Shown one piece after another: positions 1 through 64,000 of a stretch of DNA of 64,000 nt; position 1 is the first letter of the stretch, and the number at the start of each line of letters is the position of its first letter. The notes beneath the pieces are model-generated. The model was not told the DNA's origin and did no database searches. It saw nothing but the letters and a program-made list of their open reading frames with translations. Source of the DNA: an uncultured Chloroflexia bacterium (GTDB taxonomy: Bacteria > Chloroflexota > Limnocylindria > Limnocylindrales > CSP1-4); assembly GCA_963712745.1 (NCBI GenBank), contig CAVQJC010000011.1, positions 289,617 to 353,616 of the forward strand, in the 5' to 3' direction. The position numbers were made by a program, and so were the translations under genes.

Positions 1-432
1 GCGGTCGGGTTCCTGCTCAAGTACACCCGCATCGGTCGGCGCACCTACGCCGTCGGAGACAATCCCCGTGCGGCCTTCCTGGCCGGCATCGACGTCTCGC
101 GGACCACGGTGGGCCTGTTTGCCATCAACGGCGTCCTCGTCGGCATCGCGGCCATCGTGCTCATCTCGCGCATCGGCTCAGCACTGCCGGACACCGGCGC
201 CGGCCTGGAGCTGCGCGCCATCGGAGCGGTCGTCATCGGGGGTGTACCCATCACCGGCGGTCGTGGCGGCGTAGTCGGGACATTTTTCGGTGTGTTGCTG
301 TTGGGCGTCATCTCCAACATGCTCAACATGCTGCGCGTGGACCCATTCCTGCAGGACATCGCCTTCGGTCTGCTCATCGTCCTGGCCATCGGGGTGAGCT
401 GGCTGCGCACACGCGTCGGAGCGGACGGCTAG
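1..432 (+). CDS. Sugar ABC transporter permease (CUT2/RbsC-like), C-terminal part; 5' end lies outside the window
   Basis: Frame 1 is open from nt 1 (AVGFLLKYTRIGRRTYAVGDNPRAAFLAGI...) and continues into ORF 109..432. It has the typical C-terminal TM segments and the 'GG..ITGGRGGV.GT' motif of ribose-type permeases. Confidence 0.8.
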   Translation, partial: AVGFLLKYTRIGRRTYAVGDNPRAAFLAGIDVSRTTVGLFAINGVLVGIAAIVLISRIGSALPDTGAGLELRAIGAVVIGGVPITGGRGGVVGTFFGVLLLGVISNMLNMLRVDPFLQDIAFGLLIVLAIGVSWLRTRVGADG

Positions 433-480
433 CGGCCGACCACAGGCCGCCTCATACCCTCATACCCTGTCCACCCCACC

Positions 481-495
481 GGTTACCAAGTAACC
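481..495. promoter_or_regulatory. Perfect palindrome GGTTAC-CAA-GTAACC, 41 nt upstream of the 536 ATG; candidate operator
   Basis: Read directly from the sequence. A tandem CATACCCT x2 sits just upstream. There is no functional evidence. Confidence 0.25.
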
Positions 496-535
496 ATGGC
501 GATACCGGCTGTGCCGGACGCAGGCTCTCGGGGAT

Positions 536-1120
536 ATGGACCCCGTCACCCTGAGCCTCGTCCTCGAACGCCGGGCCGAGGAGATCCACGAGCCGGAGTT
601 CGCCGCCTACGCCCCACTCGTGAGCTTCGAAGCCTTCCTGCCCGCGGAGCGGGTGTTCGGCTGGGTGCGCCTCGACGCGGATCGCCTGACCGACCTGCTC
701 AACGTCCATGACCTCATCCGCCTCGCGAACGTGCTCGTCGAGGACCACCGCACCGGCAGGGCTGTTTCGGCCGACGAGACGCTTATCCCCCGGTCCGAGA
801 TCATCGCAGTCGTCGCCCGCGGCCCACGCGGCGACCCAGCCCGTCGCCGGGCGACTCGGGCTCATGCGGTGGTGTACCGATCAGGCATGTACAGCATCGG
901 TGGCTTCGTTCACGCCCCGGTCGGCCTGGACGCTCAGGAGCGATTGCAGGACGGGAGTCCGATGATCCCGCTGACCGACGCATGGGTCGAGTACCGCTGT
1001 GGTGAACAGCACCGCTGCCATCGCAGCGACACGGTCATCGTCAACCGTGAGCTGGCGACCACGTTCGAGCTGGCCGGCGAGCCGACCGACTTGACGCCGC
1101 GAGGGCCACACCAAGCCTGA
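536..1120 (+). CDS. Hypothetical protein (194 aa)
   Basis: Long ORF with an ATG start and G/C-rich third positions. No family recognised. Confidence 0.5.
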   Translation: MDPVTLSLVLERRAEEIHEPEFAAYAPLVSFEAFLPAERVFGWVRLDADRLTDLLNVHDLIRLANVLVEDHRTGRAVSADETLIPRSEIIAVVARGPRGDPARRRATRAHAVVYRSGMYSIGGFVHAPVGLDAQERLQDGSPMIPLTDAWVEYRCGEQHRCHRSDTVIVNRELATTFELAGEPTDLTPRGPHQA

Positions 1121-1386
1121 CACGCCGTGCTGGCGCGCCATGCCTTCCCGGGCCTACTTCACCTGTGGTAGCCGAGGGCGCGCCTCCTCCCGATCGATGA
1201 GGGCGCGACCATCCGACAGGAGCGCTGTGCGCCGCCTCGCGGGCCTCGGCGAGCGTGCCCGCCGGCGTGAAGCTACCCGCGGCTGCCGAGCTTACCCGCG
1301 GATGGATGACCTCCAGCACTCGACCAGGCTGGGACACCGGTCATGATTCAGACGGAGTCGCAGCCAGCACAGAAGGGGGGACTGGC

Positions 1387-2310
1387 ATGAGAGACCTGCG
1401 CGGCAAGAGCGCCATCGTCACCGGAGCATCCCGCGGCGTCGGAGTGAGCATCGCCCGTGCGCTCGCCTCTGAAGGCGTGAACCTGGTCCTGACGGCCCGG
1501 GCTGCCGACCAGCTCTCTCGGGTGACGGAGCAGATCCGCCGACAGGGAGTGCGCGTTGTGGAGGTCCCGGCCGATGTCACGGTAGCGGCCGATCGGGCTG
1601 CTATCGTGACCGCAGCCGAGCTGCACCTTGGGCAGGTCGACATCCTCGTCAACAACGCCGCCATCATCGAGTGGTCGCGTTTCGATGAGGAGGAACCCGA
1701 GGACATCAGCCTCATCATCGAGACGAACCTGGTGGCCCCGCTCCTTCTGACTCGAATGGTCCTGCCCGAGATGCTGAGGCGTCGTTCCGGGCACATCGTC
1801 AATCACGGCTCCCTGGCCGGCAAGGTCGCCATCCCCTTCGAAGCCACGTATGACGCCTCCAAGGGCGGGCTGCACCAGTGGGCCAGCGCGCTCCGACAGG
1901 AACTCGAGGGCAGCGGAGTCGGTGTGACCACCATCCTGCCCAGCTATATCACCGAGGTCGGCCAGGCGGCCGACCATGGGGTGGTCGCGCCCCGGTTGTC
2001 CGGGCCGGTGTCTCCCGCCCGGGTCGCGTCTGCGGTCATCGAGGCCGTGCGACGAGATCCACCCGAGATCGATCGTCCGCTCGGTCCCGACTCGACCCCT
2101 GCTCGCGCTCGGCGAGCTCATCCCGGGCTTCGGCGCCAGGGTCATGAAGTCCATGGGCATCGTCGGGCTGCACCGTGGCCTGGCCGATCGGCGCGAGCGG
2201 TCCTTCTGACCGCACGATCTCGCCATCCCGGGGGGATCACGGGTTCGGCCTGGTCGAAGTCGACCCCGATCGTCGTTTGCCCGCGGGCGTGCCCCGCTAG
2301 GTCTAGTTGA
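1387..2310 (+). CDS. Short-chain dehydrogenase/reductase (SDR). The C-terminal tail is frame-shifted as read; the likely true end is 2209 in the +1 frame.
   Basis: MRDLRGKSAIVTGASRGVG (TGxxxGxG) and an NNAA motif. ATG 1387 follows a GGGGGA Shine-Dalgarno (SD) sequence. After ~2070 the reading frame loses G/C at third positions, while the +1 frame gives an SDR-like tail (VRSVPTRPLLALGELIPGFGARV...) ending at 2209. Confidence 0.8.
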   Translation: MRDLRGKSAIVTGASRGVGVSIARALASEGVNLVLTARAADQLSRVTEQIRRQGVRVVEVPADVTVAADRAAIVTAAELHLGQVDILVNNAAIIEWSRFDEEEPEDISLIIETNLVAPLLLTRMVLPEMLRRRSGHIVNHGSLAGKVAIPFEATYDASKGGLHQWASALRQELEGSGVGVTTILPSYITEVGQAADHGVVAPRLSGPVSPARVASAVIEAVRRDPPEIDRPLGPDSTPARARRAHPGLRRQGHEVHGHRRAAPWPGRSARAVLLTARSRHPGGITGSAWSKSTPIVVCPRACPARSS

Positions 2311-2791
2311 GGCCGTCGCCCGCTCCGAAGAGTGCGCCAAGCAGCACGAGCGCGTGGGCGTCGGGGCACATCGCCATCTGTTGCGCCGCCTTCACCCCTT
2401 TCGAGGTGAGCGCGTGCTCCACGGCACCGTCGTCGCCCACCGTGGCCACTACCAGGCCAGCCGTGACGAGCTCGGTGATCAGCTCGGCGACTCTGATGGC
2501 ATCGTCGGCCGTGGCCCACGAGCGTCGCGTTGCGCTCCCGTGGATGAGAGTATCGGCTCGCACTGCACCCCTCGGCTTCGGGTGACGCGGCTCCGGAGTG
2601 GACCGCCGCGGTATCACCTCGCCCTTACTTGTAGCAGCGCCGGGCCGATACAGGTAGTGACCGCATCCCCACCGGACCATTGCGCTCCGCTCAATCGGTT
2701 GGTACCAATGGGCTATGAGATAGGACTTCTGGCCATTTCCCAGCCCAGCCGTCCAACAAGAGGGCGCGCTGACTGCACCGGCGATCGGCAT
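2303..2791 (-). CDS. Hypothetical protein, possibly a small winged-helix-like protein; start uncertain (alternative 2680)
   Basis: ORF only. The C-terminal 70 aa (AELITELVTAGLVVATVGDDGAVEHALTSKG) are reminiscent of a wHTH. Confidence 0.3.
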   Translation of the reverse strand: MPIAGAVSAPSCWTAGLGNGQKSYLIAHWYQPIERSAMVRWGCGHYLYRPGAATSKGEVIPRRSTPEPRHPKPRGAVRADTLIHGSATRRSWATADDAIRVAELITELVTAGLVVATVGDDGAVEHALTSKGVKAAQQMAMCPDAHALVLLGALFGAGDGLN

Positions 2792-3099
2792 GGAGCACCA
2801 GGCCTCTCGGGGCCTTGAGCTCGCTGCCGGTCATGCTGCCGAAGCCGCTGCAGATGGGCGGAGGACGGGCTGAGCGCCGGGTTGGGCTGCCTGCTGCGCT
2901 GGTGGCCTGGCGATGGCATGCTCAGGAGTGTCGGTGCCAGATCCGTGCACAAACGGCGCGAGGCTCGCGCGTGGCGGTCAAGTTCGGAAGGAGAGCAGTC
3001 GGTGAGGTTTGCCAGTCCCCTGGTAACCGCATTGGCTGACGGTTCGCTTGCTGCCGACTTGGGCCCGTTGTTCCCACCGCTCCTTGTTGGGCCTGCCTT

Positions 3100-4224
3100 C
3101 TACCCCGTCGCTCCCGCCCACGCCCCTCCGAGCATCACGCGTCCCACTCGGAGGTCGTCGTCGAGCTCGACCAAGTCGGCCCGCTGGCCAGCAGCCAGGC
3201 GACCACGATCGGCGATTCCGAGCAAGGTCGTGGGATTGAGTGTGGCGGCGGCCACCGCCTGTGGCAGCGGCACCCCGGAGCGAGCGAGGTTGCGTACGGC
3301 GGTATCCAGGCCGATGACGGAACCGGCCAGGACGTCACTTTCGACGAGTTCACAGCGGTCGCCTTGGACCTCGACCTCGAGACCGCCCAGCCGACCGCGG
3401 CCATTGCCCGTCCCGGCCAAGGAGATGGCGTCAGTGACCAGGAGCAGGCGATTCGCAGGCTTGGTGCGGACGATGAGCGGCCACAGTACAGGGTCCACGT
3501 GCTGACCATCCGCGATGAGCTCGATGAAGGCGCTGTCGTCGGCCAGGGCCGCTGTGGCCAAGCCCGGGGCGTGGTGGTGAACGCCGCTCATGGCATTGAA
3601 AAGGTGGGTGGTCGACGTGGCTCCCGCGGCGTACGCCTGCGCAGCCTCGTGAGCCGTCGCGCTCGAATGACCCAGCGAAACCACGACACCTCGTTCCCGG
3701 AGCCACCGGATCAGTTCCACCGCGCCGGGTAGCTCGGGGGCCATGGTCACGATCCGCCAGTCGTCGAGGAGTGGCTCGAGAACGTCGGCCGAGATGTCAG
3801 ACGGCGAAATGATGAACTCTGGGTTCTGGGCACCCTTGCGGGCGATGTTGATGAAGGGTCCCTCCAAGTTGAACCCCAGCGCTTGGGCCCCATCGGCCGG
3901 GGCCCGCTTGCGCCAGGTCCGGGCAACCTCAGCGAACAGGTGCAGCGTGGGCAGCGAGGCGGTCACCGCTGTGGGAAGGAAGGCGGTCACGCCTCGGCGA
4001 AGGAGCGCGCGGGCCATACCATCCAGGGCAGCAGGCCCATCCATGGCGTCGTGCCCACCATGGCCGTGTACGTGCACGTCAACGAGTCCAGGACAGATCA
4101 GGGGGCCGGACTCGCCCTCGTCGAGCTCGATGCGTTCGATCGCGTCACCGGACACGACGACTCTTCCGGGTGCTACCTGGTCCTCCAACACAAGTCGTCC
4201 CCGCACCGTCAGGGTTTCAGCCAT
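3100..4224 (-). CDS. nagA: N-acetylglucosamine-6-phosphate deacetylase
   Basis: 374 aa with the amidohydrolase metal motif PGLVDVHVHGHGG and NagA-like length and layout. AGGAGGAG SD precedes the ATG. Confidence 0.9.
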   Translation of the reverse strand: MAETLTVRGRLVLEDQVAPGRVVVSGDAIERIELDEGESGPLICPGLVDVHVHGHGGHDAMDGPAALDGMARALLRRGVTAFLPTAVTASLPTLHLFAEVARTWRKRAPADGAQALGFNLEGPFINIARKGAQNPEFIISPSDISADVLEPLLDDWRIVTMAPELPGAVELIRWLRERGVVVSLGHSSATAHEAAQAYAAGATSTTHLFNAMSGVHHHAPGLATAALADDSAFIELIADGQHVDPVLWPLIVRTKPANRLLLVTDAISLAGTGNGRGRLGGLEVEVQGDRCELVESDVLAGSVIGLDTAVRNLARSGVPLPQAVAAATLNPTTLLGIADRGRLAAGQRADLVELDDDLRVGRVMLGGAWAGATG

Positions 4225-4455
4225 CCGACCACTCCTCCTGTGTGCTCTGTGGTCCGTCGACGGGCACCCATCCCCCGGGTCGGCGCATGCCTTGTTCCGA
4301 CTGCTATCACGGAGTCGGCTGGGCGCGATCTCGAGGGCGGAGGTCGATCCTCCGGACGGTCGGGATCTTCTTCTCCGTACACCCAGCTGGGAAGGAGACG
4401 GCCGCGAACGCCACTGGCGTGTGTGATGGGGTCGCCTGCAGCGAGCTGGTGCGAC

Positions 4456-5238
4456 CTAGCGGCGCAAGTGGACATGGACCTCGTATCCCTCACCAACGAC
4501 CGTTGAAAGCGTCCACTCGACGCGTCGGGCGCCGGCGAACCCCACGCGTTCGACCACGAACACCGGTGAGTTGACAGGGATGCTCAAGATCCGCGCGGCA
4601 TCAGGCTCGGCTGTGGCGACACGATACGTCTCGTCCGCGCTGTCGACGTCGAGTGCGTGACGGCTCCGCAGGTACTCATAGAGCGACCCGCTCGAGGCCA
4701 GCGCCGCTTCGACGTCCATACCGAACTCTGCGGGCAGGTACGTGACCTGATGCGCGATGGCATGACCATCGGCCCGACGGATGCGCTCGATCCGGACGCA
4801 GCCTCGACCAGGGTCGAGGTCGATCGGCATCTTGCCGGGCCTCGACAGATGCTCCACGCCAATGAGATCGGAGCTCTGTTTGAGACCAAGCTCATGCAGT
4901 TCCTCCGAGAACGACGTCAAGCGGCGCGGACCGACCGCGATGGAGCGGGGACGGACGAATGAGCCCCGACCCTGCTCGCGGTGCAGCAATCCATCGCGCT
5001 CGAGCAGATCGAGGGCGTGGCGCACCGTGATCCGGGACGCTCGGTAATCGCGGGAGAGCTGAGCTTCCGTGGGGATCGACGATCCCACGTCGAACTCCTC
5101 GGCCAGGATGCGACGTCTGAGGTCGTCCGCGAGCTGCCGGTACAGCGGCTGTCCATCACGTACCAGCGCCCGGGTCGCGGCCGACGAGCCGCTTGCCTGG
5201 CGCGGGGCAGGAGGTCTGGTCCGTGAGGGGGTTGCCAT
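4456..5238 (-). CDS. GntR/HutC-family transcriptional regulator (wHTH + UTRA)
   Basis: PLYRQLADDLRRRILAEEF...LPTEAQLSRDYRASRITVRHALDLLERDGLLHREQGRGSFV is a canonical GntR HTH. It is divergent from the ABC operon. Confidence 0.9.
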   Translation of the reverse strand: MATPSRTRPPAPRQASGSSAATRALVRDGQPLYRQLADDLRRRILAEEFDVGSSIPTEAQLSRDYRASRITVRHALDLLERDGLLHREQGRGSFVRPRSIAVGPRRLTSFSEELHELGLKQSSDLIGVEHLSRPGKMPIDLDPGRGCVRIERIRRADGHAIAHQVTYLPAEFGMDVEAALASSGSLYEYLRSRHALDVDSADETYRVATAEPDAARILSIPVNSPVFVVERVGFAGARRVEWTLSTVVGEGYEVHVHLRR

Positions 5239-5240
5239 AG

Positions 5241-5270
5241 TTGTTATGACATCATATCATCTGGTAGCAT
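5241..5270 (+). promoter_or_regulatory. Candidate sigma70-type promoter TTGTTA-N18-TAGCAT in an AT-rich divergent region (GntR / ABC operon); probably also holds the GntR operator
   Basis: Hexamers read from the sequence. This is the only AT-rich patch in the 5239..5339 intergenic region. Confidence 0.35.
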
Positions 5271-5339
5271 CGTGCGGTCTCACCGCCCGATGGCCCGGGC
5301 GCACGTCCCAGGCTCTCGCAGGAGAAGGAGGAAGTCCGA

Positions 5340-6650
5340 ATGTCCAAGTCCCGAGGCGTAGCCGTCGGTCTGGCTGCGCTGTTTGCTGTGAGCCTGAGTG
5401 GCGCCGCGACAGCGCAGGATGAACCGGTGGAGATCTCGTACCTGACCCATTGGGGCCCTGACCAGGCCGCACAGCTGGAAGCGATCGCTGCGGCCTTCAG
5501 CGCAGAGAACCCCGACGTGAGCGTCGATATCCGGGCCGTACCGTTCGGCGACCTGTTGACCACCATCAAGACCCAGGCTGCGAGTCCTGGTGGGCCGACC
5601 ATCGCCGGTATCTACAACCTGTGGCTACCCGAGCTGGTCCGTGACGGGGTGGCGGCCGCAGCCCCAGACGAGTATGCGTCGGACATCTCCGCCAACTGGC
5701 CTGCCGGTGCGGTCGATGGCGCGTCGGTCGATGGCGTGAGCTATGGCTATCCGAACGAGATCAACGCGTACGCACTCAACTACAACAAGCGCCTCTTCGA
5801 GGAGGCCGGCATCGCGGCTCCCCCGGCGACCTGGGATGAGCTCGTGGATGCCGCCCAGAAGCTCACCGTCAAGGACGGCGACTTGATCATGCAGCAGGGC
5901 TTCGGCCTTATCAACAGCTGGCCTGCTGGCGTCGTGCACCCGTTCTACTCGATGGTCGCCTCTGATGGCGGCGACATCGTCGACGGTGTCACACCTACGC
6001 TGGACGCCGGCGCGACCGCCGAGACGCTGGCGTTCTACGAGAGCCTTGTGTCCGAGTACGGCGTGACCGCGCCAGAGATGGGCACCGCTGATGCCAACAC
6101 GGCGGGTCCGTTCATGGACAACTTCACCAGCGGCAACACCGCCATGATCATCATGGCCAACTGGTGGCAGAGTGCGCTGAAGGCGGCCATGGGCGATGCC
6201 TTCGCCGACGTCGCGACCGCGCCCATTCCTGTCGGTCCCAACGGTGAGGGGTCCAAGGCTGTCTCCTACGAGTGGCTGACCACCGTCAATGGTCTGGCCA
6301 CGCCGGAGCAGCAGGACGCCGCCTGGCGCTTCCTGCAGTACCTCCACGACGCTGCCAGCGGTGCGACCGGTTCGGGAATGGGTGAGATCCTCATCGGTAT
6401 GGGCATCATCCCCAGCCGCAGCAGCGATGCTGACGCGTTCGCCGAGCAACTGTCCGGCCCGTTCCTCCAGACCTACGTGGACAGCCTTGCCACCGCTGTG
6501 CCTTTCCCCATGATCCTGGGCGGGCAGGAGCTCAGCGAGATGCTCCAGAAGAAGATCGAAGGCGTGATGTTCGGAGAGCTGAGCGCAGATGATGCTGCCG
6601 CCCAGGCGCAAGCCGAAGCGGAGCAGATCCTGTCCCAGCACTACGAGTAG
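5340..6650 (+). CDS. ABC transporter extracellular sugar-binding protein (CUT1 family)
   Basis: Signal peptide (MSKSRGVAVGLAALFAVSLSGAATAQ), ~436 aa, followed by MalF/MalG-type permeases. GGAGAAGGAGGA SD. Confidence 0.9.
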   Translation: MSKSRGVAVGLAALFAVSLSGAATAQDEPVEISYLTHWGPDQAAQLEAIAAAFSAENPDVSVDIRAVPFGDLLTTIKTQAASPGGPTIAGIYNLWLPELVRDGVAAAAPDEYASDISANWPAGAVDGASVDGVSYGYPNEINAYALNYNKRLFEEAGIAAPPATWDELVDAAQKLTVKDGDLIMQQGFGLINSWPAGVVHPFYSMVASDGGDIVDGVTPTLDAGATAETLAFYESLVSEYGVTAPEMGTADANTAGPFMDNFTSGNTAMIIMANWWQSALKAAMGDAFADVATAPIPVGPNGEGSKAVSYEWLTTVNGLATPEQQDAAWRFLQYLHDAASGATGSGMGEILIGMGIIPSRSSDADAFAEQLSGPFLQTYVDSLATAVPFPMILGGQELSEMLQKKIEGVMFGELSADDAAAQAQAEAEQILSQHYE

Positions 6651-6784
6651 CGAGAACGAATCCGCAGGCAGCGCCCTGGTCGTTGCGCCGGTCACCTGAG
6701 ACCTGGTGATGACGACCAGGGCGCTGCCGCGATGTTGAGCGACCGTCGCGCCTCGGCGCTGACACGGGAGGATCGACTCACACG

Positions 6785-7702
6785 ATGACAGGGCACGCCG
6801 GCACGCCGGACGAGCGGCACGGAAGCATCCGCCCGACCTGGCGCACGCCGATCCTGTTCATCGCGCCGGCCGCACTGCTCATCTTCGCGACGGTACTGAC
6901 GCCCATCGTGCTTTCAGGCTGGATCAGCCTGCACGAGTGGAGCCTGTTGACGCCGATCACGGACATGGAGTGGGTCGGGCTCGACAACTACGCGGCCATC
7001 TTTCGCGACGCCTCGTTCACGCGGGCGCTCACCAACACCGCTGTCTTCGCGATCGCCTTCGTGTTGATCGGCATCCCGCTTGCGCTGGTGATCGCCGTCG
7101 TCATCGACGGCAGCGGCGTGCGCGGCGGCCGCGCCGTGCTGGCCGTGATGTTCACCACCTATGTCATCCCCACCGTGGCCGTTGCGCTGCTGTGGTCATA
7201 CCTGCTGTCGCCGAGGGGCGGGCCGGTCAACGAGCTGCTGAAGATCATCGGATTGCCCCCGCAGCCATGGCTGGGCTCTCCGCGGACAGCACTGGCCAGC
7301 CTGGTCCTGCTGACCATCTGGCAGTACCTGGGCTACTTCACCACCATCCTGGTCGCCGGCCTGACGCAGATCCCGCGCGAGCTCAACGAGGCTGCGTCCA
7401 TCGACGGCTGCGGGCCGGTGACACGACTATTCCGCATCACCATCCCGCTCCTTCGGCGCCCACTGACCTTCGCCATCGCCATCTGCCTGATCACCGGTCT
7501 CGGTGTCTTCGACTCGGTCAACGTGCTGACCCGAGGCGGGCCGGTCGATTCGACCAATGTCGTCACCTTCCACGCTGTCCGCACTGCCTTTGACTTCGGG
7601 TCGGCGGGCCGCGCGGCAGCGATGACGATGGTGCTCCTGGTCGGCGTAGTGCTGGCGGTCGGGAGCGTCCTCCTGCTCAGCCGCGATACCCACGACCAAT
7701 GA
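6785..7702 (+). CDS. Carbohydrate ABC transporter permease (MalF-like)
   Basis: Six TM segments and the EAA loop 'ELNEAASIDGCGPVTRLFRITIPLL'. Confidence 0.9.
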   Translation: MTGHAGTPDERHGSIRPTWRTPILFIAPAALLIFATVLTPIVLSGWISLHEWSLLTPITDMEWVGLDNYAAIFRDASFTRALTNTAVFAIAFVLIGIPLALVIAVVIDGSGVRGGRAVLAVMFTTYVIPTVAVALLWSYLLSPRGGPVNELLKIIGLPPQPWLGSPRTALASLVLLTIWQYLGYFTTILVAGLTQIPRELNEAASIDGCGPVTRLFRITIPLLRRPLTFAIAICLITGLGVFDSVNVLTRGGPVDSTNVVTFHAVRTAFDFGSAGRAAAMTMVLLVGVVLAVGSVLLLSRDTHDQ

Positions 7703-8547
7703 TTTCGGACCGGTCGATCATCCCTCGACGGTTGCGCAGGCTGCCTGCGGCGGCGGTGCTGTTGGTCACGCTGTTGTTCGCCGGCTTCCCGCTCTTCTGG
7801 CTAGCCTCCAACTCGCTGAAGCTGCCAGAGGAGATCACCGCACTGCCGCCGGTGTGGCTGCCAAGCGAGCCTTCACTGGACGCTTTCGTCGAGGCGTTCC
7901 GGCTGCTGCCTTTGGGCAATGCCTTCCTCAACTCGATGCTGATCGCAGGCATCTCGACGGCCGCGGTCGTGGCCACCAGCACCGCGGCAGGCTGGGCCTT
8001 TGCGGTCTATGAGTTTCGTGGACGCGAGCCGCTGTTCCTGCTGCTGCTGGCCACCATGTTCGTCCCACCGATCGCGACGCTGGTACCGCTGTATTGGCTC
8101 GTCCAGTCCGCGGGTCTGCTGGATTCGCTGGTAGGGGTTCTGGTACCGCAGTTGGCGAACGCGTTTGGCATCTTCCTGATCCGCCAGTTCGCTCGCGGGG
8201 TGCCCCGTGAACTCCTCGATGCTGCTCGTGTGGACGGCGCATCCGAGTGGCGCATCCTCATGTCCGTGGGCGTTCCGCTGCTACGCCCGGCCATCGCTAC
8301 CCTGGCGATGTTCGCGTTCGTCTTCTACTGGAACGCCTATCTGTGGCCGCTCGTCGTGCTGCAATCGCCCGACCACTTCACCGTCGTGCTCGTGGTCAAT
8401 CAGCTGCAGTCCTACACGTCCGCGGTACGGCTATCGAATGTCATCTTCGCCGGCACGCTGATGGCCATCCTGCCCAACATCCTGCTCTTCATCATCGTCC
8501 GGCGGGCCTATTCGGACGCAGGCTTCAGCAGCGCTGTGAAGGGGTAG
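7699..8547 (+). CDS. Carbohydrate ABC transporter permease (MalG-like)
   Basis: EAA loop 'ELLDAARVDGASEWRILMSVGVPLL'. 4-nt overlap with the upstream permease. Confidence 0.9.
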   Translation: MISDRSIIPRRLRRLPAAAVLLVTLLFAGFPLFWLASNSLKLPEEITALPPVWLPSEPSLDAFVEAFRLLPLGNAFLNSMLIAGISTAAVVATSTAAGWAFAVYEFRGREPLFLLLLATMFVPPIATLVPLYWLVQSAGLLDSLVGVLVPQLANAFGIFLIRQFARGVPRELLDAARVDGASEWRILMSVGVPLLRPAIATLAMFAFVFYWNAYLWPLVVLQSPDHFTVVLVVNQLQSYTSAVRLSNVIFAGTLMAILPNILLFIIVRRAYSDAGFSSAVKG

Positions 8548-8550
8548 CGG

Positions 8551-9456
8551 ATGAGCAACGTGGTAGCCATCGACATGGGTGGCACGAAGACCGCCATCGC
8601 GGTCTTCGACGTCGACGGGCGCCTGCTTGCTCGATCGGTGGAGGCTACCCCGAGGCTCACACCCCATGATGCTGTGCATCGTTTCGCGGAGCGGGCACGA
8701 CAGCTCGAGGGCATCGCCGAGGTCACGGCCGTCGGGATGGCGATGCCTGCCATCGTGGACGCCAACGGGCACGTAGCCTGGGCAGCGCAGAGCGTGTCCG
8801 CATGGGAAGGGGCTCCCGTCGGTGTGATGCTCGCGTCGGCCTTCGGCATTCCTGCGGTCGCGCTGTTCGATGGCTACGCCGCGACCCTCGGGGAGGCGAC
8901 CTTCGGCGCAGGCCGTGGCTATGACAGCGTGGCGACGCTGATCATCGGCACCGGTTTCGGCGCTGGCGTCTGGCTCGAGGGCAAGGTCATCGAGGGGCGG
9001 ACGGGTGTGGCCGGGGCGGTCGGCTGGAATCGCTGGCCGTTGACCGACGGGCTGCTCTCGGAGCCGGCTGAGGCCGTCGCTTCGGGAACGGGGATCCTGG
9101 CTGTGGCGCGCCTCGCTGGACGGCATCAGGACTACCCCGACACGGCGTCCGTGTTCCGACGAGCGTCCGAGGGAGATTCGGCGGCTCGACACGCCGTGGA
9201 CCAAGCCGCCCTCGTGGCTGGCACGGTGGCCGGGCACATCATCGATCTGTTGGCCCCGCAACTCGTGGTCTGGTCTGGAGGGGTTGGCTCGCGCGCTGAC
9301 TTCTCGGAGCTGGCCACCGCGGTCGCGCAGCAGAGCTGTCAACCGTACGCGGTCACGCGTACGAAGTTCACCACATCGGGGCTCGGCGCTGAGTCGAGCC
9401 TCGTCGGAGCGGCAGCCAAGGCGCTGTCGATAGCCAAGGGAGAGGATCCAGGATGA
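8551..9456 (+). CDS. ROK-family sugar kinase (GlcNAc-kinase-like)
   Basis: N-terminal 'VAIDMGGTKTAIAVFD' ASKHA phosphate-1 motif and ROK-like length. Confidence 0.85.
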   Translation: MSNVVAIDMGGTKTAIAVFDVDGRLLARSVEATPRLTPHDAVHRFAERARQLEGIAEVTAVGMAMPAIVDANGHVAWAAQSVSAWEGAPVGVMLASAFGIPAVALFDGYAATLGEATFGAGRGYDSVATLIIGTGFGAGVWLEGKVIEGRTGVAGAVGWNRWPLTDGLLSEPAEAVASGTGILAVARLAGRHQDYPDTASVFRRASEGDSAARHAVDQAALVAGTVAGHIIDLLAPQLVVWSGGVGSRADFSELATAVAQQSCQPYAVTRTKFTTSGLGAESSLVGAAAKALSIAKGEDPG

Positions 9457-10202
9457 GTGCACAACGTTACTTCGAAGCAGCGGCGGAGTTGGTCACCAAG
9501 ATCGAGCAGACGCAGACCGAAGCCATCGGTCAGGCCGCCCGCATGATGGCCGACGGCGTGAAGGAAGGTGGCTTGGTGAGCCTGTTCGGCAGCGGTCACT
9601 CGATCCTGCCTGTGATGGACGCCTTTCCTCGCTATGGCAGCTATCCGTGCCTGCGGCCGCTGACGGACCAGCGCCTGGGTTGGTCCAATGTGCTCGGCAC
9701 CGGCGGTGTGCGCGAGTTGTTGTGGCTCGAGCGCACGGAGGGCTACATCGCCAACTTTCTGGGCAATTACTCCTTCCAGGACGGTGACACGCTCGTGGCA
9801 TACAGCCACGGCGGCCTGAACGCCGCTGCGATCGATGCCGCCCTCTACGCGAAGGAGCGCGGTGCCTCGATCGTGGCTATCACCTCGGTCGCGAACCTGG
9901 ACCTCAATGCCGCCACGCATTCGTCTGGCAAGCGCCTCGCGGAGGTCGCTGACGTCGTCATCGACAACTGCTGTGATCCAGCCGATGCGGTGGTCGATAT
10001 CGACGGCTGGGGACCTCCGGTCGGGGCGACCTCCACGCTGGCTGTCATCGTCATCACGATGTGCCTCGTGAGCCAGCTGGCGCAGGAGTTGAAGGATCGC
10101 GGCATCGTGCTGCCGACGTTCGTGTCGCCGAATGACACGCGCTTCGGTCCTGACCACAACGTCGAGGTCTTCGCGGAGTACAAGCGTCGCGTCCATCGCT
10201 AG
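9453..10202 (+). CDS. SIS-domain protein (UPF0309-like sugar isomerase-domain protein)
   Basis: 'LFGSGHS' SIS nucleotide-loop context, ~249 aa, 4-nt overlap with the ROK gene. Confidence 0.8.
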   Translation: MSAQRYFEAAAELVTKIEQTQTEAIGQAARMMADGVKEGGLVSLFGSGHSILPVMDAFPRYGSYPCLRPLTDQRLGWSNVLGTGGVRELLWLERTEGYIANFLGNYSFQDGDTLVAYSHGGLNAAAIDAALYAKERGASIVAITSVANLDLNAATHSSGKRLAEVADVVIDNCCDPADAVVDIDGWGPPVGATSTLAVIVITMCLVSQLAQELKDRGIVLPTFVSPNDTRFGPDHNVEVFAEYKRRVHR

Positions 10203-10209
10203 CGTCGCA

Positions 10210-10383
10210 GCCATCCGATCTCCCGTGCCGGCGTGTACCGGTGGCGGGCTCGATGGCGTTCGCTGTCGGATGACCACTGAGGATAGGCTCGCCGGAGCGG
10301 CCGGATTCGCCGCTCTGCGTGCCATCAAGTCAGCGCCCGATCCCGACGGCATCCTCGACCCGGGCAAGGTGATGCCGGACTGA
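10210..10383 (+). pseudogene. Remnant of the extreme C-terminus of an FAD-linked (GlcD-type) oxidase
   Basis: The translation ends ...AALRAIKSAPDPDGILDPGKVMPD*, which resembles the conserved 'K..lDP.gilNPGK' tail of that family. No upstream FAD-binding domain is present. Confidence 0.35.
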
Positions 10384-10693
10384 TTGGTCGCTTTCAACGG
10401 GCCACCGGCGACCATCTTCCCGTCGTGCCGCTGTCTTCCGACCCGCTCCTGCTGAAATGGGGACGGATCAAGTGAGCATCGCATGCCCATGCGTGGCACG
10501 ATCAAGGCGGATGGAAACGCGGATCTGCTGACCAGACTTGCATCTGGAGGAGGAGCGGAGAGGCCCTGGCCGAGATCAGCGGGCTCGGCCGTGGCGCCCT
10601 TACCCCTATCGTCCCAGTCCACTAGATGGACGATGACGTTGCACAGCCATGTACCATCGAGCATCATCGCCGGTCCATGGGGTCACCAGCAGC

Positions 10694-11458
10694 ATGAGTG
10701 GTCGAAACAGCGAAGCGGGTCGATCGGTCCTCAGCAAGGCGTTCGCCATCCTCGATGCTCTGCGCGATGCCCAAGTCGACTTGACGCGAGCACAGCTGGC
10801 ACGTCGGACCGGACTACCCATGACCACCGTGCACCGATTGGCGACCGAACTGTGTGAGCACGGCGCGCTCGAGATGACGGAGCGACGGACCTACCGTGTC
10901 GGTCCGTGGCTGTGGGAGATCGGCACCCTCTCAGCGCACACCCGCACCTTTCGACATGTCGCTATCCCGTTCATGCAAGACCTCTACGACGCGACAAGGG
11001 AGAACGTGCAGCTGGCCGTGCCGGATGGTCTCGACGCACTCATCATCGAGCGCGTACGAGGTCGGACGTCCGTCCCCATCACCTCCCGAGTCGGAGGCCG
11101 CATCCCGATGCACTCGACAGGCGTAGGCAAGGCCATCCTGGCGTTCTCGCCGGATGATTTGCAGGAACAGGTGATCGCCCGGGGCCTCACGCCGCTGACG
11201 CCGTACACGATCACTGACCCTGATGTCTTCCGAGCCGAGTTAGCCGAGACACGAGAACGTGGCTACTCGGTCACGCGCATGGAGATGGCTCTCAATTCCG
11301 CGTCCGTTGGCGTGCCCATCTTCGACAGCGACGACATAGTGATCGGCGCGATCTCCTTGATCGTCGAGGCGAGTCGAGCTGACGTGGCCCGGCTGGCACC
11401 GCCGATCAAGGCCGTGGCGCGTGGTATCAGCCGAAACCTCGAGACCCGGAGGCCCTAG
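10694..11458 (+). CDS. IclR-family transcriptional regulator
   Basis: 'SVLSKAFAILDAL....LTRAQLARRTGLPMTTVHRLATEL' HTH plus a C-terminal IclR effector domain. Confidence 0.85.
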   Translation: MSGRNSEAGRSVLSKAFAILDALRDAQVDLTRAQLARRTGLPMTTVHRLATELCEHGALEMTERRTYRVGPWLWEIGTLSAHTRTFRHVAIPFMQDLYDATRENVQLAVPDGLDALIIERVRGRTSVPITSRVGGRIPMHSTGVGKAILAFSPDDLQEQVIARGLTPLTPYTITDPDVFRAELAETRERGYSVTRMEMALNSASVGVPIFDSDDIVIGAISLIVEASRADVARLAPPIKAVARGISRNLETRRP

Positions 11459-11589
11459 GCGGCGGCTCGTCTGGACCGCTGGCCACGCAGCGTAGTTGTC
11501 CACTGAGTGGTCGATACGGTTGACGCTGCCGGAACGCTCCTTCTACCGTCCGGCGAAGCTGCGACGCAGAGCACGGAGGTATCGGGGGA

Positions 11590-12618
11590 TTGGGGCAGTC
11601 CACGCAAGGCGGGAACGCGGGCGCATCGAACGGGAAGCCTGTTGACGGCTGGTCGATTCGCCGTCTGGCCATGGCTGACTGGTCCAGCGCCGTCCTCGCT
11701 CTGCTGGTCGTGCTCATGGTCGTCGGCATCGCCCACCCCAACTTCCTTGCGCCAGGGCAGCTCATCAACGTCGTGCAGAGCTCGGTCTACGCGGCCCTCA
11801 TCGCCGCGGGCCTGGTCTTCCTCATCCCTCAGAACGAGATCGACCTGTCCGTCGGCGGCAGCTACATCCTCACCGGCGTAGTGGCGGCCCTGCTCATGCG
11901 GGAGGGGTTGAACCCCTGGCTCGCTGCCACGGTCGCGATCGGCGTGGCCGTAAGCGTCGGACTGGCCAACGCCTTCACCAGCCAGGTCATCGGCATCCCC
12001 TCCCTGATCGGCACACTGGCCATGGGCTGGATGCTGCGTGGTCTCGCGCTCGCGCTAAGCAACGGGACCCAAGTGACCGGCCTCCCGATACAGGATCCCT
12101 TCTTCGAGATCCTCGGCGGCACCAAGCTCATGGGCATCCCGGTGTCGGTCATCCTGCTCGTCGTCGTCGGACTGATCCTGACCATCGTCATGCGCAACAC
12201 GCCGTTCGGCTTCCGGGTGCGAGAGATCGGCTCCAACCCCGATGCGGCTGAGTTCTCCGGTATCCCCATCCGGCGGACCAAGACCATGGGCTTCATGCTC
12301 GCCGGCTTCATGGCCGGTCTTGCCGGCGTCGTCGCCGTCGCATTCTTCACCACCGGAGATCCCCAGAGCGGCGGAGGCATCGAGCTCTACGCCGTGGCCG
12401 GCGCGGTCATCGGCGGCACGCCGCTCGCGGGCGGCAAGGCCACGGTCTTCGGCGCCATGGTCGGAGCCATCCTGCTGACCGCCGTGGCGGTCGGCCTCGT
12501 CTACTTCCAGATCCCAGCGGTCTGGGCCCAGTTCGCGACCGGCGCCGTCATCCTCGGTGCGGTCTCCGTAGATGGCCTCGTCCAGCGTCAGCGGCGCCGC
12601 GCGGCCCGGCAGGAGTAG
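11590..12618 (+). CDS. Sugar ABC transporter permease (CUT2/RbsC-like); start uncertain (TTG 11590 or ATG 11671)
   Basis: Multi-TM protein with 'NEIDLSVGG' and a C-terminal 'GGTPLAGGKATVFGA', as in ribose-type permeases. Confidence 0.85.
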   Translation: MGQSTQGGNAGASNGKPVDGWSIRRLAMADWSSAVLALLVVLMVVGIAHPNFLAPGQLINVVQSSVYAALIAAGLVFLIPQNEIDLSVGGSYILTGVVAALLMREGLNPWLAATVAIGVAVSVGLANAFTSQVIGIPSLIGTLAMGWMLRGLALALSNGTQVTGLPIQDPFFEILGGTKLMGIPVSVILLVVVGLILTIVMRNTPFGFRVREIGSNPDAAEFSGIPIRRTKTMGFMLAGFMAGLAGVVAVAFFTTGDPQSGGGIELYAVAGAVIGGTPLAGGKATVFGAMVGAILLTAVAVGLVYFQIPAVWAQFATGAVILGAVSVDGLVQRQRRRAARQE

Positions 12619-12709
12619 GACAGGTGCCGCCACCACATGCCGGATCGGCCGACCTTTCGGACCGGTCCAGGTGTCTCAACCCCTTCACAGGGACAAGGAG
12701 GAAGTGGAC

Positions 12710-13717
12710 ATGAGTCCTCGGATCGAGACTACGGGCCGGCGAAGCACGCGTCTGGGACGCGTCGCTATCGTTGCGGCCGCGACCCTCGTTCTTGCCGCCA
12801 TGGGCGGTGCCAGCGCGTTCGCACAGGACGAGGAGACGGCAGAGATCGGCTTCGTCTTCTGGGAGACGAAGACCGACGCCTTCGTGCAGATGGCCAACGG
12901 CGGTAAGGCCGTCGGCGATCTCGATCCGCGTGTCAACGTGGAGCGCGCCGCGCCCGACACCGGCGATCCGCAGCGCCAGGCGGCGCTGTTCGGGCCCATT
13001 GCCCAGACGCAGACGGACGGCATCGTCCTGCAGAGCCTGGCCGCTGACCCGCTGTTCCGCGTGGTCAAGGAAGCCACCGACAACGGGATCCCCGTCGCGG
13101 CCATCGACGCCCCACCGCCCAACGACGCGGGCGTGGGCCTCTTCATCACCGCTGACAACCACGGCCTCGGCATGCAGCTGGCGGAAGCCGTCCTGGCCCT
13201 GGTTCCTGAGGATGCCAGCGGCACGGTCATCATCGGCAACACCGGCGTCGGCGTCCCGCCGCTCGACCAGCGAGCACAGGGCATGATCGACAAGATCAGT
13301 GAGCTCCGCCCGGACCTCCAGATCGTTGGTCCCATCTCCACCATGGGCACGGCGGCCACCTCGGCCGAGGTCTACGCAGCCTGGGACGGACTGCTCAAGA
13401 ACAACCCCGATGCGGTCGCGGTCATGGCGCCTAGCGCGCAGGACGCGACGGCCATGGGATTGCTCGCCAAGCGCGCCGACTTCGATCTGCCGTCCGGTGG
13501 CTTCGACCTCGAGGCCGGCAACCTGCAGGCCGTCAAGGAAGGCACCGTCGACTACGTGATGTCTCCTGAGCACTGGCTCAGCGGCTACGTGGCCACGCGT
13601 GCACTGGCGAATGCGGCCCTCGCAGGTGAGGACCCCATCCAGGGCCTCATGCTCCTGCCGGGTCTGCTGGTGAGCTCCGAGAACGTGGACGAGATCGATC
13701 GCTCGCCAGGAGAGTGA
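12710..13717 (+). CDS. Sugar ABC substrate-binding protein (PBP type I). The C-terminus is probably truncated by a frame break (+1 frame continues to 13808).
   Basis: GGAGGAAG SD, signal peptide (...AAMGGASAFAQDEE), periplasmic-binding fold length. The +1 frame after 13706 stays G/C-rich at third positions for 33 more codons. Confidence 0.85.
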   Translation: MSPRIETTGRRSTRLGRVAIVAAATLVLAAMGGASAFAQDEETAEIGFVFWETKTDAFVQMANGGKAVGDLDPRVNVERAAPDTGDPQRQAALFGPIAQTQTDGIVLQSLAADPLFRVVKEATDNGIPVAAIDAPPPNDAGVGLFITADNHGLGMQLAEAVLALVPEDASGTVIIGNTGVGVPPLDQRAQGMIDKISELRPDLQIVGPISTMGTAATSAEVYAAWDGLLKNNPDAVAVMAPSAQDATAMGLLAKRADFDLPSGGFDLEAGNLQAVKEGTVDYVMSPEHWLSGYVATRALANAALAGEDPIQGLMLLPGLLVSSENVDEIDRSPGE

Positions 13718-13829
13718 GGAGACCGTATCGGCCGCCCTCGCTCCCGTCGGCGATGACATCGTGGCGAACGCGGAACAGTACATCGTGAACACCTGGCCGC
13801 CGAGCTGATCGGCTAGGACTCGCACTTCG

Positions 13830-15377
13830 ATGACCGCTTTCGAGGCGCAGGGCGTCCGCAAGACCTATGGAGGCGTCGTGGCACTCCACGGCGCCGACTT
13901 CGCCGTCCGCCCGGGCAGCGTGCACGCGCTGCTCGGGGAGAATGGGGCGGGGAAGTCCACGCTGGTCAAGGTCATGACCGGCGCCGTCCGGCCCGACTCG
14001 GGCACCGTGCGCCTCGATGGCAACGAGGTCAGCTTCAGGAACACCGCCGACGCCGTCTCGCACGGCGTCGCGGTCGTGGCCCAGGAGCTGAGCCTCTTTC
14101 CCCATCTCGACATCCTGGCCAACCTGTTCCCCATGCGTGAGCCGCGACGCGGACCTCTGGTCGATCGCAAACGCATGCTACAGCTGGCTACCCCGGTACT
14201 CGAACGACTCGGCGTCGAGCACCATCCTTCCACTCGCATCAGTGAACTCTCACTCGCCGATCGCCAGCTGGTCGAGATCGCCAAGGCACTCGTCGCTGAG
14301 CCGCGCGTTCTGCTGCTCGATGAGCCCACTTCAGCGCTGGAGACCGGTGACAGCGAACGGCTGCTGGGCATCCTGCGCGTGCTGCGCGAGCGCGACGTCG
14401 CTGTCGTCTACGTCTCGCACATCCTCGAGGAGGTCATGCGCCTCTGCGACGAAGTGACCGTGCTGCGTGACGGCTACGTCGTCATGAGTGGCGAGCAGCT
14501 CGCTGAGCTTAACCTTGAGACCATCGTCGCCGCCATGCTGGGGAAGGACGACGAGAGGGTGTCGAAGGGGCCGGGGGTCGATGTGGGCGTCCCGGCCATC
14601 AAGGCCAGCCCGCCACTGACCGCCGATGCCACTCCGGCCGAGCTGGTGCTCGATGGCGTCAGCTCGAAAGCGGGCCTGAACGACGTGAGCTTGCGGGTCG
14701 CGGCTGGCGAGGTCGTCGGACTCGCCGGCCTCCAGGGGTCCGGCCCCGGGGCCGTGCTCAGCGCGATCGCCGGGATATCGGACATCAGCGCCGGTGAGAT
14801 CCGCCTGCCCGGCGAGCAGGTACGCCCGACCTCCTTCCGCCAGGCCATCGACCGCGGGGTGGCTTTCGTCTCTGGCGACCGGCGCCGGTTGGGGCTCATG
14901 CTCGACAAGCCCATCTGGGAGAACATCGTCCAGGTCCGCACCATGGGCATGGCCCGCGACGGCATGCTGTTGCGAACCGGACAGCTGCGTGAACGTGCGG
15001 CCAAGTTGGCACAGGAGCTCGGCGTGAGAACGCCGTCGGTCACCATCAACGCCGGCAATCTCTCTGGTGGCAACCAACAGAAGGTCGTCATCGCCAAGTG
15101 GATGGACTCCGACCCGACCACGTTCTTGCTCGACGACCCCACCCGTGGCGTCGATGTCGGCGCCCGACAGGAGATCAATGCGCTCTTGCGCACCGCAGCG
15201 GCCGGAGGCGCCGTGGTCATGTTCCTGTCCACAGACCTCGAGGAGCTGGCCACCGGCTGCGACCGCGTCCTCGTCTTCTATCGGGGCTCGATCTGTGCCG
15301 AACTGAGTGGCCCAGGGCTGACCGCGCCGGCGCTGCTGCAGCTCATGAATACCGGCACCGTCGAGGAGGCTGCTTGA
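13830..15377 (+). CDS. Sugar ABC transporter ATP-binding protein (duplicated ATPase, RbsA-like)
   Basis: Walker A 'GENGAGKST', signature 'LSLADRQLVEI' / 'LSGGNQQKV', two NBD halves, 515 aa. Confidence 0.9.
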   Translation: MTAFEAQGVRKTYGGVVALHGADFAVRPGSVHALLGENGAGKSTLVKVMTGAVRPDSGTVRLDGNEVSFRNTADAVSHGVAVVAQELSLFPHLDILANLFPMREPRRGPLVDRKRMLQLATPVLERLGVEHHPSTRISELSLADRQLVEIAKALVAEPRVLLLDEPTSALETGDSERLLGILRVLRERDVAVVYVSHILEEVMRLCDEVTVLRDGYVVMSGEQLAELNLETIVAAMLGKDDERVSKGPGVDVGVPAIKASPPLTADATPAELVLDGVSSKAGLNDVSLRVAAGEVVGLAGLQGSGPGAVLSAIAGISDISAGEIRLPGEQVRPTSFRQAIDRGVAFVSGDRRRLGLMLDKPIWENIVQVRTMGMARDGMLLRTGQLRERAAKLAQELGVRTPSVTINAGNLSGGNQQKVVIAKWMDSDPTTFLLDDPTRGVDVGARQEINALLRTAAAGGAVVMFLSTDLEELATGCDRVLVFYRGSICAELSGPGLTAPALLQLMNTGTVEEAA

Positions 15378-15378
15378 G

Positions 15379-16275
15379 ATGGCATCACCTTGGCCACTGA
15401 CCACCGGGCCATTGCCCGAGATCCAGCTCCGCGATCACGGTGTACGCACCCGTGCGGGCGCGATCTACTCTGTGCTTGAGGGCTATCGTCCACTTCGCCT
15501 GGATCTCTACCTACCGCCAGTGACGCGAGCTCCGGCACCGGTGGTCGTGTGGATCCACGGCGGGGCGTTCATGCACGGTGACCGGACCGCGTTGCCGCCA
15601 CTGCTCGAGCAGGAGCGCCTGTTCACGCGGCTGCCGCTGGCCGGCTATGCGGTGGCCTCGATCGAGTATCGCCTGAGCGGCGAGGCGATCTTTCCGGCTC
15701 AGCTCGAGGACGTGCAGGCCGGCATCCGCTGGCTGCGCGCTCGGGCCCACGAGCTTGAGATCGACCCTGCGCGCATGGCCGCTTGGGGTGAGTCAGCCGG
15801 TGGCCACCTGGCAGCCTTCGCTGGAGTCGCCGGTCGCCTCGACGCGACCGATGACGACGTGGAGTTCGCCGAACAGCCCACGAACGTCTCGGCCGTCGTG
15901 GACTGGTATGGGCCGACCGACTTCTCATCGATGGACCGGCAGGCAGGCGAGATCTCACGCATGAATCACGACGACCCCAATTCGCCGGAGTCGCGGCTCA
16001 TCGGAGCCCCGGTCCAGGAACGTCTCGACCTCGTAGAGCGCGCGGACCCGGCGATGCGTGCTACGGCTGCGACTCCGCCGTTCCTGGTCATGCATGGCAC
16101 CCGGGATGGGCTGGTGCCCTTTGGCCAGAGCCAGCACCTAGTGAGCCGGCTGAACGAGCTCGGTGTTTCCGTGGAGTTCCGCCCGGTCGAAGGCGCCGAT
16201 CACGTCTTCGAGGGCTTCGAGAAGGGGGGTGTTTTGGTAGACGAGGTGGTCGACTTCCTCGAACGCACTCTGTGA
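15379..16275 (+). CDS. Alpha/beta-hydrolase (HSL/esterase-lipase type)
   Basis: 'VWIHGGAFMHGD' oxyanion-hole motif and 'GESAGGHLA' nucleophile elbow. Starts 1 nt after the ATPase stop. Confidence 0.85.
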   Translation: MASPWPLTTGPLPEIQLRDHGVRTRAGAIYSVLEGYRPLRLDLYLPPVTRAPAPVVVWIHGGAFMHGDRTALPPLLEQERLFTRLPLAGYAVASIEYRLSGEAIFPAQLEDVQAGIRWLRARAHELEIDPARMAAWGESAGGHLAAFAGVAGRLDATDDDVEFAEQPTNVSAVVDWYGPTDFSSMDRQAGEISRMNHDDPNSPESRLIGAPVQERLDLVERADPAMRATAATPPFLVMHGTRDGLVPFGQSQHLVSRLNELGVSVEFRPVEGADHVFEGFEKGGVLVDEVVDFLERTL

Positions 16276-16418
16276 CCCGGGACTGAACCGGGTAGCAACC
16301 GACCGTCGCACCTCCGCGGACGGTCGAGGGGCATCGACCTCATCGCCGCAGCGAACGCGTCACGCGACAGGGCATATCCCGCGTGCGTGCCTGTTCGACT
16401 TGCGCGCCAACGACACTG

Positions 16419-17387
16419 ATGAGCGCACCAAACACCCGCACCGACACCACCGGCGTGGCCATCGTCTTCGGGGCAGCGGCGGCGCTGGGCACCCTCGGCG
16501 TCATCTCCAACCTGGCCTACGACGCCGGTATGTCGGCCGCGGTCTTCACGGCCCTGCGCGCGGCGCTCGGGACGGTGATCCTGGGCACGCTGGTACTGCT
16601 TCACCTCCAGCCCAGCACCAGCATCCGAGCACTGCCACGGCGCGAGAAGCGCCTGTTCCTCATCGCCATCGTGACGAACGGCTCCATGAACCTGTTGCTC
16701 TTCGCGGGCTTCGAGGTGATGACGGTGGCCCTGGTCATGACGGTCTTCTACACGTACCCCTTGATGGTGATGGTCGTCCAGGCTGTGCGCGGTCAGGAGC
16801 TGGTCACGCCGACACGCGTAGCCGCTCTGATCGTGGCCATGGCTGGACTCCTGCTGGTCATCGGCAGCCAGGTCGGACCGGACGCACACGTCTCGCTGGC
16901 AGGCATCGCGCTGGGGCTGGCTGCGGCGATGTGCCAAGCGGCCTACCTGGTCGTGTCTCGCGACGGCTATCCCTCCGTGCCCGCGGTGCAGGCAACCTCG
17001 TTGGTGCTCGTCGGCGGCGTGCTCATTTCAGGCTCCGCCGCGATCCTCACGGGCGGGGTCGGGTCGGTCAGCACGTGGGCCTCGGAGCCGGTCGCCTGGC
17101 TGGCCGTGATCGTGGCGGGAACGCTCGGTGCTGCCATCCCCAAGGTCATGCTGCTGGTGGGCGTCCGCCGTATCGGCGGCACACGCACAGCCACGGTCAT
17201 GCTCTCCGAGCCGGTGATGGCTGCCGCCTTCGCCGCCGTCGCATTGGGCCAGGAGGTGACCGTGGCTGAGGTCATCGGCGGGGCGGCGATCCTCCTGGGT
17301 GCTGCGCTGGTGCAGCGTCCATCAAGGCGCGACGCCGAAGCCCCCGGTCCGCCCGGGGCCGAGAGTGCCTGGGCCCCTCACGAGTGA
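16419..17387 (+). CDS. DMT-superfamily (EamA-like) transporter
   Basis: About ten hydrophobic helices in two EamA-like halves. No other motif. Confidence 0.8.
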   Translation: MSAPNTRTDTTGVAIVFGAAAALGTLGVISNLAYDAGMSAAVFTALRAALGTVILGTLVLLHLQPSTSIRALPRREKRLFLIAIVTNGSMNLLLFAGFEVMTVALVMTVFYTYPLMVMVVQAVRGQELVTPTRVAALIVAMAGLLLVIGSQVGPDAHVSLAGIALGLAAAMCQAAYLVVSRDGYPSVPAVQATSLVLVGGVLISGSAAILTGGVGSVSTWASEPVAWLAVIVAGTLGAAIPKVMLLVGVRRIGGTRTATVMLSEPVMAAAFAAVALGQEVTVAEVIGGAAILLGAALVQRPSRRDAEAPGPPGAESAWAPHE

Positions 17388-17417
17388 GCGCACCGCGAAA
17401 GCTGCGGCGCAAAGGAA

Positions 17418-17465
17418 TGGTTGGCGAGGAAGGATTCGGGCCCTTCGATCCCCTGATCCCGAGGC
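17418..17465 (-). repeat. Degenerate copy of the 3' half of tRNA-Gln (anticodon loop to CCA); att-like relic
   Basis: Same orientation as the tRNA-Gln at 28434..28508. Perfect 17-nt block 17422-17438 = 28438-28454, and perfect 12-nt block 17448-17459 = 28463-28474. About 6 mismatches and 1 indel overall. Confidence 0.8.
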
Positions 17466-17636
17466 GCCACGCTCGATCCGGCTCTCCTGACTCGTGATCC
17501 TCGGATGCTGTAGTGGTGTCTCCACTGTGGGTCAGAGGAGACGATCGGATGTGCCGACCTTGGCGGCTCTCAGCCATGGCGGGCTTGGGCGTGCCTCGGT
17601 TGTTCCCATCGTTCCTCTTCGGCTCCGTCGGTCAGG

Positions 17637-19736
17637 TCAGGTCTCTGCGAACAGATGTCTGGAGATCACGTGGTCCTGATACTCAGGCGACAGATCACAG
17701 AAGTAGCCGCTCCAGCCCCAGACCCGAACGATGAGGTCACGGTGGTCCTCGGGATGCGCCTTGGCCTCGATGAGCTTGCTCGCGCTCAGCGCGTTCAGCT
17801 GCAGTTGCTGGCCGCCGAGCTGGGCGAACGTGCGCACGAGCGTCGCGACCTTGCCGATCGAGCCCTCGCCCCGGAAGACCGAGTCGGAGAGCTCCAGCGT
17901 GATAGGGCCACCGTTGCAGATGCGACCGTAGTCGAGCTTGGAGTAGGACTGCAGGACGCTGATCGGGCCCCGCAGCCGGGTCCCTGGCGTGGGCGCAAGG
18001 TTTGCGCCGAATGGATCCCCCCGCCGGCGTCCGTCCGCTGTCGGACCGACGACGGGCTCAGGCAGCGGCCCGTCGCTGCGCCCCCGTGCGAGCCACAGGT
18101 AGTACATGGCCGTACCAGTGCCCGGGCGGACCACCAGCCCAGACCGATCGAGCTCCGCCTCGCAGGCGTCCGCCAGCCAGTCGTAGAGCTTCACGAGCAA
18201 GTCATCCACGAGCGGCTCATTCAGGCCAACGTGAGGACTCTCATTGGCCAGCCGGTTCCGGAGCGCCTCGTGACCGACGAAGTCATCATCGAGCGCACGG
18301 AGCACGTCTGCCGGCTCCGTGTCCGCCAGCTCGAAGACGTGCCGCTGGATCGCTGCGAGCGAGTCGGCCGCGCTCGCAGCGGCCGCGCCGTGGATACCGA
18401 GATTGCGGTACCTCGCCCCGCGGCCGTGATCGACACCGCGTTCCAGAGCGTTGGTCATGAGGACGGAGTACCAGGGCGCGGGCGCCCAGAGGAGTCGTTC
18501 ATATGGAGTTGTCCGCTCGCGGACCTGAAGGGCGATCTGCTCTCTGGTCAGGTCGAGGATGTCCTCGAAGGAAGCACCCGCATCCAGCCCCTCACGGATG
18601 GCATGGTCGGCCGCGGCCGGGAACGACACGGCGCCGATGTTGCCGACATCCATGCCACGACCCGGGATGATGAACTCCCAGCACGCAGCCACGGTGTAGT
18701 CGCGCGCATCCTCGAGGTCGTAGCCATGGCTCGCAAGGGCGGGGATGACGACATCATCGTTGGCGTACTGGGGGAAGCCAAGGCCCTTTCGTGTGAGCTC
18801 GGTGGCGAGCTCCAGAAGGGACTGGTCGGTAGCGGCGTTGATACGCAGGTTGACCTTGGGGTCGATAAGCCCGACATCCCGGGCCACGCGAAGAGCCATC
18901 CAAGTCAGTGGATTGACTGCGGAGTCACCAGCCGGCGTGGTGCCACCGAGCGTCATCGACTGACCGTTGTCTCCCTGCTGGATACCGGGATAGAGGTCGG
19001 AATCCCGATTGAGGGCGATGAAGAACTCGGCCAGCAGTTCCTCGGCGTCGGCTTCATCGAGGCGGTCCGATCCAAGGTCGGCCGACAGGTACGGCCAGAG
19101 GTACTGATCCAGACGGCCAAGCCCGACATGATGGTGTCCCGACAGCCAGACGATCGCCTGGAGGAAGCGCAGCGACTGCAGGGCTTCGTGGAAGGTTCGT
19201 GCCCCGTGCGCCGGCACATGCTCCAGTACCCGGGCCACCTCTTCCTTGCCCAGACGACGTGCCTCCGCCGCGTACCTGCCAGCCAGTGCGATGACGGCGT
19301 CGACGGTCTCGACTGCCGCATCGGTGAACTCGATCGCGTCATCGTCGCCGACGGCCACAGCTCGCGCGCGGGTCTCCAAGGCGACTCGGCGCCGCCCGGC
19401 AAGGCCCTGTCCGAGGGCCATGGCCCAGTCGGCACAGACGTTGTTGATGACCCCACCCTCGTGCAGGGTCCGACCCTCAGTCAGGGCCGCGAGGTCCGAG
19501 GTCGTATAGACGTCCGGGATGTCACGGAGGGTCCGGGTGAAGACGATGCGTTCTTCGGGCTCGATGACGACCCGTTCCGCTTCACACATGCGCCTTGTGA
19601 GCCGGGCTCGCCGCATCGGCCAGGAGAGACCCTGGCCATCGCACTCGCTGATGAGCTCTGGGGAGGCGCTTTGCCGGAAGCGCACGAAGTACCCGTCGCG
19701 CGTCCGCGCGCGCAGTCCTGTCAGTCTCTCGTTCAT
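17637..19736 (-). CDS. Glycyl-radical enzyme, PFL2/dehydratase-lyase-like, unusually compact (~699 aa)
   Basis: C-terminal 'DLIVRVWGWSGYFCDLSPEYQDHVISR' (RVxG Gly-radical motif). Cys-x-Glu loop 'TVAACWEFIIPGRG'. ATGA overlap with the activase stop. The ORF-track N-terminal extension to 19910 overlaps the activase and is rejected. Confidence 0.85.
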   Translation of the reverse strand: MNERLTGLRARTRDGYFVRFRQSASPELISECDGQGLSWPMRRARLTRRMCEAERVVIEPEERIVFTRTLRDIPDVYTTSDLAALTEGRTLHEGGVINNVCADWAMALGQGLAGRRRVALETRARAVAVGDDDAIEFTDAAVETVDAVIALAGRYAAEARRLGKEEVARVLEHVPAHGARTFHEALQSLRFLQAIVWLSGHHHVGLGRLDQYLWPYLSADLGSDRLDEADAEELLAEFFIALNRDSDLYPGIQQGDNGQSMTLGGTTPAGDSAVNPLTWMALRVARDVGLIDPKVNLRINAATDQSLLELATELTRKGLGFPQYANDDVVIPALASHGYDLEDARDYTVAACWEFIIPGRGMDVGNIGAVSFPAAADHAIREGLDAGASFEDILDLTREQIALQVRERTTPYERLLWAPAPWYSVLMTNALERGVDHGRGARYRNLGIHGAAAASAADSLAAIQRHVFELADTEPADVLRALDDDFVGHEALRNRLANESPHVGLNEPLVDDLLVKLYDWLADACEAELDRSGLVVRPGTGTAMYYLWLARGRSDGPLPEPVVGPTADGRRRGDPFGANLAPTPGTRLRGPISVLQSYSKLDYGRICNGGPITLELSDSVFRGEGSIGKVATLVRTFAQLGGQQLQLNALSASKLIEAKAHPEDHRDLIVRVWGWSGYFCDLSPEYQDHVISRHLFAET

Positions 19737-20488
19737 GCGACTCGAACCTCGATTCCCTCGCGCCTGAATGGCTCCAGGAGCGCGTTCGGCTGTTGATCCT
19801 CGGCGAATCCGGGGCTGAAGGTCATTCCACAGGCGGCGTACTTCGCCCCGGCTGCCCGGTTGTACGGAAGCAGCTGGACTTCGACCAGGGTGGGCGTCGT
19901 CGTGAGCCACCGGGCGATGGCATCGAGGTTGTCCCTTGTGTCGGTCACGCCCGGCACGAGCGGGACCCGCGCTACGAACGGTCGTGAAAGCCGCTCCAGC
20001 AGCGCCACGTTCCTGAGGATCTGCCCGTTCTCCTGTCCCGTCCAGCGTCGATGGGCATGCGGGTCGATGAGCTTGAGGTCGAGGAACAGGAGGTCGCAGC
20101 GTCCGGCCACGGAACAGAAGCTGTCGGCGTCCGCGTATCCCGAGGTGTCGAGCACGACGTGCGTGTCACCGAGCAGGTCGATGACGTCGGCTACGAAGCC
20201 TGCCTGCATGAGGGGCTCCCCGCCGGAGAACGTGAAGCCGCCTCCGCCCGCGGCCAGGATGTCGACCTGCCCGTTCAGCAGGCCGGCCAGCTCCTCTGCC
20301 TCGTAGCTGCGTCCCACCGTGCGCTCGCCTGCTGGTGAGCGCATCACTTGTGGGGCCATCTCCAGGCCCTCCGGGTTGTGGCACCAGGTGCAGCGAAGCG
20401 GGCAGCCCTTCATGAACACGGTGGTACGGATACCAGGCCCGTCATGGACCGTGAACTCGCGGATGTCGAAGACGATGCCCTGACTCAT
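19733..20488 (-). CDS. Glycyl-radical-enzyme activating protein (radical SAM)
   Basis: 'FTVHDGPGIRTTVFMKGCPLRCTWCHNPE' (CxxxCxxC), 251 aa, no additional ferredoxin-type Cys clusters. Confidence 0.9.
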   Translation of the reverse strand: MSQGIVFDIREFTVHDGPGIRTTVFMKGCPLRCTWCHNPEGLEMAPQVMRSPAGERTVGRSYEAEELAGLLNGQVDILAAGGGGFTFSGGEPLMQAGFVADVIDLLGDTHVVLDTSGYADADSFCSVAGRCDLLFLDLKLIDPHAHRRWTGQENGQILRNVALLERLSRPFVARVPLVPGVTDTRDNLDAIARWLTTTPTLVEVQLLPYNRAAGAKYAACGMTFSPGFAEDQQPNALLEPFRREGIEVRVA

Positions 20489-20519
20489 GGTGTGCGATCC
20501 CCCGGGAGGTGTGGCCCAG

Positions 20520-22118
20520 TCACGCGTCTGCTCCGGCGGATCCGTTCGTGTCGCCCACGTTCCTGTCCGGCAGCATCAAGGTCAGGAGCGACTGCTCGGT
20601 GGCCTCATCGCGTGCGACCTCGGCCGAGATCGAACCCGCGCGCATCACGTAGATGCGATCGCTCATGCTGATGATCTCAGGCAGGTCGGAGGAGATCATG
20701 AGGACCGCTCCGCCCCGGTCGGCGATGGCTTCCATGAGCTGGTAGAGCGCATAGCGCGCCGAGACGTCTACGCCGCGGGTAGGTTCATCGAGGACGTAGA
20801 CGAGCCGGTCGCGAGCCAACCACTTGCCGATCGCCACGCGCTGCTGATTGCCGCCGCTCAGGGTGAACGCTGGCTGGCGCACCGTGCGGGCCACGATGCT
20901 CAGCTCCTCCACCAGCGAGCTTGCCAGTCCTTCCTCCCGACCGGGGCTGACGAGCGGCCCCGGGCCCAGGCGCGGCCACTCCGTGATGGCCAGGTTGCGC
21001 ACGATCGGTAGCGACAGGATGACGCCCTGGTCCTTGCGGTTCTCGGGGACGAAGGCGAATCCGGCGTCGAGACGACGGCGCATCGGCCACGACGTGACGT
21101 CAACTCCGTTGAGGAGCACCGAGCCTGACTCCGCCGGGTCCGCCCCCACGATGACGCGGGCCAGCTCAGTCCTGCCGGCGCCGACCAGTCCGGCGACACC
21201 GACGATCTCACCCCGTCTGACCGTGATCGAGACAGCTGCCGGAGCCCCGACCGGCAGCAGGTCCCGGGTCTCCAGGGCGATGTCACCCGGCGTCGACCGA
21301 CCACGCTGGTAGACCGAGTCGAGATGGCGGCCAACCATCCGCTCGACGATCTCGTCCTTGCTGGTCTCGCTGGTTCGAAGTGTTCCCGTGGAGCGACCAT
21401 CCTTCAGGACCGAGACCCGGTCAGAGATGGTGAAGACCTCGTCGAGTCGATGCGTGACGAAGAGGATGCCTAATCCCTCCGAGCGCAGCCGTCGCAGCAG
21501 TTCGAAGAGTCGCTCCGTCTCGAAACGGCTGAGGCTGGCCGTGGGTTCATCAAGGATGAGGATGCGCGAGCGTTCGTTCAGCGCCCGCGCGATCTCCACC
21601 AGCTGCTGCTGCGACGTCGAGAGTCGCTCGACCGGGGTGTCCGGATCGATGGCCACGCTGAGCGTGGCGATGGCGTCGGTCGCCTGCCGCCGCATCTCGC
21701 CCTTGTCCAGGCGGCGTCCCCGACGCAACTCCCGACCCAGGAACATGTTCTCCACGACCGTCAGGTGTGGCGCCAGGCTGAACTCCTGCCAGATGACCGC
21801 GATGCCCTCCTTGCGCACCCGGGAGATCGTGGTCTCCCCGCGGTAGCGGCCCATCACATGCAGGCTCCCGCCCTCGTAGGGGAGGGCCCCACCGAGGATC
21901 TTGATCAGCGTCGACTTGCCGGCGCCGTTCTCGCCTACGAGCGCGTGGACCTCGCCCGCTCGCAGCTCGAGGGAGGCATCCGCCAACAGCAGCACATCCG
22001 TGCCCCGGATCGGCCGACCTTCGTCGTCGTACGCGAACTTCTGCACGTGTTGGGCGTCAAGCAGGACGGTCTCTGCAGTCTCTTGAGTCGCCGCAGCGCC
22101 TTCTCCCACGGTCGTCAC
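20520..22118 (-). CDS. Sugar ABC transporter ATP-binding protein (duplicated ATPase)
   Basis: 'GENGAGKST', 'LSTSQQQLVEI', 'LSGGNQQRV', 532 aa. Confidence 0.9.
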   Translation of the reverse strand: MTTVGEGAAATQETAETVLLDAQHVQKFAYDDEGRPIRGTDVLLLADASLELRAGEVHALVGENGAGKSTLIKILGGALPYEGGSLHVMGRYRGETTISRVRKEGIAVIWQEFSLAPHLTVVENMFLGRELRRGRRLDKGEMRRQATDAIATLSVAIDPDTPVERLSTSQQQLVEIARALNERSRILILDEPTASLSRFETERLFELLRRLRSEGLGILFVTHRLDEVFTISDRVSVLKDGRSTGTLRTSETSKDEIVERMVGRHLDSVYQRGRSTPGDIALETRDLLPVGAPAAVSITVRRGEIVGVAGLVGAGRTELARVIVGADPAESGSVLLNGVDVTSWPMRRRLDAGFAFVPENRKDQGVILSLPIVRNLAITEWPRLGPGPLVSPGREEGLASSLVEELSIVARTVRQPAFTLSGGNQQRVAIGKWLARDRLVYVLDEPTRGVDVSARYALYQLMEAIADRGGAVLMISSDLPEIISMSDRIYVMRAGSISAEVARDEATEQSLLTLMLPDRNVGDTNGSAGADA

Positions 22119-23155
22119 GTCCGTTCGCCCAGGTATCGACTACGCGCGGCGTCGATGACCAGTGATGTGACGATGAGCAGGCCCATCACCGCCTGGTAGA
22201 GGAGTGGCGTGATGTTGAGCAGGACGATGCAGTTGCCGATGGTGCGGATGATGATGGCGCCGATGATCACCCCTACCACGGTGCCGCGGCCGCCGAAGAG
22301 GCTGGTGCCGCCGACGACCGCAGCAGTGATGGTCTCGAAGGTCGTGTTGAAGCCGCCGAGCGTCGGCACGCCGATCTGCACACGGGAGGTGAGCATCACT
22401 GCCGCCAGGGCGGCCATCCCGCTCCCGATGGCGAAGCAGGTCACGACGATCCTGGGGACGCGGATGCCGGAGAGGCCGGCGGTCACGCGGTTGTAGCCGA
22501 CAGCTACGACCGAGCGGCCGAACGTCGAGCGGTTGAGCACGATCCAGGCGAGAGCAGCCACTACTGCCGCCAAGACCACGAGATAGGGGATCCCGAAGAG
22601 GAATCCGGTCTGCAGACCGACGAACAGGTCGTCGGCCGGCATCGAGAGCATGCTGCCCGCCGAGATCATCTGCGCGATGGCGTAGGCGATGTAGAAGCTG
22701 CCCAGGGTCGTGATGAAGGCCGGGATACGGACCCACTGGACGAGGACGCCGTTGAACAGACCGAAGGCGACGCCTGTCCCGAGGGCCACTGTAAGCGACA
22801 AGGCAAAGTTGCCAGTCTCGATCATGACCGTCACGAGGACGACCGATGTCAGGCCGTACACCGCGCCCACCGACAGGTCGATGCCGCCGATAAGCAGTAC
22901 GAACAGGATGCCGATCGCCGCGACCGAGAGGTCAGAAGCCTGACGCAGGACATTGCGGATGTTGTCGAGGCTCCCGAAGTTCGGTACGAACAGGGCCGCC
23001 AGGATCCACATCACGATGAGGAGCCCCAACAGGCCCAAGGTCGGGTTCCGGCTGATCCGATCCCACATCGCGGCCAGGCGACCTCGCGAGGTCGCCGCGG
23101 CGGGCTCGGGGGTGGTCCGGGGCCCGCCTGTCACGGTCCTCTCGGGATCGCTCAT
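22115..23155 (-). CDS. Sugar ABC transporter permease (CUT2)
   Basis: Multi-TM with 'GGIDLSVGAV'. 4-nt overlaps on both sides. Confidence 0.9.
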   Translation of the reverse strand: MSDPERTVTGGPRTTPEPAAATSRGRLAAMWDRISRNPTLGLLGLLIVMWILAALFVPNFGSLDNIRNVLRQASDLSVAAIGILFVLLIGGIDLSVGAVYGLTSVVLVTVMIETGNFALSLTVALGTGVAFGLFNGVLVQWVRIPAFITTLGSFYIAYAIAQMISAGSMLSMPADDLFVGLQTGFLFGIPYLVVLAAVVAALAWIVLNRSTFGRSVVAVGYNRVTAGLSGIRVPRIVVTCFAIGSGMAALAAVMLTSRVQIGVPTLGGFNTTFETITAAVVGGTSLFGGRGTVVGVIIGAIIIRTIGNCIVLLNITPLLYQAVMGLLIVTSLVIDAARSRYLGERT

Positions 23156-24075
23156 GTGCTGCGGACGCCCCGGGCGCGCACGACTGCCCTGCTCAGGGCA
23201 TCACGAAGGACCGGACCCTGGACCGTCACGAGCACCGCCAGGATGATGAGCATGCCCGTGACGAGGTCCTGCATGAACGGTTGCACACCCTGCAGGTTCA
23301 GGATGTTGCGGATCGCGACCAGGAAGACGGCACCCGCGCCGGCGGCCCAGAGATGTCCGCGGCCGCCGAAGAGGTCGACTCCTCCGATGACGCAAGCGGC
23401 CACAGCGGACAGCGTGAACGGTTCCCCCTGCAGCGGGCTGGCCGTTCCCAGTCGCGCGGCCAGCATCGTTCCGGCCGTTGCGGCCAGCAGCCCGGACACG
23501 ACATAGGCACTTGACAGGATGCGGAGGACCGGGACACCGGATAGGCGGGCAACGGCCAGGTTGTCTCCCGTCGCTCGCAGGTGCACGCCCCAGCTCGTCA
23601 TGCGCCAGACAACCTCCAGCAGGACGAGGACGGTGACTGCCAAGACGACCAGGTAGGGGATCCCGAGGACGCCATCGTTACCGAGCGACACCAACTCGGG
23701 CGGGAGGAGCGGGCGACCGACCAGGTCGGCCAGATAGAGGGCCAGGCCGGCGGCGATGCCCAGCGTTCCAAAGGTAGCGATGAACGGCGGCAGCTTGAGG
23801 CGGGAGACGATGACGGCATTGATGGCTCCGAACGCCACGCCCGCCGCCAGGCCGGCGATCACGGCCAGCGGCCAGGCTACGCCGATGCTCACGAGCGCGA
23901 CCTCCAGCACGCCCACGAGAGACATCACGCCACCGATCGACAGATCGATACCGCCGGTGACGATGACGAGGGTCATGCCGAACGCCGCCACCGACAGGAT
24001 CGCTGCCTGGGACACGACGTTCTCGAGGTTGGGGAGCGTCGCGAAGTAGGGCACGAACTGGCCCACGAGCAGCAC
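23152..24075 (-). CDS. Sugar ABC transporter permease (CUT2); the 5' end appears frame-disrupted (likely original start ATG 24143)
   Basis: 'GGIDLSIGGV' permease body. As read from GTG 24075 the first TM helix is missing. It is encoded in another frame (SLPLLLIAVA) just upstream, behind an SD-ATG at 24143. Confidence 0.8.
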   Translation of the reverse strand: MLLVGQFVPYFATLPNLENVVSQAAILSVAAFGMTLVIVTGGIDLSIGGVMSLVGVLEVALVSIGVAWPLAVIAGLAAGVAFGAINAVIVSRLKLPPFIATFGTLGIAAGLALYLADLVGRPLLPPELVSLGNDGVLGIPYLVVLAVTVLVLLEVVWRMTSWGVHLRATGDNLAVARLSGVPVLRILSSAYVVSGLLAATAGTMLAARLGTASPLQGEPFTLSAVAACVIGGVDLFGGRGHLWAAGAGAVFLVAIRNILNLQGVQPFMQDLVTGMLIILAVLVTVQGPVLRDALSRAVVRARGVRST

Positions 24076-24169
24076 GCGCCACGGCGATCAGCAGCAACGG
24101 CAGCGATCGCGCGTGGCAGTCGGTCCCTCTGGCGGCTGGGCATCCCCAGGGCCTCCGCTGAAGAGCTGG

Positions 24170-24190
24170 CGCACCCCCGTGCGGGGTGCG
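24170..24190 (-). terminator. Intercistronic GC-rich stem-loop (8-bp stem, 5-nt loop) just after the binding-protein gene; attenuator or mRNA-stabiliser type
   Basis: On the minus strand CGCACCCC-gcacg-GGGGTGCG. No U-tract. It sits between the SBP stop (24216) and the permease start. Confidence 0.35.
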
Positions 24191-24215
24191 TCAGCGCACT
24201 TGGACTGGGTGGACC

Positions 24216-25184
24216 CTAGAAGGCCTTCTCCATGGCCTCTTCGGCGTTGTCGATCGTCACCGTGGTGGTGCCTGAATCGATGTACTTCTCGAGTGAGCCG
24301 GGCTCGATCTCACCGTTCGCGATGCCCACAGCGAACTCTGCCGCCATGGAGCCCATGGCCATCGGGTCCTGGGTGTTGTCAGCCAGGAGCTTGCCGTCGA
24401 GGACGCCCTGGATGCCGACCGTGGAACCGTCGATGGCGAGGACCGCCACGTCGGTCTTGCCTGCCCCGGCGAGTGCCTGGAGGATGCCGTCGACCATGAC
24501 GTCACTGGCCGAAAGGACGGCCTGGAGGTCGGGGTTGGCGGTCAGGATGTTCTCCATCGCGGCCAATGCCATGGCGTTGTCCCATTCCCCGGTGGCAGAC
24601 GCCACAGGCGTGATCCCGCCCGAGGCCAGGCCCTCGTTGAAGCCGGTGAGGCGGTCGTCGCCGGCAACCGAGCCGGGTGCGCCCTCGATGATGGCGACCT
24701 TGAGCTCGGGATCGGGCATCGCCGTGACGAGATACGTCGCCAACTCGCGCCCGGCATTCACGTTGTCGGTCGCGATGAGGGTCTCGTACAGCTCTTCGTT
24801 GCCGGCCGCGATGGGCTGGTCGACCAGGATGACCGGGACGCCGGCATCCTTGGCCTTCTGCAGCGCCGGCAGGACCGCCGAACCGTCGAGCGGGCTCACG
24901 ATGATGCCGTCGACCTGCTGCGTGACGAGGTCTTCCAGCTGGCTGGACTGGCTGGCCACAGCGGTCTGCCCACCAGCGACCAGCAGCTGGACCGTACCGC
25001 CCAGCTCCTCGACCTTGTCCGTTGCCGCCTGCACCCAGGCGGCCTGGAACGGATCGTTGGTGATGGTCTTGACGGACAGTCCGATGACCGGGCCGTCGTC
25101 CTGGGCGACCGCGCCCGCGGGCACCATCGCCACAACTAGTGCTGCTGCCGCAATGACAGCTGAGCTGACACCAAGACGTCGCAT
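24216..25184 (-). CDS. Sugar ABC substrate-binding protein (PBP type I, ribose/arabinose-like)
   Basis: GGAGA SD plus ATG 25184. Signal peptide MRRLGVSSAVIAAAALVVAMVPAGAVAQDD. Periplasmic-binding fold length (322 aa). Confidence 0.85.
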   Translation of the reverse strand: MRRLGVSSAVIAAAALVVAMVPAGAVAQDDGPVIGLSVKTITNDPFQAAWVQAATDKVEELGGTVQLLVAGGQTAVASQSSQLEDLVTQQVDGIIVSPLDGSAVLPALQKAKDAGVPVILVDQPIAAGNEELYETLIATDNVNAGRELATYLVTAMPDPELKVAIIEGAPGSVAGDDRLTGFNEGLASGGITPVASATGEWDNAMALAAMENILTANPDLQAVLSASDVMVDGILQALAGAGKTDVAVLAIDGSTVGIQGVLDGKLLADNTQDPMAMGSMAAEFAVGIANGEIEPGSLEKYIDSGTTTVTIDNAEEAMEKAF

Positions 25185-25378
25185 GAGTGATTCTCCGTTC
25201 TTGTGGTCTTTCGGCCACACTTCTGTCTTCGCCGTGGATGCCTCGGATGCCGTTGACTGGGTCCTGGGCGCCGATATCAGCGCCCGCCGCCGGCTCGGTT
25301 CATCCGTTACCATCCGGTGGTCTCGTTCGTAGTGGCCCGGTTCGTCACCCCCCTCCGCCTGCAGACTGTGATGAGTTC

Positions 25379-26881
25379 CTAGACGGCACCGGCAAGATGC
25401 CAGTAGGCGTTGCTCCACTGCACTTCCTTGCGGAAGCGGCGAGCCGTCGTGTCAGCGTCGATGGCGACCAGCTCGACCCCGACCATCTCGGCGAAGTCCT
25501 CGATGACCTCGAGACCGACCGCCTGCGAGTAGGCCGTGTGGTGCGGGCCGCCCGCCAACAGCCACGACTCGGCCGCGGTGGTGAAGTCCGGCTTGGGCAC
25601 CCACAACGCACGGGCCACAGGCAGCTTCGGCAGGTCCGAGGGCGGGTCGATGGCGTCGATCTCGTTGGCCACCAAGCGCAGGCGCGTGCCCATGTCGACC
25701 AGGCCCACCACGACACCCGGACCGGCGGCACCGCTGAACACGAGTCGCACCGGGTCCTCGCGTTCGCCCACGAAGAGGGGATGGATCTCGCATGCGGGCG
25801 TGGCGGCGGCGATGGTCGGACAGATCTCCAGCATGTGCGCCCCGAGCACGGCCGTCTGCGGTGCCCCGAAGTCGTAGGTGTAGTCCTCCATGAACGAGAC
25901 GCCACCCTCGAGCCCTTCGCTCATGGCCTTGACGATGCGCACGAGCATCGACGACTTCCAGTCGCCCTCCGCGCCGAAGCCATAGCCGTCGGCCATGAGC
26001 CGCTGGGCCCCGATGCCCGGCAGCTGCTTCAGGCCGCCCAGGTCCTCGAAGGTGTCGACGAAGGCCATCGAACCGCGCTCGGTGAGGAAGGCCCGCAGGC
26101 CCAGCTCGATGCGGGCCGCATCACGCAGGGACTCGCGCCGGTCGCCTCCGGGGCGCAGCTCGGGCACGACCTCGTAGCGCTCGTCGTACTCGGCGCAGAG
26201 TCGGTCGACCTCGGCATCGGCCACCTGGTCCACGACCGCGGCCAGCTCGTTGACCGGGTAGGTGTTGCAGGCGGCGCCGAAGCGGGCCTGCACCTCGACC
26301 TTGTCGCCGTCGGTGTCGGCCACCTCGCGCATGTTGTCGCCGAAGCGGATGACCCGCAGGTCGCGCGCCTCGTGGGCGCCGGCCGCCGCGCGCATCCAGG
26401 CGCCGACACGACGCTGCACGCCCGCCTCCTGCCAGTGGCCGGCCACGGTCTTGCGCGGTATCCGCAGGCGCGACACGATGTAGGCGAACTCGCGGTCGCC
26501 ATGGGCCGACTGGTTGAGGTTCATGAACTCCATGTCGATGGCGCCGTAGGGCAGGTCGGCGCCGTACTGGGTATGCAGGTGCAGGAACGGCTTGGTCAAC
26601 GCCTGCAGCCCCGCGATCCACATCTTGGCCGGGCTGAACGTGTGCATCCAGCCGATGACGCCGATGCAGCTGTCGTCCGCGGAGGCATCGATGCAGGCGC
26701 GGCGGATGCCATCAGGGTCGAGCAGCGTGGGTGTGTGAACGATCTCGACAGGGATGTCCGGAGCGGCCCCAAGGCCAGCGACGATACGTGCTGATTGCTC
26801 GGCGACTTGCCGCCGAGTCTCCTCGCCGTAGTAGTGCAGGCTCCCCGTCAGGAAGATGATCCGCAGCCCGTCGAACGCCAT
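25379..26881 (-). CDS. araA: L-arabinose isomerase
   Basis: 'WMHTFSPAKMWI.GL', 'IDMEFMNLNQSAHGDREF', 500 aa from ATG 26881 (GAGGAGGAAG SD). Confidence 0.9.
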   Translation of the reverse strand: MAFDGLRIIFLTGSLHYYGEETRRQVAEQSARIVAGLGAAPDIPVEIVHTPTLLDPDGIRRACIDASADDSCIGVIGWMHTFSPAKMWIAGLQALTKPFLHLHTQYGADLPYGAIDMEFMNLNQSAHGDREFAYIVSRLRIPRKTVAGHWQEAGVQRRVGAWMRAAAGAHEARDLRVIRFGDNMREVADTDGDKVEVQARFGAACNTYPVNELAAVVDQVADAEVDRLCAEYDERYEVVPELRPGGDRRESLRDAARIELGLRAFLTERGSMAFVDTFEDLGGLKQLPGIGAQRLMADGYGFGAEGDWKSSMLVRIVKAMSEGLEGGVSFMEDYTYDFGAPQTAVLGAHMLEICPTIAAATPACEIHPLFVGEREDPVRLVFSGAAGPGVVVGLVDMGTRLRLVANEIDAIDPPSDLPKLPVARALWVPKPDFTTAAESWLLAGGPHHTAYSQAVGLEVIEDFAEMVGVELVAIDADTTARRFRKEVQWSNAYWHLAGAV

Positions 26882-26925
26882 TCCGAACTTCCTCCTCGGC
26901 CTGGATGGGCCCAAGTCCCTATGAC

Positions 26926-26953
26926 TGCAAGCGATTGTATGCAAGCGCATGTG
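26926..26953. promoter_or_regulatory. Two adjacent TGCAAGCG-containing half-palindromes (TGCAAGCGATTGTA / TGCAAGCGCATGTG); candidate LacI-family operators between araA and lacI
   Basis: They resemble the TG-AA-CG..-TT-CA architecture of LacI/GalR operators and lie in the divergent intergenic region. Confidence 0.25.
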
Positions 26954-27052
26954 CCAGCGTCAACCAGTACGCTGGAGCCCCATAGGCGTCAATGACACGA
27001 CCCGATGCAGCCCGGCCGCTACGATGGGAGGCCGGAGGCACCAAGGACAGCC

Positions 27053-28165
27053 ATGACACGAGCCAAGCGGCGAGTTCACCCGAGTCCTGTCGACACCACG
27101 CCCGCCGTGTCCGCGAATGTCGCTGCGGGCGTGCCCACGATGCGTGACATCGCCAAGGCCACCAGCGTCTCGCAATCGACGGTGTCACGGATCCTGAGCG
27201 GCACTCCCACTGCCATCCCCATCGCGGAGGCGACACGCGAACGGGTCCTGGAGACGGCCAAGCGTCTCGGCTACAGACCCAACCCACTGGCGCGTGGACT
27301 GATGGGCGCACGGACCATGCTTCTCGGCGCCATCGTCCGAGACATCACCGACCCGAGCTTTCCAGCCATCATCGAGGCTGTCACCACCGAAGCCGGCAGA
27401 CACGGCTACAACGTCGTGCTGGGCCATGCCCGAGGGAGCGCAGGCGAAGCGGTCGAGCTCTGGGCCATCCTGGAATCGCGCCACTGCGACGCGATCCTGT
27501 TGCTTGGTGACTTGAGCAATCAGCCGGCGCTCATCGAAGGCCTTGAGAGCACGCGCGAGCCGGTCGTGGCGCTCTGGCACGGCTCACGTTCTACCGTGAT
27601 CCCGACCGTCAACGTCAACAACCGCAGCGCGATCACGACCCTGATGGAGCATCTCGCCTCGCTGGGGCACGAGCGCATCGCCTTCGTCGGCAGGAAGCAG
27701 TTGGGAGACATCGTAGAGCGTGGGGAGGCCTATGAGGCCTTCCTCGAGCGCCAAGGCTGGCAGATCAACCCGGAGTACATGCCAGACGCCATCAACGAGT
27801 ACGAAGGCGGCATGGAGGCGCTGCATCGTCTGATGGATCTGGAGGAGCCCCCGACGGCCATCGTCGGCGCGACCGATGTCCTTGCCATCGGCCTGGTGCA
27901 CGCGGCGCTCCAGCGGGGCCTCCGGGTGCCGGAGGATGTGTCGGTGACCGGTATCGACGACATCCCGGGGGCTCATGTGATCATGCCGCCCCTGACGACG
28001 ATGCGGATGCCCGTGCGGGCCATGGTCAAGGCCGCGATAGACATCGCCATCGGCTCGCTTGATCGAGAGTCCCACCCCGTGGTGGATGTCCACCCGGTGT
28101 TCGAGGCCGAACTCGTGGTTCGCGGTTCCACGGGGCCCCCACCTGATGCACCGACACGCGCATGA
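27053..28165 (+). CDS. LacI-family transcriptional regulator; start uncertain
   Basis: 'PTMRDIAKATSVSQSTVSRILSG' HTH plus a periplasmic-binding-like effector domain. Confidence 0.85.
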   Translation: MTRAKRRVHPSPVDTTPAVSANVAAGVPTMRDIAKATSVSQSTVSRILSGTPTAIPIAEATRERVLETAKRLGYRPNPLARGLMGARTMLLGAIVRDITDPSFPAIIEAVTTEAGRHGYNVVLGHARGSAGEAVELWAILESRHCDAILLLGDLSNQPALIEGLESTREPVVALWHGSRSTVIPTVNVNNRSAITTLMEHLASLGHERIAFVGRKQLGDIVERGEAYEAFLERQGWQINPEYMPDAINEYEGGMEALHRLMDLEEPPTAIVGATDVLAIGLVHAALQRGLRVPEDVSVTGIDDIPGAHVIMPPLTTMRMPVRAMVKAAIDIAIGSLDRESHPVVDVHPVFEAELVVRGSTGPPPDAPTRA

Positions 28166-28433
28166 CCGCGCCTCGCTTCGCCGTGCACCTCGATCGTTAG
28201 CCTGCCCGGCGCAACTCGGCTACCAGGGGCGACTCAGGTCATGCGGCCCCAACGGCGCCAACGGCCTCGCCGCCCGCCGTCTTCTCGCGCAGTATCCATC
28301 CGAGGGTCGCTCGCTCGATCGCGTCACCACGCACTGGACTGTCCGGTGGAGGCCAAGGTGGAGCTGACGGCCAAGAGGAAGCATCAAGGCCCCGAGAAGG
28401 TAGTCCCGAGGCCTGTGTCACGAATCGAAGAGT

Positions 28434-28508
28434 TGGCTGGCGAGGAAGGATTCGAACCTTCAATCCCCTGATCCAGAGTCAGGTGCCTTACCGTTTGGCC
28501 ACTCGCCA
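28434..28508 (-). tRNA. tRNA-Gln (anticodon CUG), CCA encoded
   Basis: Manual cloverleaf: acceptor TGGCGAG/CTCGCCA, D-arm GCC-AAACGGTAA-GGC, anticodon arm CCTGA-CTCTGGA-TCAGG, T-arm GAAGG-TTCGAAT-CCTTC, discriminator G, CCA. Confidence 0.9.
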
Positions 28509-28621
28509 GCGACGACGTCAGGATACCAAATCACCGCCACACCCCCTCTCGGCCGCCAGACGAGAGGCCCCCGCTCTTTGGTAGCGTTGGGGCACGCCCG
28601 AACGTCGTCGCTGGAGACCCC

Positions 28622-30241
28622 GTGCCCGAGATCATCCATGGCATCGAACGCCGCCCGTTGGAGTCCGGCAAATCGCTGTTCGATTATGCCGACGAGGTCT
28701 CGGTCGCCGTTCCCCAATCGTGTGGCCGCTCGGGCCGCTGCCGCGAGTGCGTGGTCGAGGTCCGCCAGGGCGGTGATGCCCTCTCGCCCCGCACCGAAGC
28801 GGAGGAGTACCTGCCCGCCGATTTCCGGCTTGCCTGCCAGGCGGAGATCGTCTCGCTCGACCACGACGTCGAGTTCGCCATCATCCGCCGGCGCATGCAT
28901 ATCCTCGAGGAGGCCGGTGAGCCCATCACCGAGATCGACCCCGTCGTCACCACCACCGAGCACGCGGTGCTCTACGACGGCGTCACGCTGGACCTGCGCC
29001 GCCAGCACGTGCTGGGCCTGGCCGTCGACGTGGGCACGACCACGGTCGTCTTCCGTCTCATCGACCTGACCGACGGCCACGTCGTGAGCGGCGGTGCCTT
29101 CGAGAACCCCCAGCGCTTTGGCGGCAGCGACGTGATGAGTCGCATCGGGTATGAGCGCGACCACCCCGGCACCTTGCGCAAGGCTCTCCGGCGTGCGCTC
29201 AACGCGGGCCTCAAGGACATCTACAAGGAGCTGAGCATCGACCGCCACGAGGTCTACGAGGCCATGGTCGTGGCCAACTCCACGATGCGCGATCTCTTCT
29301 TCGACATCGACGTCCGGCCCATCGGCGAGATGCCCTACAAGTCGGTGACCGAGCTGGCCGTGCTCCGTGGCGAGACCGACTCCACCTGGGTCAGCAAGCG
29401 CGCCTACGAGCTGGGCATCCTCATCCACCCGCAGGCCCGCGTGGTCGGTGCTCCGCTCATCGCCAGCCACGTGGGCGGGGATGTGGCGGCTGACCTGGTC
29501 GCTACCGACTTCGGCTCGGCGCCCGGCTCCAGCCTGCTCATCGACATCGGCACCAACACCGAGATCGTGGCCACCGACGGCAAGCACATCGTGGCCGCGT
29601 CGAGCCCGGCCGGTCCGGCCTTCGAGGGCGGCATGCTGCGCTTCGGCATGGCCGGCGCTGACGGCGCCATCGAGGCGGTCCACATCAACGACGACGAGTT
29701 CGTCTACCAGGTCATCGGTGGCTACGAGCCCGAGGGCATCTGCGGCTCCGGCCTGGTCGACATCATCGCCGAGCTGCGCCGCCTCGAATGGATGAGCCCG
29801 GAGGGTCGCTTCATCCACGGCGGCAGCGAGTACGCCATCGCACCCCTGCGCGGCATCACCTTCTCGCGTTCCGACGCCAGCCAGCTGGCCCAGGCCAAGG
29901 CCTCCAACGCCTCGGGCCAGCGCATCCTGCTGCGGCGACTGGGCCTGGCCGCGGACGAGGTCGACCACATCTACCTCGCCGGCGGCTTCGCCAATGCCAT
30001 CGACATCGAGAACGCCATCGCCATCGGCTTCCTGGCCCAGGTCCGGCCAGAGCGTGTGGAGCGGGTCGGCAACTCCGCCCTGCGTGGCGCCACCATGCTG
30101 CTGCTTTCACGTCGGCGGCGCGAGTCGCTGAGCGAGCTCATCGGCCGCATCGAACACGTCGAGCTGGAGACCGAACCCGATTTCTTCGACCTCTTCGTCG
30201 ACGGCTGCCTCTTCCATCCCATCCCCACCGCCGCCGCATAG
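28622..30241 (+). CDS. RACo-like reductive activator of corrinoid proteins (N-terminal [2Fe-2S] ferredoxin + ASKHA/DUF4445 ATPase)
   Basis: 'SCGRSGRCRECVVEV...RLACQA' Cys pattern. 'LGLAVDVGTTTVVFRLIDL' and 'LIDIGTNTEIV' ASKHA phosphate motifs. 539 aa, GTG start. Confidence 0.8.
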   Translation: MPEIIHGIERRPLESGKSLFDYADEVSVAVPQSCGRSGRCRECVVEVRQGGDALSPRTEAEEYLPADFRLACQAEIVSLDHDVEFAIIRRRMHILEEAGEPITEIDPVVTTTEHAVLYDGVTLDLRRQHVLGLAVDVGTTTVVFRLIDLTDGHVVSGGAFENPQRFGGSDVMSRIGYERDHPGTLRKALRRALNAGLKDIYKELSIDRHEVYEAMVVANSTMRDLFFDIDVRPIGEMPYKSVTELAVLRGETDSTWVSKRAYELGILIHPQARVVGAPLIASHVGGDVAADLVATDFGSAPGSSLLIDIGTNTEIVATDGKHIVAASSPAGPAFEGGMLRFGMAGADGAIEAVHINDDEFVYQVIGGYEPEGICGSGLVDIIAELRRLEWMSPEGRFIHGGSEYAIAPLRGITFSRSDASQLAQAKASNASGQRILLRRLGLAADEVDHIYLAGGFANAIDIENAIAIGFLAQVRPERVERVGNSALRGATMLLLSRRRRESLSELIGRIEHVELETEPDFFDLFVDGCLFHPIPTAAA

Positions 30242-30389
30242 GGCGGCCACGGCCGACGTCGCAGCGTGGGCTGGACCCCGGTCCCTCCGCCGAGGTCGTA
30301 GTCCGTTCGGCAGTCGACACCGTCGTGAGGGCGCTGGCACCATCGAGGCAGGGCGCCGAGCTGGTGTGCCCCGTTCCGGAGGAATGGAC

Positions 30390-32036
30390 ATGACCGGTCG
30401 GGTCGTTTCGATCCTGTGTGCCGTGATGCTGCTGGCCACCACGCTCACTCCCCCGGCTGCGGGCCAGTCGCCTGAGCCGTCGCCCCAGCCTGAGCCATCG
30501 TCTCCGCCCGCGAGTGAGCCGCTCCGGATGCTCGACGGCCGCTACTCGTTCACCGCGACACCGCTGCCCGATGGGTCCGTGCTGGTCATCGGTGGCTCGG
30601 ATGGATGGAGTGTGCTCGGCTCGGCCGAGACGTTCGATCCGGCCACCCGTCGGTTCAGTGCCGTCGGCGTCCTCGAGCAGCCCCGCTTCGGGCACCAGGC
30701 CACCTCGCTCCCGGACGGCCGGGTCCTCGTCACCGGTGGTGCCTTGGAGTACTCGCAAGGCCTGTCTCTTGTCGAGGTCTACGATCCCGAGACCGCGTCT
30801 TTCACTGCGCTCGGTCGGCTCGCCGAGCAGCGTTTCCTGCACACGGCGACCGCGCTCGACGACGGCCAGGTCCTCATCACCGGTGGCTTCGTCGACCTTG
30901 AGGACGGACGCCCAACCTCCTCGGCAGAGCTGTTCGACCCGGCAACAGGCACCTCCTCCGTGGTCGGTGAGATGCACGCGGCTCGCGTGGGGCACGCAGC
31001 TGTGCGCCTGGACGACGGCCGCGTGGTGGCCATCGGCAGCCTGGCGGGCACTCCCGGAGAGGGCACGATGGAGGTCTACGATCCGGACCTGCAGCGCTTC
31101 CTTGCCCCGCGCGAGCTGGCCGCAGCGGTCAGCGGTCCCCAAGCCGTCCGCCTGGACGACGGCCGGGTCCTCGCGGTTTCGGCTCGATCGGTCGTCATCG
31201 CCGCAGATGCCGAGACCAGCGAGCCCATCGAGCGTCCGGACACCGGGGGCATGATGACCGCGACCTCGCTCGACGACGGCCGCGTGGTCGTCATCGGCAG
31301 CGGGCGCGACGAGGGGCCGGCGCTAGTCGAGGTCTTCGATCCGTCGAACGATACGTTCAGCCCGGCCGACCCGATGCGACTGACGCGCCAGGGCCACGTC
31401 GCCGTCAAGCTCGACGATGGAAACGTCCTCGTCCTCGGCGGCCTGGGCTGCATGCAGGTGCTCGACACCGCCGAGATCTGGGATCCGGACCAGATGTCGG
31501 CGGTGGCCGGCGGCTCGGAGTCCGACTGCGACCCGTACGCCGAGTCGACACCGCCTCCGCTCCCGAAGCTGGGCGCCACTACCTCGGGCGGTCGTATCGA
31601 GATGCCCGCTTCGGCCTTCGCCATCACGGTCCCCGATGACTGGACCGTCGAGATCGCCGACCCGGACACCGACGTCTTCACCGCGGAGCCCGGCTCGGCG
31701 TGGGAGGCGCTGCGCGCGACGTCACCCGACCGGACGATGGCCTGCTCGGTCGCGGTCGGTGTAGCCGAAGTCGCGCTGGAAGAACAATCAGGGACGGGAT
31801 CGGGCGGGGTCGGGACCCCGATGTGGGACCCGAACGAGCCGGGCCTCCTGCGGGTGCCGTCCCCGGTCGTCGAGGAGGGCGAGTCGTCCATCTCGATGTC
31901 CATGCCCATGGAGCGGCTGCAGCGTGAGCACGAGGGGCTCGAGCACGATGCCATGTACTCGATCCACTGCGTCGGGGACTCAGAGAGCGCGATAGAACGC
32001 CTCGGTCTTTCGCTGGAGTTCCTGCCCCAGCAGTAG
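30390..32036 (+). CDS. Secreted Kelch-repeat beta-propeller protein with an unassigned C-terminal domain
   Basis: Signal peptide, a Pro/Ser-rich linker, then about 6-7 repeats of 'LpDGrVLv.GG......aE.yDP.t..f'. Confidence 0.75.
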   Translation: MTGRVVSILCAVMLLATTLTPPAAGQSPEPSPQPEPSSPPASEPLRMLDGRYSFTATPLPDGSVLVIGGSDGWSVLGSAETFDPATRRFSAVGVLEQPRFGHQATSLPDGRVLVTGGALEYSQGLSLVEVYDPETASFTALGRLAEQRFLHTATALDDGQVLITGGFVDLEDGRPTSSAELFDPATGTSSVVGEMHAARVGHAAVRLDDGRVVAIGSLAGTPGEGTMEVYDPDLQRFLAPRELAAAVSGPQAVRLDDGRVLAVSARSVVIAADAETSEPIERPDTGGMMTATSLDDGRVVVIGSGRDEGPALVEVFDPSNDTFSPADPMRLTRQGHVAVKLDDGNVLVLGGLGCMQVLDTAEIWDPDQMSAVAGGSESDCDPYAESTPPPLPKLGATTSGGRIEMPASAFAITVPDDWTVEIADPDTDVFTAEPGSAWEALRATSPDRTMACSVAVGVAEVALEEQSGTGSGGVGTPMWDPNEPGLLRVPSPVVEEGESSISMSMPMERLQREHEGLEHDAMYSIHCVGDSESAIERLGLSLEFLPQQ

Positions 32037-32145
32037 TGTGAATGGCGGATGCCCGGCGCGGCCGCGGTCCCCTCATGACCGGTGCGGCTGCGGTCACCTC
32101 AAGATCGGTATCCGGTCGCGCGGTCGCAGGGCTGAGGGTCTGCCG

Positions 32146-32919
32146 TCAGCGAGCGGTCCAGCCGCCGTCGACCATCAGCGTGGTGCCGCTCACCAGTGCC
32201 GAGGCCGGCGAGGCCAGGAAGACGACCGCCCCGGCCACGTCCACCGGTTCGCCGATGCGGTGCAGGGCCGCGATGCGCTCCTCCACGTCTGCCTTGAAGG
32301 CCTCATCGGCCAGTGCCGGTGCCGTGCCCGGCGTGCGGATGAACGTGGGTGCGATGGCGTTGACGTTGATGCCGTAGCGACCCCACTCCACGGCATGACA
32401 CTTGGTCAGGTGCGACACCGCCGCCTTGGAGGCGCAGTAGATGGCCTCACCCGGGAGCGCGATGAAGCCGGCCTGCGAGCTGAGGTTGACGATGCGTCCG
32501 CCGCCCTGCTCGATCATCACTCGGCCGACTGCCTGGCTGACGAAGAAGAGCCCCTTCACGTTGAGGTCGAAGGTGGCATCGAAGTCAGCCTCGGTCCAAT
32601 CCTCCGCGGCAGCCTCCGCGGGGCCGATGCCGGCGTTGTTGACGAGGATGTCGATGCGGCCGAAGGTAGACCGCACGCTCTCGACCGCGGTCGAGATCTG
32701 TCCCAGGTCGAGCAGATCCATCTGCACCCGAACCGCACGCCGTCCCATGGCCTCGATCTCGGCCGCCAGATCCTCCGCATCGGTGCCCACCCGCAAGCCC
32801 AGCGCCACATCGGCCCCGGCATCTGCCAGCGCCAGGGAGATCGCCCGGCCCAGACCGCGCGCGGCGCCGGTCACCAGTGCGGTCCGGCCGTCGAGTCGGA
32901 AGTCGGGATAGTCGGTCAT
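32146..32919 (-). CDS. SDR-family oxidoreductase (KduD/glucose-dehydrogenase-like)
   Basis: 'GRTALVTGAARGLGRAI', 'NNAG', 'YCASKAAV' (YxxxK). 257 aa from ATG 32919. Confidence 0.85.
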   Translation of the reverse strand: MTDYPDFRLDGRTALVTGAARGLGRAISLALADAGADVALGLRVGTDAEDLAAEIEAMGRRAVRVQMDLLDLGQISTAVESVRSTFGRIDILVNNAGIGPAEAAAEDWTEADFDATFDLNVKGLFFVSQAVGRVMIEQGGGRIVNLSSQAGFIALPGEAIYCASKAAVSHLTKCHAVEWGRYGINVNAIAPTFIRTPGTAPALADEAFKADVEERIAALHRIGEPVDVAGAVVFLASPASALVSGTTLMVDGGWTAR

Positions 32920-33173
32920 CGGTCTTCTCCTGCGTTGCTCTCGGACGCGGACGAGCGCGACAGCGCCATCTTCGCCAGGCCGATCGCACCTGGCGGCGCA
33001 GCACATGCCCCCGCGCTCCTCGCCAAGCGGTAACGTTAGGCCTCAGCGGCAAGGTCCGTACGCCGAGCCACGCAGCCCCGTCGGTCACGGACGTGCGGCC
33101 CGTCACCGACGAGCTCATCGCCAGCGTCCGCGACCGCATCGTCGAGACGTACGGATCCGGAGGAGGACGGCTG

Positions 33174-34059
33174 ATGAAGCTGGGGATCAACCCTGCCACA
33201 GGGCTGTGACCGCGAGTACGTGGGCCTCGAGCCTCGCGAGGCGTGGCGGCGAACCGTCGACATCGCGAGGCAGTGCGAGGCAGCTGGCTTTGATTCGCTC
33301 TGGCTGTACGACCACTTCCAGGTCGACCCGCCGGTCATCGAGGCGCCCATCTTCGAGCCTCTGGTGGAGCTGGCGGCGCTGGCGACCGTGACGGAGCGGG
33401 CTCGTCTTGGCCATCTCGTCCTGGCCGCCGGCTATCGCAACCCCGCGCTCACGGCCAAGGCCATCTCGAGCGTGGATGTCATCAGCGGCGGACGGGCCGT
33501 GCTTGGCATCGGCGCGGGCTGGAAGGAGGACGAGTGGATCGCCTATGGCTACGGCTTCCCCGACCTCAAGACACGCCTGGCCATGTTGCGCGACTCCCTT
33601 GAGGTCATCAGTCGGATGCTCGGTCCCGGGCGAGCCACGTATGCAGGTGAGCACGCGCACGTCATCGACGCGGTCCACGAGCCGGTCGGTGCGGACGGCC
33701 CCGTGCCCATCCTCATCGGCGGCAATGGCCCCAACGTCACCTGGCGACTCGCGGCGCGCTTCGCCGATGAGCTCAACCTCGACGGCATGACACCGGCCCA
33801 GGTCACCGCCGCGCTGCCCGTCATCCACCAGCGCTGCGAGGAGATCGGACGCCAGCCCGAGAGCCTCAGGGTCTCAGCCCACATGTGGGGCCCGGCGGCT
33901 GACGTACGACCGGGTCGGGAGCGCACCGACCGCCTCCTCGAGTTCGACGACACCGGCCTGGACATGGTCGTCGTCCAGGGTTTCGTGGGCACGACCGATC
34001 CGGCGGCCCTCGACTCGCTCATCGAGGACTGTCAAGCGACCGGGTTCCTGTCGGCCTGA
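33174..34059 (+). CDS. LLM-class F420-dependent oxidoreductase with an apparent +1 frame break after about codon 5-7 (longest intact ORF 33220..34059)
   Basis: GGAGGAGG SD plus ATG 33174 gives MKLGIN.., then a stop. The +1 frame continues LPQGCDREYVGLEPREAW...AAGFDSLWLYDHF (typical LLM N-terminus). Confidence 0.75.
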
Positions 34060-34073
34060 CCCTGTCTACCTGG

Positions 34074-34125
34074 AATCGTCCATGGGGTCGATAGCGTCGA
34101 ATCATCCATGGGGTCGATAGCGTCG
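34074..34125. repeat. Tandem 26-bp duplication (AATCRTCCATGGGGTCGATAGCGTCG x2, 1 mismatch) in a convergent intergenic region
   Basis: Read directly from the sequence. Confidence 0.9.
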
Positions 34126-34278
34126 CTGCCGGCGACGCCTGGCTACGAAGGATCGGCACCATCCCGGTCTGAGACGGCGGCGAGCAAGACGGCCCGAAGC
34201 GGCGACCGGCGGCCGAGCTCTGTGCTCGACCGCCGGTCAGAGGAGGAGGACGAAAGGGGAGGGCCGCAGCCCGGCTGG

Positions 34279-35574
34279 CTAGCCGAGCGGGACCTGGTTT
34301 CGGAAGCCGTCGGCGTCCTCGAGGCGACGCTTGACGGCGTTGACGAAGTCGGCGCCTATCGCGCCATCGACGATGCGGTGGTCGGCGGTGAGTGTGATGC
34401 GCATCATCTGGCGGATGGCCATGCCGCCCCCATGGGGGCGGACCTCCGGCGTCACGCTGGACACGGCCAGGATGCCCGACTCACCGGGGTTGATGATGGC
34501 CGTGAACTGCTCCACGCCGAACATGCCCATGTTGCTGACCGAGAAGGTCGAACCGCTGAGGGCGTCCGGGGCCAGCGCGCCGTCACGAGCCGCGGTCACC
34601 GTCTCGACGGTCTTGTCGTGCAGGCCCTTGACGCTGAGCATGTCCGCATCGCGAACGACCGGCACGAGCAGGCCCGCGGGCACCGACACGGCCACGCCCA
34701 GGTGGACGTGCTCGTGCTTCCACACGCTCACACCATCGGTCGAGGCATTGAGCATGGGGAACTCGCCCAGCGCCTGGACCACGGCCACGTGGACGAAGTC
34801 GGTGACACTGATCTTGGAGCCGGCCGCCTTGAGCTGCGCCCGATAGACCAGCAGGTCAGTCATGTCGACCGCCACGGTGACCGTGAAGGTGGGCACCGAG
34901 CTGTTCTCGGTGAGCCGGCGCGCGATGGTCTGGCGCATGCGGCTGAGCGTCTCGCCCTCGCTCGCCACGTTCGTCGGTGCCGGCGGAGCGGCGAGTGGAG
35001 CCGCTTGGGCAGGGGAGGCCGCAGCGGGCGCGACCGCGGGTGCGCCCTCGGTGGCGGCACGCACGTCTCGTTCGACGATGCGACCGCCGGGGCCAGTGCC
35101 GGTGACCGAGCGGGGATCGACGCCGAGCTCGGCCGCCACACGGCTGGCGCGCGGGCTGATCTTGAGCTTGCCAACGGCGGGCGGAGCTAGCGGGGCAGGG
35201 GAGGCAGCCGGCGCACCTGCGAGTACCGGCGCCACGGGAGCGGGCGCCGTCGCGGGGGCCGGCGGGGCTGCCCCTTCCGCCTCAGCCGCCGCAGGGGCAG
35301 CCCCGCCGGCCGGCTCCGCCTCGGGCAGGTCCTCGCCGGGCTGGCCGATCCAGGCCACGATGGACTCCACCGGCACCGTCGCCCCCTCGGGTGCGTCGAT
35401 GCGCAGCAGCGTGCCCTCGTCGAAAGCCTCGATCTCCATGTTCGACTTGTCGGTCTCGATCTCGAAGAGCGGGTCGCCCTTGGCGATGGTGTCACCCTCG
35501 GCCTTGTACCACTGGAGCACGGTGCACTCCTCGGTCATCTGGCCGGGCATCGGCATGCGGATGGGGATGGCCAT
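34279..35574 (-). CDS. Dihydrolipoamide acyltransferase (E2) of a 2-oxoacid dehydrogenase complex
   Basis: Lipoyl domain 'EIETDKSNMEIEA', Ala/Pro linkers, E3-binding segment, catalytic domain with 'LTADHRIVDG'. Confidence 0.9.
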   Translation of the reverse strand: MAIPIRMPMPGQMTEECTVLQWYKAEGDTIAKGDPLFEIETDKSNMEIEAFDEGTLLRIDAPEGATVPVESIVAWIGQPGEDLPEAEPAGGAAPAAAEAEGAAPPAPATAPAPVAPVLAGAPAASPAPLAPPAVGKLKISPRASRVAAELGVDPRSVTGTGPGGRIVERDVRAATEGAPAVAPAAASPAQAAPLAAPPAPTNVASEGETLSRMRQTIARRLTENSSVPTFTVTVAVDMTDLLVYRAQLKAAGSKISVTDFVHVAVVQALGEFPMLNASTDGVSVWKHEHVHLGVAVSVPAGLLVPVVRDADMLSVKGLHDKTVETVTAARDGALAPDALSGSTFSVSNMGMFGVEQFTAIINPGESGILAVSSVTPEVRPHGGGMAIRQMMRITLTADHRIVDGAIGADFVNAVKRRLEDADGFRNQVPLG

Positions 35575-36560
35575 CAGATCAGCCCCTGCACGGCCGAGGC
35601 GATGTCGCTGGCGTTGGGCAGGAAGGCCGCCTCGAGCCCCTCGGCCTGCGGGCTGATGCCGTTGGCGGCACCGATGCGCGCGACCGGGGCGTCGAGATCG
35701 TCGAAGGCCTCAGCCACCACGCGGGCCACGATCTCGTTGACGTAGCTGCCCGAGAGGATGGCCTGGGCCGCGACGACGCAGCGGCCGGTCTTGGCCACCG
35801 AGGCCAGCACCGGCTCCATGTCCAGCGGCACCAGCGTGCGCAGGTCGATGACGTCGCACTCGATGCCCTCGCCGGCCAGCGTATCGGCCGCCTTGAGCGC
35901 ATCGGGCACAGCGGGACCCCAGGCCACGATGGTGGCGTCGCCACCCTCGCGCACCAGCTTGGACTTGCCCAGCGGCACGGTGTACTCACCCTCCGGCACC
36001 GGGCCGCGCGCCGCGTACAGGCCCTGGCTCTCACAGAAGAGCACCGGGTCGTCGGAGCGGATGGCGGACTTGAGCATGCCCTTGGCATCCTCGGCCGACG
36101 AGGGGTACACGACCACGAGCCCGGGCAGATGGGTGAAGAGCGACTCGAGCGATTGCGAGTGCTGGCCGCCGTAGCCCTTGCCTGCACCGACCGAGGCGCG
36201 GATGACCATGGGCACGGTCGTCTGGCCGCCGCTCATGAAGTGCCACTTGCCGGCCTGGTTGGCGATCTGGTCGCTGGCCATGAGCGCGAAGTCCATGTAC
36301 ATCAGCTCGACCACCGGACGCAGCCCGGCCATGGCCGCGCCCACGCCGGTGCCGATGATGGCGGCCTCGGAGATGGGGGTGTTGAAGACGCGGTCTCGGC
36401 CGAAGCGCTCCATCAGGCCCTTGCTGGCCTTGAAAGCACCGCCGTAGTCGGCCACGTCCTCGCCGTAGAAGATGACGCGCTCGTCGCGCTCCATCTCCTC
36501 GATCATGGCCTCACGCAGGGCGTCCTTCTGGAGCATGCCCGCCTCGGTGACCTTGGGCAC
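35574..36560 (-). CDS. 2-oxoacid dehydrogenase E1 component beta subunit (start GTG 36560 or ATG 36536)
   Basis: 'VIFYGEDVADYGGAFKASKGL...FGRDRVFNTPISEAAIIG'. TGATG overlap with the E2 start. Confidence 0.9.
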   Translation of the reverse strand: MPKVTEAGMLQKDALREAMIEEMERDERVIFYGEDVADYGGAFKASKGLMERFGRDRVFNTPISEAAIIGTGVGAAMAGLRPVVELMYMDFALMASDQIANQAGKWHFMSGGQTTVPMVIRASVGAGKGYGGQHSQSLESLFTHLPGLVVVYPSSAEDAKGMLKSAIRSDDPVLFCESQGLYAARGPVPEGEYTVPLGKSKLVREGGDATIVAWGPAVPDALKAADTLAGEGIECDVIDLRTLVPLDMEPVLASVAKTGRCVVAAQAILSGSYVNEIVARVVAEAFDDLDAPVARIGAANGISPQAEGLEAAFLPNASDIASAVQGLI

Positions 36561-36585
36561 GGGCGCGTCATCGTAGAGCGTGGGC

Positions 36586-37875
36586 TTAGCGTACTGCCCG
36601 GGCACCGACGTCGGTGGAGGTGCCGGCGTACATGAACTTGAGCACGTCCTCGGGCGCGGGGTCGGTGGCCTCCGAGGCGCGTTTGGCAGCCTTGGCGTTT
36701 CGCTCGGCGGCGGCCTTCCTGACCTTGGCCAGGCCCTCCTCATCGAGGATCTTGGTGTCAACCAGCTGGCGGCCCAGGTTCTCGATGGGGTCGACTGCTT
36801 TCCAGGCCTCTTCCTCCTCCTTGGTCCGGTATTCGTTGCGCGGGTCGGAGAGGGAGTGGCCGTAGTAGCGGTAGGTGGAGGCTTCGATGAGCACCGGGCC
36901 CTCGCCGTTGCGGCACATCTCCGCCGCCCGCGTGACGGCGTCGCGCACGGCCAGAACGTCCATGCCGTTGACGACCTCAGCGTGCATGCCATCGTCGGCG
37001 AAGCCGGCCCCTCGCTGGGCCAGGGTGCGCACGCCCATGACCTCGTCGTCGGTGCGGTGGGTCATGCCGTAATGGTTGTTCTGGATGACGTAGATGACGG
37101 GCAGGCCGTAGGTCTTGTCGCCGGCGAGGAAGTTCTTCCACTGGTACTGGCTGGCCCAGTTGAGCAATTCGAGTACCACGCCATTGGCGTAGGCGCCGTC
37201 ACCGGCGAAGCAGACGACGACGTCGTCGGTCTGCAGGTAGCGCTGGGCCATGGCGGCACCAGTAGCGATGGGCACCGAGCCACCCACGATGGCATTGGCG
37301 CCGAGATGGCCGGTCGACCAGTCACCGATGTGCATGCCGCCGCCGCGGCCGGCGCAGTAGCCCTCGTCCTTGCCGAAGAGCTCGGCGATGACGCGGTAGA
37401 TGTGCTCCTCGAGCGCATCGGCCAGCAGGCCGGCGCGGTCCTTGGCCTTCGACCAGGGCGCACGCTCCCTGAGCTGCTCGTCGGTCATCTGGCGGATGGC
37501 GCTGAAGCCCTTGGCGATGGCGTCGCCGTGCCCGCGGTGAGACGAGCTGATGCGGTCGGTGATGCCCAGCACCGATGAGGCGCCGACGGCCGTGCCCTCC
37601 TGGCCGATGGACACATGCGTGGGTCCGCGATAGGCGAAGCCCTGCAGCGGCTCGTAGCCGCCCGAGCGCAGCCGGACGATCATCTCCTCCAGCTCGCGGA
37701 TGGCGAGCATGTCGTCGAGCAGGTCGACTGCCGACTTGCCGTCGAGGTGATGGCCGCGCAGCTCGTAGGCCAGGTCGCCGCTGTACTGGAAGGCCTTGAC
37801 GGCCGGCGGCTGCACCGCGAACGGTTCGAACTCCGGACGCATGTCCGACTTGTAGAGCGTGCGGGTATCGGTCAT
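36586..37875 (-). CDS. 2-oxoacid dehydrogenase E1 component alpha subunit (TPP-dependent), with an N-terminal extension
   Basis: TPP motif region 'GDGAYANGVVLELLNWA'. 429 aa. Confidence 0.9.
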   Translation of the reverse strand: MTDTRTLYKSDMRPEFEPFAVQPPAVKAFQYSGDLAYELRGHHLDGKSAVDLLDDMLAIRELEEMIVRLRSGGYEPLQGFAYRGPTHVSIGQEGTAVGASSVLGITDRISSSHRGHGDAIAKGFSAIRQMTDEQLRERAPWSKAKDRAGLLADALEEHIYRVIAELFGKDEGYCAGRGGGMHIGDWSTGHLGANAIVGGSVPIATGAAMAQRYLQTDDVVVCFAGDGAYANGVVLELLNWASQYQWKNFLAGDKTYGLPVIYVIQNNHYGMTHRTDDEVMGVRTLAQRGAGFADDGMHAEVVNGMDVLAVRDAVTRAAEMCRNGEGPVLIEASTYRYYGHSLSDPRNEYRTKEEEEAWKAVDPIENLGRQLVDTKILDEEGLAKVRKAAAERNAKAAKRASEATDPAPEDVLKFMYAGTSTDVGARAVR

Positions 37876-37884
37876 CGATCCTCC

Positions 37885-38697
37885 TCAGGCGACCAGGACG
37901 CGGACGCCGGCGTTTGCGAACGTGCTCAGGGCTTCGTCGTCCAGCTCGGCGTCGGTGATGACGACGTCGACCTGATCGAGTCGGCCTGCATGGGCGAATG
38001 AACGGGTGCCGAGCTTGGTGCCGTCCACCAGGAGCACGACCTCACGCGCTCTGGTGAGCGCTCGCTCCTTGGTGAAGGCCTCGGCGGGGTCGGTCGTGGT
38101 CAGTCCAGCATCGAGCGAGAGGCTGAACGTACCCACGAAGGCGTGGTCGACGTAGAGCTCGTCGAGCACCGGGGTGCTCAACGGGCCCACCAGCGCCTGG
38201 GAGAGGGGTCGCAGCTCACCGCCGATGACGATGAGCCGGGGGCCCTGTCCGGCCAGCTCGACGATGGCTGGCAGGCTGTTGGTGACGACGGTGATGTCGG
38301 TGCGCGACGCGAGCAGCCTGGCCAGCTCCAGACAGGTCGAGCCGGCGTCGATGTAGACGGTCGCGTCGGGGGCCACCAGCTCCGCGGCGCGCTCCGCGAT
38401 GCGCTGCTTCTCGGCGGCGTGCCTGGCAGCCTTGGCCTCGAAACGCGCCTCGATGGGGCGGGTGTCCACGCTGATGGCACCGCCGTGGACGCGCCGCAGC
38501 TCGCCCTCCTCCTCCAACTCGTGGAGGTCACGGCGGATGGTGGCGGTCGACACGCCCAGCTCTGCCTTGAGGTCCTCGACGCGCACGGCATGGCGCGACC
38601 TGACGATCTGCTTGACGCGCTCACGCCGTTCGGGCGCGAACGCCACGACGTTGCTGGGGGGAGGGGGTGGAGCGCCGTGGCGCTCATAATCGCTCAT
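37885..38697 (-). CDS. DeoR-family transcriptional regulator
   Basis: 'VRVEDLKAELGVSTATIRRDLHELEEEGELRRVHGGA' HTH plus a DeoR C-terminal sugar-phosphate-binding domain. Confidence 0.85.
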   Translation of the reverse strand: MSDYERHGAPPPPPSNVVAFAPERRERVKQIVRSRHAVRVEDLKAELGVSTATIRRDLHELEEEGELRRVHGGAISVDTRPIEARFEAKAARHAAEKQRIAERAAELVAPDATVYIDAGSTCLELARLLASRTDITVVTNSLPAIVELAGQGPRLIVIGGELRPLSQALVGPLSTPVLDELYVDHAFVGTFSLSLDAGLTTTDPAEAFTKERALTRAREVVLLVDGTKLGTRSFAHAGRLDQVDVVITDAELDDEALSTFANAGVRVLVA

Positions 38698-38881
38698 GAA
38701 CATCCTATATTCGAGCACAAACGAGCATGTTCTGTCAACCTGCCGAGTGACAGGGACCCGAATGCCGCAAACGAGAACGGGCCATCGGTTACTTGCCGTG
38801 GTCGAGAGCGTAGTCGAGGATTTCCGCGAGACCCCGATGCCACTAGACCACGTGGCAGGATCTCCGGTCTGGGGGGCCGTG

Positions 38882-39727
38882 ATGTCGGATGCGCCCAGCG
38901 GACAACCAGTGATCCCTCGCGCGCGCCCAGCCTCGGGGAGACCGGATGCTGCCGACGGGGCAAGCGCGGGCGACTACCGACGGGTGGTCCTCGTTCCTCG
39001 CCGACCATCACTCCTGCGCGAGTACGAAGCGGCCGAGCAGCGGCAGCGCGATGAGCTCGACGATTTCATCGACGAGCTGTTTGGCGGCACGACCGATGAG
39101 CCGCCTGGTCGCTTCGACGCGATCCTCGTCGTGGTCGGACTCGTCCTTGTCGCATGGGCCGGCATCCTGGGCGGCCCTGCCCTCGCTGCGTGGGTCGGCA
39201 TCGCCGGGATCGTGCTGGGTCTGGCGCTCCCGATACGGGCCGCTCTGCGCAAGTACGGTTCCTTGAGGACCGGGGTGAAGCGAGGGCGCCTCTTCGGCGG
39301 CGGGCAGATGCTTGACGCTTCGCATCCGGCCACGGTCGCCCTGATCGACGCCTACGCGCACCTCATCCAGATGTCATGCCTTCAAGGCACCGGCGAGCCC
39401 AAACGAGCGGTGGCGGCCGGCCACATGGCCGTGACGGAGGTTGCCAACTACCTCGATGGCAAGCCCCCCGAGGGCCCGGCCAAGACTCGCTTCGTGACCA
39501 TGCGCACGGAGGCCATCGAGGCTCTCTCGCGACAGATGATGCGGTCGCACGATCGCTGGGCGGCGAAGACGGCTGCCGAGCAGTCGCTGGGCACCGAGAC
39601 TGGCCTCGAGCCGGCTGGGGCATCGCAGTTCGAGTCGCTGAACGCACTGGCACGCAGCGGTGCCGTCGCAGAGTTGGAGGCATTGAACCACCAGCTCCGG
39701 CGAGAGACCGCCGATGAACCGCACTGA
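38882..39727 (+). CDS. Hypothetical membrane protein (two adjacent TM helices); start uncertain (38696/38762/38882)
   Basis: ORF with G/C-rich third positions. Hydrophobic stretch 'FDAILVVVGLVLVAWAGILGGPALAAWVGIAGIVLGLALPI'. Confidence 0.5.
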   Translation: MSDAPSGQPVIPRARPASGRPDAADGASAGDYRRVVLVPRRPSLLREYEAAEQRQRDELDDFIDELFGGTTDEPPGRFDAILVVVGLVLVAWAGILGGPALAAWVGIAGIVLGLALPIRAALRKYGSLRTGVKRGRLFGGGQMLDASHPATVALIDAYAHLIQMSCLQGTGEPKRAVAAGHMAVTEVANYLDGKPPEGPAKTRFVTMRTEAIEALSRQMMRSHDRWAAKTAAEQSLGTETGLEPAGASQFESLNALARSGAVAELEALNHQLRRETADEPH

Positions 39728-41372
39728 TGATCCCCGGCCCTCGGTCTCTCTAGCAGTCAGGGCCCTGACCTGGGTCGCACTGCCATTCGTCCTCGCCTGG
39801 ATGACCGTCAAGGCGACCTTCTCCACCCTGCGCCGCGGGGGGCGCTTCGCACTCTCCGTGCTACGGGTCGCGGCCCAGGAGTTCGCAGCCACGGTGCGGC
39901 GGCTGGGCACGCGCCTCGCGGCCGTCTTGCGCGCGGCGGCCCAGGCCCTCGCGGCCATGGCCCGCCGGGTCGGTCACGCCATCCGCATCGTGCTGGCCAC
40001 GATGGCCGACGGCCTGCGCCGCATCGGCACCCGCCTGCGCGTGTTCGCCCGGGCCGTGGCCGAGCTGGTGGCACGGCCGCTGCGCCTGGCCCTGGCCACG
40101 GTGCGCCGGCTGGGCACGCGCCTCGCGGCCGTCTTGCGCGCGGCGGCCCAGGCCCTCGCGGCCATGGCCCGCCGGGTCGGTCACGCCATCCGCATCGTGC
40201 TGGCCACGATGGCCGACGGCCTGCGCCGCATCGGCACCCGCCTGCGCGTGTTCGCCCGGGCCGTGGCCGAGCTGGTGGCACGGCCGCTGCGCCTGGCCCT
40301 GGCCACGGTGCGCCGGCTGGGCACGCGCCTCGCGGCCGTCTTGCGCGCGGCGGCCCAGGCCCTCGCGGCCATGGCCCGCCGGGTCGGTCACGCCATCCGC
40401 ATCGTGCTGGCCACGATGGCCGACGGCCTGCGCCGCATCGGCACCCGCCTGCGCGTGTTCGCCCGGGCCGTGGCCGAGCTGGTGGCACGGCCGCTGCGCC
40501 TGGCCCTGGCCACGGTGCGCCGGCTGGGCAGAGGCGTACTCGGTCGCGCCATGGTCCTGTTCTTCGACGTCATCGGGCTGATCTCGGTCTTGGTCTTCTG
40601 GCTCCACGAGGTCACGCGCCGCTCGACTGGCGCCATCTGGCCTCGGGTCACGGCTGCAGTGAGCCTGGCCGCAGGTCTGGGGCGAACGGTCATCCGATCC
40701 GTTCACACCTTGGTAGCCAAGATCTGGACGCTCGCGTCCGCCGCTATCGGGCGCGCTGCCAGGGCCATCGTCGCGACCGCCGCAACGGCGTGGCGACCCC
40801 TCCGCGAGGGTATCGTCGCGGCGTCGCGCGTGGTGAGCAGGATCGCGCTCGCGGCATGGAGCCTGTTGCGAGCCGCCGCCGGCGCAGTCATGCGGGCCAT
40901 CCGGCGCGCGCTCGCTGGAGCAGGCGCCTGGGCTCGTCGCGCCTTCGGGGCCGTGCGCACCGCTGCCTCCAGCGCCCGGGACGCGGTCGTCCGTACCCTC
41001 GCTCCGGTAGCGCGGCTCGTCACGCTGAGTGTCGGGGCCGTGGCCCTGGTGACCATCCGGGCGCTCGCCAGGACGCGCTCACTGGTGGCCTCGTTGGGGC
41101 GGGTCATCGCTGCCGCCGCCCGCCGTGCCGCGCAGCGCGTCCGGGCTGCCGTGTCAGCCGTACGGGTAGCGATGATGCAGTCGGCTCGCCGGGCGGCCAC
41201 AGCGGTCCGAGGTTCGGCGGCCTCCCTGAGAGAAGCCGTCGGGCGCGCCAAGGGGTCGATCGTGGCCTCGGGCAGCGCCGCACGCGAGACGGCTCGCGAG
41301 ATCCTGGGTCGCCTGCGGCACGAGCGCCCACCCGAAGGCCACGATGCCCCCCGGCGCCATGGGCCGCACTGA
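39714..41372 (+). CDS. Ala/Arg/Val-rich helical-repeat membrane protein (552 aa) containing three identical 69-aa repeats
   Basis: Third positions are almost uniformly G/C in this frame. One TM segment (MVLFFDVIGLISVLVFWL). 14-nt overlap with the upstream gene. Confidence 0.65.
   Translation: MNRTDDPRPSVSLAVRALTWVALPFVLAWMTVKATFSTLRRGGRFALSVLRVAAQEFAATVRRLGTRLAAVLRAAAQALAAMARRVGHAIRIVLATMADGLRRIGTRLRVFARAVAELVARPLRLALATVRRLGTRLAAVLRAAAQALAAMARRVGHAIRIVLATMADGLRRIGTRLRVFARAVAELVARPLRLALATVRRLGTRLAAVLRAAAQALAAMARRVGHAIRIVLATMADGLRRIGTRLRVFARAVAELVARPLRLALATVRRLGRGVLGRAMVLFFDVIGLISVLVFWLHEVTRRSTGAIWPRVTAAVSLAAGLGRTVIRSVHTLVAKIWTLASAAIGRAARAIVATAATAWRPLREGIVAASRVVSRIALAAWSLLRAAAGAVMRAIRRALAGAGAWARRAFGAVRTAASSARDAVVRTLAPVARLVTLSVGAVALVTIRALARTRSLVASLGRVIAAAARRAAQRVRAAVSAVRVAMMQSARRAATAVRGSAASLREAVGRAKGSIVASGSAARETAREILGRLRHERPPEGHDAPRRHGPH
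39891..40530 (+). repeat. 207-bp tandem repeat, ~3.1 copies, in frame inside CDS 39714..41372
   Basis: Copies at 39891, 40098 and 40305 are identical apart from one synonymous difference near 39899. The period is confirmed by identical antisense ORFs at 39974, 40181 and 40388. Confidence 0.95.
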
Positions 41373-41386
41373 GCGGCTCCGCCGAC

Positions 41387-41782
41387 TCAGGGACGCAGGA
41401 CGATCACGCGCCAGTCCACCAGCCCCTCGGTCGGGCACGATGCGCTCGTGGTGATGAGGATGCGTTCGTCGGACTCCCCGGCCTCCACATGGTCGTTGAT
41501 GCCTGCAAAGCCACACGGTGCATATGGGGCCGGCGCGCGCAAGGTGAGCGAGTCCTGCCACGAGTGGACCAACCCCTTCTCGGTGGCCAGCGCGTACTCG
41601 GCGTAACCCTCGTTCTCGAGCTCGTCAAGTACGCCTGGTACCTGGCTCCAGAGACCACGCATCGGGAACGAGTCGTCGACCACGACGAACACACGTTCTG
41701 TGGGGCGTGAAAGCACGATCAGCGCCGCGACAAGGCCGAAGGCGACGAGCACACCGATGAGGAAGATGGCGAGCGGACGCAC
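41387..41782 (-). CDS. Hypothetical membrane-anchored protein (131 aa)
   Basis: GTG start 6 nt after the upstream stop. N-terminal TM helix, then 'VFVVVDDSFPM'. Confidence 0.5.
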   Translation of the reverse strand: MRPLAIFLIGVLVAFGLVAALIVLSRPTERVFVVVDDSFPMRGLWSQVPGVLDELENEGYAEYALATEKGLVHSWQDSLTLRAPAPYAPCGFAGINDHVEAGESDERILITTSASCPTEGLVDWRVIVLRP

Positions 41783-41788
41783 CCGGAG

Positions 41789-43483
41789 CTAGACCCCGGC
41801 GTTGAAGAGCGCCGAGAGTTTGAACTCGACGTCACCTTCGCCCGCGTTGATGGTCGCTGCCTCCACGAGCGACGCCAGCTGTCCAAGCTCCTCGAGGTCC
41901 GCCTCGAAGCCGACCGTGACCACCGGGATGCGTAGCCCCTCGATGACCTCGTCGACGTCCCCGTACGTGAGCCCTTCGTTGGTCTCGCCGTCGGTCAGCA
42001 CGATCAGCATGTACTTGCCTCGTGGGTCGATGGCACGCTGTTCAGCGAGCATGGACAGACCCAGCATGACGCCGTCATACATCGCGGTGCCTCCCACCGG
42101 ATCCATGTCCTGAACAGCCGCCGCGAAGCGTGCCTGCTGATTGAGGTCGAACGGAGCGATGTCCAGGCGCTTCCTGGCCTGGTCGCCGAACTCGACCATG
42201 CCCACCGAGGCTTCGGGGTTGATGAACTGGCGTGAGGACTCGAGCGCCCGTTGAACGGCGTTGATACGCGACCCGGACATCGACCCGCTCGTGTCGGTCA
42301 CGAAGACGGCGTAGACCGGGCGGCCGGCGTCCTTCTTGTCCTTCCACAGTTGCTGCGCCGCGATGAGCGTCTGCCCTGACGGGATGGCCACATCGGAGAC
42401 GTAGTCCGGGGGGTCGAAGCCGAACTCTGCGGCCTCGCCTCGCAGCTCATCGTCGTCGAGATGGTCGGCGAACAGCTCGAGCACCTCACGCTCCTGGGGC
42501 GTCGCCGAGTCGAAGGCGTAGAGCGGATTGTCGTGACGGACGCCGAAGGGGATGAACTCGAACCCGGAGCGCAGTGAGTCGGTATTGATGAACGTCTGCC
42601 ACTCCATGACGAAGGCGTCCAGCGATCCGTTGTCCTTTTCTACCGACTCGCGCATCTGCAGTGTCGTGAAAGCCACGAACGGGACCTGCTCCTGGAATGT
42701 CTCGAAGACGCTGGCCACGTCGGGTGCAACGAGTCTGGCCTCATCGCCCTCGGCGAACGAATCGAGGACCGTGAGCAGGAAGTTGAGTCCCGTGGACGAC
42801 GCGAACGGATCCGTGTAGCCCATCACCAGCTCGCCGGCGATCACCGCCTGCAGTAGTACCTTGGCATCGAGCTCGCCGTACTGCTCGCGCAACTGGTCAG
42901 CGGTCTCGTCCTTCATCACGATGCCGGCCACGTTGGGGACCGTCCGGTCCGTAACCACGGACATGGGACTGTGCACCCGCGCCATCTCGATCCACAGATG
43001 GTTCGAGGGGCTGAAGCCTGCCGGGATGGCATCGCCGGCAGCGATGAACTGGTATCCGGTCCCTGAGGGGATCCTGCGGATGGCTACCTTGGCAGCGGAC
43101 CCGTCAGCGAGCGTCGCGCCCGAGCGGTTGAACGACTCCGCCGCCTCGACCATCCAGCCGTCGGTGCCTGCTCCGGACTTCTCGGTGGAGGCGAAGACTT
43201 CGGCGACCACCTCACCGGCGCCGATACCGGGGTCCACCGAGAGCGCGAACTCGCTGATGTCCGGCAGCGTATCCGCTAGAGTCCGGTCTCCGCCCGGCTC
43301 CACGCTGGCCTTGCGGTCGATGAGCTCATCAGCCCAATCCAGCTGGCCGGCGATCTCCGCGACGCGCTGTTCCGCCTCGGCCTGACCGAGTGGTTCGCTA
43401 CCGCCCAGGTCCTCCGTACAGGCCGCGGCCACGAAGACGATACTGACCAGGGCGGCAAGGAGCGCCGACCGATGCTGTCCCAC
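41789..43483 (-). CDS. Lipoprotein with a solute-binding-like domain and a C-terminal von Willebrand factor A domain
   Basis: Lipobox 'FVAAAC'. MIDAS 'VFVTDTSGSMSG'. 'LIVLTDGETNEG'. GGAGGGAG SD. Confidence 0.8.
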   Translation of the reverse strand: MGQHRSALLAALVSIVFVAAACTEDLGGSEPLGQAEAEQRVAEIAGQLDWADELIDRKASVEPGGDRTLADTLPDISEFALSVDPGIGAGEVVAEVFASTEKSGAGTDGWMVEAAESFNRSGATLADGSAAKVAIRRIPSGTGYQFIAAGDAIPAGFSPSNHLWIEMARVHSPMSVVTDRTVPNVAGIVMKDETADQLREQYGELDAKVLLQAVIAGELVMGYTDPFASSTGLNFLLTVLDSFAEGDEARLVAPDVASVFETFQEQVPFVAFTTLQMRESVEKDNGSLDAFVMEWQTFINTDSLRSGFEFIPFGVRHDNPLYAFDSATPQEREVLELFADHLDDDELRGEAAEFGFDPPDYVSDVAIPSGQTLIAAQQLWKDKKDAGRPVYAVFVTDTSGSMSGSRINAVQRALESSRQFINPEASVGMVEFGDQARKRLDIAPFDLNQQARFAAAVQDMDPVGGTAMYDGVMLGLSMLAEQRAIDPRGKYMLIVLTDGETNEGLTYGDVDEVIEGLRIPVVTVGFEADLEELGQLASLVEAATINAGEGDVEFKLSALFNAGV

Positions 43484-43513
43484 GTGTCGTTCTCCCTCCG
43501 CTGCCGTGCCTGA

Positions 43514-44746
43514 CTACTCTGTCGTTGGGTCGGCCCCAGGGCCGACCTCGAGGTCGAGCATGCCCGTGCTGGCCGCGCTCCGCTCATGCCTCTCGATCGC
43601 CTTCTCCGCTTCGATCGTGAGCTTGTCCATCTCGACGATGGAGCTGGCCATCTCCGGCAGTGCTTCACGGCGGTAGCGTGAGATCTCGTCGAGCGCGATG
43701 TTGATGTCGCGGAAGGCCGACTGCAGGGCGTCCATGTCGAGCATCGCGCTCGATGCCTGCTGGTGGATCTGGCTGCCTTGCGACTTGAGTCGCGCGGCAG
43801 TACCGGCGATCATGTCCGACGTCGTCCGGTTGAGCGCCTCGACCTTGTCCAGCACCACCTTCTGGTGGGCTACGGCCATGGCCACCGACACGGCCACCTG
43901 GAGGGCACTGATGGTGACGTCCAGGGCGCGGTTGACGCCACGGACGAGTTCACGGTTGTTGCGCACGATGATGGCGGTCGCGAGCACGCCCTGCTGATTC
44001 ACCGCCAGTTGCTGCTGCAGGTCCATCGTCCGCTGTCGCAGCACGAAGAGCAGCTCCTCCTCGATGAACGCCCGTCGAGGGTCGTCAGGTCCGATCTCGC
44101 GGTCGAGCTTGGCGCTGATGGCGGAGTCGAGCGCCTGGGCGAGTGCGACCTGCTCGGTGATCGTGACCGTCAGCTCGCGCATGTTCTTCTGATCGTCGTT
44201 GAGCGTGACGTTGTCGCGTTTCAGTTGGTCACGCCCACTCTCGAGCGAGCGGATGATGGCGTCGATGACGCCTTGCGAGGTCTCGAACTGCATGAAGTAG
44301 CGCTGCAGCGGCGTGCCCACGCCGGGAATCAGCCCAAGCGTGCGATTGAACCAGCCCGGGTCGAGGTTGAGCGAGGTTGGGTCGAGCTTCTCGACCTCGA
44401 TGCGCAAGTCCGAGAGCGACTTGGCCACGGGCCCGCCCTCCTCGCTCTCGCGAGCGAGGTCGCGCAACGGCGCCTGCAGCAGCCGGCTTCGCGTGGCGGC
44501 ACGTCGTTGCAGGTCCCGGCCCATGCCTTCGACAGCTTCGATCGAGGTGACGCGGGCATCCTGGTCGTCAGGATCGATAGTGATGAGCTGGTCAGCCACC
44601 GCAAGCGCACGCTCCTGGAGCTCATCGCTGACATCGGGTTCAGGAACGATGACCTCCGCCTTCGTGCCCTCAACGTCAAGGTCCAACCGCAGGGCCAGAG
44701 CCGTCTCGTCGTTGGCGTTGCCGTGCGTATCGCTCGCATCACTCAT
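43514..44746 (-). CDS. TelA/YaaN-family toxic-anion-resistance protein
   Basis: TelA-like length and coiled-coil layout: 'LDPGWFNR.LG.IPG', 'YF.QFETSQGVIDAII.SL..GRDQLKRDN'. Confidence 0.85.
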   Translation of the reverse strand: MSDASDTHGNANDETALALRLDLDVEGTKAEVIVPEPDVSDELQERALAVADQLITIDPDDQDARVTSIEAVEGMGRDLQRRAATRSRLLQAPLRDLARESEEGGPVAKSLSDLRIEVEKLDPTSLNLDPGWFNRTLGLIPGVGTPLQRYFMQFETSQGVIDAIIRSLESGRDQLKRDNVTLNDDQKNMRELTVTITEQVALAQALDSAISAKLDREIGPDDPRRAFIEEELLFVLRQRTMDLQQQLAVNQQGVLATAIIVRNNRELVRGVNRALDVTISALQVAVSVAMAVAHQKVVLDKVEALNRTTSDMIAGTAARLKSQGSQIHQQASSAMLDMDALQSAFRDINIALDEISRYRREALPEMASSIVEMDKLTIEAEKAIERHERSAASTGMLDLEVGPGADPTTE

Positions 44747-44805
44747 CGTTGCTCTCCCTCATGGTCGGGCCTTGGTCGTCTCGGTAGTGCATCACATCGA
44801 CGAGG

Positions 44806-45558
44806 TCATGTCGCGGCGTACCTGCCCGCTCGGTCGGCCAGCTCCTTGAGCGCATCCATGGCGGCTTCCGCGTCCTGCGGAGCGACGCCGATGGGTGCGT
44901 CTGCGAGTGCGGTGGAGGTGCGATCGAGCAGCGTCATGGCCGACTCATTCTGGGCCAGCAAGTAGGTCACCTTGGCCTCCTGTGCCGTGGCCAGCGCGCG
45001 ACGATCCTGGAGCGAGGTGATCTCAGCCTGCGCCCCGGATGCGTCGCCGGCGGACAGCTCTGCGAGCCGGACGTCGATGTAGTCGGTGTCGATGGCACTG
45101 ACGCTCTTCTTGGCGATGGCGACCTCGCGCAGGTTGGTGACGACTGCCAGGTAGACCTGCTGGGCGGTCGAGCGGTAGCGTGCGTACGTCAGCTCCCCGG
45201 TGTCGAGGCGGCTCCCGAGGATGGCCACCAGGGTGTCGCGCTTCTCGCCGATGGCATGGAGCTGGTAGGCGGGGCGCGGGTCCTCGAGTCGGTCCAGGTC
45301 GTCAGACAGCGCACGCAGCTCGATCGTACTGACCTCAGGCAGCCTCGGCGCCTGGAACTGGAGCCGGCGCAGTGTCCCGGTGGCGGACAGGGTGATCGGC
45401 CACAGGACGATGGCGACCGCGCCGATGCCGATGACGACGATCGCCAGCAACGTGGGCGGTTCGAGGAGCAGCAGGATCAGGACGACCGCCACCACGACCG
45501 CGGCGACGGCGATCCAGGACGGCGGATATCCGGCGACGGCGCGCCACCACGTTCTCAT
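44806..45558 (-). CDS. XpaC-like (5-bromo-4-chloroindolyl-phosphate-hydrolysis family) membrane protein
   Basis: Two N-terminal TM helices plus a helical C-domain. Its position directly upstream of telA mirrors B. subtilis xpaC-yaaN. The assignment rests on architecture and context only. Confidence 0.5.
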   Translation of the reverse strand: MRTWWRAVAGYPPSWIAVAAVVVAVVLILLLLEPPTLLAIVVIGIGAVAIVLWPITLSATGTLRRLQFQAPRLPEVSTIELRALSDDLDRLEDPRPAYQLHAIGEKRDTLVAILGSRLDTGELTYARYRSTAQQVYLAVVTNLREVAIAKKSVSAIDTDYIDVRLAELSAGDASGAQAEITSLQDRRALATAQEAKVTYLLAQNESAMTLLDRTSTALADAPIGVAPQDAEAAMDALKELADRAGRYAAT

Positions 45559-45796
45559 CTCGATACCCCTTCTGACAATCGAACCCAAGTGTGGTGCATG
45601 CAAGGGCCTTTCGGCAGGGAACAAGGAAGTGCGACTGCCCGACGGCAACGGCCGGCTGAACCTCCCTCGAGCCGCGCCGGTGCCGAAGTAGTCCCGGCGA
45701 CCGCCGGCTGAAGGGCGTGGCCGAGATCGGCGGCCACCCCGAACTCAAGCCGCCGCGCGCGATCGGGAGTGGTTCTCGTCCGTCCACTCTCTCTCA

Positions 45797-46150
45797 GTGC
45801 ATGCTGTGCACGAGTCCGACCCAGCGATCGTCCGATCCTGCAGGGGCCTGTGCACCCCGTGCACGAGCCCGTCCCGTCCGCTCTGGCCGTGCACCCAGTG
45901 CACGAGTCCGACCCAGCGATCGTCCGATCCTGCAGGGGCCTGTGCACCCCGTGCACGAGCCCGTCCCGTCCGCTCTGGCCGTGCACCCAGTGCACGAGTC
46001 CGACCCAGCGATCGTCCGATCCTGCAGGGGCCTGTGCACCCCGTGCACGAGCCCGTCCCGTCCGCTCTGGCCGTGCACCCCGTGCACGAGTCCGACCCAT
46101 CCGTCGCCCGATCCTGCAGGGGCCTGTGCACCCCGTGCACGAGCCCGTCC
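45797..46150. repeat. Non-coding tandem array: 92-bp unit x ~3.9, each unit carrying two GTGCAC-N3-GTGCACGAG modules
   Basis: The period was measured from CAGGGGCC at 45841, 45933, 46025 and 46117. 92 is not a multiple of 3, and all six frames are open across the array. Confidence 0.95.
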
Positions 46151-46218
46151 AGAATGTCCGGTGCCGATCACCCGGCGGGTGGGAACCCGCAGCGCGGGGC
46201 CACGACGACGGCTGCCCG

Positions 46219-46252
46219 GTCGAGTTCGGTCACCCGGTGATCGGCTGGTCGG
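46219..46252 (+). repeat. Left copy of a 34-bp imperfect direct repeat (GTCGAGTTCGGTCACCCGGTGATCGGCTGGTCGG)
   Basis: 32/34 identical to 54951..54984. Both copies are preceded by CTGCCCG. Confidence 0.85.
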
Positions 46253-46345
46253 ATGTCGTCAACGCAGCCCCATGGGACGCTACCTACGGGTCGACTGACC
46301 TTGGCCCGCCGCCGCACCCGGCGGTCGATCGAGGCCATACGACCC

Positions 46346-46374
46346 TTGAGTGGTGGAGTGCCAGCGGCTAGGCT
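46346..46374 (+). promoter_or_regulatory. Candidate promoter TTGAGT-N17-TAGGCT for the first STAND gene
   Basis: Hexamers and spacing read from the sequence. The -10 lies 35 nt upstream of ATG 46410, with a GAGAGGA SD. Confidence 0.45.
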
Positions 46375-46409
46375 GGCCAGACGCCAATCATCTAGACGCG
46401 AGAGGACGT

Positions 46410-49400
46410 ATGACTCAGCGGCAGCCCTCATCGCGGCGGGGTCAGGCGGACGTACGGCAGACGCGAACGGGCTCCGCCGCCAGCGGTCGGCGCGCGCCCC
46501 GACTGGCCACCTTCATGGTCGTCGACCTGGCCGGATCGGACGCCGTCCTGGCGGGGCTCGGTGAGGGCCGTGCGGAGGCTTCGCGCCCGGCCTACGTCAC
46601 GCTCCTGCGCAACGCGGTCGCGGCACACGAGGGGAGCGAGCTGGTGCTGCTGGACGACCGAGCGTTGGTCGCCTTCGCCACCCCCTCGTCGGCGGTGGCT
46701 TCCGCCGTCTCGATCCAGCGAGCGGCCGAGCGGCACAATCGGTCCCACGACGATCGGCTCGATCCCCGCATCGGCATCCAGTTGGGCGAAGCCACCGAGC
46801 CCGTCTTCGCCTCAGGAGGTGGCGAGTACGTCGCACAGCCCGCGATCCAGGCCCGCCAGCTGTGTGAGGCTGCGCTCGCCGGTCACATCCTGGTGTCTGA
46901 ATGGGTCTCCGCCCTGGCTCGGCCGGAGCCATCGCTCTCCTTCGAACGAGCTGGGCTGATCGACCTCTCCGGGGCCCCGGAGCCAGTACCGACGTTCGAG
47001 GTCCGATTCCAGGACGCCCCGGACCGCCGGCCCTCGCTCCCGCCCGAGCTCGCCGCCCGGCCCAGGGGTCGCTGTTCCTTCGTGGGGCGGTCGTCGGAGC
47101 GAGAGCGGTTGCGCGCCGTGTGGAAGGCGGCGGCTGGCGGCAGGCGCCGGCTGGTCTTCGCAGTGGGCGAGCCCGGCATCGGCAAGAGCCGTCTGGCGGC
47201 GGAGTTCGCCATCGAGGCACATGCTGACGGCGCGGTCGTGTTCTCCGGCCGCTCGTTCGAGGAATCGGTCGTCCCGTACCAGCCGTTCGTCGAGGCGCTG
47301 CGCCAGTACGTCAACGACTGCGACCCGGTCGAGCTCGAAGCGCAGCTCGGTGCCGATCCGTCACCGCTGGTCACGCTGCTCCCTGAGCTGGCGGCACGTC
47401 TGCCGGGCCACACGGAGCTGCAGGCTGCGGAGGGCGAGCGTCATCGGCTCTTCGATGCCGTGGCCACACTGCTCTCGACCGTCTCGACCTCCTCGCCCGT
47501 CCTGCTCGTACTCGACGACCTGCAGTGGGCCGATCCGGCCACGCTGCTCCTGCTCAAGCATGTCGTACTCGACCCGCGGCCGGCCTCGATGCTCATCCTC
47601 GGGCTCTATCGCGACACCGAGGTCGGCGAGTCGCATCCACTGGCCCGGCTGCAGGCCGACGTCGAGCGCGACTTCACCGTCGACCGAGTCACCCTCACCG
47701 GCCTTGCCGACGCCGACGTCGCGAGCATGCTCGACGAGATGTTCGGTTGGTCGCCGCCGGTCACGGTCGCCCACGGCCTGCGCGAGGAGACCGAGGGCAA
47801 CCCGTTCTTCCTGCAGGAGGTCATCCATCAGCTCCACGAGACCGGCATCGCGGACGACCGCGAACGCCTGCTGCGGGGGCACCTCGTCTCGGATGGGATG
47901 GGGGTTCCCGAGCGGGTCCGGGACTTCGTGGCCAGGCGCATGCAGCGGCTTTCGACAGGCGCGCTCGAGATCCTCGCGGTCGCGGCCGTGGTGGGCACGG
48001 AGTTCGGCCTCGACATCCTCGCTAGCGTCCTCTCGGCAGACCCCGACCGACTCGTCGACGATCTCGAGGAGGCCGTCGAGGCGCGGCTCGTGGTAGAGGT
48101 TCCCGGTCGGCTCGGCACGTACTCCTTCGCCCATGCATTCTTCCAGGGCGCTCTCCATGAACGTCAGGGCGCCAATCGGCGTGCGCTGCTCCACGCGCGT
48201 GTGGCTGAGGCCATCGAGGATCTGCAGCCCGATGACCCCACGACGCTCTCAGAACTCGCGCGCCACTACGCGTTGACCGCCGGTCGCTACGCGCAGAAGG
48301 TCGTCCACTACGGCGCGGCTGCCGGCGATCGTGCGTTCGCGCAGCTAGCCTTCGAGGACGCCATCGCGGAGTACACCCGTGCGCTCGACGCACTCCCGCT
48401 GGTGGCTACTGCCCCCGAGTCGACCCAGGCCAACCTGCTCGTGCGCTTGGGTGAAGCCCAGACGCGTGTCGGTGACGCCGCGGCGGCCAAGGGATACTTC
48501 CTCGCGGCGGCCGATCTCTGCGTCAGGGAGAACTCGTTCGAACCCCTCGCGCGCGCCGCACTGGGCTACGGGGGGACCGGCAAGTTCGGAGCGATCTTCG
48601 ACCCATTCGGAGTCGTCAACGAGACGCTGGTCGATCTGCTCGAGCACGCCATCGCGGCTTGCCCGAGTGGCCAGGAACACGACCGCGTCCGACTGCTGGG
48701 CTGGCTGGCCCAGGCGCTCTACTGGTCGGACCAGGACGAGCGCCGGCATGTGCTGAGCCAGGAGGCGCTCGACACCGCACGCCGGATCGGCGAGCCCGCG
48801 GTCATCGCCCACGCCCTCCACAGCCGGCATGTCGCGCTGTGGGGGCCCGGCCACCTGCCTGAGCTTCGGGCGGCCGCCGAGGAGATGCTCGCGCTAGGCC
48901 GGTCCCTGGGCGATCGCGACATCCAGCTGAAGGCCTACACCTGGCTCATCACCGACGCCCTGCAGACAGATCCCATCGAGGTCGTGGACGGGTACATCGC
49001 GGACTATGCGGGCCTCGCAGAGGAGTTGCATCGACCGTACTTGCTGGGGTACGCCGAATCGATGCGCGCGGCGCGAGCGCACCTGGAAGGGCGATTCGAC
49101 GACATGATGCGGTCGATGTCTGCGCAACTCGCGCACTCCGAGGGTGCCGATGCTGATCGCGCGCAGGAGGCCCATCGCTGGCAGATGGGACTGTTCATGC
49201 TGGACCTCGATCGTGTCGACGACGCCTTGATAGGCACCCTCGCGGAACAGAGTGCACGCTATCCGGGACTGACCTTCGACGTGATGCTGGCGCTGGCCTA
49301 CGCCATCGTCGACCTCCGCGAGGAAGCCTGGGTGAAGCTGGCCCGGCTGGCGCCCGAGGATCTGGCCTCGATCCCCAGGGACTGCATGTGGGCCGGCACG

Positions 49401-49841
49401 ATGGCCATGCTCTCGAGGGTCGTCTACAAGCTTGGGGCGGTCGAGTACGCGCGACCCCTCTACGACCTCTTGGCCCCCTACGCTGAGCGCAACAGCATCT
49501 GGGGTTCAGGATTCATCGTCTTTGGCCCCACCAGTCGGTTCCTGGGCCTGCTCGCGACCACCTTCGGCGAACCGGACCTGGCCATCCCTCGCCTCGAACA
49601 CGCGATCCAGCGCTGCCAGGACCTCCACTCGCCCCCACTGGCGGCACGAGTGAGGACCGACATGGCGAGAGCGTTCCTGGCACGTGGCGCCGACGGCGAC
49701 GTGGAGCGGGCCCGTCGGTCGCTCGAGGACGCCCGGCTCACCGCTGCGGAGCTTGGCTTGTCCGGCCTGGGACAGGAGGTAGTCGACCTCCTGTCGACTG
49801 CCACGCTGCCGGGCGCGCGCACGGCCTCGGATGCCACTTGA
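46410..49841 (+). CDS. STAND-type NTPase: class-III-cyclase-like domain + P-loop NTPase + TPR/helical-repeat region; no C-terminal HTH seen
   Basis: 'VVDLAGS...LLDDRALVAF...RIGIQLGEA' cyclase-homology layout. Walker A 'GEPGIGKSRL'. Walker B 'VLLVLDDLQWAD'. Long helical-repeat tail. Confidence 0.85.
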   Translation: MTQRQPSSRRGQADVRQTRTGSAASGRRAPRLATFMVVDLAGSDAVLAGLGEGRAEASRPAYVTLLRNAVAAHEGSELVLLDDRALVAFATPSSAVASAVSIQRAAERHNRSHDDRLDPRIGIQLGEATEPVFASGGGEYVAQPAIQARQLCEAALAGHILVSEWVSALARPEPSLSFERAGLIDLSGAPEPVPTFEVRFQDAPDRRPSLPPELAARPRGRCSFVGRSSERERLRAVWKAAAGGRRRLVFAVGEPGIGKSRLAAEFAIEAHADGAVVFSGRSFEESVVPYQPFVEALRQYVNDCDPVELEAQLGADPSPLVTLLPELAARLPGHTELQAAEGERHRLFDAVATLLSTVSTSSPVLLVLDDLQWADPATLLLLKHVVLDPRPASMLILGLYRDTEVGESHPLARLQADVERDFTVDRVTLTGLADADVASMLDEMFGWSPPVTVAHGLREETEGNPFFLQEVIHQLHETGIADDRERLLRGHLVSDGMGVPERVRDFVARRMQRLSTGALEILAVAAVVGTEFGLDILASVLSADPDRLVDDLEEAVEARLVVEVPGRLGTYSFAHAFFQGALHERQGANRRALLHARVAEAIEDLQPDDPTTLSELARHYALTAGRYAQKVVHYGAAAGDRAFAQLAFEDAIAEYTRALDALPLVATAPESTQANLLVRLGEAQTRVGDAAAAKGYFLAAADLCVRENSFEPLARAALGYGGTGKFGAIFDPFGVVNETLVDLLEHAIAACPSGQEHDRVRLLGWLAQALYWSDQDERRHVLSQEALDTARRIGEPAVIAHALHSRHVALWGPGHLPELRAAAEEMLALGRSLGDRDIQLKAYTWLITDALQTDPIEVVDGYIADYAGLAEELHRPYLLGYAESMRAARAHLEGRFDDMMRSMSAQLAHSEGADADRAQEAHRWQMGLFMLDLDRVDDALIGTLAEQSARYPGLTFDVMLALAYAIVDLREEAWVKLARLAPEDLASIPRDCMWAGTMAMLSRVVYKLGAVEYARPLYDLLAPYAERNSIWGSGFIVFGPTSRFLGLLATTFGEPDLAIPRLEHAIQRCQDLHSPPLAARVRTDMARAFLARGADGDVERARRSLEDARLTAAELGLSGLGQEVVDLLSTATLPGARTASDAT

Positions 49842-49866
49842 GCGGCGACGAGGAGCGGGCTAGGCT
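49838..49866 (+). promoter_or_regulatory. Candidate promoter TTGAGC-N17-TAGGCT for the second STAND gene; the -35 overlaps the stop codon of the first
   Basis: Same hexamers and spacing as 46346..46374. GAGGGAGGG SD before ATG 49904. Confidence 0.45.
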
Positions 49867-49903
49867 GGCACTCACGCGGGACGCTACGTGCGAGGGAGGG
49901 CGG

Positions 49904-52900
49904 ATGACGCCGAGGCAGCCCCGGTTCGATGTCGATGAGGCCGATCTACCGTCGGCTGAACCTGCATCCCTGGGCGACGGTCACGGGCCATCCCAGCTGG
50001 TCACCTGCCTGGTCATCGACCTCGCCGAGTCGAACGCGGTCCTTGAGCGGCTCGGCGAGGGGCGTGGGGATGCCTCGCGTAGCGCATACCCGACGCTTCT
50101 GCGCAACGCTCTTGTCGCTCAGCATGGCCGGGAGCTTTCACGCCGCGACGATCGCGTGCTGGCTGCGTTCGACGTGCCTACGGAGGCCGTGGCCTGTGCC
50201 GTGGCCGTGGTGCGCTCAGCCGAGCGGCACAACCGGCGGCAGGCTGGCAGGCTCGACGTCCGCGTCGGGATCCAGATCGGCGAAGCTGACGAAGCGGCGT
50301 TGACCTCCGAGCGCGGCGACCTCATCGCTCGTCCCGCGATACAAGCAGCGCAATTGTGCGCTGCAGCCGCCGACGGCCAGATCCTGGTCTCCGATCTGGT
50401 GGCGGTCCTGACCCGCGCCGACTTGTCCATCCGCTTCGAGCGCGCCGGCCTCCTCGACATCGCCGAGGCGACCGATCCGTTGCCCACCTTCGAGGTGGTC
50501 CACCGCGAGCTTCCCAGCGACCGCCCGCCGTTGCCGCCGGGGCTGGCTGCGCGGCCCTCCGGCCGCTGTTCGTTCGTGGGCCGCGGAGCGGAGCGCGAAC
50601 ACCTGTTGAGGCTGTGGGCCGCGGCCGCCGACGGCGAGCGCCGCCTGGTCTTCGCGCTGGGCGAGCCCGGCATCGGCAAGAGCCGTCTGGCGGCCGAGTT
50701 CGCGGCCGAAGCGCACGCCGACGGGGCCGTCGTACTCTCCGGCCGCTCGTTCGAGGAGTCGATCGTCCCCTACCAGCCATTCGTCGAGGCCCTGCGTCAG
50801 TACGTCGCCGACTGCGATCCTGCCGGGCTCGAGGCACAGCTGAGCCCCGACCCGACCGCGCTCCTGACGCTCGTGCCGGAGCTCGCGGCTCGCATCCCGT
50901 CGCCCGCGACCCGCGAAACGAACGAGGGCGATCGCTACCGGCTATTCGATGCGGTCGCCGCCTTGCTCTCGACCATCTCCGTCAGTTCGCCGGTGCTGCT
51001 CGTGCTCGACGACCTGCAGTGGGCCGATCCGGCCACACTGCTCCTGCTCAAGCACATCGCGCTCGATCCACGCCCCGCCTCGATGCTCATCCTTGGGCTC
51101 TACCGCGACACCGAGGTCGGGATGTCGCACCCGCTGACCCAGCTGCAGGCCGACGTCGAGCGGGATCTCGCCATCGACCGCGTCTCGCTGGCCGGCCTTG
51201 CCGACGCCGACGTCGCCAGCATGCTCGACGAGATGATCGGCTGGTCACCACCATCAGCCGTGGCCCGTGGGCTACGCGAAGAGACCGAGGGCAATCCGTT
51301 CTTCCTGCAGGAGGTCATCCACCAGCTCGACGAGTCGGGTATCACGACCGACCGCGAACGCCTGCTTCGCGGGCACCTCGTCTCGGGGGGGCTCGAGGTA
51401 CCCGATCGCGTCCGGGACTTCGTCGCCCGGCGCCTGCAGCGTCTTGCGCCCGCTGCGCTCGAGATCCTCGGCGCGGCCGCGATTGTGGGCACGGAGTTCA
51501 GCCTCGACGTCCTTGCACGGGTGCTGGTGGCCGATCCGAGCCGACTCGTCGACGACCTCGAGGAGGCCGTGGAGGCACGCCTGGTCATCGAGATCCCCGG
51601 TCGCGCCGGCACGTACGCCTTCACGCATGCGCTCTTCCAGCAGACGCTCCACGACCGGCACGGCAGCAACCGACGGGCCTCGCTCCATGCGCGCGTGGCC
51701 GATGCCATCGAGACGCTGCACCCGGACGATCCATCGGCGCTGTCGGACCTGGCCCGGCACTACGCACTGACCGCCGGACGCTACGCGGAGAAGGTCGTCC
51801 TCTACGGTGCAGCGGCTGGTGACCGCGCCTTCGCGCAGCTGGCGTACGAAGATGCGCTACAGGAGTACGGCCGGGCGCTCGACGCGCTTCCGCTGGTGGC
51901 TTCGGCCGACGAGCTGACAAAGGCTGACCTGCTGGTGCGTCTGGGTGAGGCCCAGACGCGTGTCGGCGACGCGGCAGCTGCCAAGCGGTCCTTCCTCGCG
52001 GCCGCCGAACACTGCGTCGACGAGGGCTCGTCCAGCATCCTCGCTCGGGCTGCACTGGGCTACGGGGGCACCGGCAAGTTCGGCGGCATCTTCGATTCCT
52101 TCCAGGTGGTCAACGAGACCCTGGTGGGTCTGCTCGAGCGTGCCATCGAGGCCTGTCCGCACGACGAGCAAGCCACACGCGTCCGACTGCTGGGACGCCT
52201 GGCACAGGCGCTGTACTGGTCGGACGACCGGGAGCGCATGCTCACGCTGAGCCAGGAGGCACTCGACTCCGCTCGCTGCATCGGCGACCCTACGGTCATC
52301 GCTCATGCCCTCCACAGCCGCCATGTCGCGCTGTGGCATCCCGACCACCTCCCGCAGATCCGCGCGGCTGCCGAGGAGATGCTCGCGCTGGGCGAGTCGG
52401 AGGGCGACCGGGACATCCAGCTGAAGGCCTACACCTGGCTCATCACCGACGCCTTGGAGACCGATCCATTCGAGGTCGTGGACCAGTACGTCGCGGGCTA
52501 TGTCGGGCTTGCCGAGGAGCTCCACCGGCCCTACCTGCTTGGATACGCGGACGCCATCCGCGCAGCACGCGCACATCTCGAGGGTCGTTTCGACGAGATG
52601 GCCCGGCTGATGGGCGCCCAGCTCGCCCATACCGATGGGGCCTACGCGCGCCGCGCGAAGGAGGCGCACCGCTGGCAGCTGGGGTTGCTCCTGCTGGACA
52701 TCGGTCGTGTCGACGATGCCCTGATCGTCGAGCTCTCCGAGCGTGCGGCCCGTCACCCGGGGCCCACGTTCAGGGCGATGCTGGCGTTGGCCTACGCTAC
52801 AGTGGACCGCCGGGACGAAGCCGCCGCGGAGCTGGCCGGGTTGGCCAACGGAGACCTTGGCTCGATCGCGAGGGATTGCATGTGGGCAGCCACGCTGGCC

Positions 52901-53329
52901 ATGCTTGCGCGGGTCGTCTCTAGGCTCGAGGCGGTCGAGCACGCCCGTTCCCTGTACGACCTGCTTGCGCCCTATGCCGACCGCAACTGCCTGTGGGGCT
53001 CCGGGTTCATGATCCTGGGACCCATCAGCCGCTATCTGGGCAGGCTGGCCACGACATTCGGCGAGCCCGACCAGGCTCTGGCGCACCTCGAGCATGCACT
53101 TGGACGCTGCCACGAACTGGGCTCGCCTCCGCTGATCGCGAGGACGAAGGTCTCGATGGCGCGGGCGCTGTCACGACGCGGCCTCGAAGGCGATGAGGCG
53201 CGCGCGCGCATCCTGCTCGCGGAAGCGAGCCGTAGTGCTTCCGAGATGGGGATGCCCGGGCTGGCCGATAGTTGCAGGCAAGTGTTCGCGGAGATCGGAC
53301 CCCGCGTGAGCGAGGCCCCAGCCCGATGA
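49904..53329 (+). CDS. STAND-type NTPase paralog (cyclase-like + P-loop + TPR)
   Basis: Colinear with 46410..49841 and highly similar by eye (for example SRLAAEFA.EAHADGAVV.SGRSFEES.VPYQPFVEALRQYV). Same Walker motifs. Confidence 0.85.
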   Translation: MTPRQPRFDVDEADLPSAEPASLGDGHGPSQLVTCLVIDLAESNAVLERLGEGRGDASRSAYPTLLRNALVAQHGRELSRRDDRVLAAFDVPTEAVACAVAVVRSAERHNRRQAGRLDVRVGIQIGEADEAALTSERGDLIARPAIQAAQLCAAAADGQILVSDLVAVLTRADLSIRFERAGLLDIAEATDPLPTFEVVHRELPSDRPPLPPGLAARPSGRCSFVGRGAEREHLLRLWAAAADGERRLVFALGEPGIGKSRLAAEFAAEAHADGAVVLSGRSFEESIVPYQPFVEALRQYVADCDPAGLEAQLSPDPTALLTLVPELAARIPSPATRETNEGDRYRLFDAVAALLSTISVSSPVLLVLDDLQWADPATLLLLKHIALDPRPASMLILGLYRDTEVGMSHPLTQLQADVERDLAIDRVSLAGLADADVASMLDEMIGWSPPSAVARGLREETEGNPFFLQEVIHQLDESGITTDRERLLRGHLVSGGLEVPDRVRDFVARRLQRLAPAALEILGAAAIVGTEFSLDVLARVLVADPSRLVDDLEEAVEARLVIEIPGRAGTYAFTHALFQQTLHDRHGSNRRASLHARVADAIETLHPDDPSALSDLARHYALTAGRYAEKVVLYGAAAGDRAFAQLAYEDALQEYGRALDALPLVASADELTKADLLVRLGEAQTRVGDAAAAKRSFLAAAEHCVDEGSSSILARAALGYGGTGKFGGIFDSFQVVNETLVGLLERAIEACPHDEQATRVRLLGRLAQALYWSDDRERMLTLSQEALDSARCIGDPTVIAHALHSRHVALWHPDHLPQIRAAAEEMLALGESEGDRDIQLKAYTWLITDALETDPFEVVDQYVAGYVGLAEELHRPYLLGYADAIRAARAHLEGRFDEMARLMGAQLAHTDGAYARRAKEAHRWQLGLLLLDIGRVDDALIVELSERAARHPGPTFRAMLALAYATVDRRDEAAAELAGLANGDLGSIARDCMWAATLAMLARVVSRLEAVEHARSLYDLLAPYADRNCLWGSGFMILGPISRYLGRLATTFGEPDQALAHLEHALGRCHELGSPPLIARTKVSMARALSRRGLEGDEARARILLAEASRSASEMGMPGLADSCRQVFAEIGPRVSEAPAR

Positions 53330-54936
53330 GCGAGTCTGGAGCGGCGGGCGCCGCACTCACCATCGCGGACGAGGTGGAGCGCATCGCACCAGGCGCGACC
53401 TGGCGGGAGCTGTGCCGATGGCCGCCCGACGTCTTCGCAGCCACCGGTTCGATCCTGGCGGACTCGGGCGCCTACCGCAGCGTTGTCTGCCCACCGGAGG
53501 GGAGGTCTTGGCCGCCGCCGATCGATGGCGATGGCGAGACGGAGTGGGAGCGGGCGATCCCGCGCGCGGGTGGCGAGTGGGCCGAGTGGTCCTCGGCGTC
53601 GGAGCTCATCGGCGATCCGCCGGCGCCTGTGGACCGGTTCGTCACTGCCCTTGACGCGGCCGGCGACACGCCCATCACTGAGCTCGACGAGCCGCCCAGC
53701 TGGGAGACGGTGACGGCGCTGTTCGGTCTCCATGCCATGGCCGACGAGGCCAGTGCCGGGGCTGGTCTCGACTCGGCCACGAAGTTCCAAAGAGTGGCCC
53801 TCGAGACGCTCGAGGCGACCGGCTCGCTCTCGCGCCTGCCCACCGATCGCGTGCGCGTGCTGCCCAAGCTCAGGCCCCCCGAATCCGGGATCACGCTGCG
53901 CTCGATCTCTCACAACCTTGCGCTCGATCGTTCGGAGGTGCGCACTACCTGGCTGCGGGCACCGGCACCACGGTCCAACGCTCCGGCCTCACAACGTGGT
54001 CGTCTGACGCTCCTGCTCGTGCCTTTCCCGTCCAACGTGCATGCCAATGACTTCCGTCCCGTCCGCGGTCCGCTGCTGAACATGGACAGCAGCCGCTACG
54101 GCTTCTTCGAGTACGCTCCCACCGAGCCGCTCGACCTCGAACGCATCATCGCTCTGGTGAGGTCCGCGCAGCTGCGTGTCGGTGCCATCGACGCGGTCGT
54201 GCTGCCGGAGGCCGCCCTCGACGAATCGGTCGTGGCGGATCTCCAGGAGCTCGTGTGCGGGGTCGGAGTCCCATATCTCATCGCCGGCGTCCGCCGGGCG
54301 GCGACCGAGGACGAGCCGTTCGCCACGAACTACGCCTACTTTGGTGGCGCCGGCTGGCACGCGGCCCAGCACAAGCACCACCGCTGGTGCCTGGACCCGA
54401 CCCAGGTGCACCAGTACCACCTTGGCGCGGCGCTCGAGCCGAACCACCGCTGGTGGGAGGCCATCCGCATCCAGCGGCGGAGTCTCAACTTCATCACCAC
54501 CGCCGAGCCTGAGGGCCTGACCATCTGCCCGCTCGTGTGCGAGGACCTCGCGCGGCCGGACCCGGTAACCGACGTCATCCGGGCAGTGGCGCCGACGCTG
54601 GTGGTCGGGCTCCTGCTCGATGGGCCGCAGCTGGTGGCTCGCTGGCCGGCACGCTACGCCAGCGTGCTCGCGGACGACCCGGGCAGCTCAGTGCTGACGC
54701 TGACCGCGCTGGGCATGGCCTGGCGCAGCCAGCCGTCGGGCTTCGACGCATCCCGCGTCATCGCCCTGTGGAAGGACCCGCACCGCGGCCTCCAGCAGAT
54801 CGCCCTCGCTCGGGATGCGCGAGCGGTAGCGTTGACCGCGCACCGCCGTGAGGTGGAGGTGGTCTCGGCCGACGGACGTACGAGCTCGCATCCGGTCTCC
54901 GAGCTGGTCCTGTCGGGGCTGGAGCAGATCGATTGA
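53326..54936 (+). CDS. Hypothetical protein (536 aa), translationally coupled to the STAND paralog; the C-terminal half has a possible nitrilase/C-N-hydrolase-like Glu-Lys-Cys pattern
   Basis: ATGA start/stop overlap at 53326-53329. G/C-rich third positions. Segments 'IDAVVLPEAAL', 'AQHKHHRW', 'GLTICPLVCEDL'. The functional guess is weak. Confidence 0.6.
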   Translation: MSESGAAGAALTIADEVERIAPGATWRELCRWPPDVFAATGSILADSGAYRSVVCPPEGRSWPPPIDGDGETEWERAIPRAGGEWAEWSSASELIGDPPAPVDRFVTALDAAGDTPITELDEPPSWETVTALFGLHAMADEASAGAGLDSATKFQRVALETLEATGSLSRLPTDRVRVLPKLRPPESGITLRSISHNLALDRSEVRTTWLRAPAPRSNAPASQRGRLTLLLVPFPSNVHANDFRPVRGPLLNMDSSRYGFFEYAPTEPLDLERIIALVRSAQLRVGAIDAVVLPEAALDESVVADLQELVCGVGVPYLIAGVRRAATEDEPFATNYAYFGGAGWHAAQHKHHRWCLDPTQVHQYHLGAALEPNHRWWEAIRIQRRSLNFITTAEPEGLTICPLVCEDLARPDPVTDVIRAVAPTLVVGLLLDGPQLVARWPARYASVLADDPGSSVLTLTALGMAWRSQPSGFDASRVIALWKDPHRGLQQIALARDARAVALTAHRREVEVVSADGRTSSHPVSELVLSGLEQID

Positions 54937-54950
54937 CTGCCCGCAGGCCA

Positions 54951-54984
54951 GTCGAGTTCGGACACCCGGTGACCGGCTGGTCGG
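54951..54984 (+). repeat. Right copy of the 34-bp imperfect direct repeat
   Basis: GTCGAGTTCGGACACCCGGTGACCGGCTGGTCGG. It starts 15 nt after the stop of CDS 53326..54936. Confidence 0.85.
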
Positions 54985-55078
54985 GCGACCGGCCACGTGC
55001 CCTGAGAAGACTCCCCGCGTCCGAGACAGGGAGGGGCGGCGCCCGTGGGTCCGGGAGCCGCCTGGAGGAGGTCGCATA

Positions 55079-55094
55079 GGGGCGTTGGCGCCCC
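55079..55094. terminator. GC hairpin GGGGCG-TTGG-CGCCCC between convergent genes; possible bidirectional terminator
   Basis: Read from the sequence. No clear U-tract. Confidence 0.3.
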
Positions 55095-55102
55095 GGCATG
55101 CC

Positions 55103-56415
55103 CTACGCCAGCAGCTCTTGGGCCACGGTAGCGGCCGTGGCGGCGTCCTTGGCGAAGCCGTCGGCCCTGATCTCGGCCGCGAACTCGTCGGTCACCGGGA
55201 CGCCACCGACCATGACCTTGGCCGCGGGCGCCGCCGCGCGCATGGCGCTGACCGCGTCCTTCATGCCCATCATCGTGGTGGTCAGGAGGGCGCTGATGCC
55301 GACGATGTCGGCGCCGTGCTCCACCGCGCTGTCGGCGAAGGCCGCGGGCCAGCCGTTGGTGACGAGATCGACGATCTCGTGCACGGTTTCATACAACTCG
55401 ATGGTGTTCTCGATGGGCGTTTCGGGCAGAACGTAGTCGTGGCTGGGGGAGGCGACATAGCCGCCACCGGGCATCATGACCTCCAGGACCTCGCGAGTCC
55501 TGCTCCTCACGAGGTCGGGAGTGCCCTCGAGGACGAACTTGGTATCGATGCAGCCGTTCATCAGGATCCGGTCGCCGAACGCCGCCTTCAGTTCAGACGG
55601 CTCCATGCCCCCGGCGGATGGCTGCAGTGCCTGCAAGCCATCCAGGCCGATCTCGATCATCGTGGGGATGAGGGGCGCAAAGCCGCCGTAGCAATGCATC
55701 ATCACCTTCAGGCCGTAGTCATGACCGAGCTCCACCAGGCGCTTCAGGTGCGGGGCGAAGAAGCGACGGAAGGTGGCTTCGCTCATCAGCGGCCCGTTCA
55801 TGCCGCCGAAATCGTTGCCGATGAAGAAGATGTCGATGAGATCGGCCGCCGCGTCGAAGATGCGCTCGCTGACCCCGAAGTAGTAGTCCACGATGTCCTC
55901 GTGGAGGGCTTCCACCAGCTCGGGTTCCTCGTACATCTTGACGAGGAGGTTCTCCATGTCGAGCAGGTCGATGGCGTCGCGCCAGAAGGGGGACCAGTCC
56001 CCCCAGGATCGCGTACTCCCCCTGCCAGTCTCCGATCTCCGCCCGGATGCCAGCGGCACTCATCCAGGCCGGATCGGGCCAGGGATAGTCGTGCACCTCT
56101 CGTAGCGTGGCGCCGGCTAGCGGGTGACTCCGGGGCATGCCACAGCCGTAACCGTGCCGCTCCACGCCGAAGGGCAAGCGCTACGTGAAGCCCGGGGCCA
56201 GGTTCGCATCGGGGCCGGATCCGATAGGCCCCGCGTAGGTCGCGTGCACGCGCCTGAAGTCATCTCCCAGGAAGACCGACAGGGCTTCGTCATCCGGCAA
56301 CCCCAGGTGGTCGAACATCGCCTGCCTGGTCTCAGGGGCAGCGCCGAACCATGCTGGCACCGCGGTCCGGTTCCTCGAAGGCGAAGGCTGCCAACACGCG
56401 GTCCCTGGATGTCAT
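55103..56415 (-). pseudogene. Decayed uroporphyrinogen-decarboxylase-family (MtaA/CmuA-like) methyltransferase fused to the distal part of a B12-binding domain
   Basis: Reconstructed reading MTSRDRVLAAFAFEEPDR|VPAWFGAAPE...GFT*RLPFGVERHGYG...EYAILGG|DWSPFWRDAIDLLDMENLL... It needs a frameshift near 56357-56368, read-through of TAG 56181-56183, and a frameshift at the C6 run 55999-56004. The tail 'ADIVGISALLTTTM...VMVGGVPVTDEFAAEIRADGFAKDA' is B12-domain-like, but no DxHxxG is visible. Confidence 0.8.
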
Positions 56416-56464
56416 GGTGCCCCATCAGCCACGTCAGTCCCCCTCGCTGCGCCCCGTATCCACG

Positions 56465-58168
56465 CTAGAACAGGCCGACCGGGCGTCCCTGCTCGTCGAT
56501 GTCGACGTTCTCACCGGCAGGACGGCTGGGCAGGCCCGGCATCGTGCGCATGTCGCCCGCGAGCGGGTAGATGAAGCCCGCGCCCGCGGCCAGCTTGACC
56601 TCGCGGATGGGCACCCGGAAGCCGGACGGCCGGCCCAGCAGCGCCGGATCGTGCGACATCGAGAGGTGGGTCTTGGCCATGCACACCGGCAGGTGGCTGT
56701 AGCCCAGCCGGTCGTACTCGGCCAGGGCCTTGGCCGCGGCCGGCGCGAGGTCGATGCCGTCGGCCCCATAGACCTTCGTGGCGATGGTCTCGATCTTCTC
56801 GAGCAGCGGCATCGCGTCGGGGTAGAGCAGCCTGAACTCGGACGGCTCGGACGCCGCCTCCCACACCGCCGCGGCCAGCGCTTCTGACCCGGCCCCGCCG
56901 TCGGCCCAGTGGGTGGTCACGACCGCATCGCGGGCGCCGGCTGCCAGCGCCACCTCGCGGATGACCTCGAACTCCGAGGCGGCGTCACCCGGGAAGGCGT
57001 TGATGGCCACCACCACCGGCACGCCGTACTGGCGCACCAGCTCGATCTGGGCGGCGAGGTTCTGGCCACCCGCGCGCACCGCCTCGGGGTCCTCCGCCAG
57101 CAGCGCCGGGTCGAGCGGCTTGCCGGCCACGATGCGACCCACGCCACCGTGCATCTTCAGGGCCCGCACCGTGGCCACCACCACCGCGGCATCGGGCGCC
57201 ATGCCCGAGGCGCGGCACTTGATGTCGAAGAACTTCTCTGCCCCCATGTCCGCGCCGAAGCCGGCCTCGGTGACGACGATGTCGCTGGTCGCCAGGGCGA
57301 CCCGGTCGGCGAGGATGGAGCTGTTGCCATGGGCGATGTTGGCGAAGGGCCCGGCATGGACGAAGGCCGGCCCGCCCTCGAGGGTCTGCAGCAGGTTGGG
57401 CTTGATGGCATCGAGCAGGAGCACGGTCATGGCCCCGGCCACGCCCAGGTCCTCGGTCGTGACCGCTTTCCCCGACCGGTCGGTGGCGAGCACGATGCGA
57501 CCCAGCCGCGCGCGCAGGTCGAAGACGTCGGTGGCGAGGGCCAGGATGGCCATGACCTCGCTGGCCACGGTGATGACGAACTCGCTCTCGCGCGGCACCC
57601 CGTTGACCTTGCCGCCGAGGCCGATGTTGACCTTGCGCAGGGCGCGGTCGCTGATGTCGACCACCCGCGGCCAGGTGATCGAATAGGGGTCGATGTCGAG
57701 CGGATCGCCATGGTGGAGGCTGTTGTCGAGGAAGGCGCTCGCGAGGTTGTGCGCGGCGCCGATGGCGTGCACGTCACCGGTGAGGTGGAGGTTGAAGTCC
57801 TCCATGGGGATGATCTGCGAATAGCCGCCGCCGGCGGCCCCGCCCTTGATGCCGAAGACCGGGCCCAGCGAGGGCTGGCGGATGGCGACCGCGGCCGTGT
57901 GGCCGATGCGGTTGAGACCCTGCACCACACCGACGGTGGTGGTGGTCTTGCCCTCGCCCAGCGGGGTCGGCGTGATGGCGGTCATGACCACGTACCGGCC
58001 GCGCGGGTTCTCGCGCTCGACACGTCTGAGCCCCTCGAGCGTGACCTTGGCCTTGGTCGCGCCGTAGGGTTCGATCTCATCGGGCCGCAGCCCGAGCTCG
58101 GCAGCGATGTCGGTGATGGGCCGGGGGGTGACCGAGCGGGCGATGTCGAGGTCGGTCAGGGCGGTCAT
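56465..58168 (-). CDS. fhs: Formate--tetrahydrofolate ligase
   Basis: 567 aa. 'TAITPTPLGEGKTTTTVG' P-loop region and family-typical sequence throughout. Confidence 0.95.
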   Translation of the reverse strand: MTALTDLDIARSVTPRPITDIAAELGLRPDEIEPYGATKAKVTLEGLRRVERENPRGRYVVMTAITPTPLGEGKTTTTVGVVQGLNRIGHTAAVAIRQPSLGPVFGIKGGAAGGGYSQIIPMEDFNLHLTGDVHAIGAAHNLASAFLDNSLHHGDPLDIDPYSITWPRVVDISDRALRKVNIGLGGKVNGVPRESEFVITVASEVMAILALATDVFDLRARLGRIVLATDRSGKAVTTEDLGVAGAMTVLLLDAIKPNLLQTLEGGPAFVHAGPFANIAHGNSSILADRVALATSDIVVTEAGFGADMGAEKFFDIKCRASGMAPDAAVVVATVRALKMHGGVGRIVAGKPLDPALLAEDPEAVRAGGQNLAAQIELVRQYGVPVVVAINAFPGDAASEFEVIREVALAAGARDAVVTTHWADGGAGSEALAAAVWEAASEPSEFRLLYPDAMPLLEKIETIATKVYGADGIDLAPAAAKALAEYDRLGYSHLPVCMAKTHLSMSHDPALLGRPSGFRVPIREVKLAAGAGFIYPLAGDMRTMPGLPSRPAGENVDIDEQGRPVGLF

Positions 58169-58205
58169 GGATGGTCGTCCTCCTCGTCGTGTGATGGCGC
58201 CGGGC

Positions 58206-60998
58206 CTATGGGCCCGTCACCTTCGTGCTCACCGGCTTGTCATCACCATCGAGCTCGGCGGTGACGGACTCTGGCGGAGCAGCCGCCTTGGTGACCCGGG
58301 CAGCACACACCTTGTACTCCGCGGTCCGGGTGACGTCGTCGAAGACGTCGTTCGTGATGCGGTTCGTGGGCTGGTCGACGAAGTGGAATGGCATCCACAG
58401 CGCTCCGGGTCGGGTGCGTCGACCGACCTTGGCCCGCACTGTCACCTCCCCGCGGCGGGTCGCCACGGTGACGGCGTCAGCATCGGCCACGCCCAGCTCG
58501 GCGGCGTCATGCTCGTGCATCTCGACGAAGTTGCGACGCTGCTTCTGGCGGATCGCTCCTACCTTCTGAGTCATGTTCCCGATGTTGTAGTTGTAGAGCG
58601 TCCGCCCGGTGGAGAGGATGTATGGGTACTCGTCGTCAGGCAGCTCCGCCGCGGGCCGGAAGCCGATCTCGTGGAATGCTCCGAGGCCCCGGGTGAAGGT
58701 GCCTTCATGGAGGAACGGTGTCCCGGCATGGTCGGCGGTCGGGCAGGGCCACTGCAGGCCGACCTCGTCGATGCGCTCGTAGCTCATGCCGGCGTAGCTC
58801 GGGGTCAAGCTCGCCATCTCATCGAAGATCTCGCCGGCGTGCCCGTATGACATGGGGTAGCCCATCGCCGTCGACATGAGGCAGAGGATCTCCCAGTCCG
58901 GCTTCGCCTGGCCCGGCGGGTCGACGGCCTTGCGTACCCGCTGCACCCGCCGCTCGGTGTTGGTGAACGTCCCGTCCTTCTCGGCGAAGCTGGTCGCCGG
59001 GAAGACCACATCAGCCAACTTCGCGGTCTCGGTCATGAAGATCTCCTGGCACACCAGGAAGTCCAGTCTCTCGAGGTCGGCGATGACCTTCGCCTGATTG
59101 GGCTCCGACAGCACGGGATCCTCGCCGAACACGTAGAAGCCTCGCAGCACACCGTCGCCTGCGGCCTCGATGAAGTCAGGGATGCGGCCGCCTCTGTTGG
59201 TGGGAATCTCCACGCCCCACGCCTCTGCGAACTTGAGCCGCGCCACCTCGTCGGTGACCTTCTGGTAGCCGGGGAAGTCGCCGTGCATGGCGCCCATGTC
59301 ACAGCCGCCCTGCACGTTGTTCTGCCCTCGCAGCGGGTTCACGCCGCTGGAAGGCTTGCCGATCTGGCCACACAGCATCGCTAGGTTCGCCAGGTTCTGC
59401 ACGTTCTCGGTGCCGCAGGTGTGCTCGGTGATGCCGAGCGTGTAGAAGATGGCCGAGGGCTGTCCTTGTGCGTACGTCTCGGCGGCCCGCCTGATCAGAT
59501 CGGCATCGACGTCGCACACCCTGGCCGCCTGCTCGACGCTATAGCCGTCGAGGTTGCCGCGGAAGGCGTCGAAGCCCTCGCAGCGGGACGCGATGAACTC
59601 GACGTCGTGCAGGCCCCGGTCGAGGATGTGGCGCATCATCGCGTTGACCAGCATGTTGTCGGTGCCGGGCTTGTGCTGGATGTGGATGGCGGCGTGCTCG
59701 GCCACCCAGGTGCGGCGCGGGTCACACACGATCATCTTCGCCCCGCGCTTGAGTGCCTTCTTCATCTCGAGACCGATGATGGGATGCGCCTCGGTCGGAT
59801 TCGACCCGATGATGAGCATCGTGTCGACATCCTTGATCTCGCCGATGGGATTGGTCATCGCCCCCGACCCGAACGAGCTGGCCAGCCCGGCCACGGACGG
59901 GGCGTGGCAGGTGGTGGCGCATTGGTCGACGTTGTTGGTAGCGCCGGCGGATCGGGCCATCTTCTGCAGGAGGTAGTTCTCCTCGTTGGTGCAGCGGCAC
60001 GAGCTGAGGAAGGCCACGGCGTCCGGGCCATGTTCCCGGCGGATCTCCCGCAGCCGCCGGCCCGCCAGCTTCAGTGCCTCATCCCAGCTCGCTTCACGGA
60101 ACTCACCGTTCTCCTTGATGAGCGGCGTCGTCAGCCGCTCGGGTGAGTGGATGTATTCGAACCCGAACTTGCCCTTGACGCATAGGTTGCCGTCGTTGGG
60201 CACACAGCCGACCGGGGAGGTCACCCGCACGACACGGTTGGCCGACCTGTCGACATTCAGGTCCAGGACGCAGCCGACGCCACAGTACGGGCAGACCGTG
60301 CGAACCGACTCGAGGTCCTTGCACTGACCCTTGCCCAGCGCTGCCCGCTCGTACATGGCCCCGGTCGGGCAGGTCGAGATGCACATGCCGCAGAGCACGC
60401 ACGAGGTGTCATTCAAGGCCATGTCGAACGGCGTAGTCACCGCCGCCTGCGCGGCTCTCTGCGTGAACGTCAGCGCGCTGGCCATCACCACCTCGTCACA
60501 GATGCGCACGCAGCGGCCGCAAGTGATGCACAGCTGAGGGTCGAAGGCGATGGCTTCGTTGCCGGTGGTGAAGTTCGGGACGGCCGGATCTGGCTGGTAC
60601 GATCCGAATGCGAACTGGTCGACCCCGTAGCGGTACGCGTAGTCCATCAGGGCGCACTCGCCGTTCTTGTCACACGTGGGGCAGCTGACCCGGTGGTCGC
60701 CGAGTATCAGCTCCAGCACCGACTCGCGCATCGACGCCAGTTCGTCGCTCTCGGTGCGAATGACCATGCCCTCCTCGATCTGGGTGGTACATGCCGTCGG
60801 CAGGCCGGGGTGACCATCGACCTCCACGATGCACAGCCGGCACGCCCCCACCGGCTTCAGTCGGGGATCGAAGCACAGGCGGGGTACGTCGATGCCGGCC
60901 GCAAGGGCGGCTTCCAGCACCGTCTCGCCTTCGGCGGCAGAGACCGGCTGGCCGTCGATGGTGAGGGTCACCGTACCCGGCGCTGTCGCTACGGCCAT
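58206..60998 (-). CDS. fdhA: NAD-linked formate dehydrogenase catalytic (alpha) subunit, Cys-type molybdopterin enzyme
   Basis: N-terminal 2Fe-2S ('GACRLCIVEV') and 4Fe-4S motifs. Mo-bisPGD domain with 'TTCHAPSVAGL' (Cys at the Sec/Cys position). No in-frame TGA. Confidence 0.9.
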   Translation of the reverse strand: MAVATAPGTVTLTIDGQPVSAAEGETVLEAALAAGIDVPRLCFDPRLKPVGACRLCIVEVDGHPGLPTACTTQIEEGMVIRTESDELASMRESVLELILGDHRVSCPTCDKNGECALMDYAYRYGVDQFAFGSYQPDPAVPNFTTGNEAIAFDPQLCITCGRCVRICDEVVMASALTFTQRAAQAAVTTPFDMALNDTSCVLCGMCISTCPTGAMYERAALGKGQCKDLESVRTVCPYCGVGCVLDLNVDRSANRVVRVTSPVGCVPNDGNLCVKGKFGFEYIHSPERLTTPLIKENGEFREASWDEALKLAGRRLREIRREHGPDAVAFLSSCRCTNEENYLLQKMARSAGATNNVDQCATTCHAPSVAGLASSFGSGAMTNPIGEIKDVDTMLIIGSNPTEAHPIIGLEMKKALKRGAKMIVCDPRRTWVAEHAAIHIQHKPGTDNMLVNAMMRHILDRGLHDVEFIASRCEGFDAFRGNLDGYSVEQAARVCDVDADLIRRAAETYAQGQPSAIFYTLGITEHTCGTENVQNLANLAMLCGQIGKPSSGVNPLRGQNNVQGGCDMGAMHGDFPGYQKVTDEVARLKFAEAWGVEIPTNRGGRIPDFIEAAGDGVLRGFYVFGEDPVLSEPNQAKVIADLERLDFLVCQEIFMTETAKLADVVFPATSFAEKDGTFTNTERRVQRVRKAVDPPGQAKPDWEILCLMSTAMGYPMSYGHAGEIFDEMASLTPSYAGMSYERIDEVGLQWPCPTADHAGTPFLHEGTFTRGLGAFHEIGFRPAAELPDDEYPYILSTGRTLYNYNIGNMTQKVGAIRQKQRRNFVEMHEHDAAELGVADADAVTVATRRGEVTVRAKVGRRTRPGALWMPFHFVDQPTNRITNDVFDDVTRTAEYKVCAARVTKAAAPPESVTAELDGDDKPVSTKVTGP

Positions 60999-62699
60999 CT
61001 ATGCCTGACCTCCCGCCAGCGCAGGCTCGCGCGGACCCAGCGCCTTGCAGACCCCAGCCGGACAGGTCCCCTCGACCACGTGCGCCAGGTATTCGTCGCG
61101 GAAGTGGCGCAGCGTAGAGAGCACCGGGTTGGGCGCGGTCTGCCCCAGGCCGCACAGTGACGTGCGGCGTACCACGTCGCTGAGCTGTTCCAGCCTGTCC
61201 AGGTCGGCGGCCGTGCCCTCGCCACCGCAGATGCGGTCGAGGATCTCCTGCAGTCGCACCGTACCCAATCGACACGGCGCGCAAAGCCCACAGCTCTCGG
61301 CAGCGCAGAAGCTGATGAAGTAGCGGGCGATGTCCACGATGCAGGTCGTGTCGTCCATCACGATCATGCCGCCGGATCCCATGATCGCCCCGACCTCGCG
61401 CAGCGAGTCGTAGTCGATGGGCAGGTCGAGATGGGCTGCCGGCACGCAGCCGCCTGAGGGCCCGCCCATCTGCACCGCCTTGAACTCCCGGTCGCGGGGC
61501 AGGCCGCCACCGACCCCGAACACGATGTCGCGGATCGTCGCCCCCATCGGCACCTCCACCAGGCCGGTGTTCTTCACCTGGCCCGCGAGGGCGAAGATCT
61601 TGGTGCCCTTCGACCCTTGCGTCCCGCGCTCGGCGAAGGCGGCGCCGCCTTCGGCCACGATCAGCGGGATGTTCGCGAACGTCTCGACGTTGTTGATGAT
61701 CGTCGGCTGGCCCAGGTAGCCCCTCGCTGCGGGGTACGGCGGCTTGGGTCGGGCGATGCCTCGATGTCCCTCCAGCGAGGCGATCATGGCAGTCTCCTCA
61801 CCGCACACGAACGCCCCGGCGCCCTCACGCACCTCGATGTCCAGCGAGAACCCACTGCCCAGGATGTCGTCGCCCAGCAGACCCCATTCTCTCGCCTGGT
61901 CGATGGCCAGCCGCACGTGATGCACGGCGATGGGATACTCGGCCCGGACGTAGATGAAGCCCCTGGTGGCCCCGACTGCGAAGGCGGCGATGATCATGCC
62001 CTCGATGACGCTGTGCGGGTCGCCCTCCAGCAGGGCCCGATCCATGAAGGCGCCCGGGTCACCCTCGTCGGCGTTGCAGATGAGGTACCGATCCCCGGCG
62101 AAGAAGCGCTTGCAGATCTCCCACTTGAGCCCGGTCGGGAAGCCACCACCACCGCGGCCGCGGATGGCGCTCGCCTTCACCTCCTCGACGACCTCATCGG
62201 GCTGCATATCGAGGAAGGCCTTGGCGGCTGCCTGGTAGACGTCGCGCCCGATGGCGTCTTCGATGCGCTGCGGATCGACCCGGCCGACGTTGCGCAGCAC
62301 CCGCTTGGTCTGGTGCTGGTAGAAGGGGATGTCATGCATGTGCGCCATGGTCTCGTCGCGCTCGTAGCACAAGCGGGCGACGACCTCGCCTTTCTGCACG
62401 GTCTGGGAGATGACGTCGGGCACGAACTTCACCCGGTTGCGGCCGTAGAGGACATCGCCGGGTTCGATGACGGCTACTGGGGCCATGGCGCACAGGCCGT
62501 GGCAGCCAGTGGCGACGATGTCGACCTCCTCTTCAAGGCCGGCGAGAGCGACCTCCTCTCGGAACGCCGCCTCGATCTCCCGGGCTCCGATGGCGAGGCA
62601 TCCGGTGGAGCACACCAGCACCCGCTTCCTTCCCTCCGCGGCAGCGACCAGCCTGTCGCGGAGCGCGGTCAGCTCGTCCGAAGACCCGATCCTGGTCAT
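60999..62699 (-). CDS. NuoF-like NAD(H)/FMN/Fe-S subunit of formate dehydrogenase
   Basis: 'GRGGGGFPTGLKW' FMN/NADH motif, 'ESCGLCAPCR' N3 cluster, N-terminal thioredoxin-like 2Fe-2S domain. ATGA overlap with the NuoE-like gene. Confidence 0.9.
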   Translation of the reverse strand: MTRIGSSDELTALRDRLVAAAEGRKRVLVCSTGCLAIGAREIEAAFREEVALAGLEEEVDIVATGCHGLCAMAPVAVIEPGDVLYGRNRVKFVPDVISQTVQKGEVVARLCYERDETMAHMHDIPFYQHQTKRVLRNVGRVDPQRIEDAIGRDVYQAAAKAFLDMQPDEVVEEVKASAIRGRGGGGFPTGLKWEICKRFFAGDRYLICNADEGDPGAFMDRALLEGDPHSVIEGMIIAAFAVGATRGFIYVRAEYPIAVHHVRLAIDQAREWGLLGDDILGSGFSLDIEVREGAGAFVCGEETAMIASLEGHRGIARPKPPYPAARGYLGQPTIINNVETFANIPLIVAEGGAAFAERGTQGSKGTKIFALAGQVKNTGLVEVPMGATIRDIVFGVGGGLPRDREFKAVQMGGPSGGCVPAAHLDLPIDYDSLREVGAIMGSGGMIVMDDTTCIVDIARYFISFCAAESCGLCAPCRLGTVRLQEILDRICGGEGTAADLDRLEQLSDVVRRTSLCGLGQTAPNPVLSTLRHFRDEYLAHVVEGTCPAGVCKALGPREPALAGGQA

Positions 62700-63178
62700 C
62701 GGTACCGCTCCAGGATCCCCGTGACCTTGTCCGCGGTCACGCTGCCGAAGTAGTCGTGGCCGATCATCACTACCGGCGCCAGGAAGCATGTGCCCAGGCA
62801 GGCCACGGTCTCGATGCCGTAGCGGCCATCTTCGGTGATCTCCCCTTCGTGGATGCCAAGGCGAGACTCCACGGCATCCTGGATCGCTTGGCGGCCCCGC
62901 ACGTGGCAAGCCGTACCACGGCACACCCGGACGGTATTGCGGGCGTGTGGCTCGAGATAGAACTGCGCGTAGAAGGTCGCGACCCCGTACAGATGGCTGA
63001 GTGGGACACCCGCAACGGCGCTCGCCTCGAGCAGCACCTCTTCCGGCAAATAGCCGTAGGTGCCCTGGATCGCCTGGAGCAGCGGTACGACGTGCCCATG
63101 ACCGATGGGCGCCATCTCATCGAGGACGCGCCGTGCCGGAGCCAGGTCTACCGTGTCGGCGACCGAAGATCCGACCAT
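62696..63178 (-). CDS. NuoE-like [2Fe-2S] subunit of formate dehydrogenase
   Basis: 'VRVCRGTACHVRG...ETVACLGTCFLAPV' Cys pattern. 160 aa from ATG 63178. Confidence 0.85.
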   Translation of the reverse strand: MVGSSVADTVDLAPARRVLDEMAPIGHGHVVPLLQAIQGTYGYLPEEVLLEASAVAGVPLSHLYGVATFYAQFYLEPHARNTVRVCRGTACHVRGRQAIQDAVESRLGIHEGEITEDGRYGIETVACLGTCFLAPVVMIGHDYFGSVTADKVTGILERYR

Positions 63179-63493
63179 CGAGGGGCAGCGTATCTCGAGG
63201 CTCTGACCTCGGGGCGTGGCAAAGGTCCCGAGTCCTCGGGATATGAGGCACCATTCCGCTCGTAGCGTCTGGGAACCAGGGCTGGATGGGACGCTCCGGT
63301 CGACCATCGCGTGGACCCGTCGGAGGTCGACGCCCGCTGCCCGTCGCCACACGAGGGGCAGGTTCGACCGTCGCGCGAGGTGGGCCGAACGGCCCTGCGA
63401 TTCGGGCCCGCGCAGCCTAGCCAGCCTAACCGTTTGCCTGACACTCTGGGTCGACAAGCCTTCTGATCAGCGCTCTGCACGAGGTAGGCTCGG

Positions 63494-63859
63494 ATGGGGT
63501 CGTCGACTGAGGCGTCGATGCTCGCTGCGCTCGAGCAGGCCGAGATGGCCGCTCGCGAGCGCCGGCTTGCCGCGTCCAGTGAGGCGGAGGCGGTCCTGTC
63601 CGCAGCGCAGGCGCGTGCGTCTGAGATCGGCGCGAGCGCGGGTCGACGTGTGGACGATGCCCTGGCCGACTTACGCCACTCGGCGGAAGCTGCGGCTGAC
63701 GCGGCGATCGTGGATCTCGAACGGGTCGCGGCCAAGCGTGCAGGTGCGAGCACGAGCCGCGCACGGGACGATCGGGTCGTCGGGAGCGCTGTGGCCATGG
63801 TCGTCGCCCGCGTCCTTGGCGAATTGTCCTCCGACCCCGACGACGGGGATCGAGCCTGA
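63494..63859 (+). CDS. Small Ala/Glu-rich coiled-coil protein, possibly a V/A-type ATPase peripheral-stalk subunit (G/H-like)
   Basis: 121 aa, helical composition. It sits immediately upstream of, and overlaps (TGATG), a subunit-I-like gene, as in Thermus-type V-ATPase operons. Confidence 0.4.
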   Translation: MGSSTEASMLAALEQAEMAARERRLAASSEAEAVLSAAQARASEIGASAGRRVDDALADLRHSAEAAADAAIVDLERVAAKRAGASTSRARDDRVVGSAVAMVVARVLGELSSDPDDGDRA

Positions 63860-64000
63860 TGCTCGTCCCCATGCGCCGCGTCGAGATCGTCGTCCCGCGC
63901 TCGACCGCGAGCGCCGCGCTGAAGCTGATACACCGCGCGGGCGCTGTGCACCTCGAGACCTTCGACCAGCTGGACGGGGCGCACCCAGGTATGTTCGTCA
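63859..64000 (+). CDS. V/A-type ATP synthase subunit I, N-terminal fragment (continues beyond the window)
   Basis: 'MLVPMRRVEIVVPRSTASAALKLIHRAGAVHLE' matches the typical subunit-I N-terminus pattern (M..M.rv.i......l..L...G.vh.e). Confidence 0.55.
   Translation, partial: MLVPMRRVEIVVPRSTASAALKLIHRAGAVHLETFDQLDGAHPGMFV

Follow-up and report, generated by a model that had tools for sequence, protein, structure and literature searches.

In a 64-kb stretch of DNA from an uncultured soil Chloroflexia genome (the window), an intact tRNA-Gln(CUG) gene and an att-like unit of about 205 nt probably delimit an 11-kb module that was inserted site-specifically and lacks an integrase gene (LacI-family regulator, araA, ABC transporter, activase and glycyl radical enzyme, GRE). 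The bracket is of the classic tRNA att kind, and the enclosed sugar-utilisation/GRE operon is not demonstrably foreign.

Genes of the module and its flanks

The features of the region, in window coordinates, are as follows.

16383..17387 (+): EamA/DMT transporter, distal flank outside the module (Pfam EamA)
17405..17417 (-): short trailer after the CCA, ATTCCTTTGCGCC, alike among units (alignments; profile match reaching 17405)
17418..17463 (-): distal (attR-type) core, degenerate copy of tRNA-Gln nt 31-75 including the CCA
17464..17608 (-): arm of the att-like unit, about 145 nt, non-tRNA (nhmmer profile match 17405-17608)
17637..19736 (-): glycyl radical enzyme, 699 aa, PFL2/dehydratase type, distal end of the module (Pfam PFL-like, Gly_radical)
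19733..20488 (-): GRE-activating radical-SAM protein (Pfam Radical_SAM, Fer4_12; TIGR02494, 203.6 bits, above cut-off)
20520..25418 (-): ribose-type sugar ABC transporter, whole (Pfam)
20520-22118 (-): ABC ATPase (Pfam ABC_tran, two domains)
22115-23155 and 23152-24075 (-): ABC permeases (Pfam BPD_transp_2 in both)
24216-25418 (-): ABC substrate-binding protein (Pfam Peripla_BP_4)
25379..26950 (-): L-arabinose isomerase araA (Pfam AraA_N, AraA_central, Arabinose_Iso_C; NCBIfam equivalog NF002795, 742 bits)
27005..28165 (+): LacI-family regulator, tRNA-proximal end of the module (Pfam LacI, Peripla_BP_3)
28166..28433: spacer of 268 nt from the tRNA 3' end to the LacI stop, without recombinase coding potential
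28434..28508 (-): tRNA-Gln(CUG), intact (ARAGORN; Rfam RF00005, 68.1 bits)
28434-28478 (-): proximal (attL-type) core, tRNA-Gln nt 31-75
28622..30241 (+): RACo (corrinoid activation), conserved anchor flank 5' of the tRNA (Pfam RACo_C_ter, Raco_middle, Fer2)

The Pfam matches agree with the gene identities proposed by the first-pass annotation, both for the five kinds of genes inside the module and for EamA/DMT and RACo outside it. The closest NCBIfam model for the ABC transporter is RbsB, below cut-off. The GRE is 699 aa long (17637-19736), not 757 aa, as are its homologues; it reaches none of the NCBIfam equivalog cut-offs, and its nearest PDB entries are PflD, CutC and diol/glycerol dehydratases. 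In the spacer between the tRNA and the LacI gene, an ORF at 28059-28367 has no Pfam or PHROG match, and only about 28 nt beside the LacI stop can be aligned with a related locus, L001 (see below).

The tRNA-Gln repeat and the unit that contains it

ARAGORN and Rfam agree on the tRNA-Gln(CUG) gene that the first-pass annotation had placed on the minus strand at 28434-28508, and the RACo-adjacent tRNA-Gln of two relatives (L081, L083) has the same sequence (100% identity). The displaced copy of the gene's 3' part is real as well. It lies on the same strand, about 11 kb farther downstream than the 3' end of the tRNA, and extends over 17418-17463, not 17418-17465. In the local alignment, tRNA nucleotides 31-75 and window positions 17463-17418 of the minus strand match in 41 of 46 columns with a single 1-nt indel (89% identity), and the score of 60 compares with 26 for the next-best match elsewhere in the window on both strands. 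The two share perfect blocks of 12 nt (GGATCAGGGGAT) and 17 nt (CGAATCCTTCCTCGCCA) and differ by a T-loop lesion (GGTTCGAAT to GGGCCCGAAT), as had been described; the window has exactly two occurrences of the 17-mer, with 0.00 expected from 100 shuffles. The repeat is genuine and far above chance.

This fragment is only the 3' end of a longer conserved unit, whose arm and whose recurrence in arrays the first-pass annotation had overlooked. The unit starts 30 nt after the GRE stop and spans 17405-17608 (nhmmer profile match, E=1.8e-50), being composed of a non-tRNA arm of about 150 nt and a 45-nt core. The arm contains GGAAC-like direct repeats, a GC hairpin (GTCTCC..GGAGAC), CAGGAG-TCAGGAG and, adjoining the core, GAGCGTGGCGCC. 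Compared with L001 units c1, c3 and c4 and with the L086 unit, it shows 82-84% identity; the whole window unit is closer to c1, c3 and c4 (82-83%) than to its positional counterpart c5 (73%). The approximately 150 nt upstream of the core are homologous among units standing behind unrelated genes in three genomes, as would be expected of a shared attP arm.

The units are most numerous in a related Chloroflexia MAG (L091, L001 and L089; below, the L001 genome), where eight copies occupy about 30 kb on one strand: seven full units, including c0, c1 and c3-c6, and the core-only copy c2. The 64-kb window adds one more, whereas other related loci, about 250 kb in all, contain none. The copies of the window, L082 and L085 lie on the strand of the tRNA, downstream of its 3' end. 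Cores match tRNA-Gln at 89-100%. Those of the window, c2-c6, the L082 duplicate and L086 start at tRNA nucleotide 31; with all genomes counted (at least five), more than ten copies are cut at this nucleotide or close by. Copy c4 also holds TGGCGAGGCC, resembling the tRNA 5' end.

The same LacI-araA-ABC-activase-GRE module stands core-to-core in L001 (cores 8353-8398 and 19512-19556), the unit there following the GRE stop by 70 nt, and in both the window and L001 a core is located about 270-330 nt past the LacI stop. Homologous units also flank other modules of the L001 genome, two of which consist of a single gene (alpha/beta hydrolase; UPF0261). Module M1 of L001 recurs in L090 at 94% nucleotide identity, its breakpoints falling 20-275 nt away from cores c1 and c2, and in L087 module M0 flanks the cassette on the opposite side. 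Within the part of the array covered, which stops short of its head, there is no tRNA. The junction motif is rare in public data, with a single metagenome contig and nothing among viral, phage or plasmid sequences.

Ends, composition and alternative explanations

The absence of an integrase, already noted in the first pass, holds for the whole window: neither Pfam nor PHROGs yields a recombinase match among the eight module genes and both end spacers, and there is none in the rest of the 64 kb. Nor is there one in about 38 kb of the L001-genome array or near the core-only copies in L003, and L085 contributes only a DDE transposase. A small serine recombinase (230 aa), matching XisF and CcrB below cut-off, lies 750 nt from tRNA-Gln in L083. 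No integrase-bearing element with the same att was found in about 0.4 Mb of related loci.

The ends of the module are sharp. On the LacI side, homology with L001, L002, L007 and L087 ends at 28140-28193, and on the GRE side homology with relatives ends at 17635-17643, so that cassette homology breaks off exactly with the LacI and GRE stop codons, whichever of five different contexts surrounds it. The RACo-Kelch-E2/E1-DeoR synteny is kept in L081-L084, and the 3' side of tRNA-Gln is different in each of five relatives (L081-L085). The core start shared by three genomes, the L001 bracket, the sharp ends and the variable 3' side of the tRNA support an att-type bracket at tRNA-Gln, and with it the discrete 11-kb module that the first-pass annotation had outlined.

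The further claim that the enclosed genes are foreign DNA fared worse. GC content is flat across the window, GC3 is 0.833 inside and 0.849 outside the module, and the inside/outside RSCU distance (0.114) compares with a null of 0.164 +/- 0.03. The cassette occurs in at least five related genomes at 72-93% amino acid identity, RACo showing 83-91%; the first-pass annotation itself had taken such core-like composition and divergence to speak against insertion of foreign cargo, and neither atypical composition nor atypical phylogeny was found. The empty site expected in relatives (EamA/DMT-tRNA-RACo) was not encountered in precise form in any of the five examined, and no relative examined was seen to have the EamA/DMT gene beside tRNA-Gln or the cassette. 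Nor do the data show the island to be old and immobilised: the window core is no more decayed than c6 and the core of L086, and its arm is well conserved. The reading as a foreign fossil island is weakened by the native composition, the unit-free cassettes of four other genomes at core-like divergence, and the failure to find either an empty site or an integrase.

The same data leave some room for a scar without cargo, that is, a real att unit left by another, since deleted element beside a LacI-GRE operon that is an ancestral neighbour of tRNA-Gln. The native composition and core-like divergence of the cassette agree with it, as does the failure to find an empty site in the relatives examined; moreover, the cassette lies near tRNA-Gln without units in the closest relative L081 (8.8 kb away, no core at the junction) and probably in L087, and is also unit-free in L002, L007 and L088. 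We nevertheless consider this explanation unlikely, because the position of the unit right after the GRE stop and of a core past the LacI stop, the same in the window and L001, indicates that cassette and bracket travel together, and because the cassette has sharp common ends in all five contexts.

Somewhat less probable is that the unit is a dispersed repeat (MITE- or REP-like) or a 3'-UTR/tRNA-like RNA, the arrays and breakpoints having arisen by homologous recombination between copies. Units or cores do often stand 10-70 nt behind a same-strand gene stop (GRE, twice; alpha/beta hydrolase; UPF0261; the L003 phosphatase), the L086 unit is fused to a truncated gene about 13 kb away from the position of the window unit, c4 carries its tRNA 5'-end-like stretch, and the arm hairpin shows some double changes. 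However, the window unit folds no better than shuffled sequences (z=0.04), an acceptor-like helix is paired in 49% of cells, just as in slid controls, and covariation as a whole stays within the controls, the RNAalifold covariation term being unfavourable. Consistent pairing is limited to a 10-bp hairpin and the inherited T-arm; no Rfam family matches the unit, and no terminator or promoter signal was detected in it. A structured non-coding RNA or tRNA-like element is thus unsupported. Furthermore, the copies are strongly clustered and co-oriented instead of being spread over the related loci, and the 89-100% identity of the 45-nt cores to the tRNA would require continued exchange with it.

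Finally, a decaying pseudogene from tandem tRNA-Gln duplication, unrelated to any insertion, would fit a degenerate fragment with no integrase, but is strongly disfavoured and hardly credible, as random decay of duplicates would not be expected to give a common cut point at or close to nucleotide 31 behind homologous non-tRNA sequence in so many copies and genomes.

A possible mechanism and its precedents

Site-specific insertion at tRNA-Gln, the preferred reading, could have proceeded as follows. A circular module with an attP-like site, made up of the arm, a 45-nt core identical to the tRNA and the short trailer, would recombine with tRNA-Gln(CUG) inside the shared 45 nt that begin at the anticodon loop; the tRNA would be rebuilt from element DNA, and its original 3' part would be moved to the far end. 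As the module encodes no recombinase, the enzyme must either be supplied in trans by another element or have disappeared since. Repeated insertions would produce tandem arrays such as that of the L001 genome and a hypervariable hotspot 3' of the tRNA, and the cargo would be a lineage-native catabolic operon shuffled within the clade, not a foreign one. The repeat with its exact boundary, the arm, the arrays, the ends of the module, the hotspot and the lack of a recombinase in the regions covered are observed directly; from them we infer the circular intermediate, the site-specific recombination and the trans-acting recombinase, as well as the direction and age of the events. The uniform orientation of the copies, the recurrence of M1 in L090 and M0 in L087, and the serine recombinase near tRNA-Gln in L083 also count in favour of this reading. 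Against it stand the failure to find a recombinase in the window or the array or a precise empty site, the native composition, the cassettes that occur without units, an array in which no tRNA comes into view, the closer match of the window unit to c1, c3 and c4 than to c5, and the rarity of the junction motif. Since the distal core of the window is somewhat decayed, the module may now be fixed.

The closest precedent, by analogy, is provided by the tandem ssrA islands of Dehalococcoides (McMurdie et al. 2011, PMC3146451), which are bounded by 3'-end repeats, each preceded by a conserved motif (repeat of 20 bp in the T-loop, motif of 15 bp); 15 of them, about half, lack an integration module and were read as cis-mobilizable elements, and the vcr island has low GC (PMC3146451). 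In both cases tandem islands with catabolic cargo and 3'-end direct repeats lie downstream of a small-RNA gene in Chloroflexota. An array of this type, with 3'-end repeats and an upstream motif, is present in the L001 genome, the window having one module. Unlike the ssrA islands, the target here is tRNA-Gln(CUG), the repeat comprises 45 nt from the anticodon loop, the arm is about 150 nt long and the composition is native; moreover, none of the unit-flanked modules was seen to carry the DsiB/DsiA serine-recombinase module, which lies next to attL in a subset of the ssrA islands, and the sole recombinase found is the 230-aa serine enzyme of L083.

Among the islands collected in Islander, the block from the anticodon loop to the tRNA 3' end is the commonest attP class (2083 of 3919 islands; PMC4383910, tRNA sublocation scheme of Williams 2002 as cited therein). 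Such islands resemble the present module in the intact tDNA, the displaced 3' fragment in direct orientation and the tandem arrays. However, Islander requires an integrase gene per island and holds only 4 arrays of at least three islands among 3919 (PMC4383910), whereas here the integrase is absent and the relative has at least seven repeats.

CIMEs, with accretion-mobilisation, are known from Streptococcus ICE families (reviewed in PMC5704250; concept cited in PMC3146451), where they stack up at a single site, in tandem with elements related to them. As in CIMEs, related att sites are found at both ends of the module (the tRNA core and the arm-and-core unit), and its own recombination and transfer modules are absent. 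With the recombinase outside it, the module would be functionally cis-mobilizable, that is, CIME-like. In contrast to Streptococcus, conjugation or mobilisation genes are lacking, the lineage and att type differ, and the approximately 0.4 Mb of related loci yielded no partner ICE or IME sharing its att.

If the preferred reading is correct, the tandem, partly integrase-less arrays known at Dehalococcoides ssrA extend to a tRNA gene and to uncultured high-GC soil Chloroflexia, and the arm and core of about 205 nt can serve as a search signature for such modules in metagenome-assembled genomes, where composition- and integrase-based island finders would miss them. It also suggests a route by which native catabolic operons (here an uncharacterised GRE with araA and a sugar ABC transporter) reshuffle among related genomes. 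For the window taken alone the practical message is modest, namely a tRNA att bracket around this operon.

A more speculative and rather doubtful possibility is that the units serve as the recombination sites of a platform for gene capture, similar to an integron, in soil Chloroflexia. A recombinase encoded elsewhere and acting in trans would recognise the site of about 205 nt (arm and tRNA-Gln 3' part), and native catabolic operons, from a single gene to 11 kb, would be excised, shuffled and stacked downstream of tRNA-Gln. As in integron cassette arrays, each module ends in a conserved site-like element just after a gene stop and contains no recombinase. On the other hand, the 8.7 kb left of c1 show no intI, attI or Pc (the array head lies beyond that stretch); the units are tRNA-derived and, having no fold signal, are not attC-like imperfect palindromes, and several modules are operons of more than one gene, with regulators of their own and with both strands coding. 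Such capture, if true, would explain why identical modules are unit-free elsewhere and why their order differs between genomes.

The tRNA-Gln gene and the arm-core unit

The region is framed by a tRNA gene and a partial copy of it:

17463-17418, minus strand: copy of tRNA-Gln nucleotides 31-75 (the core)
17637-19736, minus strand: glycyl radical enzyme (GRE) gene, 699 aa
19733-26950: GRE activase, the ribose-type ABC transporter and araA, operon partners of the GRE gene
28434-28508, minus strand: tRNA-Gln(CUG)

The tRNA-Gln(CUG) gene is the sole tRNA of the window found by ARAGORN, and the call is confirmed by Rfam (68.1 bits). The core matches it in 41 of 46 aligned columns, with one 1-nt indel, and scores 60 versus at most 26 elsewhere in the local alignment of the whole window on both strands (the gene itself set aside). 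The window contains the 17-mer CGAATCCTTCCTCGCCA twice, versus an expectation of 0.00 from shuffled sequences. In these respects our analysis agrees with the first-pass annotation: the intact gene is supported by both programs, the copy of its 3' part about 11 kb away is the single outlier of the alignment, and the lesion in the T-loop, like the two perfect blocks of 12 and 17 nt, is as described there. The gene content also stands, with LacI, araA, the transporter, the GRE activase and GRE inside, and the EamA transporter and RACo (corrinoid activation) outside; the length of GRE is 699 aa and not 757. GRE is thus a short protein, and it falls below all NCBIfam equivalog cut-offs, its nearest solved structures being PflD, CutC and diol/glycerol dehydratases. 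Its partnership with araA and the transporter is fixed across many Chloroflexota, which suggests that the substrate is an uncharacterised anaerobic sugar-derived compound.

Related genomes were retrieved through araA and are Microflora Danica MAGs; the lineage of the window is uncultured Chloroflexia with 67% GC. In one relative (locus L001), several 45-nt copies of tRNA-Gln nucleotides 31-75 lie on the strand of the cassette, that is, the 11-kb module from LacI to GRE, and no intact tRNA has been found in this locus. Each full copy runs from the first base of the anticodon loop through CCA, and about 150 nt of non-tRNA sequence upstream of the core (the arm) is common to them. The unit comprised of arm, core and trailer is about 205 nt long according to an nhmmer profile, which matches the window at 17405-17608 (E=1.8e-50). 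The profile has five matches in L001, where a sixth copy, c2, is core-only, and it also matches one metagenome contig with the arm-core junction (L086). In public data, the junction and the core yielded one short metagenome contig and no viral contigs, phages or plasmids. Extension of the L001 genome in both directions (L089, L091) gives six to seven full units (c0, c1, c3-c6) and the core-only c2, all co-oriented within approximately 30 kb, with the distal end at c6; on the proximal side, as far as c0, no tRNA or recombinase is in view.

Core-only copies with different upstream sequences are present in three further loci: L085 (6.4 kb from the tRNA-Gln of that locus), L003 (10 nt past a phosphatase gene) and L082. 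In the latter (8221-8332, minus strand), tRNA-Gln nucleotides 1-67 are joined directly to a second copy of nucleotides 31-75 at CCTC microhomology; the fused gene scores 54.9 bits versus 68, and may be damaged or an artefact of long-read assembly.

The window core shares 89% identity with the tRNA (other copies, 89-100%), and the arm next to it shares 82-84% with units of other genomes. Since this conservation resembles that of the other copies, the earlier description of the island as old and immobilised is reduced to a possibility. The arm contains approximately three GGAAC-like direct repeats with spacing of about 10 nt and a CAGGAG-TCAGGAG repeat, read off the unit alignment; by sequence, these would resemble putative protein-binding arm sites more than RNA structure.

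Boundaries and composition of the module

L001 has a complete cassette (75-93% amino acid identity to that of the window), bracketed by two cores (8353-8398 and 19512-19556). The same architecture of about 11.1 kb is seen in the window, with the real tRNA in place of the proximal unit, and the distance from the GRE stop codon to the unit is 30 nt in the window and 70 nt in L001. Nucleotide homology of the window with L001, L002, L007 and L087 is confined between the LacI and GRE stop codons, and the neighbours outside differ in every one of these genomes. Other modules between copies in the L001 genome follow this pattern: M1 is found also in L090 with 94% nucleotide identity and no units, the breaks being 20-275 nt from cores c1 and c2, and M0 flanks the cassette from the other side in L087.

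In the metagenome contig L086 (Ga0316198_10099005, positions 305-331, corresponding approximately to window position 3791), the unit is joined to an amidohydrolase gene that is cut short near codon 145. The contig comes from a close relative (GntR is 93% identical in amino acids), and the fusion marks a rearrangement breakpoint some 13 kb away from the window's own unit position. Just outside the LacI end of L007 there is a remnant of a GRE C-terminus, a pseudogene fragment of 35 codons (8404-8508) with a stop codon within the glycyl-radical motif, which may point to an earlier junction of tandem or circular type. No att trace survives at this place: the alignment score equals the shuffled null, and thus we take the remnant as suggestive. 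Between the remnant and LacI there is a perfect 17-bp inverted repeat, CCCAGATAGAGCGAACA / TGTTCGCTCTATCTGGG (8567-8583 and 8753-8769, about 170 nt apart), kept in L002 with small changes.

Compositional foreignness of the cargo, named as a check in the first-pass annotation, gives no signal. The GC profile is flat across the region, GC3 is 0.833 inside versus 0.849 outside, and the eight inside genes differ from the rest by an RSCU distance of 0.114; contiguous blocks of eight genes from other parts of the window average 0.164 +/- 0.03, and 91% of them are at least as distant. At least five related genomes carry the cassette with identities comparable to those of RACo, and four of these have no units; like the composition, this speaks against a foreign fossil island. 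The absence of a recognisable integrase is upheld: searches against Pfam and PHROGs reveal no recombinase among all called genes of the window, no integrase remnants in the ORFs of the end spacers (28059-28367 and 17272-17577), and no recombinase in approximately 38 kb of the L001-genome array, small ORFs included.

Proposed mechanism and alternatives

We consider it probable, with moderate confidence, that the locus arose when a circular module, integrase-less and cis-mobilizable-like, recombined site-specifically with tRNA-Gln through an attP-like site. In this most economical reading, the attP-like site would consist of the arm, the 45-nt core and the short trailer. Since the module encodes no recombinase, it would depend on an enzyme supplied in trans and behave as a cis-mobilizable element (CIME). 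Arrays would be built by repeated events, and unit-free copies could result from deletions, from att sites that have decayed and from illegitimate joins (L082, L086).

The block of identity from the anticodon loop to the 3' end is the commonest class among tRNA-integrating elements, mostly moved by tyrosine integrases (Islander, PMC4383910). The window locus works alike, but lacks the integrase used there as a criterion, and therefore we do not count it among bona fide Islander-type islands. Descriptively it corresponds to a CIME, the cognate mobilising element aside. In Chloroflexota, there is a precedent of serine recombinases acting at ssrA, and 15 Dehalococcoides ssrA islands without integration modules have been interpreted as CIMEs (PMC3146451). 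The array of these islands is the closest known system; common to both are the phylum, the tandem arrangement of islands with 3'-end repeats as their limits, a conserved motif ahead of each repeat, catabolic cargo and islands without integration modules. Unlike it, the locus described here has another target gene, another length and position of the repeat, a much longer arm and native composition, and no integration module has been seen so far.

An integron-like capture of genes may also be considered; it would be considerably more interesting if true, and we regard it as unlikely. That the unit is a scar unrelated to the operon is an improbable reading as well.

Quite improbable is a unit that is a dispersed repeat or an RNA element seeding homologous rearrangements. 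A structured RNA or tRNA-like unit was rejected, as Rfam, folding and covariation tests all gave no support. The unit matches no Rfam family, folding of the window unit is no more stable than that of shuffled sequence (z=0.04), and the covariation term of RNAalifold is unfavourable. Copy c4 contains TGGCGAGGCC, similar to the tRNA 5' end, and hence an acceptor-like long-range helix was tested by an explicit pair count in eight units, 49% of cells being paired, equal to slid controls. The overall covariation (0.153) is inside the control range of 0.078-0.167, and no terminator-like or promoter-like matches have been found in the unit. Consistent pairing is limited to the inherited T-arm and, in the arm, a GC hairpin of 10 bp. 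A mere tRNA pseudogene, set beside full copies with a common non-tRNA arm, is hardly credible.

The tRNA-Gln site and its surroundings

RACo orthologues are found in five relatives (L081-L085, 83-91% identity). The RACo-Kelch-E2/E1-DeoR side retains the window synteny in L081-L084, and L085 matches at RACo only. The tRNA-Gln gene adjoins RACo in four of the five, the DNA 3' of it is different in each relative, and the site is a hotspot. Neither EamA nor the window's left flank occurs in any of the five contexts, and the empty site (DMT transporter, tRNA and RACo) envisaged in the first-pass annotation is not among them. In the closest relative (L081), a 94%-identical LacI is located 8.8 kb from the tRNA with unrelated genes between, and no core is found at the cassette junction; in L087, the same intervening neighbours abut LacI directly.

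In L083, an intact 230-aa serine recombinase (8365-9057, plus strand) is encoded 750 nt away from the 3' end of tRNA-Gln. It has the Resolvase and part of the Recombinase domain, and its best PHROG match is an integrase family. On its far side (about 8240-8300, minus strand) there is a T-arm and acceptor 3' fragment of another t(m)RNA (GGTTCAAATCC...GTCGGCTCCA), called by neither ARAGORN nor Rfam. L085 contains a DDE transposase. In the variable region by its tRNA-Gln, three c-di-GMP-II-GCG riboswitch aptamers (RF03170; 7846-7931, 8516-8602 and 9304-9389, minus strand; 39.6, 61 and 64.1 bits, two of the three exceeding the gathering score) each precede a small hypothetical ORF (158-182 aa).

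Other features of the window are as follows:

28622-30241 and 55103-62924: conserved flank with many genes of C1/corrinoid metabolism, including RACo, a URO-D/B12-binding methyltransferase-like protein, formate-tetrahydrofolate ligase, a molybdopterin formate-dehydrogenase-like subunit and a NuoF-like subunit
35577-37875, minus strand: gene for a fused E1 alpha/beta 2-oxoacid dehydrogenase, one 766-aa ORF in relatives; here a frameshift near 36605-36610 (frame -2 to -3) divides it, so that the gene is a pseudogene or the sequence contains an error
46350-49841 and 49838-53329, plus strand: adjacent overlapping 1163-aa ORFs, tandem paralogues 70% identical, the first with an AAA_16 ATPase domain and no other recognisable domain

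Follow-up and report, generated by a model that had tools for sequence, protein, structure and literature searches.

A compact glycyl-radical enzyme family linked to a dedicated sugar transporter and to arabinose-utilisation genes

The compact glycyl-radical enzyme (GRE) encoded in the stretch of DNA analysed here (64 kb, referred to as the window) belongs to a distinct, conserved, and widespread family. The family is uncharacterised and occurs among anaerobes of many phyla, where it is accompanied by a dedicated sugar transporter and by genes for arabinose use. This context suggests that plant-pentose breakdown includes an oxygen-sensitive step not yet known. No description of the family was found in the literature searched. 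The genomic searches returned at least 513 matches to the GRE. Members are 685 to 702 aa long, come from about 14 phyla, and form about 20 full-length clusters at 50% identity that score above 580 bits, compared to about 330 bits for canonical GREs of 770 to 810 aa.

The GRE gene (17637 to 19736, minus strand) starts at the ATG inside an ATGA that overlaps the activase stop, and its 699-aa product contains PFL-like (E=1.8e-85) and Gly_radical (E=7.6e-19) domains. The catalytic motifs are in register with those of known GREs. Alignment with PflD, YbiW, and glycerol dehydratase places the radical site at G674, within the glycyl-radical loop RVWGWSGYF (17700 to 17726, minus strand), and the thiyl-radical cysteine and general base at C352 and E354, within the Cys loop AACWEF (18672 to 18689, minus strand); the latter two correspond to C433 and E435 of glycerol dehydratase. 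All three residues are conserved in ≥97% of 76 family sequences (41 to 100% identity range), as are 128 positions overall across the ∼14 phyla, and W673 and W675 of the glycyl-radical loop are family specific. Thus, the initial annotation, made from sequence alone, was correct in assigning an RVxG glycyl motif and a Cys-x-Glu loop of the PFL2 class rather than Cys-Cys. It was also correct that a protein of ∼699 aa is shorter than PFL2-type enzymes, for which it gave roughly 780 to 850 aa; the range found here for known enzymes is 765 to 850 aa, and the main cause of the difference is a ∼55-aa deletion near the N terminus. The AlphaFold model (pLDDT 86.5, pTM 0.89) has the Cys-x-Glu GRE fold and superposes on all Cys-x-Glu GREs with query-normalised TM-scores of 0.81 to 0.85. 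Loop 250-257 is family invariant, yet it is the lowest-confidence part of the model. Solved GRE structures are 21 to 26% identical to the window GRE, the best solved relative being PflD (230 bits, ∼26 to 30% identity), which is also the top structural match.

None of the curated family models reached its cut-off with this protein. The scores were 310 for TIGR01774 (cut-off, 678), 254 for PflD (1109), 234 for HypD (1100), and 223 for CutC (1050). The substrate contacts of glycerol dehydratase are also changed, H164 to N99, H281/S282 to H202/H203, D447 to N366, and Y640 to either G541 or W548 depending on the alignment. N99 is an invariant Asn; the His it replaces donates a proton to the departing hydroxyl in glycerol dehydratase and is retained in PflD and YbiW. 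The initial annotation had held that the combination of isomerase, transporter, and GRE does not map onto known GRE pathways, a view that would have been refuted had the protein fallen inside a characterised GRE family or had the Gly and Cys motifs failed to align with catalytic positions. Neither was the case, since the scores are far under the cut-offs, the glycerol-dehydratase contacts are replaced, and the motifs do align, and the view is therefore supported.

Three groups of known enzymes come closest. PflD and YbiW, the 1,5-anhydromannitol-6-phosphate and 1,5-anhydroglucitol-6-phosphate C-O lyases or "GRE isomerases," are sugar enzymes that abstract hydrogen from a carbinol carbon and then cleave a C-O bond heterolytically (PMC13450708), and their Cys-x-Glu and glycine loops are in register with those of the window GRE. 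However, the window GRE is 66 to 111 residues shorter and has lost their His at N99, and no fructose-6-phosphate aldolase partner was seen for the compact GRE. Import also differs, by a phosphotransferase system there and by an ABC or sugar-porter (MFS) transporter in the compact family, and the substrate of the latter therefore arrives unphosphorylated. The B12-independent glycerol and 1,2-propanediol dehydratases share the fold (query-normalised TM-score, 0.82 to 0.85) and Cys-x-Glu, and their vicinal-diol dehydration is the simplest analogue of the chemistry proposed below, but all mapped substrate contacts differ, and the context of the window GRE is a sugar transporter without aldehyde-processing or microcompartment genes nearby. 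Finally, the Cys-x-Glu 1,2-eliminases HypD, CutC, IslA/IseG, and HpsG share the fold and the Gly/Cys/Glu catalytic triad at sequence and structural distances similar to those of PflD, but the window GRE scores 4 to 5 times under every equivalog cut-off and their contexts are unrelated.

The GRE-activating radical-SAM enzyme (251 aa; 19733 to 20488, minus strand) has lost its ferredoxin-like domain within the GRE family. A cysteine census found no CxxCxxCxxxC motif in the window activase, and its sole cluster motif is the radical-SAM [4Fe-4S] motif CPLRCTWC (20381 to 20404, minus strand); the census and the alignment thus bear out the earlier claim of a CxxxCxxC cluster only. PflA, which consists of the radical-SAM domain alone, is alike in size (246 versus 251 aa) and in its single CX3CX2C cluster. 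However, when the activase was aligned with PflC, YbiY, PflA, and one ferredoxin-bearing family member, it was nearer to the ferredoxin-bearing activases, with 44% identity to the family member and 32% to PflC, compared to 27% to PflA. It exceeded the cut-off of TIGR02494 (203.6 versus 174.35), in two stretches that skip the Cys-rich insert, and not that of TIGR02493 (148.9 versus 231.75). It also keeps a 52-residue Cys-free stub where its relatives have an insert of 80 to 89 residues with two CxxCxxCxxxC motifs. These three features indicate a secondary loss and not a PflA-type enzyme. PflC and YbiY have the ferredoxin domain, and the activases of distant family members retain it.

As the initial annotation had claimed, activase and GRE are the last of seven co-oriented minus-strand genes (araA, binding protein, two permeases, ATPase, activase, and GRE), and the domains given here for each were present. 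Its claim of 4-nt overlaps or short gaps throughout held only in part. The 4-nt permease/permease and permease/ATPase overlaps, the 31 nt from the ATPase stop to the activase start (with GGGGGA upstream of the activase), and the ATGA overlap were confirmed, but the araA-binding protein gap is 194 nt and the binding protein-permease gap is 140 nt because araA starts at 26881 and the binding protein at 25184. The second gap contains a GC-rich hairpin with 13-nt arms (24165 to 24195). No terminator-like site in the operon exceeded chance level, and co-transcription of the seven genes is inferred. The araA gene (25379 to 26881, minus strand) encodes a 500-aa L-arabinose isomerase with three AraA Pfam domains that scored 742 bits against NF002795 (cut-off, 622). 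Position 26881, implied earlier as an araA boundary, is confirmed as its start and is preceded by a GAGGAGG ribosome-binding site. No araB, araD, GH51, GH127, or galK homolog was found anywhere in the 64-kb window, which upholds the earlier statement for araB and araD, and no aldehyde dehydrogenase or microcompartment shell protein, also said to be missing, was found among the annotated window genes, eight window ORFs not having been Pfam scanned. The window also encodes a formate-tetrahydrofolate ligase and a formate dehydrogenase. The GC3 of the GRE gene is 0.80 and its codon-position GC matches that of neighbouring genes, which gives no hint of recent acquisition from elsewhere.

The transporter is of the CUT2 type. 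Its secreted 322-aa binding protein (Peripla_BP_4; 24216 to 25184, minus strand) has the signal peptide MRRLGVSSAVIAAAALVV, at which the start was set rather than at the longest ORF. It resembles ribose-binding proteins that bind free monosaccharides, its best solved relatives being 2ioy (131 bits) and E. coli RBP (111 bits). Although it falls in the fold family of RbsB-type transporters, it differs at 5 of 11 positions that we take to be the ribose contacts. Permease 1 (23152 to 24075) and permease 2 (22115 to 23155, overlapping both neighbours by 4 nt), both on the minus strand with BPD_transp_2 domains, match AraH best among NCBIfam models, below cut-off. The fused double ATPase (two ABC_tran domains; 20520 to 22118, minus strand) matches AraG best, at 482 bits against a cut-off of 689. 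Thus, the likeness to E. coli AraFGH/AraA lies in an araA above its equivalog cut-off and in these best matches, whereas every transporter component falls short of the equivalog cut-offs, two permease genes are present, the binding protein does not resemble AraF, and araB and araD are missing from the window.

Related genomes show that this context recurs. We surveyed 81 loci from MAGs by our own ORF clustering, 12 of them shorter than 10 kb. The activase adjoins the GRE in 66 to 70 of the 81, a sugar transporter is present in 49, and a LacI gene in 30. At least one arabinose-specific gene (araA, AraD-like, GH51, or GH127) occurs in 30 of the 81 loci, in 7 phyla. Linkage to a sugar ABC transporter, araA, and arabinofuranosidases is thus repeated across phyla; about 60% of loci have no such gene within 10 kb. 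The arabinose genes are often co-directional with the GRE. For example, two Planctomycetota loci (L028 and L031) have the order LacI, binding protein, ATPase, permease, activase, GRE, GH51, GH51. A distant clade has aldose 1-epimerase beside GH51, an MFS sugar porter, activase, and GRE. The araA gene of Anaerolineales sits immediately downstream of the GRE, whereas in the window lineage it is upstream of the transporter, and these are two independent arrangements. In locus L008, both araA (827 bits; cut-off, 622) and the AraD-like gene (339 bits; cut-off, 251) reach curated cut-offs. No other sugar-specific pathway gene recurred among clusters present in ≥5 loci, and no downstream enzyme was linked to the GRE in every locus. 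In a reverse search from the window binding protein, relatives of ≥41% identity on long enough contigs (8 loci) all had activase and GRE beside the transporter, whereas those of ≤39% identity carried neither. Since this search recovers the GRE again, transporter, activase, and GRE are one module and are co-inherited.

The reading we favour most, though one that could as easily prove wrong as right, is that the GRE works on an imported pentose as a radical C-O lyase or dehydratase. The operon would be a LacI-controlled pentose-utilisation unit in which the ribose-binding-protein-like transporter brings in free monosaccharide, AraA interconverts L-arabinose and L-ribulose, and the final pair of genes contributes a radical enzyme system sensitive to oxygen. 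In the mechanism proposed from analogy to all Cys-x-Glu GREs, the activase would use S-adenosylmethionine and its single [4Fe-4S] cluster to place a radical on G674, which would pass to C352. The C352 thiyl radical would then take a hydrogen atom off a hydroxyl-bearing sugar carbon, E354 would deprotonate that hydroxyl, and the ketyl radical would lose the oxygen substituent of the adjacent carbon, which could be a hydroxyl, making the reaction a dehydration, or a ring or ether oxygen. Return of the hydrogen atom would give a deoxy-keto sugar, a compound within reach of ordinary kinases, reductases, and aldolases. The likeliest substrate would be L-arabinose, the AraA product L-ribulose, or a close stereochemical relative. 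Substrate, C-O-cleaving chemistry, and product are all inferred, as is the O2-sensitive route suggested earlier for an imported sugar; no substrate or product has been demonstrated. Other points also count against the pentose reading. Anaerolineales encode the classical AraA/kinase/AraD route next to the GRE, so that a second route for the same pentose would seem redundant. YbiW-type ring C-O cleavage of L-arabinopyranose would give L-ribulose, which AraA already makes, and therefore either the chemistry differs or another sugar is used. Moreover, arabinose genes are missing in ∼60% of loci and no downstream enzyme is universal, the protonating His of glycerol dehydratase is N99, loop 250-257 is weakly modelled, and the census rests on self-clustered MAG ORFs, including the 12 short loci.

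It is possible instead that the substrate is a rarer or modified monosaccharide (O-methyl, anhydro or ether-bridged, furanose-locked, or deoxy) co-released with arabinose from plant or algal glycans. The GRE would strip the modification by radical beta-elimination (e.g., of methanol or an ether oxygen), and the product would enter the arabinose/galactose pathways. A dedicated transporter and regulator that co-evolve with the GRE are typical of a separate-substrate module, and the complete AraA/kinase/AraD set in Anaerolineales, the anhydro-sugar ethers opened by PflD and YbiW, the closest enzymes of known structure (PMC13450708), and the five altered presumed ribose contacts fit as well. In addition, 19 of 37 Chloroflexota loci have 1 to 4 URO-D-family methyltransferase-like genes between transporter and activase-GRE, with a corrinoid protein in 13 loci. 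However, such genes are restricted to Chloroflexota, none is next to the window operon (the closest, a fusion gene, lies at a distance of 35 kb), no neighbouring enzyme indicates any candidate modified sugar, and plain L-arabinose is what arabinofuranosidases release. Much less probable is a small-diol dehydratase (glycerol, 1,2-propanediol, or ethylene-glycol type) that would dispose of a diol formed when pentoses are cleaved; glycolaldehyde, for instance, could be reduced to ethylene glycol, which would be dehydrated to acetaldehyde. In its support are the shared fold and Cys-x-Glu, with propanediol and glycerol dehydratases among the top structural matches, the Zn-dependent and short-chain dehydrogenases flanking the GRE in Acidobacteriota (a Zn-dependent one also occurs in Anaerolineales), and the fact that ethylene glycol can be a product of pentose fermentation (PMC11255663). 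But every mapped glycerol-contact position is altered, no aldehyde dehydrogenase or microcompartment gene was found among annotated neighbours in the window or related loci, and a module pared down to regulator, sugar transporter, activase, and GRE favours a transported sugar as the substrate.

Still harder to credit is a hydroxyproline-type enzyme that would act on hydroxyproline or an extensin hydroxyproline-O-arabinoside and expel water, as HypD does, or the sugar. Characterised GH127 members act on hydroxyproline-linked arabinosides, and 7 loci have GH127 beta-L-arabinofuranosidases. In addition, 5 Anaerolineales loci have an M24 (prolidase-like) peptidase inside their arabinose cluster, and 12 loci encode a transglutaminase-like protein. 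Against this, the HypD model gives only 234 bits (cut-off, 1100), the binding protein belongs with those for monosaccharides (ribose-binding), no pyrroline-5-carboxylate reductase was found among annotated recurrent gene clusters, and the peptidase genes are limited to one lineage. Two other readings can be all but set aside. One takes the GRE for an ordinary pyruvate (or 2-ketoacid) formate-lyase, since public sources label homologs "pyruvate formate-lyase" or "formate C-acetyltransferase" and the window has the two formate genes; however, the Cys loop is A-C-W-E and not Cys-Cys, TIGR01255 gives 39.7 bits (cut-off, 994), and PflB reached only 55 bits in the solved-structure search. The other is that the adjacency is fortuitous or the activase-GRE pair a decaying remnant without a sugar role. 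There are no experimental data to exclude this, and arabinose genes are missing from many loci, but the 128 conserved positions, codon usage matching the host genome, and independent recovery of the module from the binding-protein search speak against it.

Returning to the control region, a promoter-like site, TTGACG-18-TACAAT (26934 to 26963, minus strand), lies 53 nt upstream of the araA start. It may be a promoter but is only suggestive because one such site was found compared to 0.8 expected by chance. Divergent from araA is a LacI-family regulator (Pfam LacI and Peripla_BP_1/3) whose coordinates (27005 to 28165, plus strand) are those of the longest ORF; its helix-turn-helix domain does not begin until ORF residue 45, so the true start is likely near 27140. 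The same divergent LacI-araA pairing was seen in four other loci (L003, L051, L077, and L081).

The segment from 17637 to 26881 contains seven minus-strand genes, all in one orientation, and Pfam and NCBIfam searches confirmed the domains that the initial annotation had named for them. The first, araA (25379-26881), encodes an L-arabinose isomerase whose start at 26881 follows a GAGGAGG sequence (NF002795, 742.5 bits versus a cut-off of 622). Next are a sugar-binding protein (24216-25184; Peripla_BP_4) with its start placed at the signal peptide and RbsB as its top NCBIfam score (126 versus 337), two permeases (23152-24075 and 22115-23155; each BPD_transp_2; AraH scores of 177 and 158 versus 378), and a fused double ABC ATPase (20520-22118) whose top match, AraG, was below the cut-off (482 versus 689). 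On these NCBIfam scores, neither the ATPase nor the permeases reached a cut-off for AraFGH equivalogs. The last two genes encode a radical-SAM activase (19733-20488; TIGR02494, 203.6 bits versus 174.35) and a 699-amino-acid (aa) glycyl-radical enzyme (GRE; 17637-19736; PFL-like PF02901, E = 1.8e-85; Gly_radical PF01228, E = 7.6e-19). The activase and GRE genes overlap by 4 nt in an ATGA sequence, whose ATG is the GRE start codon. This overlap, the enzyme length of about 699 aa, and the motifs RVWGWSGYF, AACWEF, and CPLRCTWC at their reported positions all held as initially described. The claim of short gaps or 4-nt overlaps throughout held only in part; with the corrected starts at 26881 and 25184, the gap between araA and the binding protein gene is 194 nt and that between the binding protein and permease genes is 140 nt, with a GC-rich hairpin inside, while the other junctions are 4-nt overlaps or a single 31-nt gap. 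Terminator-like sites within the operon were no more frequent than expected by chance, and co-transcription is inferred. A gene of the LacI family diverges from araA. Searching the intergenic regions for inverted repeats gave no palindromic operator of the LacI type, and an Rfam scan of the operon returned neither a riboswitch nor any other RNA. The reported lack of araB and araD held across the 64-kb window, which also showed no homologs of GH51, GH127, or galK. The codon-position GC of the GRE gene matched that of its neighbors, and a recent foreign insertion was therefore rejected.

Placement against curated models left the GRE outside every family tested. It did not reach the cut-off for TIGR01774, the PFL2/glycerol dehydratase subfamily (310.7 versus 678.2), and was at least fourfold below the cut-offs of all the equivalogs (PflD, HypD, CutC, sulfopropanediol dehydratases, decarboxylases, and pyruvate formate-lyase [PFL]). 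For example, the scores were 254.5 versus 1109 for PflD (NF007437), 233.6 versus 1100 for HypD, 223.4 versus 1050 for CutC, and 234.6 versus 1000 for the sulfopropanediol dehydratase model (HpsG/HpfG). PFL itself was excluded, as the loop reads A-C-W-E without a Cys-Cys pair and the TIGR01255 score was 39.7 versus a cut-off of 994.2. In a sequence search of solved structures, Escherichia coli PflD was at the top with 230 bits, followed by CutC, propanediol and glycerol dehydratases, HypD, and YbiW at 190 to 223 bits. An AlphaFold model built from 73 family sequences (pLDDT 86.5, pTM 0.89) was superposed on GRE structures. The query-normalized TM-scores were 0.81 to 0.85 against all the Cys-x-Glu GREs at 21 to 26% identity, with PflD, propanediol dehydratase, CutC, and glycerol dehydratase as the top matches. 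This means that the fold is canonical and that the enzyme is about equally distant from all the characterized ones. Alignment with PflD, YbiW, and glycerol dehydratase showed that its shortness is mainly due to the loss of about 55 residues beyond residue 70, along with lesser trims. PflD and YbiW are anhydro-sugar-phosphate C-O lyases, from which the GRE differs by failing the equivalog score and also by gene context: no phosphotransferase system (PTS) or fructose-6-phosphate aldolase genes were seen in the GRE contexts, where the transporters were of the ABC or sugar-porter (MFS) type.

Further analysis of the alignments showed that the catalytic residues are in place whereas the pocket is altered. 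G674 in the RVxG loop, the predicted radical site, and C352 align with PflD, YbiW, and G763/C433 of glycerol dehydratase, and C352-W353-E354 corresponds to the CxE of all three. G674 and C352 are each kept in at least 97% of the 76 family members. It is very likely, therefore, that this is a catalytically competent Cys-x-Glu GRE; glycyl-radical formation and oxygen sensitivity are inferred, without EPR data. The pocket was compared by alignment alone, at the glycerol-contact positions of glycerol dehydratase, which are partly backed by a 2026 review (PMC13450708). The general-acid His, H164, is replaced by an invariant Asn, N99, whereas PflD and YbiW retain the His; this residue is not universal among the Cys-x-Glu class. 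H281/S282 correspond to H202/H203, D447 to N366, and the Y339 loop to an invariant P250-G-x-Q-x-G-D-N-G-Q259. The counterpart of Y640 depends on the alignment: it is W548 in HMMER, whereas a shared Pro-Gly anchor in the MAFFT alignment leads us to infer G541. Most of the replaced contact positions are invariant within the family. Among the 76 sequences (41 to 100% identity), conservation reaches at least 97% at 128 positions, including those of an unusual W-G-W around the radical glycine that is common to both GRE clades, those at 41 to 47% and at 50% or higher identity to the window enzyme.

The activase also departs from the usual form. The Cys-motif census confirmed that it carries a CxxxCxxC motif only, without the ferredoxin-type Cys motifs: a single CX3CX2C is followed by a 52-residue Cys-free stretch up to the GGEP motif, and the roughly eight extra Cys in two CxxCxxCxxxC motifs that mark a ferredoxin-domain activase are absent. 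The same form, 251 to 268 aa without a CxxCxxCxxxC motif, was found at all the loci with a GRE of 50% or higher identity. In the distant clade (41 to 47% identity; loci from Bacillota, Bacteroidota, Lentisphaerota, and a rumen member of Planctomycetota, among them L067-69, L071-73, and L078-80), the spacer is 80 to 89 residues and contains two CxxCxxCxxxC motifs at 9 of the 10 loci and one at the tenth. The two GRE clades differ in their activases accordingly, the ferredoxin-bearing ones going with the clade at 41 to 47% identity and the ferredoxin-less ones with that at 50% or higher. The window activase is 44% identical to a ferredoxin-bearing relative, 32% to PflC, and 27% to PflA. Because it is closer to the first two than to PflA, the ferredoxin-like domain was lost within the GRE family. 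By the same values, a PflA-type activase was rejected. By far the most GRE activases carry the domain, with only those of PFL and class III ribonucleotide reductase lacking it, and its function is unknown (PMC13450708). The ferredoxin-less architecture had not been linked to eliminase-type GREs before. Window-type activases would represent a natural loss of the domain within a single GRE family, whose matched enzyme pairs, orthologous systems with and without it, make its function directly testable.

The GRE family is large. A search of 5.8 billion proteins gave thousands of matches, the best 120 of which were all 60 to 100% identical and mostly 694 to 699 aa long. A profile search of 1.84 billion representatives separated three tiers: about 20 full-length 50%-identity clusters (685 to 702 aa, >580 bits), more short GREs (640 to 745 aa, 330 to 570 bits), and the canonical enzymes (770 to 810 aa, about 330 bits). 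With one genome per species, there were at least 513 matches. The best 80 of these came from Chloroflexota, Planctomycetota, Verrucomicrobiota, Acidobacteriota, Lentisphaerota, Kiritimatiellota, Bacillota, Bacteroidota, Spirochaetota, Synergistota, Actinomycetota, Pseudomonadota, and Gastranaerophilales, nearly all as metagenome-assembled genomes. The closest relatives were from Limnocylindrales-type Chloroflexota. The exact window GRE had no match in the contig index, and relatives were used for context. The only name given to family proteins at source, including cluster members from metagenome-assembled genomes, was "pyruvate formate-lyase." A sister compact clade (loci L118-L120) was also seen, with GREs of 650 to 666 aa, activases of 270 to 283 aa, and a divergent AraC-family regulator; one of its loci has a GH43 gene and a CUT1 ABC system nearby, again a glycan context.

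The gene neighborhoods point to arabinose. All the open reading frames (ORFs) within 10 kb of the GRE were clustered in 80 loci from other genomes plus the window, and cluster representatives were annotated. This census rests on our own ORF calling and clustering of metagenome-assembled contigs, and 12 of the 80 loci taken from genomes span less than 10 kb. The co-occurrence of araA and sugar ABC genes with the GRE recurred. The activase is adjacent to the GRE at 66 to 70 of the 81 loci, 49 loci have parts of a CUT2-type ABC transporter or an MFS transporter of the sugar-porter type, and 30 have a LacI regulator. Arabinose-specific genes, often co-directional with the GRE, were found at 30 loci in seven phyla: araA at 12 to 13, an AraD-like class II aldolase/epimerase at 8, a GH127 beta-L-arabinofuranosidase at 7, and GH51 or GH51-like alpha-L-arabinofuranosidases in 15 cluster occurrences. 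No other sugar-specific pathway gene recurred at five or more of the 81 loci. Genomes have about one araA each and 20 kb is well below 1% of a genome, so its presence at 12 of 81 loci is inferred to be far above chance. A good example is two Planctomycetota loci (L028 and L031) with the order LacI, binding protein, ATPase, permease, activase, GRE, GH51-like, and GH51. Similarly, a Bacteroidota locus (L069) and an unclassified one (L080) have GH51, an MFS transporter, the activase, and the GRE, with an aldose 1-epimerase nearby. The position of araA varies, upstream of the transporter in the window's lineage and directly downstream of the GRE in Anaerolineales, where it is followed by genes for an M24 peptidase, a Zn-dependent dehydrogenase, an FGGY-family kinase, and an AraD-like protein. 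At one Anaerolineales locus, L008, both araA and the AraD-like gene are above the cut-offs. The FGGY kinase accompanying this pair (L008, 15770-17374; L034 and L022, 1039-2650) is not an AraB equivalog in L008, its sole match being XylB at 112 bits versus a cut-off of 380.

No universal downstream enzyme was found among the unlabeled neighbor clusters. DUF4867 and a DUF1537-type kinase were seen at just two or three metagenome loci. In two distant-clade metagenome lineages, a DUF4867 protein is located beside the module (L100, 6490-7341; L102, 10248-13741). The genes that come next in L102 are for a DUF1537-type (SBD_N/NBD_C) acid-sugar kinase, a class II aldolase-like protein, and a HAD hydrolase. 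All of these are possible downstream enzymes; they were not found at the other loci. A different arrangement was seen in Anaerolineales-type Chloroflexota, where a sugar-type ABC transporter is separated from the activase-GRE pair by three or four genes of the URO-D family and one for a corrinoid (B12-binding) protein, with a transglutaminase-like gene on the opposite strand (loci L006, L008, L013-L015, L017, L019, L025, L027, L043, L057, L061, and L082; at about 5 to 9.2 kb in locus coordinates). We have no explanation for the role of a methyltransferase system within an arabinose/GRE cluster.

The association was also recovered in reverse, by querying metagenome contigs with the window's binding protein instead of the GRE. 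All the relatives of 41% or higher identity on long-enough contigs (L086, L091, L094-L096, L098, L100, and L102) had an activase and a GRE (41 to 86% identity) beside the transporter, and none of those of 39% or lower identity on these metagenome contigs did. This means that the transporter, activase, and GRE were inherited as one module. The nearest solved relatives of the binding protein are ribose-binding proteins (RBPs). Because it retains 6 of the 11 ribose-contact positions of E. coli RBP and has 5 altered, the ligand is likely a free monosaccharide related, but not identical, to ribose. The smallest recurring unit consists of a regulator, a monosaccharide transporter, the activase, and the GRE; this composition suggests a GRE substrate that is either the imported sugar or an immediate isomer of it.

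The substrate is likely a sugar linked to arabinose utilization; that it is arabinose or ribulose itself is possible but less likely than not, and both substrate and product are inferred. In all the characterized Cys-x-Glu GREs, hydrogen is abstracted from the carbinol or an adjacent carbon, the Glu acts on the hydroxyl, and a neighboring O, N, or S substituent is expelled (PMC13450708). By analogy, this scheme on a pentose would give a deoxy-keto sugar. Because a YbiW-like C1-O5 opening of L-arabinopyranose would merely give L-ribulose, the AraA product, we infer that dehydration, cleavage elsewhere, or another sugar is more plausible. In one untested scheme, L-ribulose would be dehydrated to 5-deoxy-2,4-pentodiulose, which would be reduced and phosphorylated before a class II aldolase split it into dihydroxyacetone phosphate and acetaldehyde, drawing on the dehydrogenase, FGGY kinase, and aldolase-family genes of Anaerolineales and Acidobacteriota. 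A bolder reading, possible but no more than that, is that a plant pentose in its free, unphosphorylated form (L-arabinose or L-ribulose) is the direct substrate of the GRE and enters a radical route through deoxy sugars, of which the scheme above would be one version; if true, this route would be used by uncultured anaerobes of more than 10 phyla.

Other substrates must be weighed against an imported pentose. A modified or rarer sugar remains possible, since at 19 of the 37 Chloroflexota loci, the transporter is separated from the activase-GRE pair by methyltransferase-like genes of the URO-D family, and 13 of these 19 loci also have a corrinoid protein; this might indicate methylated substrates. 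However, these genes are absent from other phyla and from beside the window operon. A small-diol dehydratase is disfavored and very unlikely, as the pocket is changed and no aldehyde-processing or microcompartment genes were seen among the annotated neighbors. There is little to support an enzyme acting on hydroxyproline or a hydroxyproline-arabinoside, the sole hint being GH127 and peptidase genes at some loci, and we regard this as very unlikely as well. A radical C-O lyase or dehydratase acting on an imported pentose is the preferred, though unproven, reading.

The GRE-activase pair is of a known kind; its sequence family and context are new, and the substrate is likely new as well. No arabinose-linked, compact, or corrinoid-associated GRE was described in the literature searched, and the 2026 catalogue of characterized GREs has no arabinose-linked or compact member (PMC13450708). 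GREs perform anaerobic reactions without a nonradical equivalent, and every newly assigned clade so far has led to a new pathway. With a GRE linked to the use of arabinose or arabinan, the breakdown of a very common plant sugar would gain a step that is sensitive to oxygen. The lineages that carry it (Chloroflexota, Planctomycetota, Verrucomicrobiota, Acidobacteriota, and others) are from soil, peat, sediment, rumen, and gut and are almost wholly uncultured, and the "pyruvate formate-lyase" label in public annotation would mislead metabolic reconstruction of their genomes.

Several other features were found in the window. A second sugar locus (9453-17387, plus strand) is convergent with the GRE operon and includes a SIS-domain protein, an IclR regulator, a CUT2 permease, binding protein, and ATPase (11590-15377), a feruloyl-esterase-like BD-FAE-family esterase (15379-16275), and an EamA transporter (16383-17387); upstream of it are a CUT1 ABC system and a ROK-family protein (5340-9456). 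On the other side of the operon, a tRNA-Gln (CTG; 28434-28508, minus strand) and the LacI gene set it apart from two plus-strand genes, one for a RACo-like reductive activator of corrinoid proteins (28622-30241; Fer2, RACo middle, and RACo C-terminal domains) and one for a Kelch-repeat protein (30366-32036). A minus-strand one-carbon cluster (55103-62924) encodes a 318-aa protein with a URO-D-family C-terminal half and a B12-binding domain (55103-56059), formate-tetrahydrofolate ligase (56465-58168), a molybdopterin formate-dehydrogenase-like protein with an N-terminal NuoG-like Fe-S region (58206-60998), and a NuoF-like flavoprotein (60999-62924). The RACo-like activator and the URO-D/B12 fusion suggest an organism with corrinoid methyl transfer. 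A tandem pair of 1163-aa paralogs (46350-53329, plus strand), each with an AAA_16 ATPase domain, has ORFs overlapping by 4 nt and 70% identity across 1122 residues without a gap, resembling a recent tandem duplication of a large signaling or regulatory ATPase. Further minus-strand genes, at 34279-38718 and 41789-44746, encode a 2-oxoacid dehydrogenase complex (E1 alpha, 36586-37884; E1 beta, 35574-36992; and E2) with a DeoR regulator and, beyond it, TelA-like and von Willebrand factor A-domain proteins. The E1 alpha and E1 beta ORFs overlap by about 400 nt, which means that at least one of the two starts is over-extended.

Follow-up and report, generated by a model that had tools for sequence, protein, structure and literature searches.

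MIRU-VNTR loci are head-to-tail intergenic arrays of 40-100-nt units that occupy tens of loci in a high-GC genome and vary in copy number, and in NIMEs conserved dRS3 repeats of ~20 nt alternate with variable RS blocks, again between genes and at many loci. The dRS3 repeat has been equated with the CGTC-1 REPs, and most Neisseria elements are found in large clusters (PMC3733652). REP families carry a GTAG or CGTC tag and favour inverted dimers, head-to-tail dimers being absent or rare (PMC3733652), and REP clusters are reiterated in tandem along with flanking DNA (Di Nocera et al. 2013, PMC3733652). Among 261 prokaryotic reference genomes surveyed for satellites, transposed families of long-repeat, non-coding type were seen only in Leptospira interrogans and Methanocella conradii, and 18 of 119 bacteria had more than four satellites per Mb (Subirana and Messeguer 2019, PMC6749651).

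Here, we describe a 92-nt tandem array from an uncultured member of the Chloroflexota. The source genome is a soil metagenome-assembled genome (MAG) of 4.22 Mb in 20 contigs, with a GC content of 68.5%, a completeness of 84.6% and a contamination of 5%, and the window, that is, the whole stretch of DNA that was analysed, covers 64,000 nt of it (C11:289617-353616). The closest TelA loci are those of soil MAGs labelled uncultured Chloroflexia or Candidatus Limnocylindrales. The array is probably one locus of a dispersed, non-coding, genome-specific repeat family, in which a short box has spread and has been amplified locally head-to-tail, with no functional tie to the STAND genes beside it. A lineage-specific dispersed repeat of REP/BIME-, NIME- or MIRU-like type is the best-supported assignment of this TGCAC-box family, which is most likely selfish or neutral satellite DNA rather than a STAND control element. 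This assignment draws on the observed dispersal, intergenic location and lineage specificity of the box, on the anatomy of its arrays and on the lack of covariation in its hairpin.

The array and its boxes are located as follows (window positions).

45797-46150, plus strand: tandem array, 3.8 copies of a 92-nt unit made of a 53-nt A and a 39-nt B sub-unit (TRF, unit and A/B alignments; repeat family D1)
45797-45821, plus strand: TGCAC box 1, A-type, edge variant GTGCATGCTGTGCACGAGTCCGACC
45850-45874, plus strand: TGCAC box 2, B-type, GTGCACCCCGTGCACGAGCCCGTCC
45889-45913, plus strand: TGCAC box 3, A-type, GTGCACCCAGTGCACGAGTCCGACC
45942-45966, plus strand: TGCAC box 4, B-type
45981-46005, plus strand: TGCAC box 5, A-type
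46034-46058, plus strand: TGCAC box 6, B-type
46073-46097, plus strand: TGCAC box 7, A-type, CCC spacer variant
46126-46150, plus strand: TGCAC box 8, B-type and last, the array ending after ...GAGCCCGTCC

TRF called a repeat of period 92 at 45806-46150, with 3.8 copies, 98% matches and 0% indels, in agreement with the original prediction of a non-coding head-to-tail array with an exact 92-nt period. In the register of that prediction, the units start at 45797, 45889, 45981 and 46073. Alignment of the units showed that units 2 and 3 (45889 and 45981) are identical to each other and that unit 1 (45797) has three differing positions, all at its 5' edge, while unit 4 (46073) carries five substitutions within its first 78 nt and the repeat is abandoned at 46151. 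Inner copies that have been homogenised and edge copies that have decayed are typical of a genuine satellite in evolution, which is what the array had been claimed to be. A second level of repetition lies inside the 92-nt unit: an A part of 53 nt and a B part of 39 nt match at 34/39 positions with 14 nt of indels. The unit is thus a diverged dimer and the array a higher-order repeat.

The paired GTGCAC modules that had been described, with their alternating spacing of ~39 and ~53 nt and their 15 hexamers, were all recovered. Fifteen GTGCAC hexamers fall within 45797-46150, and GTGCAC-N3-GTGCACGAG modules occur eight times in the array, compared with 0.01 expected. The sequence GTGCACNNNGTGCACGAG is likewise present eight times (at 45797, 45850, 45889, 45942, 45981, 46034, 46073 and 46126; one copy with 1 mismatch), spaced alternately by 53 and 39 nt, with 0.01 matches in shuffles. 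The spacers between the boxes, 21 and 35 nt in length, are two fixed sequences that recur in each unit.

From an alignment of 20 distinct instances, the 25-nt box consensus was determined as kTGCAC-CNNs-TGCAC-sAG-TyC-GAC-C. Positions T2, G3, C4, G12, C13, A14, A17 and C24 are invariant in these 20 boxes and six further positions are at least 90% conserved, giving 14/25 strongly conserved positions in total. A genome search with the core kTGCAC-N4-TGCAC-sAG-N3-GAC yielded ~48 copies at ~14 intergenic loci, distributed over seven contigs of 51-660 kb (C1, C6, C11, C15, C17, C19 and C20). An nhmmer profile built from 12 seeds, with E-values that are partly circular for the seed loci, produced ~50 matches with E<1, intergenic except for 2-3 according to a crude GC3-based ORF caller by which 76% of the genome is called coding. 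It also recovered the non-seed loci C20:550091 (four matches), C20:631720 (four matches) and C6:92117/92212, all of which are tandem arrays. The box loci are the following (contig and position).

C11:335413-335766, plus strand: the array at 45797-46150 of the window, 8 boxes, period 92
C15:33275-33572, plus strand: 6 boxes with mosaic 41/50/91 spacing
C15:33628-33740 and 34685, minus strand: partial boxes and one full box
C17:281414-281642, plus strand: 6 boxes, period 41
C17:281782, minus strand: single box
C17:107841/107892, minus strand: boxes with period 51
C20:632071-632345, minus strand: boxes with period ~102
C20:631720-631898, plus strand: half boxes, period 52
C20:550091-550270, plus strand: boxes with period 52
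C6:91933-91996, plus strand: boxes with period 21
C6:92117/92212, minus strand: boxes with period 95
C17:312090, C11:231627, C11:103420, C19:26090, C1:253579 and C17:100021, various strands: single boxes

Tandem arrays are present at eight of the box loci, with periods of 21, 41, 51, 52, 92, 95, 102 and 141 nt. Outside the 25-nt box, the sequence is unrelated from locus to locus, and full-length, MITE-like copies are lacking. Consistently, blastn between box arrays gave core-driven identities of 67-69%, and a blastn search of the genome with its own region 45600-46410 picked up the arrays on C17 and C20. The boxes are predominantly arranged head-to-tail; inverted pairs are restricted to four loci (C15, C17:281, C6 and C20:631-632), where minus-strand boxes lie 100-1100 nt after plus-strand ones. 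The C15 array is a mosaic of 41-, 50- and 91-nt spacings, as exchange between boxes would give.

Judged from their translations, the genes flanking the box loci are functionally unrelated. They include genes for a cytochrome bd oxidase (cydA), LacI, SorC and MarR proteins, ECF sigma/anti-sigma pairs, an acyltransferase, ABC ATPases, a kinase and a glycoside hydrolase. The original prediction had named a dispersed element without association to neighbouring genes as the finding that would undo it, and this largely describes the 25-nt core (~14 loci, unrelated genes), although not the 92-mer as a whole. As a separate observation, about 6 of the 14 box loci, counted from translations, lie upstream of regulator-type genes, which could hint at regulation.

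Among the genomes compared, the box family is specific to this Chloroflexota genome. The pattern TGCACN4TGCACGAG occurs 22 times here, compared with 0-3 times in genomes of the same genus and 0-1 times in small genomes of the sister family. Likewise, TGCACSAGTYCGAC has 30 matches here against 0-4 single matches per genome in 48 congeneric species, a count at about the level of the reversed-pattern control. Only marginal short matches were obtained by blastn of 45600-46410 against the genus, and none against plasmids and phages. Exact-pattern searches returned seven single matches and no arrays from 241 million JGI metagenome records, and one single match from viral contigs. Moreover, boxes are missing from orthologous spacers of congeners, for example from the one in front of the XpaC-like gene in L024, L025 and L033, the closest relatives, and from the one in front of cydA in G010.

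Each module is predicted to fold, as single-stranded DNA, into a 6-bp/3-nt hairpin of -7 to -8 kcal/mol, in line with the folding potential proposed earlier, and the box contains a 15-nt palindrome. The whole unit has no significant extra structure relative to shuffled sequence (z = -1.7 and -0.6). Among the 20 distinct boxes, no compensatory pair changes were found: 10/20 boxes have a disrupted outer hairpin pair and 6/20 a disrupted closing pair, while the three inner pairs are invariant and thus uninformative. Since variants break the hairpin without compensation, the conserved feature is the sequence with its asymmetric tail sAG-NNC-GAC rather than the hairpin fold. Conservation of this kind is compatible with a protein that recognises the box (a transposase or binding protein) or with a very short unit whose copies share a recent ancestor; a selected fold does not fit. 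A structured RNA or selected hairpin was accordingly dismissed, there being no covariation and no significant z-score for the unit.

A search for enzymes or known families that might account for the box gave the following results. No RAYT gene (PF01797), which would encode an IS200/IS605-like Y1 transposase, was detected in the genome, which is 84.6% complete, whereas the control genomes did respond; a RAYT/REPtron system was rejected for this reason. Dispersed repeats of 1-2 kb mostly represent duplicated ordinary genes, together with a single element that was assigned to the IS110 family by visual inspection of its translation and is the only clear IS found. The copies of this element have no boxes at their ends, and IS elements with terminal boxes were thus discarded as an explanation. 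Neither a recombinase nor a transposase gene was found in the flanks examined or beside the other box loci. Against a CRISPR array, in which repeats of 24-48 nt alternate with unique spacers near cas genes, stand spacers that do not differ between units, a module of 18-25 nt and flanking genes in which no cas domain was found, and this reading was rejected. Plasmid iterons or a partition centromere array, which adjoin rep or par genes on a replicon, were rejected as well, given flanks that encode XpaC-like, TelA and vWA proteins on one side and an AAA_16 STAND protein on the other, an occurrence on seven contigs and the lack of plasmid matches.

The XRE-HTH gene that lies between the boxes on C15 was considered as a cassette or a box-binding protein and was likewise set aside, since it is also found, conserved and divergent, next to cydA in G010, where no boxes occur. 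Three paralogs of this gene adjoin unrelated arrays, with no common flanking motif. The spacer between cydA and the XRE gene measures 878 nt here versus ~220 nt in G010, which shows that arrays have inflated it.

Like REP/BIME elements, which are imperfect extragenic palindromes of 20-40 nt in many copies, the box is ~25 nt long, partly palindromic, extragenic and species-specific, with tens of copies, and its arrays of core plus local spacer match the REP clusters that include flanking DNA. Nevertheless, the box family is not REP in the strict sense, because it lacks the GTAG tag (its tail is CGAC, with CGTC only in the B-type boxes of this array), because no RAYT was found in this incomplete genome while a cognate RAYT is a REP criterion, and because the boxes are mainly head-to-tail and their stem is without compensatory changes. 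With NIMEs and dRS3, the family shares the alternation of a conserved short box with variable spacers, the intergenic location and the dispersal. It differs from them in that the box sequence is unrelated to dRS3, the host belongs to a different phylum and the blocks within one box locus are identical tandem copies instead of mosaics of RS families; in addition, dRS3 serves as a phage or IS110-type integration target, and for the box no link to a phage or integrase was seen, with no IS110-end box and no phage or plasmid match.

The likeness to MIRU-VNTR lies in dispersed, intergenic, head-to-tail arrays, here at eight box loci with periods of 21-141 nt. By analogy with MIRU-VNTR, the copy number of the box arrays would be expected to vary, and the box loci could serve as ready VNTR markers for strain tracking in metagenomes. 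In contrast to MIRU loci, which are homologous over the whole unit, the box loci are homologous over the 25-nt core alone; they also show no small-ORF or operon-coupling pattern, and their sequence is unrelated. The families of the prokaryotic survey (PMC6749651) resemble this one as non-coding satellites at several sites of one genome, and the present genome is satellite-rich, with ~20 arrays of at least 3.8 copies per Mb under criteria that are only roughly comparable; on the other hand, members of the box family share the core and not the whole repeat. The box family is a further example of such transposed non-coding satellite families. As genome-spread families of this type are rare in prokaryotes, it adds a case from uncultured soil Chloroflexota (Limnocylindrales-type MAGs), and one of unusual design, in which a 25-nt core is common to all loci and the spacer has been amplified locus by locus.

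The surroundings of the array comprise the following features (window positions).

44806-45558, minus strand: XpaC-like gene, then genes for TelA and a vWA protein
45559-45626, minus strand: region upstream of the XpaC-like gene, conserved in the closest relatives (blastn); homology with L024, L025 and L033 stops at ~45618-45626
45627-56464: 10.8-kb segment not in the closest relatives, with, in this order, the array at its left edge, the STAND cassette and a decayed URO-D/B12-binding gene
46211-46252, plus strand: left 42-nt direct repeat of the STAND cassette (family D14), 60 nt downstream of the array
46346-46374, plus strand: promoter-like TTGAGT-N17-TAGGCT upstream of STAND1, read in the sequence, ~196 nt downstream of the array
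46410-49841, plus strand: STAND1 gene, AAA_16
54943-54984, plus strand: right 42-nt direct repeat of the STAND cassette, 88% identical to the left copy

The XpaC-like gene (minus strand) and the STAND gene (plus strand) diverge from an intergenic region that was previously put at 850 bp and measures 851 bp (45559-46409). The XpaC-like protein is 85-86% identical to its counterparts in L024, L025 and L033, in which the formate-tetrahydrofolate ligase gene (fhs) is the immediate neighbour of the XpaC-like gene. Homology to these relatives is lost at ~45620 and regained at 56465, indicating that 45627-56464 is a strain-specific insert. Within it, the STAND cassette contains two paralogous STAND genes (70% identical) and a 554-aa gene, and the decayed URO-D/B12-binding gene is assembled from copies of two C1 genes. 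The 42-nt direct repeat that brackets the cassette has only two copies in the genome. It was also examined as a possible inverted box and rejected, with agreement at 17/24 positions by eye, 4/8 invariant positions wrong and no nhmmer match.

The original prediction implied a tie of the array to the STAND module, and this part did not hold. Apart from adjacency, nothing ties the array to the STAND genes. The core is dispersed beside unrelated genes, the array lies outside the 42-nt repeats that bracket the cassette, and no boxes were found near STAND2 (around 49838) or near the other STAND paralogs of this genome. Pfam analysis of the STAND proteins identified AAA_16/AAA_22 only and no DNA-binding domain, and the hairpin is without compensatory change in 20 boxes. 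No close ortholog of the STAND protein is present in the genus, the best identity being 33%. The array is thus not evidence for special regulation of the adjoining STAND/nitrilase-fold cassette.

Several other explanations can be weighed against a dispersed, locally amplified repeat. That the array is a gene for a repetitive protein or for a structured RNA is extremely improbable. As had been noted before, all six frames are open, with 0 stop codons across 45797-46150, and local hairpins are predicted, both of which would agree with such a gene; yet 92 is not a multiple of 3, which makes an in-frame repeat impossible, and a Pfam search of the six ORFs overlapping the array gave no match, so that a repeat-coding array was rejected. 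An Rfam scan of 45000-47000 gave no credible match, its two hits being far below the gathering score and outside the array, and the z-scores of the unit and the lack of covariation argue against an RNA as well. A stutter of the long-read assembly, with a single unit in the true genome, is very improbable too: the source is a MAG of limited completeness and with some contamination, as given above, but the edge units have substitutions of their own, the unit itself is a diverged A/B dimer and the same architecture is found at seven other loci. A 1554-bp Logan contig from ERR15459714, which encodes an identical XpaC-like protein, likewise speaks against an artefact. It ends 277 nt upstream of the start codon, which corresponds, from the gene coordinates, to position 45835 of the window, which is where the final 31-mer found in unit 1 only (45805-45835) ends. 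Logan contigs are built with k=31, and a k=31 graph would break at 45835 given at least two units; inferred from coordinates, the contig end would thus provide independent support for the repeat. This short contig was the only one returned by an exact-protein look-up of the XpaC-like protein in other strains, and the same look-up gave none for STAND1. The box loci are likely break points in short-read assemblies.

The conservation of the box also bears on readings in which it has a partner protein. The boxes could be sites of a sequence-specific protein (a regulator, a nucleoid-associated or partition-type protein, or a fork barrier), the array acting as a phased platform on the divergent XpaC/TelA and STAND promoters or as a titrator. 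We consider this unlikely, even though eight invariant and six nearly invariant positions per 25 nt in 20 distinct boxes with unrelated spacers, conservation of sequence and not of pairing, and the dimer-operator size of the 13-bp palindrome TGCAC-N3-GTGCA would all suit it. Loci upstream of regulators (XRE-family, divergent from cydA; LacI; SorC; MarR; ECF sigma; STAND) point the same way, and the fork-barrier variant could also account for the neighbouring tandem duplications. On the other hand, the boxes are missing from the orthologous intergenic regions of the congeners (L024, L025, L033 and G010) and thus form no conserved regulon; some lie between convergent genes (C19 and C11:231627), their orientation relative to genes is inconsistent, and STAND2 and the other STAND paralogs are without them. 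No candidate binding protein was found, nor was a consensus sigma-70-like promoter or a terminator in 45400-46500. That the boxes are ends or recombination sites of a mobile element, and the array an att-like entry region of the STAND cassette or of the whole 10.8-kb insert, appears quite improbable. The array does lie at the left edge of this strain-specific insertion, only 60 nt from the 42-nt repeat bracketing the cassette, minus-strand boxes follow plus-strand boxes at four loci in the manner of inverted ends, and a lineage-specific spread is typical of mobile DNA. Against this stand the lack of a recombinase or transposase in the flanks examined or beside other box loci, a right edge of the insert that is without boxes, and a bracketing repeat that is not a significant box; in addition, the loci share the 25-nt core alone, and the XRE gene on C15, apparently flanked by boxes, is conserved next to cydA in G010. 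Rather doubtful as well is the idea that a lineage-specific DNA-transaction protein (for example a recombinase, an HUH-type nuclease or a fork barrier) recognises the box, spreads it to new intergenic sites and triggers tandem duplication nearby. If true, this would be a natural case of protein-driven minisatellite birth in a bacterium, and the 42-nt repeats of the STAND cassette, which are diverged and box-like, might mark capture by the same system.

Under the reading as a dispersed repeat amplified locally, the mobile and conserved unit would be the ~25-nt box, carried to ~14 intergenic sites, at most of which the box and whatever DNA adjoined it would have been amplified head-to-tail. Amplification together with local flanking DNA would explain why periods and spacers are specific to each locus. 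We infer slippage or unequal exchange as the amplification mechanism, slipped-strand mispairing or unequal exchange between neighbouring boxes being the likely route; this would account for the mixed spacings on C15, for the A/B higher-order structure of the present array and for the homogeneity of its inner units. At 45797-46150, an ancestral unit of ~40-53 nt may have been duplicated and have diverged into A (53 nt) and B (39 nt), after which the 92-nt A/B dimer would have been amplified to ~4 copies, with subsequent homogenisation of the inner copies and decay of the edge copies. The site of the array, between the XpaC/TelA operon and fhs, may be a recombination-prone 'junkyard'.

Some observations count against this reading. 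In a genome that is ~85% complete, no mobilising enzyme could be linked to the box. Furthermore, 14/25 conserved positions with unrelated spacers are also expected of a protein-binding site, be it an operator, a decoy or a nucleoid site, and the location of about 6 of the 14 loci in front of regulator-type genes belongs here too.

The genome as a whole carries a high load of tandem arrays. TRF identified 84 arrays with at least 3.8 copies (~20 per Mb), and non-coding arrays with at least 3.8 copies amount to ~10 per Mb on the basis of crude GC3-based gene calls. Strong arrays number 38.7 per Mb here versus 13.8 per Mb in the relatives, for which 0.8 Mb was sampled from eight long-read congeners, and arrays with a period that is not a multiple of 3 number 14.0 versus 3.8 per Mb in the same 0.8-Mb sample. 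When this genome was resampled in equal windows, the array counts of the relatives were reached in 0.05-0.9% of draws. A k-mer clustering of all arrays gave spurious links among GC-rich arrays and was uninformative. The co-location of boxes and arrays, together with the ~3-fold excess of arrays over congeners, makes this genome a possible system for the study of minisatellite origin. Unrelated arrays are found at most 300 nt from 9/14 box loci, compared with 5.6% of random intergenic positions, an approximate baseline given the crude gene calls; either the box drives local duplication, or permissive spacers gather both.

In the closest relatives, the formate-tetrahydrofolate ligase gene (fhs) immediately adjoins the XpaC-like gene, without the segment that separates the two in the window. 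The features of this region are as follows.

Window 45627-56464: strain-specific segment of 10.8 kb, missing in the closest relatives
Window 46211-46252 and 54943-54984: 42-nt direct repeat, two copies, 88% identical
Window 55103-56415: decayed URO-D-type methyltransferase/B12-binding gene
Window 56463-58180 and C11:375938-377654 (same contig): fhs, two copies of 1718 bp

Because the neighbours upstream of XpaC also differ among other congeners, this spacer is a variable hot spot. Within the segment, the 42-nt direct repeat flanks precisely the two STAND genes and the 554-aa gene, and the pair occurs only once in the genome, suggesting that these genes entered as one cassette or can be excised together; no recombinase was found nearby. 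The URO-D-type gene is a chimeric pseudogene, since its halves match two distinct sites on contig C1 (141822-142865 and 216522-216795) with 79-83% identity.

The two fhs copies are 99.94% identical and lie in direct orientation, 28 kb apart. The 297-aa gene adjoining the second copy is the one found beside fhs-XpaC in the relatives. The pair may have arisen by recent duplication or through homologous recombination that integrated a copy, or it may be an assembly chimera.

Short tandem arrays are unusually dense in this genome, at about 39 strong arrays per Mb; a 0.8-Mb sample from eight long-read congeners has about 14 per Mb. In places the arrays form dense patches (e.g., C5:200-260 kb). The other repeats and array-associated genes, by contig, are listed below.

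L108 (congeneric locus, G001:C6) 14021-14661: non-coding-looking satellite, 61-nt x10.5, perfect (100% identity)
C2:123848-124020, C2:79687-80187, C5:150785-150912, and the XpaC-fhs spacer of congeneric loci L024 and L025: hairpin repeat GTCCCGYTSARCGGGAC
C4:200601-202065 and C20:26135-27599: IS110-family-like transposase gene, two copies, 99.9% identical
Window 39888-40530: in-frame 207-nt x3.1 repeat, 99% identity, in the gene at 39714-41372
C15:33935-34537: XRE-type HTH gene
C2:124117-124716, C1:227408-228004, C17:265494-266090: its paralogs

The perfect satellite in L108 indicates that satellites occur in the genus, with sequences particular to each species. The hairpin repeat GTCCCGYTSARCGGGAC, which in this genome also lies within tandem arrays, is present in congeners, unlike the TGCAC box, and so has the appearance of a genus-wide REP-like element. 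Among the dispersed repeats, the only clear insertion sequence seen was the C4/C20 gene, whose translation, read by eye, resembles an IS110-family transposase. The 207-nt repeat, carried by a 552-aa protein matching no Pfam family, has 4.0 copies in the homologous genes of congeneric loci L027 and L035 versus 3.1 in the window, and its number therefore differs from species to species.

The XRE-type HTH genes encode 200-aa proteins with an uncharacterised C-terminal domain. Three of these four paralogs have strong tandem arrays about 100 nt away or closer. On C15 the gene lies divergently beside the cytochrome bd oxidase genes cydAB, an arrangement that is conserved, and its product may regulate them.
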